Under the pieces are notes generated by a model. It worked only from the letters and a program-made list of their open reading frames with translations. It made no database searches and was not told the origin of the DNA. Below are positions 1-27,792 of a DNA stretch of 27,792 nucleotides, piece after piece. Position 1 is the stretch's first letter; each line of letters begins with the position of its first letter. This DNA comes from a virus. Its lineage: Duplodnaviria; Caudoviricetes. The stretch is taken from IMG/VR virus record IMGVR_UViG_3300012933_000335, positions 1 through 27,792 of that record; one strand, written 5' to 3'. Both the position numbers and the translations under genes were made by a program.

Positions 1-1
1 C

Positions 2-295
2 GTTCGGTTTAATACCGTGGTTCCTCTGTTCAAAGCACGGAAGATCTTTTTCCCGTTAGAGCGGAAGACCGAGCCTACAATCCAGGAAGCCATCAACGAA
101 TTGAGCCTGGTTTCTGTATCTGGTTTCCGTAGCAAGCACGATGACTTCATCGACACGATCTCGATGCTGTCCTCACTCATTACCTGGAAGCCATCGGAAG
201 AAACGCCGATGAAGCAATCGGGTACGGGCGACGGTATGTGGGAAGTCGATATTGACGATGAGCCCACTGACCGTATGGCGTCATACATCGTGTAA
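2..295 (+). CDS. terL: Terminase large subunit, C-terminal fragment (N4 gp68-like), truncated by window start
   Basis: Frame is open from base 2 (VRFNTVVPLFK...). It carries the terminase nuclease C-terminal motif HDDFIDTISML and lies upstream of the gp67-like gene, as in N4-like phages. Confidence 0.88.
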   Translation, partial: VRFNTVVPLFKARKIFFPLERKTEPTIQEAINELSLVSVSGFRSKHDDFIDTISMLSSLITWKPSEETPMKQSGTGDGMWEVDIDDEPTDRMASYIV

Positions 296-304
296 GGAAC
301 CAAC

Positions 305-1039
305 ATGAAACTCAAAGAAATCTTCGACCAGCTGACCTATGGTGAGCTCTCTCAAATCTCAATCGGTGGTGGAGCGGCCGGAGCAATCCGCGTTCAGGAC
401 TACCCCAAGATGATTGCGCATGTGAACCTGGCGCTCACTGCGCTGTACAAGCGCTTCAAGTTGAAAGAGGGTCGATTCACTCTGCAGTTGCAGCCTGGGG
501 TCTACACCTACCAGTTGAACAGTAAGTTTGCTGCAAGCAATAAGTCGCGCGGCCCGGTGAAGTACATCAACGATCTGGCCTTCCCATTCAAAGATGACCT
601 GTTGAAGGTGGAGCACATCTACTCGTCGTCTGGCTTTGAGTTCAACGTGAACAACGCGGCCGACAAGTTGTCCATGAACACACCGAACCAGCGCACGCTG
701 GTGGTACCAAAGGACATCGTTGACCAGTTGGACACCCTGACTGAAGACCTGAAGACCAGCACGTTGGAGATCGTCTACCGAGCCAACCATGTGAAGCTGG
801 CCTATGAGGACGTGGAGCCAGAAGAGATCGAGCTCGAGCTACCCGAAACCCATGTGGATGCACTGCTCCTCTTCGTGGGTGCTCGCGTGCACACGCCGGC
901 AGGACTGGGCGAGAGCGAAAGCACTGGCAACACCTACTACCAGAAGTACGAATTTGCCTGTCAGCAGCTGGAAAACCAAGACTTCCAGATCGATCACGGC
1001 ACCCAGTACAACAAGCTGGAACGAAACGGCTGGGTCTAA
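305..1039 (+). CDS. N4 gp67-like virion structural protein (head-tail adaptor)
   Basis: 244 aa with SD AAGGA at 294-298. The N-terminus (L..GELS...) and C-terminal KLERNGWV resemble N4-like gp67 proteins. It lies immediately after terL. Confidence 0.72.
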   Translation: MKLKEIFDQLTYGELSQISIGGGAAGAIRVQDYPKMIAHVNLALTALYKRFKLKEGRFTLQLQPGVYTYQLNSKFAASNKSRGPVKYINDLAFPFKDDLLKVEHIYSSSGFEFNVNNAADKLSMNTPNQRTLVVPKDIVDQLDTLTEDLKTSTLEIVYRANHVKLAYEDVEPEEIELELPETHVDALLLFVGARVHTPAGLGESESTGNTYYQKYEFACQQLENQDFQIDHGTQYNKLERNGWV

Positions 1040-1051
1040 GGAGAAATGGCC

Positions 1052-1312
1052 ATGGAGAAAGACTCTCGACTCGAACGCGCGGGGGTGTCTGGGTACAACA
1101 AGCCCAAGCGCACCCCGGGACACAAGACCAAGAGCCACATTGTGGTGGCCAAGTCAGGTAGCCTGGTCAAGACCATCCGGTTTGGCCAGCAAGGAACCCA
1201 GGGTTCGCCCGATGGTTCCAAGCGCAACGAAGCATTCAAGGCCCGACACGCGAAGAACATTGCCAAAGGCAAGATGTCCGCGGCCTACTGGGCTGACAAG
1301 GTCAAGTGGTAA
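1052..1312 (+). CDS. Small, highly basic conserved phage protein
   Basis: SD AAGGAG (1038-1043) is spaced 8 nt from ATG 1052 but only 2 nt from ATG 1046. The protein is K/R-rich with IRFGQQG...FKARH...SAAYWADKVKW, and a terminator follows. Confidence 0.8.
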   Translation: MEKDSRLERAGVSGYNKPKRTPGHKTKSHIVVAKSGSLVKTIRFGQQGTQGSPDGSKRNEAFKARHAKNIAKGKMSAAYWADKVKW

Positions 1313-1313
1313 C

Positions 1314-1341
1314 AAAAAAGCCCCAGCAATTGGGGCTTTTT
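1314..1341. terminator. Bidirectional intrinsic terminator
   Basis: AAAAAAGCCCCA-GCAAT-TGGGGCTTTTT, with A- and T-tracts on both sides, between two convergent genes. Confidence 0.9.
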
Positions 1342-1357
1342 CTTTGGGTGGCTTGGC

Positions 1358-1777
1358 TTATTTGCCTGTGGATCCGAAGCCGCCAGTACCGCGATTGGTT
1401 TCATCCAGAGATTCCACCTGATTCAGGGTTACGTTGGCGATCGGCACGACCATGAACTGCAGGATTCGGTCGCCCATAGCCCAACTAAATGGCAAACCAG
1501 TCTTGGTTCGAATAGCGGCTTTCCATTCTCCGCGATAATCGGAGTCAATGACACCGCAGGTGTTGTTCAATTCCAGACCGTGTTTTGCACCGGAACTGGA
1601 ACGGGGCAACAGCAAAGCTACATGGCCATCGGGAACTGCAGCAGCAAACCCGAGCCCAACTAGTCGGCTTTCTCCGGTGGCTTCACCGGCTTCAGGCATA
1701 AAGATGTCGAAGGCTCCTGCTTTATCAGAAGCCTTTGTTGGCATAATGAATGCCTGGCGAAGAGATTGAATGTCCAT
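1358..1777 (-). CDS. dut: Trimeric dUTPase
   Basis: All five motifs are present: AGAFDI, RSS, GVIDSDYRGE, GDRILQ and RGTGGFGSTG. An SD-like GAGAG lies upstream. Confidence 0.96.
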   Translation of the reverse strand: MDIQSLRQAFIMPTKASDKAGAFDIFMPEAGEATGESRLVGLGFAAAVPDGHVALLLPRSSSGAKHGLELNNTCGVIDSDYRGEWKAAIRTKTGLPFSWAMGDRILQFMVVPIANVTLNQVESLDETNRGTGGFGSTGK

Positions 1778-1835
1778 TCTGTTACTCTCAAAAGGTTAAT
1801 GGGATGATCTTAGCTACCTAAAGAACGACACAATT

Positions 1836-4013
1836 ATGATCGATGACAATGACACACAAGCGGTTCAACTTGGCTTGGAAGCTCCGAAGCTGACCAACTG
1901 GAAGAACCCACCAAAGCTGGGTAGCCTCAAGCAGGATCTCACTTTTGCCACGCCTTCGCACAATGCGCAGAAGACTCAGATTGCTGAGTGGCTTGATAAC
2001 CTAAACGTCACGGGTGCCGCGAAGGTCAATACACCAAAGGGAAACTCGTCAATTGTTCCGAAGCTAATTCGGAAACAAGCCGAGTGGCGATACGCTGCTT
2101 TGAGCGAGCCATTCCTCAGTACCGACGACGTGTTCAACGTGAAGCCGGTAACTTGGGAAGACCGCGAAGCAGCGAAGCAAAATGAACTGGTTTTGAATCA
2201 CCAGTTCAACGTGCACATCAACAAGACCAAGTTCATCGACGAATACGTGCGCGCAGCCGTAGACGAAGGAACGGTCATTGTTCGAGTAGGTTGGGATTTC
2301 CAAGAAGAGGAATACGAGACCGAGCAACCGGTTGTCGAGTATGTGATCAATCCCGAGTACGGTCCTATGCACGAGCACTTGGACCAGATGGAAGAAGACT
2401 CTCCATCGGAGTACATGACCGATGTCCCTGAAGAACTCAAGCAAGCGCACGAGCTCTACAAGGAAAACGGCCAGCCAATCGAGCCAGTCATCACTGGCAA
2501 AGAGCGCGTCAAGAAGATGCGCACTGTCCTCAACCGTCCGACCCTGGAAGTTTGCGATTACCGCAACGTGACGATCGACCCCACTTGCCTGGGCAACATC
2601 GACAAGGCTGGCTTTGTCATCTACACGTTCGAGACTTCAATGTCCGAACTGAAGAAAGACAAGCGCTACAAGAACCTGCAGTACGTGAACGTCGATGCCA
2701 ACACTGTGCTCGGTACTCCGAACCACGCGGCATCTGATGGCGTTCGTGCATTCAACTTCTCCGACGCACCTCGCAAGAAGCTGGTGGTTCACGAGTACTG
2801 GGGCTACTGGGATGTGAACGGTGACGGCAAAGCCGAAGCCTTTGTTGCCTCCTGGGTAGGCGACACCATGATCCGCATGGAGTTGAACCCGTTCCCAGAC
2901 AAGAAGATCCCATTCGTTGTCGAGCACTACCTCCCAGTGCGCAAAGCCATCTACGGCGAGCCTGATGGTGCCTTGCTCGAAGACAACCAGAAGGTCGCCG
3001 GCGCTGTGACGCGCGGCATGATCGACATCATGGGCAAGTCGGCCAACGGTCAGACCGGTATCCGCAAGGACATGCTGGATGCAACCAACCGCCGCCGCTT
3101 CGACAAGGGTCTGGACTATGAGTTCAACCAGGGCGTCGATCCTCGTCAGGGTGTGTTCATGCACACCTACCCCGAGATCCCACAGTCGGCCAGCTTCATG
3201 CTGCAGCTGCAGAACCAGGAAGCCGAATCCCTGACAGGTGTGAAGTCGTTCTCGATGGGCGTCTCTGGCCAGTCGCTGGGTGACGTGGCTGCAGGTGTGC
3301 GTGGTGCACTGGACGCCGCATCCAAGCGCGAGCTCGGCATCCTGCGTCGCTTGTCCAACGGCATCATCAACATCGGCCGCAAGATCATCAGCATGAACGC
3401 AGAGTTCCTGTCTGAGGAAGAAGTCGTTCGCATCACCAATGACGAGTTCGCCGTCATCCGCCGCGACGACCTGGCCGGCAACTTCGACCTGAAGCTCTCG
3501 ATCAGCACGGCCGAGGAAGACAACAACAAGGCTGAGCAGTTGGCTTTCCTGTTGCAGACCATCGGCCCGAACGGTGACCGCGACATGCTGAACATGTTGC
3601 TGGGTGACATTGCTCGCCTGCGCAAGATGCCCGACTTGGCTCATCGCATCGAGACGTTCCAACCGCAACCAGATCCACTGGCTCAGGAAGAAGCTCAACT
3701 CCGAGTTGAATTGCTCAAGGCTCAGATCGCCAAAGAGAATGCAATGGCCATGTCGTACCAAGGCAAGGCTGTACTGGATCAGGCCAAGGCTGCAACCGAA
3801 GGCGAAGTCGCTGCAAACGTCCGCTCAGATACCGATCTGAAGAACCTGGACTTTGTTGAACAAGAGTCCGGTGTGAAGCAAGAGCGCGACAAAGAACTTC
3901 ATGGTGCACAAGCCCGAAGCCAAATGGCAATGAAGACAATGGAACATGATTTCGCTCGTGAAGAACGCAATCATGATTTGGTTAAAGAATACATTGCCAA
4001 TAGAAAGACTTAA
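1836..4013 (+). CDS. Portal protein (N4 gp59-like)
   Basis: 725 aa with LT.WKN.P, PKLIRKQAEWRY..LSEPFL, GVRGALDAASKRE..ILRRL and DLDFVEQESGVKQ-type segments typical of N4-like portals. Synteny agrees. Confidence 0.92.
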   Translation: MIDDNDTQAVQLGLEAPKLTNWKNPPKLGSLKQDLTFATPSHNAQKTQIAEWLDNLNVTGAAKVNTPKGNSSIVPKLIRKQAEWRYAALSEPFLSTDDVFNVKPVTWEDREAAKQNELVLNHQFNVHINKTKFIDEYVRAAVDEGTVIVRVGWDFQEEEYETEQPVVEYVINPEYGPMHEHLDQMEEDSPSEYMTDVPEELKQAHELYKENGQPIEPVITGKERVKKMRTVLNRPTLEVCDYRNVTIDPTCLGNIDKAGFVIYTFETSMSELKKDKRYKNLQYVNVDANTVLGTPNHAASDGVRAFNFSDAPRKKLVVHEYWGYWDVNGDGKAEAFVASWVGDTMIRMELNPFPDKKIPFVVEHYLPVRKAIYGEPDGALLEDNQKVAGAVTRGMIDIMGKSANGQTGIRKDMLDATNRRRFDKGLDYEFNQGVDPRQGVFMHTYPEIPQSASFMLQLQNQEAESLTGVKSFSMGVSGQSLGDVAAGVRGALDAASKRELGILRRLSNGIINIGRKIISMNAEFLSEEEVVRITNDEFAVIRRDDLAGNFDLKLSISTAEEDNNKAEQLAFLLQTIGPNGDRDMLNMLLGDIARLRKMPDLAHRIETFQPQPDPLAQEEAQLRVELLKAQIAKENAMAMSYQGKAVLDQAKAATEGEVAANVRSDTDLKNLDFVEQESGVKQERDKELHGAQARSQMAMKTMEHDFAREERNHDLVKEYIANRKT

Positions 4014-4028
4014 AAAGGTTATATGATC

Positions 4029-4067
4029 GGGGGTGTGGAAGTAATTCCCACCCTCTATTAACTTTTT
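4029..4067 (+). terminator. Hairpin after portal (weak terminator or processing/stability stem)
   Basis: GGGTG-T-GGAA-GTAA-TTCC-CACCC stem with a GNRA loop. The T-run (ACTTTTT) is displaced several nt downstream. Confidence 0.4.
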
Positions 4068-4084
4068 GAAAGCACTGGTAGACA

Positions 4085-4420
4085 ATGCAAAACCAAGTCC
4101 AAGCCATTGAGGCTAACATCAAAGCAGCACGTAAGCTGGTTGAATTAGGCAACGCTCTCGAGCGTCTGAAGTCCAACAAAGACTTCCGAACCATTGTCAT
4201 GGAAGGCTACTTCGAAAAAGAAGCCATCCGTCTGGTTCAGGCCAAGGCAAACCCCAGCCTCCAATCTGCCGAAATGCAGCGTTCAATCCTGACCCAGATC
4301 GATGCGATCGGCAATCTGAACATGTACTTCACCACACTCGTCCAACAAGCTGCCTTGGCTACCAAGTCAATTGAGCAGGACGAAGCTGCTGTTGAAGAAA
4401 TTCGTGGGGAGACCGAGTAA
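4085..4420 (+). CDS. N4 gp58-like conserved coiled-coil protein
   Basis: 111 aa with L..N.DF...I..GYF..EA.RLV. It sits between portal and gp57-like, and its stop overlaps the next start (TAATG). Confidence 0.78.
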   Translation: MQNQVQAIEANIKAARKLVELGNALERLKSNKDFRTIVMEGYFEKEAIRLVQAKANPSLQSAEMQRSILTQIDAIGNLNMYFTTLVQQAALATKSIEQDEAAVEEIRGETE

Positions 4421-5670
4421 TGTCCGATTCCCAAGACAACAAACAAGTTCAGGAACCTGATTACCTGTCCATGTCGGATGAAGAAATCCGAAACATGACA
4501 GAGCCTACAAACCCAGGCACCGTGGTCGAGGAAGAAGAAGACCCCGATCCTGCCGAAGGTGACGATCAGACTGGTTCGCAAGATACCGGTGCAGATGGTT
4601 CTGCCGATGCCAGCGCCGACAACTCCGAAGACAAGTCTGAGGATGAAGAAGGTGAAGGCGAGCCGGACGACGCAGCTGCCGAGGGAGCCGACCAGGCGAC
4701 CGACGGCAAAGCGGAGTCGGAAGGCGACGCCGGCGACAACAAAGATGAAGGCAAAGCAGCTGATGCTTCTGCCGACAACAAAGATTCTGAGAAGGCTGCT
4801 GAGAAAAAGCCTGCAGATGAATCTACAATTGATTTCAAGTCAGAGTACGAGCGTCTTCTGGCTCCCTTCAAAGCAAACGGGCGAGATATCCAAGTCGGCA
4901 ACGTCGACGAAGCTATCACCCTCATGCAGATGGGTGCCAACTACAACAAGAAGATGGCCGCTCTGAAACCCAATCTGAAACTCATGAAGCTGCTTGAGAA
5001 AGCAAACCTCCTGAGCGAAGAGAAGATCAGTTTCTTGATTGACCTGGATCGTAAAGATGCGGCGGCAATCAATAAACTGGTTAAGGACAGCGGCATAGAT
5101 CCTATGGATCTGGACGCTGACAAAGCAAGCGCGTATAAGCAGACTGCTTACACTGTTGACGACCGTGAGATTGAGCTGGATACGGTCCTTGATGATATTC
5201 AGGGAACACCTTCGTACAACCGGACACTCGAGATTGTTAGCACTAAGTGGGACGCTGCAAGTAAACAGGTGATCGCTGGCACTCCTTCGATTCTGAAAGT
5301 CATCAATGACCACATTTCAAGTGGCATCTATGACCGGATTCAAAAGGAGATTGACAACGAGCGCATGTTTGGTCGCTTGGTTGGCATGTCTGACATCGAA
5401 GCCTACCGGCAAGTCGGTGACGCATTACATGCTCGCGGTGAGTTCAATGCTTTGGCCAAGGGTAGCTCCCAGCCAGCAGCGAAGCCAGCCGCCGAGAAGG
5501 TGATCGTTCAACCGAAACCGAAGCAGGAAGATGACGACAAGCTCAAAGACAAAAAGCGGGCTGCAAGCTCCACTAAATCTGCTGGCTCCAGTTCGATTCC
5601 GCCGGATTTCAATCCATTGGCGATGTCGGATGAAGAGTTCAGTAAACATGTGAACAAACAATTTCTGTAA
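4420..5670 (+). CDS. N4 gp57-like acidic protein (probable capsid scaffold; often annotated 'tape measure')
   Basis: 416 aa with a long D/E/A-rich disordered N-part, then PFKANG...LMQMGANY.KKM. It lies directly upstream of the major capsid gene. Confidence 0.8.
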   Translation: MSDSQDNKQVQEPDYLSMSDEEIRNMTEPTNPGTVVEEEEDPDPAEGDDQTGSQDTGADGSADASADNSEDKSEDEEGEGEPDDAAAEGADQATDGKAESEGDAGDNKDEGKAADASADNKDSEKAAEKKPADESTIDFKSEYERLLAPFKANGRDIQVGNVDEAITLMQMGANYNKKMAALKPNLKLMKLLEKANLLSEEKISFLIDLDRKDAAAINKLVKDSGIDPMDLDADKASAYKQTAYTVDDREIELDTVLDDIQGTPSYNRTLEIVSTKWDAASKQVIAGTPSILKVINDHISSGIYDRIQKEIDNERMFGRLVGMSDIEAYRQVGDALHARGEFNALAKGSSQPAAKPAAEKVIVQPKPKQEDDDKLKDKKRAASSTKSAGSSSIPPDFNPLAMSDEEFSKHVNKQFL

Positions 5671-5685
5671 ACGAAGGATCTCATC

Positions 5686-7098
5686 ATGAAATTCAATGAC
5701 CCCACCGCCGGTAGCCAATCTTCTGTTGGCGCCCAAATCATCAGCCACTTCTACGCTAAGAAGGCGCTGGTTGAACTTCCAAAACTGCAGTTCTTCAGCC
5801 AGTTGGCTGACGTGACTTCGATGCCTAAGAACTACGGCAAGAAGATCAAGCGTTACCACTACATGCCTATGCTCGATGATCGCAACATCAACGACCAAGG
5901 TATCGATGCTGCTGGCGTCGCCGTGACCAACACTCAGTACTACGTGACTTTGCCTCGCGCTGTGCTCGCTGTGGCCAACGCTGACAAGGCAACTGCTGCT
6001 ACTGCAATCAACGACAACCTCGATGGCGTGACTGCTGTTGCTGGTTCCGATGGTTCTGCTGGTACTGGCAAAGCCACTATCACTGTGACTGGTTCTTTGA
6101 ACTTCAAAGTTGCCAACGCAACCAAAGCCAACGCAATTGCTGCTCTGAACATCGGCGCTCTGACCCAACAAGGTTCGGGCAACATGTACGGTTCTAGCAA
6201 GGACATCGGCACGATCTCCGGCAAGATGCCTGCTCTCTCTGAGACCGGTGGCCGCGTGAACCGTGTGGGTTTCAAGCGTATCGAATTGGAAGGCACTCTC
6301 GAGAAGTTCGGCTTCTTCGACGAGTACACCCAAGAATCGATGGACTTCGACACTGACGCTCAGTTGATGGAACACATCAACCGCGAAATGCTGTTGGGTG
6401 CCAACGAGATCACTGAAGATGCTCTGCAAATCGACTTGATCAACGCCGCTGGTGTGGTGCGCTTCCCGGGTGCCGCTACTACCAACAGCGAAATCACTTC
6501 GAGCACGATCGTGACTTACGGTGACTTGATGCGCGTGTCGATCCAGTTGGATCAAAACCGCTGCCCCAAGCAAACCAAGATCATCACTGGTTCGCGCATG
6601 ATCGACACCAAGACGATCCCTTCTGCTCGCGTGGCTTACATCGGTAGCGAATTGCTCCCTGTGTTCCGTGCAATGAAGGACTTGCATGACAACCCTGCCT
6701 TCGTCGGCGTGGAGCGTTATGGCGATGCCGTGGGTACTACCCTGAACGGTGAAGTCGGTACCGTTGACCAATTCCGTTTGGTCGTGGTTCCCGAGATGAT
6801 GAAGTGGGCTGGTGCAGGTGCTGACGCTTCTGGCGACGCAAACTGCTACGAGACCTCTGGTCGTTACGACGTGTTCCCAATCCTCGTGGTTGGTGACGAG
6901 TCCTTCACTACCATCGGCTTCCAAACCGACGGTAAGAGCGTGAAGTTCAAGATCTTGCACAAGGCTCCTGGTGAGGCAACTGCCACTACCCAAGATCCAT
7001 ACGGCGAGACCGGCTTCATGTCGATCAAGTGGTACTACGGTTTCATGGTTCTGCGTCCTGAGCGCATTGCCTTGATCAAGACTGCAGCCAAGCTGTAA
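5686..7098 (+). CDS. Major capsid protein (N4 gp56-like) with an Ala/Thr-rich insertion
   Basis: Contains [44 protein letters not shown] and [22 protein letters not shown] is present and a strong terminator follows. Confidence 0.95.
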
Positions 7099-7104
7099 TC
7101 GATA

Positions 7105-7143
7105 GAGGAGGGAGGGGCAACCCTCTCTCCTCGTTTTCTGTTT
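7105..7143 (+). terminator. Intrinsic terminator after major capsid gene
   Basis: GAGGAGGGAGGG-GCAA-CCCTCTCTCCTC followed by GTTTTCTGTTT. Confidence 0.85.
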
Positions 7144-7164
7144 CCTCAACTCTGAAAGAACGCA

Positions 7165-7752
7165 ATGTCTGAACAAACTCAAGACAACGATATCCAAGTA
7201 ACTGCCGAAGACGAGCTCGTCGCTTTGAAAGCGCGCGCTGACATGATGGGCATCTCCTATCACCCCTCCATTGGTTTGGAGAAGTTGCGTGAAAAGGTCA
7301 ATGCAGCCGTGACGTCTACTGAACCGCCTGCTGCTGAAGCCGATGAGCCCAGCGCAGCCGAAATGAATACCGCAGTCGAGACTGAGAACCAGCGCAACAA
7401 GCGCCTCAAAGACGATGCTGCCCGCCTGGTGCGCATCCGCCTGACCTGCATGAACCCAGCCAAAGCCGAGTGGCCAGGCGAGATCATCAGCGTAGGTAAC
7501 GCAGTCGTTGGTTCGTTCTCGAAGTTCGTGCCCTTCAATGCAGATGAAGGTTGGCACGTTCCCAACATGATCTACAAAGCACTGGTCGATCGCCAATGCC
7601 AAGTGTTTGTGACCACCACGGACAACCGTGGCAACAAGACTCGCAAGGGCAAGCTCATCCGTGAGTTCGCCATTGAAGTCCTGCCTGACCTGACCAAAGA
7701 CGAATTGCATGACTTGGCTCAACGTCAAGCCATGTCTGGCAGCGTCGAGTAA
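7165..7752 (+). CDS. N4 gp55-like protein
   Basis: 195 aa with LK.RAD.MGI.YHP.IG.EKL, LVRIR.TCMNP.K and LPDLT..EL..LA.RQA. Synteny agrees. Confidence 0.8.
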   Translation: MSEQTQDNDIQVTAEDELVALKARADMMGISYHPSIGLEKLREKVNAAVTSTEPPAAEADEPSAAEMNTAVETENQRNKRLKDDAARLVRIRLTCMNPAKAEWPGEIISVGNAVVGSFSKFVPFNADEGWHVPNMIYKALVDRQCQVFVTTTDNRGNKTRKGKLIREFAIEVLPDLTKDELHDLAQRQAMSGSVE

Positions 7753-7777
7753 GTAGCAACAAATCCCGGATAGACCT

Positions 7778-8422
7778 ATGACCACAATTACCAATGCAGA
7801 TCTGACCACCACAGAAGTTGGTGGGACGGGTGTTTTCGATGTCTTGATGAAGGCGTCTGCCGCACATCTCGAAGCCGAATTCGCCAAGAACCGGATCAAG
7901 GGCACTGAGTATTCAGAGGTCTATCTGGGTGCCATGACACAAGTCCTGCAGACGGCGACCCAGTTTCTTCTGACCAAACAAAAGGCAGACCTGGAAGCGC
8001 AGCTGCTGGTCAAACAGATTGCTCTGGCTGAGCAGCAACGCCTGAACGCCGTGACTGAGAACACGGTGCTGGTGGCTCAGGAGTGCAAGTTGCGCGCTGA
8101 GTACGACCTGACGATGGCCAACATCACCCGCACGAACAAAGAAACCGAGTTGCTCACCCAGAAGGTAGCAAGCGAAAAAGCCCAAACCCTGGCCACCGGT
8201 GTCGACGCAGACTCTGTGCTGGGCCGTCAAAAAGGTTTGTACGTGGCTCAGACCAATGGCTTTGTGCGAGACGCCGAACAGAAAGCAGCCAAGCTCATGG
8301 TCGACAGCTGGAACGTGCGTCGAACCACGGACGAAGCAACATCGGCCAACACCACCAACAAGCTGGACGACGCGGCAGTGGGCCGAGCGGTTACCAAGTT
8401 GCTGGATGGGGTAGGGGCCTAA
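7778..8422 (+). CDS. N4 gp54-like structural protein
   Basis: 214 aa with G.G.FD.LM....HL..EF..NRI.G.EY and LGRQK.LY..Q..GF.RDAE.KAAK. Synteny agrees. Confidence 0.8.
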   Translation: MTTITNADLTTTEVGGTGVFDVLMKASAAHLEAEFAKNRIKGTEYSEVYLGAMTQVLQTATQFLLTKQKADLEAQLLVKQIALAEQQRLNAVTENTVLVAQECKLRAEYDLTMANITRTNKETELLTQKVASEKAQTLATGVDADSVLGRQKGLYVAQTNGFVRDAEQKAAKLMVDSWNVRRTTDEATSANTTNKLDDAAVGRAVTKLLDGVGA

Positions 8423-8440
8423 TCCCTCAAGGCAATAATC

Positions 8441-8466
8441 AAGGGGAGCCCGGTGCTCCCCTTTTT
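8441..8466 (+). terminator. Intrinsic terminator
   Basis: AAGGGGAGC-CCGGT-GCTCCCCTT-TTT. Confidence 0.88.
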
Positions 8467-8489
8467 CACATTAGCAGTCAGGAAGTTCT

Positions 8490-10727
8490 ATGGGATGGAA
8501 TCCATTCGCAAGCGAAGAAGTTACCCAGGTAGGCACCCAGGTAATGCGCGTCATCAACGACGCTTCCTTGCCTGACTCTATCCAGTCCGGCTCGATCAAA
8601 GCTTTCTTCCACGAAGGCAACGTGTCCGACTACGTGCTTGAAGACTTGTCCAAAAGCATCGGCGCGCGCGCGGAGAAGATGTACCGCTACGCAGAGAGCA
8701 ACTACACCTATGGCTTGCCGTCAGGTGAGATCTACTCGTCGACCCAAGGTGCTGACCAGGTGGAAGCTCAGATCGAGCTCCAGGAAGGCAAGCAGGTTCT
8801 CATCAAGTACTCGCACTACGGCACGGCCAACGCGCTGCACATCGGGTGGATGAAGCTGATTGCCAGCCATGGCTACAACCCAGACACGAACTTGTTGGGC
8901 ACCTTGACTACCACTAAGGGCAAGTCGGTGTACCTGTCCGACATGGTGGTTGTGGTTCCTCAGACGCTGCTGGCCAACACACCTGCCGGCCGCATTGTTC
9001 AGTGGGGCAGTGCTGCTCGAAGTGGCTACACGCCTGACCGGCCGGCTTCTGCAGCCTTTGCCAATGTGACGACTCCCAGCGCAGTGCAAGTCAGTGACAC
9101 CGGTACCGAAGTCAAGCTGCTGGTCACGTATTGCTGGGAAGAGCTCGGCCAGTACAACGGCACCACCTACGGCACCTTTGAAATTACCTTGGCAGGGTAC
9201 GACCTGACAGCCAACTACTTCCACGCAAAGTACGTGGTCGACGGCCACATCAAGTATTGGGTGTACCGCAAAGGGCAGAACACCGTTGCTGCGCTGGAGA
9301 ACGTCTACACCGAGCAGCCAGCTGTCAGTGGTTCGTATTTCCCGTTCTCGTACTTCCGCTACGGCAAAGCATCGCAGCTGACCGACAAGAACAGCGACGG
9401 GTACAAGACGACCAAGCGCATGCTCAAGCAATTGGGCATGGACTACGACACTGTGGCCACAGGCATCGACGAGAACCCAAGCATTGGAGACGTCGAGCAG
9501 GCCTTGATGATCTTTGCGGTACCGCCGACATCAAGCAACGCAGCAGACAACGAGTACTTGTTTCGGTACTTCGACGTGATGTACGAAGCCATGGATGGTT
9601 CTGGCTCCTTGGCTGAGAACGATCTGCTGCGCACACAGTACGGTCTTCGAAAGCAGGGCAACTGGAGCACTGACTATCAGTCCGTGGTTATCCAAGACAA
9701 GCGATTCAAGATGGTCTTTGGTGTCAACGGCATCTACAAGCAGCTGGTGGCTGGCTCGATTGGAGCAGTTGACAGCTACACCAGTGAGCTTATCCAGGTG
9801 CCCACGCCTGTGACGTACAGCGATGGGGAAGGCGTCAGCTACACCAACATTGAAAACGTGGCGACGTACCGCTACCGCCATCAGATAGCCGAGGGTTTGT
9901 ACGAAGAGCTCACCGTCACCAACATGCGGATGACGTACTACATCTATGGTGGGTACGCGACCGTTGGCAACAACACCAACACTTACCTGTTGGTTCCGTT
10001 GGACTACACGATCACCAAGACAATGCCTCTGCGTCAGCGTGAGCAGCTGTACGCGCGCTCGCTGCACTTCGTTTTCAACAGCCGAACCACGGTCGAAGTG
10101 GAGTGGTACCAGCAAGAATGGTTTGGCATCTTCCTGATTGTGTTGGCTGTGGTTCTGACTATTGCGGACGGCGGCACGGATGGTGGCTCATGGATTGCCA
10201 CTGCACTGGGTGTGACCGGCGTCGAGGCTGTCATCGTCACGGTCATCTTCAACGTGCTGGTGAGCATGTACATCATGCCCGAGTTGTTCAAGATCTTTGT
10301 CAAGGCATTTGGCAAAGACGCCGCAACTATTCTGGCTATTGTTTTGATTGCTTGGGGTGCCTACGAATTAGGTACCAACGGCGTCAAAGGCGCCCCGTTT
10401 GCTCAAGACATGCTGATGCTGTCTACCGGTCTGCAACGAGCCGTCATGGTGGAGAACTACAAGGACTTGTTGGACGAATCCAGCAACTTCCGCGAGTACG
10501 CGGATGCCAAGCAAGAATCGCTTGATGCAGCCAACAAACTGCTGGAAACCAGCACAGTATTAAGTCCTTTCGTAATCTTCGGCGAGAAGCCAGAAGACTT
10601 CTACAATAGGACTATTCACTTCGGTAACATTGGAACCCTGGGGATCACTGCAATTTCCTCCTACGTGGACATAGCACTCACCCTTCCAAAGATTTATGAC
10701 ACGTTAGGAGATCCCAACAATGGCTGA
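8490..10727 (+). CDS. N4 gp53-like virion-associated protein with C-terminal hydrophobic helices
   Basis: 745 aa with SD AGGA. The C-terminal part has WYQ..WF followed by about three hydrophobic segments and ends E.P.DFYNRT. It lies between the gp54- and gp52-like genes. Confidence 0.72.
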   Translation: MGWNPFASEEVTQVGTQVMRVINDASLPDSIQSGSIKAFFHEGNVSDYVLEDLSKSIGARAEKMYRYAESNYTYGLPSGEIYSSTQGADQVEAQIELQEGKQVLIKYSHYGTANALHIGWMKLIASHGYNPDTNLLGTLTTTKGKSVYLSDMVVVVPQTLLANTPAGRIVQWGSAARSGYTPDRPASAAFANVTTPSAVQVSDTGTEVKLLVTYCWEELGQYNGTTYGTFEITLAGYDLTANYFHAKYVVDGHIKYWVYRKGQNTVAALENVYTEQPAVSGSYFPFSYFRYGKASQLTDKNSDGYKTTKRMLKQLGMDYDTVATGIDENPSIGDVEQALMIFAVPPTSSNAADNEYLFRYFDVMYEAMDGSGSLAENDLLRTQYGLRKQGNWSTDYQSVVIQDKRFKMVFGVNGIYKQLVAGSIGAVDSYTSELIQVPTPVTYSDGEGVSYTNIENVATYRYRHQIAEGLYEELTVTNMRMTYYIYGGYATVGNNTNTYLLVPLDYTITKTMPLRQREQLYARSLHFVFNSRTTVEVEWYQQEWFGIFLIVLAVVLTIADGGTDGGSWIATALGVTGVEAVIVTVIFNVLVSMYIMPELFKIFVKAFGKDAATILAIVLIAWGAYELGTNGVKGAPFAQDMLMLSTGLQRAVMVENYKDLLDESSNFREYADAKQESLDAANKLLETSTVLSPFVIFGEKPEDFYNRTIHFGNIGTLGITAISSYVDIALTLPKIYDTLGDPNNG

Positions 10728-11247
10728 CCAATTCACTTACACCCCTATGCCGGCAGTTGATTATTCAATGCCCGGCACTACGCAACAACCATGGGCAAAA
10801 GCCATGGCCAACTGGGGTTATCAACCCAACATCCCTGATCCATCTCGCATGGGAGACTATTCGTTTGCCGGCATGCCCACGCCTCAGCTAAGTGCCATGA
10901 CAACTCCTGCTGTGAGCCCATCTGCTGCTGGTGGCTTTACTGACTGGTTGCGCGGCAACGGCGTCATTGGCCAAGTTGATCCCAAGACCGGTGTCCGTAC
11001 CGATGGTTGGGGTGGTCTGGCTTTGGGTGCTGCTACTGGTTTGGGTAGCTTGTACCTGGGCATGCAACAGTACAACCTGGCCAAGGAAACCCTGGCCAAC
11101 AACAAAGCCCAGTTCGAGCGCAACTTCGCCAACCAGGTGAAGACGACCAACACAAACTTGGAAGATCGCCAGCGCGCACGCGTGGCATCCAACGCCGGCG
11201 CCTACCAATCGGTGGGTGAGTACATGTCTCAGAATGGAGTGAAGTAA
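10720..11247 (+). CDS. N4 gp52-like small ejection protein
   Basis: 175 aa, no Cys, SD AGGAG. A Gly-rich hydrophobic helix (GWGGLALGAATGLGSLYLG) is followed by a coiled coil ending NT.LEDRQRARVASN..AYQSV. Confidence 0.78.
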   Translation: MADQFTYTPMPAVDYSMPGTTQQPWAKAMANWGYQPNIPDPSRMGDYSFAGMPTPQLSAMTTPAVSPSAAGGFTDWLRGNGVIGQVDPKTGVRTDGWGGLALGAATGLGSLYLGMQQYNLAKETLANNKAQFERNFANQVKTTNTNLEDRQRARVASNAGAYQSVGEYMSQNGVK

Positions 11248-12578
11248 TGGCCGAACCAATCACCTGGCGAAATGTCACCGGCCCTTCGCTGGCTGATGCA
11301 AGTCGCCCACTACAGATCGCACAACAAACACTGGCCAGCGGGTTCAACACCTTTAATGACCAGTTGAAATCCATGGAAGCCACCGACGCGGCTAACTGGG
11401 AACAGGTCAAGAAGAACAACACCAACGAGTTCATGAACCGACTCATGGAAGCACAGACTGCTGAGCAGTTTGGCAACATGAATTCGGGCAATGCCATGGG
11501 CAAGATGCTCGCTGGCTACGGCGCACAGATTGATCAAGCTGCTGCACGTACAGCATTGGATCAACGCCTGGGTACTCTGCAGGATCGTGACATCCGCGGC
11601 ATCACGTACAACAACACGATGCTCGATGAGAAGCAAGCACCGATGGTTCGTGAGATCCAGATGCTGAGCTTGACTGATCCTGCAGCCGCCAAGGCTCGTC
11701 TGGCTGAGAACCCTGACATTCGCAAAGCGTTTGAACTGGCAACCGGCATTGACACCCGTGAGTGGCTGGTGAAGGAACGTGGCTGGAAAGAAGAGATGCA
11801 GCCGCTCGATGTCCAAGCCAAGAAGGCAGACATTGAGCGCACAGGTGCCCAGACTGTTCTGGCCAAAGCACAGGCTGATCACCAGATCGCTACGGCTGAA
11901 CGTGAGCGCGCATACATCAACGCACTCAAGGCTGGTGGCTACGGCGGCTTGGGCAGTGGTACAGCTGGTTTGAGCGGCGTTCCTGGTGAGAGTGGTTCAC
12001 TGGCTAACGGTGGTACTCCTGCCCTGGCCGCTGTCAACGCTCAGTGGAAAGAAACGCTGAAGAACTCTGTTTATGGCGGTGGTGACTACTCGACTACAGA
12101 CGGAAAGAAAGAGCTTGATGAAACCCTCAAGCGCATGGGTATTACTGGGGATGCAGCAGACGACATTCGGGCCAACCTGAGCAAGTACTACAAGGACGGC
12201 GCGGTCATTGGCCACGATGACAAAGGCAGAGCAATCCGAGCACCGTTGCCAATTGCAACAATTGTCGATGCGCTCAGCGTGTCTAGTGAGAACCCGCTTG
12301 CTGCAATTACACCTCTTTGGAGCCGTCGTGGTGATGATGTTGTCAACACCCTTGACAAGATGTTTGGTGTGGACAGTAAAGGTAACAAGGTCAGTCGTGG
12401 TGAGAACTACCGTGCAGACTTGGTTGCCGAAATGGCTGCAATCCGCGAGATGCAAGCTCAACGTGATGCACGTTTGGCCGGTACCGCGGTGCCCACTGTT
12501 CTTCAGGACTCTACGGATCCGAACGCTTGGAAGAAAGCCCCAAAGGGCAAGAGCGTTATGTTCCCAAAGGTGAGGTGA
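11247..12578 (+). CDS. N4 gp51-like ejection protein (0-frame product)
   Basis: 443 aa, no Cys, with an N-terminal PITWRNV motif. It has a TAATG overlap with the gp52-like gene and lies between gp52 and vRNAP. Confidence 0.72.
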   Translation: MAEPITWRNVTGPSLADASRPLQIAQQTLASGFNTFNDQLKSMEATDAANWEQVKKNNTNEFMNRLMEAQTAEQFGNMNSGNAMGKMLAGYGAQIDQAAARTALDQRLGTLQDRDIRGITYNNTMLDEKQAPMVREIQMLSLTDPAAAKARLAENPDIRKAFELATGIDTREWLVKERGWKEEMQPLDVQAKKADIERTGAQTVLAKAQADHQIATAERERAYINALKAGGYGGLGSGTAGLSGVPGESGSLANGGTPALAAVNAQWKETLKNSVYGGGDYSTTDGKKELDETLKRMGITGDAADDIRANLSKYYKDGAVIGHDDKGRAIRAPLPIATIVDALSVSSENPLAAITPLWSRRGDDVVNTLDKMFGVDSKGNKVSRGENYRADLVAEMAAIREMQAQRDARLAGTAVPTVLQDSTDPNAWKKAPKGKSVMFPKVR

Positions 12579-13261
12579 CCCAGCCGACACCATCCATCCC
12601 GAATGCACCCGGGGTGGTTGGGTCACCTAAGAAGGATGGGCCGTTGGCCATCAAACCGGACGCCAGTGGGCCCAAGCCTGCAGGCGATAACCTGTCCGTC
12701 AACCTCGGAACAGGTAGCGTTACACCGGCCGAACCTGTAGTCGTCCCAAAAGTTGCTTGGAACAAGCCAGAAACCGTGGTGGAAGCCAAGCCTTCAAAGC
12801 TGAAGGGCCCTACAGAGAAGGCAGTCGTCACGTTTGTGCAGGACGGAGACACCGCATCGCTCAATCGTGCCGATGGCTCGAGCATCAATTGCCGTTTGGA
12901 CTTCGATGCACCTGAAACAGCGCACGAAAAGCATGGCAAAAAAGGCCAAGCCTATGGCGAGGAGTCTAGAAAGACGCTTCAGGACATGATTTTGAACAAG
13001 GAAGTGACGCTGAAGATCGTGAAACCGGCCACTGCCAACGCAAACTTCAACCGAGCCACCTGCCAAATCGAGATCGAAGGCAAGAACTTGTCCAGAGAGA
13101 TGATTCGACAGGGCATGGCATGGGTCTATCGTGAGTTCAACAACGATCCTGAGCTCCTTGGATTGGAAGCCCAAGCTAGAAAGGGTGGAGTTGGTTTATG
13201 GAGCGATCCAAATCCACAATATCCAGCCGATTTCCGAAGGCAATTAAGACAAGGTAGATGA
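12527..13261 (+). CDS. Staphylococcal nuclease (thermonuclease, SNase) domain preceded by a Pro-rich linker; probably the -1 frame extension of the gp51-like gene
   Basis: Motifs V..VQDGDT, RL.FDAPE, Q.YGEES, NFNR, M.RQGMAWVY and E..AR....GLWSD.NP..P..FR. The start is uncertain (TTG 12527, GTG 12575, or frameshift entry). The frame is open from 12467. Confidence 0.88.
   Translation: MEESPKGQERYVPKGEVTQPTPSIPNAPGVVGSPKKDGPLAIKPDASGPKPAGDNLSVNLGTGSVTPAEPVVVPKVAWNKPETVVEAKPSKLKGPTEKAVVTFVQDGDTASLNRADGSSINCRLDFDAPETAHEKHGKKGQAYGEESRKTLQDMILNKEVTLKIVKPATANANFNRATCQIEIEGKNLSREMIRQGMAWVYREFNNDPELLGLEAQARKGGVGLWSDPNPQYPADFRRQLRQGR
12539..12640 (+). promoter_or_regulatory. Candidate -1 programmed ribosomal frameshift signal
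   Basis: In-frame X-XXY-YYZ heptamers C-CCA-AAG at 12539-12545 and 12563-12569. A 13-bp stem forms between 12573-12585 and 12616-12628, and loop CCATCC is complementary to GGATGG at 12634-12639. Confidence 0.62.
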
Positions 13262-13263
13262 AC

Positions 13264-13291
13264 AAGGCGGGTATATCCCGCCTTTTTCTTT
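13264..13291 (+). terminator. Intrinsic terminator after nuclease domain
   Basis: AAGGCGGG-TATAT-CCCGCCTT-TTTCTTT. Confidence 0.88.
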
Positions 13292-13324
13292 AGAATAGGT
13301 GCAATCCTTTATTCGGAAAGCACC

Positions 13325-16300
13325 ATGGACCAATTAAACCCATTTGCAGGCAAGATGGAAGAGCTTTTAAAAGCCCGTCTTGAGAAAGCTGCGCAAGTTC
13401 GTGATTCGATTGCACGAAACGAAGTAGAAGTCGCAGCAGCCCGCGCAGATTGGGACAGTTCAATTGCCGGCAAGCTCGGTTTTGACATGGGTAGCACTGC
13501 TGGTTCAGTTGCCAACACTATTGCAGCTACGGCAGCTGAAGGTGCCGACGCTGTTGGTGCTCTTGCAGGCGGTTTCTACGATGCCAAGGTTGGTGCCTTG
13601 GACATGCACATCCCAGATCGAGCCAAAGTAGCTCGACTCCGTCAGCTGGCAGGCAAAGCCACCGAGGAAGACCTCAAAGTACTGGCTGCACCAGCAGGCG
13701 ATTTGCAGATGCCTAGCTACGTGGCTCCAATGTACCGCGAGCAGTTCAACCGCGGCACGTTTGAGACCAACCAGCAACGTATTGAAGCTGCAGAGAAGGC
13801 CCGTGATCGTGGCCAAGAAGTCCGCAAGGCTCTGAGCTTAGATGACCTGGTAGCTCGAGACCAAGTAACGGGCCAGAAGACCTCCGGTCTCGTCCGTCGG
13901 ACGCTTGGAGATGCAGCGGTATCCACTGCCAAGGGCATTGTTGGCCTGGGCGAGGCAGCAGTTGGTGTCGGTGACATCGCTACGCTTGGTTTGTCAGGCA
14001 AAGGCTGGGAAGCCATGGGGTATGACCCCAAAGGTACCCACAAGGTTCTGGATTCGTACTACAGCCCTGAACAGCGCGCTGCAAACGCCAAGGTACAAGA
14101 AGCCCAAGGCTTCCTGAACACGATTGAAGAGGGTTTGGACAACCCCAGCACCATTGCACAGGGCCTGATTCAGTCTTTGCCTGCAATGTTGGGTGGTGGT
14201 GCCATCGGCAAAGAGTTGCTGATGCAGTACCCCAAGGTCATGGAGCTCATCAGCAAGTCGCCTGCATTGGCAGCTCTGGCTGAGAAGCTTCCAGCTCTGA
14301 CGCAGGGTGGTGCAGCTGCAATTGGTGAAGGCACCCTCATGGCCGGCAACGTAGCCGAGGGTATCCGCCAAGAAACAGACGATCGTCGTCTCAGCTTGAA
14401 GCAGGCATTGCTTGCAACCGGCGCTGGTGTCCTTGGTGCCGGTGCAGCGGTGGGTGGCAACAAGCTTGCACGCCGTCTGGGCGTGGGTGACATCGATGAG
14501 GCTGTGGTTGCTGGCTCGTTGCAGCCTACCCGTCGTGGTGCCCTTACTGCACCAGTGCTCTCTACTGCGTTGGAGAGCGGCGAAGAAGCGGCTCAGTCTG
14601 CAGTGGAGACGGTTGCCAAGAACGTCGCACTGGACAAGGAATATGACGGGGGCTTGGGCAACGCCGTGGGCATGGGCGTGCTTACTGGTGGGCCCATGGG
14701 CTTTGTTGGTGGCTTGGGTGGCAGCGTAGCGGCCGATGGCAAGGAAGAGATCGACAAGCGCAACCGCCAGGCCAAGCAGAAAGATGCTGTAGCTACTGGC
14801 AACGTCGACAGCCTGGTTGACCCAGCCTCCAAAGACTACGATCCCGCGCGCGCAGTGGCTGCTTTGTACGGCAACAGCAAGCAGGAAGGTGCCACCGAAG
14901 ATACCAAGCAGACCAACTTCGAAAAGGCATCGAAGATCGTCTCCGACTTGGAAGAACGACGCGACGGTTTCGTCAAAGATCTGACCAAAAGCAAAGCCGT
15001 GCAGGAAGCACAGGCTCAGCTGGATGCAATGAAGCAAGTGCTGGCAGAGACCGACCCAGCAGATACCGCATTGGTCGCTAAGCGCACCGAGTTGGTCAAG
15101 GCATTGGAAGAGGAAGTTGGTTTTGTCAAAGCTGATGTGCAAACGCAGATCGATGAAACCAACAAGCAACTGAAGACTGCAGAGCAACGTCTGAAGACGT
15201 TCAATCAGCAGATGCAGGATCGCAACTTCGATGCGAAGGCGGCTGCAGCCAGCATCAGTAGCAGTGACCCAGTGGCTTCACAAGCCACAGCGGCCAAGAT
15301 CATCAGCTTGGCTATGGCAAGTCCTGAAGACCTTGATGTGGCCACTGCCGAGTTGCTGGCCACCGATGCCGGCAGCAAGCTGACTGAATCACAACGCAAA
15401 TTCTTCCGCGCATTCCTCAATGCACGCGTTGCTGAGAACTTGCTGAAGTCAACTGACGACGTCAGCGACAACGTCATGACCGGTGGCAAAGGCTACGTCG
15501 GTCTGAACACTTACCGATCCAACATGGCATCGGCATTGACCGGCAACAACAAGCGCGCAGCAGACAACCAGTTGAAGCAACTGGATTCATTTGCTGCAGA
15601 TCACGCTGCCAAAGCCAAGGTGTTGAACGATGCGCAAGCACAGTACTCGAGCACTGGTACTCCAGTCCAAGTGCTTAGCGACGGCAATCGCGGTTGGAGA
15701 ATCAATACTGGTACCCCGCTGTCTGAGACTGACATGCGAAATGGTGGGCACCTAACAGTCGACATGCGCAGCGGCAAGCTGATCGCAAAAGTCGGACAAG
15801 AGAGCCGAGCAATCACCAGCACAGCAAACGAACTGCGTGCTGCCTATGACCACAAGTTTTCTCCCTCACAGAAGGAGACCAATGATGTCAAGAACGAATC
15901 ACCCGCCTCGGGAGATCAGAGCACCCAAGAACGGTCTGCGCAGGAAGCCGCGGCAGAAGAAGGTGACACCGAAGGAAGTGGCGATGTTGGGCAGGGAGCA
16001 GCAGAGTCCGCTGTACAGAGCAGCGATGCAGCGTCTGCAGACGAAGTTGCCACGACGGATGGAGTGACTGAGGAGGCTCCTGCCTCTACTAAGGAAGCTG
16101 CTACGGCTGAAGGTCAAACCCAGTCTACTGAGGAAGCTAACACGACTGAGCAGCAGGGCACTGACGAAGTGCCCGTAGCGGCACCTGAAAATGAAACGAC
16201 GACTGGTCTCACAGTGCTCAGCGAGCAGACTTCGGACGAAGTGTTGCCTCCCAACACTAAGCTGGGCACCGTGTACCGCACCATCAACAAGGCGATCGCC

Positions 16301-19300
16301 TTCCTCACACAGACGAAGGCTCGCATCGAGAAGGACAGCGACATCGCCAAGGATCGTCCCCTGGTGTCGGTGTCGAACATGCTCAGCCGCTGGAATGCAG
16401 GTGAGGTGGTTCCATCGGACCTGTTTGCAGACGAGCTCATGGAAGGTGAGATCGGCGCGCTGACTAAGTTCCAAGAGTTTGCCAACAAGTGGTCTCCACT
16501 GATCCGTCAGAACCTGACCAAGGGTGGTATTGCCAACTTGAAAGGCAACCTCCCCACAGCTGAGTTCCTGTTCGAAGATCCGTTGCAGGACTTCTTCAAC
16601 AAGGATGGTTCAGTTGACGAGAACCTTGTCACGGCCATTGCTTATGGTGCCTACAACTTCCTCGTTGACTCGATGAACACGCCGGCATTGAAGGAAGATG
16701 AAGACATCCTGAAGATGCACGGTCTGCACGGTGCTGAAGTTACGGTCTCCCGTGAAGGTCGACGCGCAATGGCAACCCTTGCTCAGTTCAAGGACAGTGC
16801 CGCAAGCTCGATGGGTCGCTACGTGACTGATGCTCTTGGTTTGAAGGTCAACGACAAGGCGCCAGCCGACTACATGAGCAAGCTGCAGACAGCATTTGGT
16901 CTGCAGGCTCTGGTGTTGTTGTCTCAGGATGAAGTGAACATGGTTGACACTGTCACAGTCGACGGAGCCGACCTGAATCGCTACTTGCCTGGGATCGACA
17001 TCCAGCCCAACCCAGTCAAAGCCAAGTCTGGTAAGGACGTCTACCCAACGATCACGTATGTGCGCGTGCGTCGTGAGGCTGGTCTGCAGCTGCCGGATGA
17101 CAGCAAGTCAATCCGTGACGCCTCAGTGCAATCGCATGGTGTGGTTCAGCGTTTGTTCAGTTCCGAGCACGCCGGCCAGTACGCATCGTGGAAGCCCACG
17201 AAGTTCAGCCAGCAACAAGCCAAGAAGACAGACCAGAACATCTCCAAGACCCAGCGCCGCATCTTGAGCAAAGCGCAGCAGGTACCTCACCGCATCATCC
17301 CAGCAATGTGGGATGCCTTGTCGGTGTTGGGTGATGAGGTCATCCTCAAAGCTGCCGGCTGGACCGAGTACAACGAAGAGCGCATCCAGAAAGAGAACCG
17401 TGACTCAGTCATGGCAAAGAATCTGGGCTTGGAAGACCAGTTGTCAGCGATGAAGGCACTGGTTCAAGACGCTATCGACAACAGTCCCGAGAAGATCAAC
17501 CAGCCGTTCTACGCAACGCTCGAAGTCTGGAAGAACTTCCGTGTTGGTGTGGCTACGCACAACATGAACTTGCAGAGCAGCAAGATTCATCGCTTCATGT
17601 TCACCCGCCCTGAGTGGGAGAGCACGATCTCGTTGAACGATGACGCAGCCATCGAGCAATTGGTGGTGTCTTTGGCTCAGGCGTTTGGTGTGAAGATCGA
17701 CCAGCAGCCAAACATCGAAACGATGGCTAAATTCAAGGACATGGTTGAGGCTGATGACGGACGCATTCAGAAGATGGCCATGGCTTTGGCCAAGGCACTG
17801 GAAACACCGACCGTAGAAGCGCTCACCGCAGTCCAGAAGGAAGAGATCGCCAAGTTCACTGCAGATGCCGAGGGCATGCAAACGCTCCAGGCCTTGGTGG
17901 CTTACGGCCAGTTCGAGAATGCCAAGCAGATCGGTCTCGACGCAGTCACCGTGAACATGTTGGTGGGTGTGGATGGCAAAACCAACGGCCCGATCCTGAC
18001 CTACTTGGCTTTGGGTGCAGAAGAGAACGTTGATTCGTTGTTTACGCAGATCAACCGCGGCGGCATGTACCGTGCAGCGGACAACACCAAGAACTACAAC
18101 GACTGGTACACGCGCGCTACCAGCTTGGACTTGTACGAAGACTTGGCCAGCAAGATCTTGGAAGGCATTGAAGCCAGCCCTCAGCTTGCTGCCATCTACA
18201 CGTTCACCAAGGAATTGACCAGCGGTGACAAGGTGACGTCTGCCGGCCGTAACTTGGCCAAGACTCCGCTGACATCGTTCATCTTTGGTTCGTCAGTCGA
18301 CAAGTCGATCGAGAACATGAAGGACGCTTTCGTCCAGTCTGTGTTTGACCGCATCGAAGCCGTGGCCAACGGGGATGACAAGAAGACGACCCGTCTGCAG
18401 ATCATCCAGAGTTTGAACACGCTGATGGGAAGCAAGATTCCTGAAAGCGCTGGTATCGAGTTCTTGTTGAACCGCGAGTTCAGCGAGAAGGAGAAAGCTG
18501 CTTTGGCTGATGCGTTCAACCAGCAGCTAGGCTCTCGTGTTGAAGACACAATGAAGTTCTACTTTGACACGTACCTGACTCGCCGCAACGACATTAACGG
18601 CACCATTCAGGGCGCCTTCAAAATCTACGACGCAATCTATCAAGACCTCCGAGCCAAAGAGATCCAACGTCTCATGGACGAGGGGGAGATGGATTTCGTG
18701 GTCCGCAACGGAGAGCGTCTGCCTACCCACGAGATGACTGTGGCTCAGGAGAAAGCATTGCGTGACAAGGTCCAAGGCATCCTGCCTTTGGCCAACACCG
18801 CGTACACCGTTGATGACAACGAGTTGGATGCTGGCCTGTACATGGCCAAGACCCGCAAGGGTGCTGGTGACCAGAACAGCGACAAGGTCAAGGTCCTGCT
18901 GGGCAAGTTGATCCCGACGGGTGACAACTGGCGAACCAACCAGATCAGTGGCTGGGCAACCCGGAGCATGGAGACATCCCCTGGTGTTGCTGGTTTGCCG
19001 TACCTGATGCACTCGTTTGACTCTGCAGTCATGCACACGTCTTTGGAAGACACCGATACATTGAACGTGCACGACGAAGCCGGGAACGGTGTGAACAATG
19101 TCAAGCGCACAGCGACCGCCATCAACAAAGCCACCTTTGATCAGATGCTCAACTTCTCGCCGGCGACTGAAGCCTATGCGATGTTGGGCCGTGTGATCAC
19201 CAACGCAGTGACCATGATCGAAGCCGGCGAAGTGTCGACTGATGCGCTGGCTAGTGTGAAGGAGGCTTTGCGCGCAGCCTTGCCATTCAAGATGCGCAAC

Positions 19301-22300
19301 AAGGTCAAGGATGCCAACCTGCCTACGATGGTTATCGAGCTTGCCAACGCTGCCCAGTTCAATGCGAACAAGCTGCGTTTGGAAGCGCTGTCTGAGATTG
19401 TGGCCATTGACCAGTACACCTGGGAAGGTGGCGAGTACCAGGTCACCGAGGATGATCGAGACAAAGCAGTTGCAGCCCTTGAGCGTGCCAAGCTGAGCCG
19501 CAAGGTCAACCCTGAGTTGGCCGCAGCTGCTGAGAAACTGGGTGCTGCACTGCAGGCTACTCGAGCAAAAGCCGAAGCAACAACCAACGAAGCCGACAAG
19601 ACCAGCAACGCACGCAGTGTGTTTGGCAACGTGGGCCCATCCTTGATTCGCAGCGATGCAGATCTGGTGGAGTTCTTCCGAGCCAACCCACAAGCCAACG
19701 CACGTCAGGTCTACGAACTGATGATGCAGAGCGGCCGCTTGAACGCTGTCAACAGCAAGCTGATGAAGTTGCTTTCCCGTGTGGTCAACCCAGACCTGAG
19801 CATTCGATTCATCACGCCCCAGACTGCTGGCAGCGTGGTTTTGGACATGCCGCCCACCGCCGCGCGCGCGTGGTACGTGGTCAAAGGAAATGCCAAAGAG
19901 GTCTACGTTCTCAGCCCTGAGTTCGAAAGCTCTGGTTTGACCTACGAGACTTTGCTGCATGAGCTCGTGCACGCAGCCGTGGCTGAAGTCATCGACAGCC
20001 CGTCCGCTGATGCCAAGGCTTTGGTGGAAGAACTGGAAGCGCTTCGTCAGAAAGCGGCTGAGTACGCTCAGACTGCTGGCTTGAAGGACTACGCCGCGGC
20101 ACTGGGTGATGTTCAGGAGTTCGTGGCTTGGGGTATGACGAGCCAAGCGTTCCAACGAGACGTCCTGAACAAGATCTCCATGGAGTCCAAGACCCGTGGC
20201 AATGCGCTGGTCACCGGCATGCAGAAGTTCATCGACACCTTGGCCAAGCTGCTGTTCAAGAAGCCTGACCAAGCAACAACCAACGGCCTGAGTGTTCTGG
20301 TTTCGAACGTCTCTGGCTTGTTTGCCGAAGCAGCCCAGCAACGTGACAACCCCACATCGTTGACCTTGGCTCAGGCCACTGTGGCAGCGGTTGATCGCTA
20401 CACCACGTTGGACATCCACCAGGCCCTGGATAACGGGACCGTGGAGCCACGATTCCAGGCTCACCTAGCCAACCTCCTCAGCGGCATCGTTGAGAGCCTC
20501 CACGGCCCGTTTGGCTCGTTTGCGGCCCAGATGCGCAAGGCAGAAGCAGGGAACCCTCTGGCGGTATGGCTAAAAGCCATGGAAACAGGGAATGCCCCGT
20601 TTGCTTCGGCCATCGTAGGGTCGGGTTTTGCAGGCAGCGCGCAGGAAGACCATGCGATGCAACAGGTGGAAGCCACGGTCAAGGCTGCATTGGACGGCAG
20701 CGAGACCACCACCAAGGCGTTGTACCGTGAGTTGTACAAGCTGTACGACGAGATGCGCGCCAAGCTCAAGCCATCGGACTTCGCCTCGCAGGAAGACTAC
20801 GACTTTGTCTTCAAGATCGAGGCAGACCGTGGTGACCGCTCGGACTACCTTGCCCGCTTTGCAGCCATGGGCTTGGCCAACCAGAAGTTCAACGCCCTCA
20901 TGAAGGTGGCCACAGACCGTGACACCACGGCAGTGGGTGAGGGCAAGACCCTCATGGATCGCTTGGCCAATGTGTTTGAGAAGATCCTTGGTTTCCTCAA
21001 CGAGAAGCTGACTCGCACCTTTGGTGGCCAGCAAGCCGATGAGAAGCTCATGGCGTTGGTCAGCCAGCTGGTCGACATCGAAGCCAAGAAGCGTTCGTTG
21101 ATCAACCTCCGCAATACTGAGCCGTCCCCAACCAACGACATTGAAAAGTCGGTGAAGGGTGTTGTGGAGTACGGCCGTGAGAAGCTGAGCCAACTGGCCA
21201 GCACAGACATGGTCAAGAACAGCCGCAGTGGTGTGGTTCGCCTGGCTGGTACCGTGACCCGGTTGTCTAACCTGGGCGTCGTTGACAAGTACATGGACGA
21301 CATTCGTCAGTTCCATGACAAGCACGTCAAAGAAAAGACGTCCTTGGGCATCTCGATGCTCAATGAACTGCGCGGTCCGCTGCAGCGCATGGAAGAGTTG
21401 CTCCGTTTCCGCAAGAAACAGGAACAGCAACGCAAGCGCATCATCAACCAGAAGTCCAAGCAGACGCTGGAGATGTTCGTCAACAACGGCAAGGGCTTGT
21501 CCAAGGAAGACAAAGCTGCGTTGACCAGTGCCTTGCTGCGCACTGGTGCTCACAACTTGCTTGGCAAGTACAGCATGGCCGAGATTGACCAGCTGTTGAG
21601 TGACAGCGCTAAGCGCCAGCAGACGATTGATCTGTTGGTGGCTCAGCTGCCACAGAACCTGCGTGACGCCTACGTCGAGCAGATCAACGGTCTGGGCTTC
21701 TACAAAGCGACTGGCAAGTCACGCACACCGGTTCTGATGCTGAACGCGCACATCATTTCCCGCTTGGCTGGAACCAAGTACGAGAAGCGCATCACCAAAG
21801 CCGATGCGGCAAAGGTTGAGAACACCATTAAGCAGTTGATCGTGCTCTACACGATGCGCTACTTGGATAGCAGAGACCGCAACCGTGCAGTCCAAGCCAT
21901 GCGTACCGAGAGCGCTCGCACTGACGGTGCCAACGGTGCTGAGTTCTTGATGATCTTGCACCAGCGCATGGAGCAGGAATCGTTGGAACGCCTGTTCAAC
22001 AACAACCCTGCGCTGATGATGCACGGCTACACGCCTGAGATCACCAACCCGCATACGGTGTTTGAGGTTGCAGACTTTGACCGCGGCACTGCTTTGATGG
22101 AGCAGGGCTATGTGAAGAGTCACCCAGTGGTTGATGACACTGCAGATCCGAATGCCGGAGCCAAGCACATCTATGTGCTGAAGGACGGTGGTTTGGCGCC
22201 TTGGTTGTCTGGCATCTTCTCGACGTCAGACTTGCACACCAAGGGTACGACTCAGCACAACGGCTGGATGAACGTCAACACTGAAGACGGCTTGGACAAT

Positions 22301-23845
22301 GCCGCGTTGCAGATGGCCATCACGTCGCAGAAGCTCAAGCAGATGAACATGTTGATCGGCCCCGATCGCAACATGGATCAGGACAACCTGAACTACTTGG
22401 TTCCGGTCTACAACGAGCGCGGCGAGATCACCAACTGGCGTTACATGATGTCGGACCGTTTGCGTGACGAAATCCTCGAGCGTGACAACAGCTTTGATCG
22501 CGTCATGGGTGTGTTTGCTGGTTCGATCTACGACAAGGAAACCAGTGAGGATGTGAACCGGGACGTGATCCAGGCCCTGGCAGACCAGTTCGACGAAGAC
22601 TACGCAACCCAGCCGGACTCCTACGTTGAAGTCGGCCCGAACTCTGCAGATCCAAAGCTGCGTGAGATCTGGGCGTTGCTCTCTGATCCGTCGCGCGAGA
22701 CCATCCGCAAGGTTTGGGGTCAGCGCGCGATGATGGTCCGCAGCGATTCGCTGGACATTGTCTTTGGCTACCGCAAGTTGTCGCTGGCTCAGACTTTCTT
22801 GAAAGAGCCGCGCATGCGCAACGACTTCGAGCGCTTCACACTGGAAGCTCTGGAAGGCATGCTTATTCGCTACGGCCGTACCCCTGAGCAGGCTGCAAAC
22901 CACATCAAAAAGATTGGCAACAAAGTGGCCAAGGGGGAGCGCATGTGGCAAGAGATCGTGCGCGAGATCAAGGACATTGTGGTCGTCAAGAACGTGACGA
23001 CTCTGATGGGCAACATCTACTCGAACTTCTCATTCCTGTACGCCGCCGGCGTTCCTTGGAAAGATATCCTGCATCACCACATCGTCGCCATCAAGGGCAC
23101 GCTGTCCTACTACGAAGACACTGCTCGCCTGGCCGAGTTGGAGACGTTGATTGCCACTGGCTACACCCAAGGCAATGCCGATGAGGTGCGCCGTGAGATC
23201 GTTCGTTTACGAGACCTGGTTGACCGCAACCCAGTCAAGAAACTCATGGACGCTGGCTTGATGCCAACGATTGTGGAAGACGTGGCTCAGGAGCAGGACG
23301 TGTACTCTTACAAGAGCTTGCTCCAACGCAAGACCGAGAAGTACACCGACAAGTTGAACCCAAAGGTCAAAGACCTTGGCCGTATTGTCTACATGGCTCA
23401 CGACACCAAGATGTACCAGCTGCTTAGCCATGCGACTCAGATGTCTGACTTCGTGGCTCGCTACACGCTGTTCCAACATTTGGTTTCCCGCAAGGAAGAC
23501 CCGATGAGCGAACGCGATGCAATGAGTGAAGTGTCCGAGTCGTTCATCAACTATGACATTCCAATGCACCGCAGCATGCAGTACTTTGATGACATGGGCA
23601 TCATCCCGTTCACCAAGTATTTCCTGCGCATTCAGCGCGTGTTGGTGAAGAACTTCCGTAAGAATCCATCGAGAATTCTTTCGATGGCAATGTTGGATCA
23701 CTACATGAGTTTAGGACCCATCGTTCTGGACAGTTCCTTCGCTCACCACCTGGGTAACAACCCGTTGCACGGTGGGGCGCTGCGATTCCCAATGACTTTG
23801 GATGAGCTTGGTACTGTGAAGGCAGCAATGGCCTTGGTGAAGTAA
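13325..23845 (+). CDS. Virion-encapsidated RNA polymerase (N4 gp50-like vRNAP)
   Basis: 3506 aa with no Cys seen. Single-subunit RNAP motifs: A (DGKTNG, Asp at 17972), B (RNLAKTPLTSFIFG, 18248-18289) and C (LNVHD, 19061-19075). The C-terminus has Q.SDFVARY and F.NYD...F.KYFLRIQ. Confidence 0.96.
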   Translation: MDQLNPFAGKMEELLKARLEKAAQVRDSIARNEVEVAAARADWDSSIAGKLGFDMGSTAGSVANTIAATAAEGADAVGALAGGFYDAKVGALDMHIPDRAKVARLRQLAGKATEEDLKVLAAPAGDLQMPSYVAPMYREQFNRGTFETNQQRIEAAEKARDRGQEVRKALSLDDLVARDQVTGQKTSGLVRRTLGDAAVSTAKGIVGLGEAAVGVGDIATLGLSGKGWEAMGYDPKGTHKVLDSYYSPEQRAANAKVQEAQGFLNTIEEGLDNPSTIAQGLIQSLPAMLGGGAIGKELLMQYPKVMELISKSPALAALAEKLPALTQGGAAAIGEGTLMAGNVAEGIRQETDDRRLSLKQALLATGAGVLGAGAAVGGNKLARRLGVGDIDEAVVAGSLQPTRRGALTAPVLSTALESGEEAAQSAVETVAKNVALDKEYDGGLGNAVGMGVLTGGPMGFVGGLGGSVAADGKEEIDKRNRQAKQKDAVATGNVDSLVDPASKDYDPARAVAALYGNSKQEGATEDTKQTNFEKASKIVSDLEERRDGFVKDLTKSKAVQEAQAQLDAMKQVLAETDPADTALVAKRTELVKALEEEVGFVKADVQTQIDETNKQLKTAEQRLKTFNQQMQDRNFDAKAAAASISSSDPVASQATAAKIISLAMASPEDLDVATAELLATDAGSKLTESQRKFFRAFLNARVAENLLKSTDDVSDNVMTGGKGYVGLNTYRSNMASALTGNNKRAADNQLKQLDSFAADHAAKAKVLNDAQAQYSSTGTPVQVLSDGNRGWRINTGTPLSETDMRNGGHLTVDMRSGKLIAKVGQESRAITSTANELRAAYDHKFSPSQKETNDVKNESPASGDQSTQERSAQEAAAEEGDTEGSGDVGQGAAESAVQSSDAASADEVATTDGVTEEAPASTKEAATAEGQTQSTEEANTTEQQGTDEVPVAAPENETTTGLTVLSEQTSDEVLPPNTKLGTVYRTINKAIAFLTQTKARIEKDSDIAKDRPLVSVSNMLSRWNAGEVVPSDLFADELMEGEIGALTKFQEFANKWSPLIRQNLTKGGIANLKGNLPTAEFLFEDPLQDFFNKDGSVDENLVTAIAYGAYNFLVDSMNTPALKEDEDILKMHGLHGAEVTVSREGRRAMATLAQFKDSAASSMGRYVTDALGLKVNDKAPADYMSKLQTAFGLQALVLLSQDEVNMVDTVTVDGADLNRYLPGIDIQPNPVKAKSGKDVYPTITYVRVRREAGLQLPDDSKSIRDASVQSHGVVQRLFSSEHAGQYASWKPTKFSQQQAKKTDQNISKTQRRILSKAQQVPHRIIPAMWDALSVLGDEVILKAAGWTEYNEERIQKENRDSVMAKNLGLEDQLSAMKALVQDAIDNSPEKINQPFYATLEVWKNFRVGVATHNMNLQSSKIHRFMFTRPEWESTISLNDDAAIEQLVVSLAQAFGVKIDQQPNIETMAKFKDMVEADDGRIQKMAMALAKALETPTVEALTAVQKEEIAKFTADAEGMQTLQALVAYGQFENAKQIGLDAVTVNMLVGVDGKTNGPILTYLALGAEENVDSLFTQINRGGMYRAADNTKNYNDWYTRATSLDLYEDLASKILEGIEASPQLAAIYTFTKELTSGDKVTSAGRNLAKTPLTSFIFGSSVDKSIENMKDAFVQSVFDRIEAVANGDDKKTTRLQIIQSLNTLMGSKIPESAGIEFLLNREFSEKEKAALADAFNQQLGSRVEDTMKFYFDTYLTRRNDINGTIQGAFKIYDAIYQDLRAKEIQRLMDEGEMDFVVRNGERLPTHEMTVAQEKALRDKVQGILPLANTAYTVDDNELDAGLYMAKTRKGAGDQNSDKVKVLLGKLIPTGDNWRTNQISGWATRSMETSPGVAGLPYLMHSFDSAVMHTSLEDTDTLNVHDEAGNGVNNVKRTATAINKATFDQMLNFSPATEAYAMLGRVITNAVTMIEAGEVSTDALASVKEALRAALPFKMRNKVKDANLPTMVIELANAAQFNANKLRLEALSEIVAIDQYTWEGGEYQVTEDDRDKAVAALERAKLSRKVNPELAAAAEKLGAALQATRAKAEATTNEADKTSNARSVFGNVGPSLIRSDADLVEFFRANPQANARQVYELMMQSGRLNAVNSKLMKLLSRVVNPDLSIRFITPQTAGSVVLDMPPTAARAWYVVKGNAKEVYVLSPEFESSGLTYETLLHELVHAAVAEVIDSPSADAKALVEELEALRQKAAEYAQTAGLKDYAAALGDVQEFVAWGMTSQAFQRDVLNKISMESKTRGNALVTGMQKFIDTLAKLLFKKPDQATTNGLSVLVSNVSGLFAEAAQQRDNPTSLTLAQATVAAVDRYTTLDIHQALDNGTVEPRFQAHLANLLSGIVESLHGPFGSFAAQMRKAEAGNPLAVWLKAMETGNAPFASAIVGSGFAGSAQEDHAMQQVEATVKAALDGSETTTKALYRELYKLYDEMRAKLKPSDFASQEDYDFVFKIEADRGDRSDYLARFAAMGLANQKFNALMKVATDRDTTAVGEGKTLMDRLANVFEKILGFLNEKLTRTFGGQQADEKLMALVSQLVDIEAKKRSLINLRNTEPSPTNDIEKSVKGVVEYGREKLSQLASTDMVKNSRSGVVRLAGTVTRLSNLGVVDKYMDDIRQFHDKHVKEKTSLGISMLNELRGPLQRMEELLRFRKKQEQQRKRIINQKSKQTLEMFVNNGKGLSKEDKAALTSALLRTGAHNLLGKYSMAEIDQLLSDSAKRQQTIDLLVAQLPQNLRDAYVEQINGLGFYKATGKSRTPVLMLNAHIISRLAGTKYEKRITKADAAKVENTIKQLIVLYTMRYLDSRDRNRAVQAMRTESARTDGANGAEFLMILHQRMEQESLERLFNNNPALMMHGYTPEITNPHTVFEVADFDRGTALMEQGYVKSHPVVDDTADPNAGAKHIYVLKDGGLAPWLSGIFSTSDLHTKGTTQHNGWMNVNTEDGLDNAALQMAITSQKLKQMNMLIGPDRNMDQDNLNYLVPVYNERGEITNWRYMMSDRLRDEILERDNSFDRVMGVFAGSIYDKETSEDVNRDVIQALADQFDEDYATQPDSYVEVGPNSADPKLREIWALLSDPSRETIRKVWGQRAMMVRSDSLDIVFGYRKLSLAQTFLKEPRMRNDFERFTLEALEGMLIRYGRTPEQAANHIKKIGNKVAKGERMWQEIVREIKDIVVVKNVTTLMGNIYSNFSFLYAAGVPWKDILHHHIVAIKGTLSYYEDTARLAELETLIATGYTQGNADEVRREIVRLRDLVDRNPVKKLMDAGLMPTIVEDVAQEQDVYSYKSLLQRKTEKYTDKLNPKVKDLGRIVYMAHDTKMYQLLSHATQMSDFVARYTLFQHLVSRKEDPMSERDAMSEVSESFINYDIPMHRSMQYFDDMGIIPFTKYFLRIQRVLVKNFRKNPSRILSMAMLDHYMSLGPIVLDSSFAHHLGNNPLHGGALRFPMTLDELGTVKAAMALVK

Positions 23846-23848
23846 CCC

Positions 23849-24520
23849 TCAAGGGTGAGGACTGGTCCGGCCCACCGGGAACCCCCAGTGGCAGTCCTCA
23901 CTCTTGAAAGTCCTGGTCTCTCCCAGGTGTCACACGAATGTTCTTGCACTGTTGCTTGCCCCAGAGGTTTACGCGTACTCTGGTGACTCATGCTGGTAGA
24001 TCGTGTATTACCGCTGCTCTGTGATGCAACCATCAAGCAAACCACTGCCAATTAGCCTTGCGGCTGTTGTCATCTGAAACGACCCGGAGCGCGACTCCCA
24101 GGCTCAGTGGCTTGCTTGATGGTCTTCGTCTCTCCGAAGTGTCACGCCGTTCTGCTGGACTTCTGACCCCCAGGCGTTCTCTCGTCGCAATTACAAACAA
24201 TCCAGCTTGTGCCGCACCCCGGAAACCAGGCGGATGGCAGAGCCCCTTGCGGGGTTGGGTAATAGGTTGATGGTGGTTCCGTTCATTTTTGAGCGTGGGC
24301 TCCGACGGAACAGCGGAGATAGAACAATATTCAAAACAGGCCCTGTTACTGTAGCTGCATAGGGGTTTATGGGCTCAGGGTCTGTTTGGTTTCACCATCA
24401 AGGGTAGGGACTGCTCACATAAAGCAGTGTAGGGAAGGAGTCTCATGGCTAAAAGCAATGAGCAACGGCGCTAACCCGTTGCCAGTCCCTACTCTTAATG
24501 GTGGTGCCTTACGGGCACCA
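23849..24520 (-). ncRNA. Putative structured non-coding RNA array (repeated long-stem modules)
   Basis: No credible ORF. Four stems of 12-21 bp with related arm sequences, two identical-loop hairpins with covarying stems, and GNRA loops on the - strand. The strand is inferred and not certain. Confidence 0.6.
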
Positions 24521-24564
24521 GTCGGTCTTGCATTTTATTACCTGCCTCAGCAAGACATGGCAGG

Positions 24565-24870
24565 TTACTTGACGAGAAGTTCGTCCAGCTTACCGCCCTT
24601 GGTCACATGGTCTTCAACCCATTTGGGTTTGCGTCCTCGTCCAGACCAGGCTTGGGTGCCTAGTTTGTATTTGGTTGCGACCTTCGATTTCCCTACAGGA
24701 ACAAACTTGTTGGGCTCACCGAAATCAAGATCTCGGGAACGGATGCCGTAGGTTCGGATCATCGAGTTGATGTTCTGAATTGCTTCGGACTTCTCCGTGG
24801 CCAGCAGTTCGTCGCGCTCTTTCTGGAGTGCGTCGATCTTCTGCTGGAGCTCAGTCAGCTTGTTAGCCAT
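24565..24870 (-). CDS. hns: H-NS family nucleoid-associated protein (short Bv3F/BpH3 type)
   Basis: 101 aa: an N-terminal coiled coil, then YGI...DL, KY and the DNA-binding signature WSGRGRKPKW. An alternative in-frame GTG start at 24975 has AAGGAG 4 nt upstream. Confidence 0.9.
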   Translation of the reverse strand: MANKLTELQQKIDALQKERDELLATEKSEAIQNINSMIRTYGIRSRDLDFGEPNKFVPVGKSKVATKYKLGTQAWSGRGRKPKWVEDHVTKGGKLDELLVK

Positions 24871-24925
24871 TGCAGGTACTCTCTTGGATTTGGGCGGATC
24901 GTAGAAGAGGGCGTCGAATTGCTTC

Positions 24926-25138
24926 TCAGCTACCTCTTTTTTCGCTCGTTGCTGAGCGGGCTGAACTTGATTCACAGTACTCCTTGATGAGGTATGCGAT
25001 GAATCCAACGATTGCTGCGGTGCACAGGGCGATGCCTACTGCGAATGCAATCGCTGCGATCAGTGCACCACCAATCAATAGTACAGCTAGAACCAAGGAA
25101 GCGGCTAGTACATAGCCGGTCCACTTGATGACACCCAT
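24926..25138 (-). CDS. Small membrane protein
   Basis: 70 aa with a ~45-residue uninterrupted hydrophobic stretch (two probable TM helices). It is co-oriented and tightly packed with its neighbours. Confidence 0.65.
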   Translation of the reverse strand: MGVIKWTGYVLAASLVLAVLLIGGALIAAIAFAVGIALCTAAIVGFIAYLIKEYCESSSARSATSEKRGS

Positions 25139-25150
25139 ACCTTCAACAGG

Positions 25151-25501
25151 TTAGTTGTTGAAGAGACTGGTGGTCTTTGCCGGAGTTGCTTCAGGTTCAG
25201 AGGCTTCCACTAGAGCTTTGGCTGTTGGCTCAGCGGCAGCAGCTTCAGTCGCAGGAGTTGCGATAGCAGCAGTCGCCGGTTGAACCACGCTCAGAGCGGG
25301 CTTGGCATTGTCTTCGACGGCCGAGTCGCTGAAGCCAGGAATGCTGGCGTCTTCGATCGTCACGTCGGCGATGATGCCGGCGGCACCACGAGTGGCAGAG
25401 AACGCGATGTCCACGGTCTTGCCGGTCACGTTGATGCCTTGAGCAGCGATGTACTGCTTCAGAGCAGCTACGATTTCAGCTTGTTTGAACTGAATTTGCA
25501 T
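25151..25501 (-). CDS. N4-like conserved hypothetical protein downstream of the resolvase
   Basis: 116 aa starting MQIQFKQAEIVAALKQYI with SD AGGGA. It has an Ala/Pro/Glu-rich tail ending TTSLFNN. Confidence 0.75.
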   Translation of the reverse strand: MQIQFKQAEIVAALKQYIAAQGINVTGKTVDIAFSATRGAAGIIADVTIEDASIPGFSDSAVEDNAKPALSVVQPATAAIATPATEAAAAEPTAKALVEASEPEATPAKTTSLFNN

Positions 25502-25515
25502 TGGGTATTCCCTTG

Positions 25516-26091
25516 TTAACGCACTGTCATGGACAGCATTTGTTGAAACGCATTGCAGGACATGCCTGCATGAATTGCAGCAATGGCATCGGCCATGTGC
25601 TCGGCTTTCGCTTCGCTGACCAATGTCGCCCCGTGCTGCTGGTAAGTTGGCCAATTGGCTTCAGGATGTGTCGCCATGGCCCACTTGATCATGTCTTGCT
25701 TGGTGGCTGTCTTGTTGCCTACGCTTGCAAGCTTGACCTCAGTTGGGGTCACTTCGAAGAAGGGGATACCGTTCGCTCTCAATGCCCCAAGGACACCCAC
25801 GCAGATGCCGTAGGAAGCCATGGCTCGAGCAGATTGACTGCCGACCGGGACTTCCACGAATACTGCTTGAGCGCCGAAAGAGGCGTCGACTGCACCTTTG
25901 TACAACTGGAATGCTGACTCGAGATCTAAGCTGTTTTGACGAACTTGCTTGCCTTTCGGGAGTTCCGGATTCGTCAGAGCAACGTACTCGATCGTGAGTT
26001 TTTTGGTTTCCAGGTTCAGGGAGCCGACCGCTAGACCCCAGTTTCTTAGACTGGGATCTTGACCCACAACCTTAATGACTTTGCTCGTCAT
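25516..26091 (-). CDS. RuvC-like Holliday junction resolvase (N4 gp46-like)
   Basis: RuvC pattern: VVGQDPSLRNWG (Asp), FVEVP (Glu), P.EVK....G...ATK..M and EHMADAIA. The start is taken at MTSKVIK. Confidence 0.88.
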   Translation of the reverse strand: MTSKVIKVVGQDPSLRNWGLAVGSLNLETKKLTIEYVALTNPELPKGKQVRQNSLDLESAFQLYKGAVDASFGAQAVFVEVPVGSQSARAMASYGICVGVLGALRANGIPFFEVTPTEVKLASVGNKTATKQDMIKWAMATHPEANWPTYQQHGATLVSEAKAEHMADAIAAIHAGMSCNAFQQMLSMTVR

Positions 26092-26380
26092 TGGCTGCAG
26101 GTGCTTCCTCATCATCGTCGGTCTCGAACGCAAATGGCAAGGTGCCAAGTTCGGCCAGAGCAATGGTGATACCCAAGCTGAAACCGCGTCGCATCTCAGG
26201 TGTGAACTCATGGTCCACGCCTTCGATCTCGACTACGGTCCCTTCAGGGATTTCTTCCATGTGCTTCAGCATGCGAATCTTGGTGTCGTGCCAACGAACT
26301 AACAGCTTGATGAAGTGGTCAAGGTCATGGACCTCGACAGTTTCTGGTTTGGCTTCAGGAGCTTCGTTGATTTCGCTCAT
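26072..26380 (-). CDS. Hypothetical acidic protein
   Basis: 102 aa. It has an ATGA overlap with the upstream gene's stop and a 20-nt overlap with the resolvase. Confidence 0.7.
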   Translation of the reverse strand: MSEINEAPEAKPETVEVHDLDHFIKLLVRWHDTKIRMLKHMEEIPEGTVVEIEGVDHEFTPEMRRGFSLGITIALAELGTLPFAFETDDDEEAPAANDEQSH

Positions 26381-26862
26381 ACGATTCCCCAATCATTTGC
26401 CAGGATGTCGGTCTGACTGGCTACCCATGGAACAACATCGTTGTTTACAGTCTTCATGGCGATGTAGTCACGGTACGGAACCAGACTGTTGTCGCCAAAG
26501 AAGCTCTTGGCAGCTGCCATCTTGACCGGATAGTAGTCGGCCGTCACGTAGTACAGGAACATGCCTTTGCCGTTCCACCCGTCGCGCGTGACCTTGAAGC
26601 CCTTCTTCAGCGCTTCCACGGCCAGGCCGAAGGACATGCCATCGGTTGGTTTGTAAGCGTTGTTGAAGACTGCTTCAGGTGACCAGCTGATGTAGCCGGC
26701 GTGATCAGGGTGGTTGGCTTGGCCACCATCCGTGTACTCAACCAGGTAGCCTGCGTCGTCACCGTTCTCGTCAGATGGGAGAGTCCATCCACGATACTGG
26801 TTGTACGCAAGGCGTGTCATGGGTTTAGCGTGGATCAGTTTGACCCCGATGAATTGCTTCAT
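26377..26862 (-). CDS. Two-domain protein: uncharacterised N-terminal phage domain + DUF2829 (Tad2-like sponge) domain
   Basis: 161 aa with SD GGAG. The C-half MSFG.A.EALK.G.KV.R.GWNGKGMFL...YI.MKT....VPW.ASQTDILA.DW matches the DUF2829 pattern. The N-half is K.FIG.K...A.PM...GYLVEY...GYISWSP..VF..AY. Confidence 0.85.
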   Translation of the reverse strand: MKQFIGVKLIHAKPMTRLAYNQYRGWTLPSDENGDDAGYLVEYTDGGQANHPDHAGYISWSPEAVFNNAYKPTDGMSFGLAVEALKKGFKVTRDGWNGKGMFLYYVTADYYPVKMAAAKSFFGDNSLVPYRDYIAMKTVNNDVVPWVASQTDILANDWGIV

Positions 26863-26866
26863 GGTT

Positions 26867-27151
26867 TCACTCCAATCCAGCTTCGAAACGACGTTGGCGC
26901 AGGAGGTAACCCTCCAGTGCCCACAGCTGCTCGAACGCTTTCTCGTAGGCGTATTTCTCGCCCAGAGCCTGGTTGTAGTTCTTCGGATCCACACAACCAC
27001 TCGTACCGATCAGCGTGAAGCCGTTCTCTAGAGTGATCTGACAGATCGTCGTTGTAGTGCCTTCAAGACGCTGATAAATCGTCATCTTGATCTTGGCTTC
27101 CATGTCGGAAACCGTCACCCGGCTGGGGATTCGTTCTTCTTGTGCGTCCAT
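26867..27151 (-). CDS. N4 gp49/Sf6 gp66 family protein (Acb4-like sponge)
   Basis: 94 aa. TTIC.ITLENGFT..G.SGCVDP.NY...LG...AYE.AF..LW.LEGYLL matches the family pattern as I recall it. Confidence 0.85.
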   Translation of the reverse strand: MDAQEERIPSRVTVSDMEAKIKMTIYQRLEGTTTTICQITLENGFTLIGTSGCVDPKNYNQALGEKYAYEKAFEQLWALEGYLLRQRRFEAGLE

Positions 27152-27158
27152 GCTGGTG

Positions 27159-27356
27159 TTACTCGGCAGGAGGTGTGGGAGGAACGGGTGGAACCGGGGG
27201 CTGCAACGCGTTCAGTTGCTGGGTCACCTGCTGCTGAATCGAAGTGATCGTCGCGGCCACACGGTCGTAGGGTTGGGTACCCAACGACGTGAGGACGTTG
27301 TTGATCTGCTCCAGGTTCAGAGCCACGGTGACTGGGGTGTTGCCGTCAACTTTCAT
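27159..27356 (-). CDS. Small hypothetical protein with Pro-rich tail
   Basis: 65 aa with SD AAAGGA. It has a helix-PY-helix core (IN.VL..LG.QPY..V...I..I.QQ). Confidence 0.7.
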   Translation of the reverse strand: MKVDGNTPVTVALNLEQINNVLTSLGTQPYDRVAATITSIQQQVTQQLNALQPPVPPVPPTPPAE

Positions 27357-27370
27357 GGTCTTCCTTTTTC

Positions 27371-27400
27371 AAAAATGGGGATGACCAGATGACCATCCCC
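27371..27400 (-). terminator. Intrinsic terminator after ssb
   Basis: On the - strand: GGGGATGGTC-ATCT-GGTCATCCCC-ATTTTT (stem includes G-U pairs). Confidence 0.7.
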
Positions 27401-27410
27401 TGGATCCGCA

Positions 27411-27791
27411 TTAAGCGAAGAGGCTAGTCGTAGGCTTCTTGGCCGCAGCAGGGGCACCTGCAGCAGCTTTAGGAGCACCGGCAGTACCTGCAGCGCCCTT
27501 AGCCTTCATCTTGGTGGTGCCAGAGAACTTGGCATCCCAGGTGTCGATGAAGGTTGCGGTTTCAGCTTGAGCACGGATTTCGGCAGTTGTCATGCGGTCA
27601 CGCGCACGGAACAATTTGTCGATCTCGTTCTCTTCACGAGTTTCACCGGTGGGTTCATACGCACCAGTGGATTCGTTCTTCTTGGTCTTGTCGACCGTCT
27701 GCTTGATCAAGCCAACGATGATGTCCTGGTCCAGCAGGTCCATCAGCATTTCCACTTTCGTGGGCACTTCGGCTTTGGCTTCAGCGCTGTA
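27411..27791 (-). CDS. ssb: Single-stranded DNA-binding protein (N4 gp45/N4SSB-like), C-terminal part, truncated by window end
   Basis: The frame is open to the window edge. It contains Y.PTGETR.ENEIDK.F......T.AE and an Ala/Gly/Lys tail ending SLFA, and lies upstream of the resolvase as in N4. Confidence 0.85.
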   Translation of the reverse strand, partial: YSAEAKAEVPTKVEMLMDLLDQDIIVGLIKQTVDKTKKNESTGAYEPTGETREENEIDKLFRARDRMTTAEIRAQAETATFIDTWDAKFSGTTKMKAKGAAGTAGAPKAAAGAPAAAKKPTTSLFA

Positions 27792-27792
27792 G

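Follow-up and report, generated by a model that had tools for sequence, protein, structure and literature searches.

In an N4-like phage and in many uncultured relatives a conserved slippery heptamer and a predicted pseudoknot probably shift some ribosomes into the -1 frame at the end of the gene for a periplasmic-tunnel ejection protein, which in the phage analysed here would give a 671-aa nuclease-tailed subunit besides the 443-aa form, and the long form is likely packaged and injected with the tunnel. The window (the whole stretch of DNA analysed, 27,792 nucleotides) is a fragment of an N4-like phage in which the portal, the major head protein and the virion RNA polymerase (vRNAP) were recognised, the head protein sharing 54-64% identity with its counterparts in the 15 best named phages, and no tRNA genes were found in it. 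The gp51-like gene lies between a small gp52-like gene and that of the vRNAP, with the nuclease frame and a terminator-like site intervening before the latter. A putative -1 frameshift at the second of two heptamers, as read earlier from the sequence, was largely supported by relatives, predicted structure, assemblies and fusions, and all the coordinates given for it were found to be correct on rechecking. The features concerned are the following.

10720..11247, + strand: gene of a gp52-like outer-membrane ejection protein (175 aa; ORF call, assigned by position)
11247..12578, + strand: gene of the gp51-like periplasmic-tunnel ejection protein (443 aa, the 0-frame product)
12539..12545, + strand: first C_CCA_AAG heptamer, 29 nt from the conserved stem
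12563..12569, + strand: slippery heptamer C_CCA_AAG, the predicted shift site, two codons before the gp51 stop and kept in relatives
12569..13261, + strand: -1 frame extension of 230 aa, a Pro-rich low-confidence linker of ~80 aa followed by the nuclease domain
12575..12626, + strand: predicted stem 1 (12575-85 with 12616-26), which includes the TGA and the overlapping GTG
12590..12639, + strand: predicted stem 2, the pseudoknot helix (12590-95 with 12634-39), with pairing supported between loci
12596..12615, + strand: predicted stem 3, read from the sequence as an inner hairpin of the stem-1 loop (12596-601 with 12610-15)
12815..13216, + strand: staphylococcal-nuclease domain (extension residues 83-216), with D92, D94, R109, D113, E116 and R162 and the pair C108/C165
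13264..13292, + strand: intrinsic-terminator-like hairpin and T run 3' of the nuclease frame, a consensus match only
13325..23845, + strand: gene of the virion RNA polymerase (gp50-like, 3506 aa; phrog_2206, 1785 bits)

Predicted shift site and pseudoknot

Both CCCAAAG heptamers of the window stand in X_XXY_YYZ register (12539-45 and 12563-69), and the -1 frame is open from 12467, after a stop at 12464, to the TGA at 13259-61, so that the two products measure 443 aa and 441+230 = 671 aa. The sole terminator candidate on the + strand between 12500 and 13300 lies at 13264-84, after the nuclease frame as had been claimed. Of the proposed two-heptamer signal it is the second heptamer that is conserved, whereas the first is changed by C12539G in contigs of runs X6 and X7 and is probably incidental. 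In-frame X_XXY_YYZ heptamers are common by chance (24 per 7687 codon positions in the ORFs of the window), and the heptamer and hairpin of the window alone are modest evidence; it is the relatives that decide.

Eight split loci with DNA, the window included, had gp51 and the nuclease in separate frames. The nuclease was in the -1 frame in seven of them, and all seven had a heptamer 1-2 codons before the stop, with C_CCA_AAG at the shift position in the window, A_AAA_AAA in four loci (L006, L012, L013 and L014), A_AAA_AAG in L103 and C_CCA_AAA, one codon before the stop, in L105. L012, L013 and L014 are short contigs in which the upstream ORF was taken as gp51 by its position. The heptamer thus occurs in four sequence forms among loci that are 25-64% identical over the last 140 aa. 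A heptamer no more than three codons from the stop was found in 7/7 of the -1 loci as against 1/42 gp51 genes without a nuclease (Fisher p 9e-8), the control set being 60 gp51 loci minus 4 that were cut off, 7 near-duplicates and 7 that bear a nuclease. Conservation of heptamer position and frame offset, which the original prediction had proposed as a check, therefore holds in 7/8 split loci; the eighth, L094, offsets its nuclease by +1, has no heptamer and folds weakly. The gp51 end and the nuclease frame of P0006 and P0030, each with a longest contig of 69103 and therefore treated as a single contig, imply C_CCA_AAA at the same place. At least six metagenome relatives of the clade were found among 80 of 426 relatives (34 of 64 parts covered), and of two DNA-pattern scans of viral contigs (28 and 34 matches) neither yielded new cargo or any locus other than L006.

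Downstream of the second heptamer the 13-bp stem with one G-U pair (12573-85 with 12616-28) and the loop pairing (12590-95 with 12634-39) are both present in the sequence as described. The conserved part of the stem starts at 12575 and not at 12573, pair 12573/12628 being broken in close relatives, and the spacer from heptamer 2 to the conserved stem 1 is 5 nt. The fold of the window is better than that of most dinucleotide shuffles (z = -2.07; 8/200 as good), and neither its folding energy nor its pseudoknot score was reached by any of 400 synonymous recodings of the -1 frame. A three-helix pseudoknot common to 6/7 -1 loci was predicted, in which the loop pairs with a stretch 4-16 nt past stem 1. 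Across these six loci stem 1 has 93% of cells paired and changes on both sides at 4/10 pairs, stem 2 forms 5-6 Watson-Crick pairs in 6/6 loci with A-U, G-C and C-G at one register position, and stem 3 is an inner helix in 6/6 aligned loci with both-sided change at 5/8 pairs. The nested helices together have 91.7% of cells paired and both-sided change at 9/18 pairs, a level that 0/500 shuffles reached and that compares with 41-49% in slid controls; the sample is of six to seven related loci, the shuffle test ignores relatedness and the pseudoknot search windows were set after inspection of the sequence. The stem covariation for which relatives were to be searched was thus found, as compensatory changes in the six loci sharing the pseudoknot. 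The pseudoknot score was reached by 0-6 of 400 synonymous recodings in 6/7 loci, and the folding energy of L013 was matched by 16/400. L105 has a pseudoknot score of 0 and takes the form of a branched hairpin, its folding being matched by 15/400 recodings. The window has no match in Rfam, and the stimulator is predicted to be a new natural bacterial pseudoknot family with covariation.

The window would therefore combine what marks a bacterial -1 frameshift site, namely a shift-prone in-frame heptamer, a predicted 3' structure 5 nt downstream and conservation of the site. According to the available text of PMC4066793, C_CC.A_AAG was the most efficient heptamer tested in E. coli, with 54% frameshifting when the IS3 pseudoknot was present and ~0.3% when there was no stimulator, and -1 stimulators begin 5-8 nt downstream of the heptamer. 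The signal resembles that of IS3 type in having X_XX.A_AAG with a structure 5 nt downstream, but differs in an extra helix in the loop and in a 0-frame stop inside the stimulator. In the proposed mechanism, whose first step was counted as shown in respect of layout, conservation, covariation and intact catalytic residues, the Pro and Lys tRNAs would slip in tandem on C_CCA_AAG while the ribosome is paused by the stimulator 5 nt downstream, at a level that might lie anywhere from a few per cent to about half. The earlier wording of the long form as a minority product is not safe, since this heptamer gave 54% with the IS3 pseudoknot in E. coli (PMC4066793, as far as available) and the long form could thus far exceed a trace, depending on the host and its Lys tRNAs. 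According to PMC5009743 a second Lys tRNA may lower shifting on AAG.

The tunnel protein and its probable nuclease tail

On profile similarity the gp51-like gene product is a homologue of the N4 gp51 and DEV gp72 tunnel proteins. A profile of the protein and 27 relatives (alignment A2) matched DEV gp72 (8vxq) with E 4e-23 and a 359-aa '66 kDa protein' (11mn) with E 0.057, and the protein itself matched phrog_6467 (E 3e-10), while the gp52-like protein matched phrog_2646 (E 9e-34), a family listed with unknown function. A gp51 search of 50,697 phage records found 12 named phages of Pseudomonas, Acinetobacter, Escherichia and Pantoea, at 23-29% identity and over the N-terminus only. The homologous N-terminal part and the gene order gp52-gp51-vRNAP are as in N4 and DEV; unlike these the clade adds a nuclease, in some members an SLT or glucosaminidase domain, and the terminator-like site before the vRNAP.

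The staphylococcal-nuclease (SNase) domain that had been recognised in the -1 frame, after a Pro-rich linker, was confirmed by PF00565 (66.2 bits against a cut-off of 21, E 4e-18), by phmmer to the solved SNase (E 3e-12) and by Foldseek (E 4e-10, target TM about 0.54), the model having a mean pLDDT of 63 and values below 50 for extension residues 1-39 and 59-79. SNase requires Ca2+, in agreement with the title of PDB 1snc, and its catalytic set, which we take to be D19, D21, R35, D40, E43 and R87 in the usual numbering, is aligned and present in full in the window, where one residue is deleted between R109 and D113 compared with SNase and most relatives. Across 52 clade rows the set is invariant except at D40 (44 D, 8 N) and in one truncated row. 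Such near invariance suggests that nuclease activity is likely to be under selection. A Cys pair beside the two catalytic arginines was found in 51/52 clade rows as against 2/80 other SNases, the clade rows including near-duplicates and the clade having been chosen by similarity. Fold and catalytic residues are thus those of the staphylococcal nuclease/YncB family (PF00565), but the clade differs in the Pro-rich linker, in this Cys pair and in having no export signal, which secreted members possess. SLT or glucosaminidase domains occur in the same tail in L001, L102, P0086, P0102, P0119 and P0122. Searching the 50,697 phage records with the nuclease frame (tblastn) gave seven matches, none N4-like by name, and a scan of genome contigs gave one distant SNase.

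Plain in-frame fusions in relatives, which had been expected to speak against a signal, do exist, but they support a working fusion protein and leave the signal unrefuted. Among the best 150 cluster representatives 46 were of at least 550 aa, and 33 of these 46 had a gp51-type N-terminus (by profile or motif) with the nuclease in frame; the fusion is therefore present in at least 33 protein clusters. The clade Cys pair was found in 73/79 short proteins from the same 150, many of which begin in the Pro/Ala-rich linker at no fixed place. DNA was available for six in-frame loci, of which L015-L017 are plain fusions. The other three have A-runs at the junction (A9 in L001 and L102, A11 in L009) with a downstream structure and with both other frames stopped within 1-5 codons, and runs of nine or more A on the + strand of 426,559 nt of gp51 loci were found at this junction only. 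The A9 frame recurs in two separate 977-aa clusters. Such junctions appear to match the design of transcriptional slippage, as in dnaX of T. thermophilus, where slippage on a 9-base run is accompanied by stops in both other frames (PMC5009743, available part). The resemblance to dnaX tau/gamma extends to two lengths per gene reached by interchangeable routes, namely a -1 ribosomal shift, a reversed layout in which the shift yields the long form, or slippage on a 9-base run (same source); dnaX, however, is a host replication gene with a stem-loop stimulator, and here the carrier is a virion protein with a predicted three-helix pseudoknot. In a quick tree the split, A-run and plain fusions were interspersed and each A-run locus grouped with separately called ORFs, with supports of 87-100 that are SH-aLRT alone. 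Since several routes appear to lead to one pair of products, selection may well act on the mixture as such.

Other accounts of the split gene

The nuclease might be a separate 228-aa protein made by restart at the GTG at 12575, in a GTGA overlap with the stop, the RNA structure only gating the restart. Stop-start overlaps are common in phage operons, the gp52 and gp51 genes of the window themselves overlap by one base, a GTG overlaps the stop in 6/7 of the -1 split loci, and 21/30 separately called homologues begin with M or V followed by T or I (P0029 and P0030 being read from the matching Val). We nevertheless regard restart as an improbable source of the nuclease. Because the GTG belongs to the conserved 5' arm of stem 1, it would be kept even if it did not serve as a start, and an ATG is found there in 0/7 -1 split loci, whereas 11/11 other tested genes of the window have ATG. 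In L105 the stop is TAA and the overlap reads GTA, giving no GTG start, yet the heptamer is kept; a strong SD-like stretch (-10.9 kcal/mol) lies upstream in this locus. Anti-SD pairing before the GTG is weak in six loci, at 0 to -4.3 kcal/mol (-2.8 in the window), and some true genes are likewise weak. Neither an export signal nor an anchor was found in the GTG product by a crude test (top 19-residue hydropathy 0.78), so that the 228-aa protein would have no hydrophobic stretch for export, and restart leaves the heptamer, the A-run fusions and the 33 in-frame clusters unexplained. Low-level restart could occur beside frameshifting. A reading of the 'MT' starts of homologues as ATGA overlaps was dropped, the DNA being GTGA or GTAA.

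It is likewise quite unlikely that the frameshift is real and the long form does not enter the virion, the nuclease serving instead in late breakdown of host nucleic acid or the shift only keeping its amount low. An active nuclease beside packaged DNA would be a risk, and in lambda a frameshift product, gpGT, is not found in the virion (PMC5009743, in the text available). Against this, fusion in frame in at least 33 clusters means that there the tunnel protein must carry the domain unless it is cleaved, the peptidoglycan-hydrolase domains in the same tail of several relatives need the periplasm, and two proteins of 2300 aa with matches to virion-protein families likewise end in the nuclease domain.

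It is very unlikely that the split stems from an error of assembly or from an in-frame fusion gene broken not long ago, even though in-frame fusions are common among relatives and the record consists of one fragment, with its completeness estimated at 38%. The check for an indel that had been called for was made on assembled contigs and not on raw reads; in those of five runs, each from a different study (X1, X3, X6, X7 and X8), no base was inserted or missing, and X1 may itself be the sample from which the window came. Four single contigs span the junction with 15-54 substitutions and no gaps, and a more distant contig aligns over 12549-12654 but not through the flanks. A table for 12552-12645 that covers only some of the differences places the changes before the heptamer, in the spacer, at pair 12573/12628, in a hairpin loop or after the structure, with one further change, at 12583, turning a G-U into an A-U pair. 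Five gp51 clusters of 58-90% identity share the same terminal residue, six diverged loci have the same -1 offset and the catalytic residues are intact, all of which argues against an error or a broken gene. One of the runs is of RNA, but as an assembled contig it says nothing on translation. Runs X1, X3, X6 and X7 are recorded as freshwater or aquatic, and X8 is without a label. Slippage of the RNA polymerase as the source of the window's long form has a negligible probability, since the window has no run of seven or more A and its site is C3A3G, although slippage could take place on the A7 of four split relatives and on the A9-A11 runs of three fused ones (judging from the available part of PMC5009743).

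Possible delivery and role of the long form

Returning to ribosomal frameshifting with delivery of the long form, the available text of the N4 and DEV papers (PMC13434306, PMC11445570) describes gp51 and gp72 as present in 12 copies around the portal and forming a 10- or 9-mer tunnel. Both forms of the gp51-like protein share the N-terminal tunnel part, from which, by analogy with N4 and DEV, the 443- and 671-aa forms would co-assemble around the portal and into a 9-10-mer tunnel, with the nuclease on some subunits only, a few per tunnel. That the long form is packaged and delivered would follow if the protein plays the part known for gp51/gp72.

Once delivered, the Ca2+-type nuclease may work at the tunnel within the cell envelope and cut foreign DNA, for example that of rival phages. 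Both the Cys pair and the presence of peptidoglycan hydrolases in that tail suggest an oxidising site, which favours action in the envelope; as the least certain step it has, given the other steps, somewhat less than an even chance. A close second is that the nuclease reaches the cytoplasmic side and attacks host DNA or RNA, since the C-terminus of gp72/gp51 is placed at the inner-membrane or polymerase end in the parts available of PMC11445570 and PMC13434306. More tentative still, and rather doubtful as a whole, is a reading in which a broad, uncultured N4-like branch builds a mixed tunnel with the nuclease on some subunits, sets their ratio by recoding routes that can replace one another (a -1 frameshift at a pseudoknot, transcriptional slippage on an A-run, full fusion and perhaps a +1 shift) and guards the entry against rival DNA from injection onwards, a disulfide beside the catalytic arginines acting as a switch of the nuclease between the producing cell and the released virion.

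The recoding principle itself is known from virion proteins extended by frameshift, which in the available part of PMC5009743 are T7 gp10A/10B, the T3 capsid, the head and tail of Lactobacillus phage A2 and Listeria phages A118, A500 and PSA. As in those, a shift near the end of a structural gene would add a C-terminal domain to a fraction of the subunits, and their relatives may use -1, +1 or in-frame decoding for one domain (same source). In those phages, however, capsid or tail proteins bear the extension, most often an Ig-like one, whereas here an injected tunnel protein would bear an enzyme whose active site is intact. No description of recoding of an ejection protein, or of a nuclease fused to one, was found in the literature covered (main texts, with few subscription papers among them), and the words 'frameshift' and 'nuclease' do not occur in the main texts of the N4 and DEV papers (PMC13434306, PMC11445570); as far as found, the ejection-protein carrier is new. 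If the proposal is true, a phage ejection protein joins the proteins made by recoding, and the tunnel for the DNA brings a nuclease with it.

The C-terminus of the tunnel protein would then be a cargo slot for enzymes (nuclease, transglycosylase, glucosaminidase). Such a slot bears on where the C-terminus lies after ejection and on the question, raised in the N4 paper, of what opens the peptidoglycan, the N4 ejection proteins appearing, according to that paper, to be without peptidoglycan-hydrolase activity. Gene callers list the second half of such genes as a free 'micrococcal nuclease' or 'YncB' gene, and these are the names that six of the homologue matches carry.

Shift sites and junctions in relatives

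The relatives' gp51/nuclease loci vary in how the two reading frames meet. At locus L105 the predicted 3' structure is a branched hairpin of -50 kcal/mol, spanning 110 nt, in place of the pseudoknot, and a strong SD-like stretch lies upstream of the C_CCA_AAA (L105:4680-4810). Eight gp51 relatives known as proteins (P0007, P0009, P0010, P0011, P0012, P0015, P0027 and P0028) have C-terminal KK, KKK or KKAK, the kind of protein end that a shift site rich in A at the stop codon would be expected to give.

At another locus the nuclease was found in the +1 frame relative to gp51 (L094:4750-4800; L094 and L004 are one contig). The gp51 3' end there reads GGAGG, three bases and then CTT CAA TGA, an arrangement that we take to resemble the geometry of the RF2 +1 site. 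An assembly error is another possible source of the +1 offset; this contig terminates within the nuclease.

Where gp51 and the nuclease are fused in frame, runs of A9-A11 were found at the junction of three loci:
L001:2805-2813
L009:3370-3380
L102:4738-4746

Both other frames have stops at all three junctions, and in L102 the A-run is followed by a glucosaminidase domain and the nuclease.

Other carriers of the nuclease

The same Cys-pair nuclease was found at the C-terminal end of P0133 and P0189 (2297 and 2377 aa), which match virion-protein PHROGs of other phages (phrog_8809), and for these reasons Cys-pair nuclease cargo may not be confined to gp51.

Other genes in the window

Three further genes were annotated:
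5686-7098 (+), major head protein, 470 aa
24565-25008 (-), H-NS-like protein encoded by the phage (match to PF00816 at E 5e-10)
26377-27000 (-), gene product with a Tad2-like domain (Thoeris anti-defence; PF11195 at E 5e-26)

Converging gene blocks are separated by ~700 bases (23850-24560), in which a search for an ORF of >121 codons, a tRNA or an Rfam match found none. The H-NS-like gene hints at a proteobacterial host. Most named relatives align to the major head protein as two pieces, with ~83% covered, suggesting that it carries an internal insertion.

Follow-up and report, generated by a model that had tools for sequence, protein, structure and literature searches.

The window, that is, the whole stretch of 27,792 nucleotides that was analysed, originated from an N4-like phage. 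Between positions 23846 and 24564 it contained an array of structured elements in a gap without genes, flanked by the genes for a virion RNA polymerase (vRNAP) and an H-NS-like protein (Table 1). The last 499 amino acids of the vRNAP open reading frame were 44% identical to Litunavirus vRNAP. Sequencing runs containing the gap were mainly freshwater metagenomes, and cassette matches in bacterial genomes (see below) suggest that the host was probably a betaproteobacterium. A Staphylococcal-nuclease-family gene (PF00565; 12527-13261, plus strand) was located just ahead of the vRNAP gene, in the late gene block. No reverse transcriptase was found among the 22 scanned proteins of the window, which is the sole contig of its assembly and covers part of the genome.

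The array was preceded by a run of genes on its own strand. The N4 Gp49 family in this run, PF13876, is one which we take to be the Acb4 family. In Migulavirinae, the region matching the run is an anti-signalling hotspot, and the Pseudomonas Migulavirinae run of Acb4-Sequestin, the RuvC-like Bes1 and Bes2 is an experimentally tested anti-CBASS/Thoeris hotspot (10.64898/2026.06.04.730250). Four small minus-strand genes in the anti-defence run of the window (25151-25501, 24926-25138, 26072-26392 and 27159-27356) could be assigned to no Pfam family and are candidates for further counter-defence proteins. The segments 25158-25348 and 27122-27409 of the window were replaced in relatives.

Table 1. 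Positions of the genes and array modules in the window.
Feature	Positions	Strand	Description
vRNAP gene	13325..23845	+	ORF of 3506 aa; stop codon touches stem A
Cassette A	23845..23911	-	long stem, mismatched at its position 8; RNA expected from 23902 to 23852 (51 nt)
Module E	23903..24035	-	pseudoknot (24006-24001 with 23937-23932), then UGACA and terminal hairpin (23927-23912; 5 bp, GAGAGA loop)
Cassette B	24029..24123	-	long stem around three-hairpin cloverleaf; predicted RNA 24114 to 24036 (79 nt)
Module F	24115..24263	-	GNRA hairpin, crossing helices (24206-24199 with 24159-24154; 24177-24173 with 24148-24144), then UGACA and GAGAGA hairpin (24139-24124)
Module G	24264..24400	-	predicted closure by the re-paired 3' arm of D (24400-24393 with 24275-24268, from complementarity), ACC next; stem C (24387-24334) as inner arm
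Cassette D	24394..24502	-	long stem around a GUUAGCG-loop hairpin (loop 24475-24469), a middle that varies and includes a C/U-rich strand (24441-24432), and a 3' hairpin that is conserved (24429-24413); RNA expected at about 24493 to 24401 (93 nt)
Module H	24494..24564	-	H-type pseudoknot (24564-24559 with 24546-24541; 24556-24550 with 24531-24525) immediately after the hns stop, and 6-bp CGUAA-loop hairpin (24519-24503)
H-NS-like gene	24565..24870	-	PF00816, E 5.8e-10; final coding gene ahead of the array
Upstream gene run	25516..27151	-	on the strand of the array; RuvC-like, Tad2-like and N4 Gp49 family genes
RuvC-like gene	25516-26106	-	PF02075, weak match; 44% identical to LUZ7 gp67
Tad2-like gene	26377-26862	-	PF11195
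N4 Gp49 family gene	26867-27151	-	PF13876

Modules and strand of the array

A preliminary description of the gap had proposed an array of four long stems enclosing variable cargo, and all four stems were present. An inverted-repeat search returned A (23849-64/23892-907), B (24029-47/24105-23) and D (24393-413/24483-503), with arms of 16-21 nt that were 90-95% complementary, and C (24334-45/24376-87; 12 bp) was read in the sequence. The swap of GA/TC to AG/CT on the arms of A and D and the CTG...CAG closure of the stems were likewise found as described. A and D also had in common the non-canonical pair that had been pointed out, but if the RNA is, as seems most likely, read from the minus strand, this 'G-T' becomes an A-C mismatch. 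On either strand, the 715-nt gap folded better than each of 20 dinucleotide shuffles (z of -5.65 for plus and -4.40 for minus). In a folding model without pseudoknots, single stem modules reached z values of -3.1 to -7.4, and the A-B and B-C spacers alone +0.2 to -1.2.

The view that the array resembles no recognised RNA family also held within the range of Rfam 15 and of the literature searched. There was no Rfam or ARAGORN match in the window, and no known family was recognised with Rfam 15, the top match in the gap having 10.8 bits (E 7.4). None of the Rfam 15 models for known ribozymes, riboswitches, Y RNA, tmRNA, GOLLD or other families fitted, and the tRNA model (RF00005) had no match in the window. 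The only repeats were a 31-nt one and a stem arm, each in two copies, so that a mimic of type III antitoxins and an array of CRISPR-like repeats were both rejected.

The array of stem modules turned out to be only half of the picture. The gap consisted of seven modules, namely the stem-closed cassettes D, B and A and the conserved spacers H, G, F and E. These four spacers had been overlooked, together with the strand, the hairpin ahead of each stem, the link to tRNA and the spread beyond N4-like phages; stem C, described as a module of its own, is an arm within the larger module G. Spacers E, F and H were pseudoknots ending in a hairpin. Covariation among homologues, in the form of two-sided changes, was found in E, F, H, D and the frame hairpin. 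In nine sequences of module E, 96% of cells were paired and 9 of 21 pairs had a two-sided change; module F had a single compensatory change, which was shared by 3 of 12 copies (counted by eye), and one of nine distinct copies of module H had a two-sided change in the second helix. The modules and the covariation were seen directly, and we are highly confident that the gap is a functional structured RNA array.

On the minus strand, each cassette was preceded by the same frame: UGACA was followed by a hairpin, either of 5 bp with the loop GAAAGA or GAGAGA or of 6 bp with the loop CGUAA, and this led into the stem. Across 81 regions, the UGACA-hairpin leader units occurred 54 times on the minus strand versus twice on the plus strand. 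For 39 stems obtained with a strand-neutral score, the minus strand gave 46 G-U versus 11 A-C pairs (positions 8-9 excluded). All 11 Rfam tRNA matches in relatives, located in 8 of the 40 loci scanned, were also on the minus strand. These counts argue with good confidence for the minus strand as the sense of the predicted array RNA, behind hns and the anti-defence gene run.

Relatives, cargo types and family D

An alignment search with the vRNAP end succeeded where a search with the single sequence of the locus had found no loci, and gave 80 viral and 40 metagenome loci. The pattern of the two-copy 31-nt repeat was found at 21 viral loci, five of which were N4-like relatives with the same gap. 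In 50,697 phage records, blastn of the gap returned one chance match only, and no homologue of a D-family cassette or of a tRNA-like cassette was detected.

At least one window module was present in 18 of 121 N4-like loci, a set that includes some phages twice; the modules were absent from most of these loci. Module F was found in 14 loci, D in 8, E and B in 6 each, H in 5 and C in 2, and the cargo of A in none of the relatives (0 of 121). The module sets did not track vRNAP identity: H, D, B and F were present in L038 (51% identity), and only F in L023 (67%). Cassette B of L038 was 97% identical to that of the window, although the vRNAP was only 51% identical. In contigs from two separate studies, cassette B was exactly missing, with 24026 joined to 24126. 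Both the patchy subsets in relatives and this exact loss were observed directly, and they strongly support the earlier claim of modular stems with variable cargo. Outside the N4-like clade, the pattern of B gave chance matches only. Many relatives had long stems in the gap region, and some had true tRNAs. Contigs from RNA libraries contained pieces of the relatives' E, B, F, G and C; since coding vRNAP pieces were present at similar depth (61-65 vs 77-79), these contigs are no evidence of expression. Other N4-like clades (L063-L074, L077, L079, L087, L093 and L101) had long stems in the same region with a different outer sequence, and the same design may therefore exist in versions built on other frames.

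A search with a pattern of the hairpin and the stem start, in which pairing was not demanded, matched 114 viral loci. The hairpin was perfectly paired in 107 of these and a long closing stem was present in 79; N4 flank genes were found at only six (flanks were short in 34). The frame pattern also occurred in 12 bacterial genomes, mostly Burkholderiales and kin; 11 of these matches looked like true cassettes by eye, and a Bordetella cassette had a D-type cargo. The cassettes of bacterial genomes presumably lie in prophages.

By a crude 12-nt rule, 104 distinct cassettes were grouped into 53 cargo families. The cargos of L153, L188, L197 and L198 had Rfam tRNA matches, and their inner stem from position 8 was the acceptor stem of a tRNA body, the anticodon arm of which was shortened or replaced. 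A hairpin at the place of the T arm was present in 16 of the 53 families, versus 5.4 in shuffles (highest 11), and the T-loop consensus in 8. Leu-like pseudo-tRNAs, in which 3 nt bulged out of the acceptor stem and the anticodon arm was non-canonical, were located in the gap after the vRNAP gene (minus strand) of L027, L034 and L043, where ARAGORN called them with the anticodon unassigned. Seven loci (L043, L148, L153, L190, L193, L207 and L383) had a recurrent tRNA-shaped spacer after a cassette; its first and last hairpin loops were complementary, similar to tRNA-elbow mimicry by kissing contact, and no Rfam match was obtained in the copies scanned. A tRNA match at L069:3889-4022 (minus strand) had an anticodon arm about 70 bases longer. 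On a viral contig, a permuted betaproteobacterial-type tmRNA (L213:1591-1925, minus strand) was located immediately upstream of a cassette. The arrays of L030 and L027 contained protein genes, RNA polymerase alpha C-terminal-domain-like and lipoprotein-like (by eye).

The viral copies of family D are estimated at about 420, of which 120 were listed. From 142 matches to the 3' motif in the loci collected here, 103 distinct copies with the 5' hairpin and then 93 distinct by their stems were retained. The loop GUUAGCG was present in 80 of these 93, and hairpin positions 5 and 6, which were unselected for pairing, were paired in 84 and 79 copies. The closing stem had a mean length of 11.0 nt versus 6.0 ± 0.2 nt with swapped partners, and the middle was the least conserved part (10-58 nt). 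A tRNA was near family D in 7 of 92 loci, and the copy of L286 was located among five tRNAs. No Rfam family fitted the family D loci. Many copies (L260-L379) adjoined another stem frame, in which the inner stem was as in A and D and an internal loop replaced the mismatch.

Predicted processing and its alternatives

Release of the cargo by RNase III-type cleavage, as raised in the preliminary description, was assessed with a matrix of pair counts from 85 E. coli RNase III duplexes, taken from Table S4 of PMC6212723. The top register was after position 7 in 23 of 36 N4-linked stems, scored with this E. coli matrix for a host that is probably a betaproteobacterium. The mean matrix score was 2.26 bits versus -3.37 ± 0.62 for shuffled pairs, and the inner half of 44 held-out stems, which are kin, scored 1.42 versus -2.15 ± 0.45; as the stems are related to each other, all of these shuffle contrasts are inflated. 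Counted by cargo family, the position-7 register was found in 11 of 20, and the modal count in shuffles reached up to 10 of 20. As in RNase III substrates, the stems had about 20 bp with few interruptions, and the D/D' and A/A' pairs were found over the 36 stems. A-U or U-A was present at position 10 in 34 and at position 3 in 35 of the 36, and positions 6 and 7 were paired in 35 each. Between the cuts, where E. coli prefers G-C, position 7 was G-C in 22 stems and position 6 was G-C or C-G in 9. Mismatches clustered at position 8 (19 of 36 stems), and the table of PMC6212723 contains many unpaired cases at the equivalent position. In the window, the best register of stem D was 6 (1.0; register 7 scored -3.2) and stem C was off by one pair. 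The mapped dicF-dicB site had a similar stem with the same register; being part of the training set of the matrix, it checks the convention only. The preference of the stems for one register thus supports the proposed release at the level of sequence, and cleavage by RNase III at about the position-7 register is likely.

A second partner for the outer 3' arm was found 25-200 nt downstream in 60 of 99 stems, versus 7.5 ± 2.7 for shuffled 7-mers; upstream partners were found for 24 of 93. After the 60 re-paired modules, the second position was C in 37 and NCCA followed in 7. In the window, it is this re-pairing that, judged by complementarity, would close module G. In view of the re-pairing pattern, we regard the frame hairpin as most probably a 3' domain that belongs to the preceding RNA, and not as a promoter.

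In the proposed mechanism, every long stem would fold first. RNase III would then cut its 5' arm after position 7 and its 3' arm two pairs closer to the outer end, which would set free a cargo closed by a stem of 7-10 bp and with a 3' end that overhangs by 2 nt. In the tRNA-derived cargos of relatives, the cut end would correspond to tRNA +1 and to the discriminator end. The freed 3' arm would re-pair with a downstream copy of the outer 7-8 nt of the stem, by which the next spacer would be closed as a second tRNA-shaped RNA. The common hairpin-plus-stem frame could double as homology for cassette exchange, and the RNAs may titrate host RNA-binding or tRNA-attacking defence proteins. On balance we favour, as a whole, a minus-strand array that is gained, lost and reordered and likely cut by RNase III, its small stable RNAs being possible protein-binding decoys in trans. 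A decoy or anti-defence role, already suggested in the preliminary description, is plausible from the neighbourhood and the tRNA-like cargos in relatives, and is put forward tentatively; its context is the position on the same strand behind the sponge genes, the hotspot-like turnover and the tRNA mimics in relatives. More speculatively, phages of Betaproteobacteria might share portable cassettes as exchangeable RNA decoys against tRNA-attacking or RNA-sensing defences. One and the same stem would then serve twice: it would first be cut by RNase III, and would afterwards supply acceptor-like stems to two products with the shape of tRNA. The dozens of plugged-in cargos would correspond, at the level of RNA, to the neighbouring hotspot of protein sponges.

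The same processing could also yield small RNAs that use C/U-rich strands to pair with host or phage mRNAs and silence them, in which case the tRNA shape would be no more than a stabilising scaffold. The C/U-rich strand of cassette D is unpaired, CTCC, TCCT or CCTT occurred in 42 of 93 D-family middles (their purine counterparts in 22), C-rich strands are also present in the LUZ7 gap, and DicF is a prophage small RNA processed by RNase III. We nevertheless consider silencing unlikely: no target was found in the 27.8-kb window, where the sole exact complement match was the element itself, the longest complementarity to the rest of the window was 11-12 nt versus 10-16 nt in shuffles, and the putative antisense strand lies in the least conserved part of D. 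A route through the tRNA pathway, in which RNase P would cut at +1 of the acceptor-like stems, exonucleases would form the 3' end and the long stems would be a by-product of acceptor-sequence reuse, is less probable still. Position 8 does equal tRNA +1 in the tRNA-derived cargos, relatives have true tRNAs in the same region, and the re-paired 7-bp stem with the 5-bp hairpin has what we take to be the size of a minihelix. However, the T-loop consensus is lacking in A, B and D and limited to the 8 of 53 cargo families mentioned above, an RNase P leader would be buried by the 16-20-bp stem, and the RNase III matrix fits both stem halves. The two routes predict the same ends, and both may operate.

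Two further readings place the function in the DNA or deny one. The TGACA-hairpin might be a promoter, either of the sigma-70 type (-35, 18 nt, -10-like box) or similar to the hairpin middle promoters of LUZ7, with each cassette as its own transcript. Several copies indeed have TTGACA, 18 nt and TATCA or CATCAT, and LUZ7 middle promoters are described in the available part of PMC9163698 as GC-rich hairpins about 15 bp ahead of the start. What makes a promoter very unlikely is where the unit occurs: directly ahead of a terminator (L025, L026, L048), within the cargo at the T-arm place (L172, L389) and at the end of re-paired modules (L147, L157). In addition, A, L043 and L045 have only a poor -10-like box, transcription beginning 7 nt past this box would cut through the conserved inner stem, and a promoter scan gave 0 sites. 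Alternatively, the gap might have no RNA function and be either a tRNA cluster in decay or a set of repeats that act purely as DNA (recombination sites, cruciforms, terminators). This would be in line with cassettes that are dispensable in nature, with stem A at the location of a terminator hairpin in several other relatives and with the odd anticodon arms of the pseudo-tRNAs in L027, L034 and L043. Such a reading is rendered highly improbable by the pairs that changed on both sides in E, F, H, D and the frame hairpin, by the G-U bias toward one strand and by a D core that is near-invariant across 93 copies in unrelated phages.

Comparison with known systems and meaning of the array

The LUZ7 small RNA hotspot resembles the window in that an N4-like phage has a non-coding gap between a RuvC-like gene run and the vRNAP end. 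For this orf69-orf70 gap, the part of PMC9163698 that was available reports abundant late RNAs of <250 nt (sRNA1-3), one apparently processed and one without a start site, and describes no cassette array or enzyme. The LUZ7 gap, which matches that of LIT1, also has a long stem around hairpins, one of them with a GNRA-like loop. Among cultured relatives (LUZ7, LIT1 and Ab09), a published deletion of gp57-61 (41,096-42,899) spares the non-coding gap, the match to which is at 43,363-43,860. Unlike in the window, three genes lie between gap and vRNAP and no UGACA hairpin was seen, and there was no blastn match. The gap of the window is not the same interval as that of sRNA1-3; the neighbourhood alone is in common.

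The dicB operon leader (prophage Qin, DicF) is a phage-derived polycistron processed by RNase III, in which two segments (69 and 130 nt) are each closed by a stem whose two arms are both cut (PMC6212723). Its dicF-dicB stem resembled one cassette stem of L045 in an identical register. In contrast to the window, the leader is a fixed locus that supplies a single small RNA as well as protein genes, and the hairpin and outer-stem motifs of the frame were not matched in it. We know of no cargo exchange in the dicB operon leader.

RNA C and RNA D of T4 are small RNAs out of a phage tRNA region, with a role that is left unexplained in the accessible part of PMC3014915. They differ from the window in being two fixed RNAs; the window itself is without tRNA. 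To our knowledge, no function has been assigned to those RNAs from phage tRNA regions that are not tRNAs (T4 RNA C and D, LUZ7 small RNAs). The C4, CI and isrK antisense RNAs (P1, P4) are short processed phage RNAs, and their long closing stem resembles those of the window cassettes. Their models (RF01695, RF03163, RF01394) had no match in the window or the scanned cassette loci, while the C4, c4-a1b1 and isrK models recovered P1 and P4 controls at 68.8-74.9 bits. No complementary targets above shuffles were found in the rest of the window, and a link of the frame hairpin to C4/CI RNA failed when tested.

In the PARIS study, a phage tRNA reportedly served as counter-defence. A phage tRNA also offsets the tRNA-cutting Septu system, as stated in the available part of PMC13096335. 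The RNAs proposed here would share with these the origin in a phage tRNA region and the offsetting of a tRNA-cutting defence. The Septu and PARIS phage tRNAs decode and replace the cut tRNA, whereas the window modules cannot decode; they could act against tRNA-cutting defences solely as decoys. The UG27 array is a different system that comes with a reverse transcriptase, as far as the available part of its description goes (10.64898/2026.09.22.753630). No description of the cassette frame or of family D was found in the literature searched, in which subscription journals were thinly covered. The examined part of the PMC10690425 supplement gave no motif match, and an unnamed candidate may be contained there.

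That the structured RNA cassette system is real is well supported, and it would extend RNase III-punctuated phage RNA regions with undescribed families. The array comprises several RNA families absent from Rfam, one of which has hundreds of viral copies. The locus offers a testable cut-out rule that predicts the ends exactly, together with a natural scaffold into which cargos can be plugged. Phage counter-defence is mostly known from proteins; if the decoy role is true, the cassettes would represent a class of swappable RNA anti-defence factors beside a proven protein hotspot.
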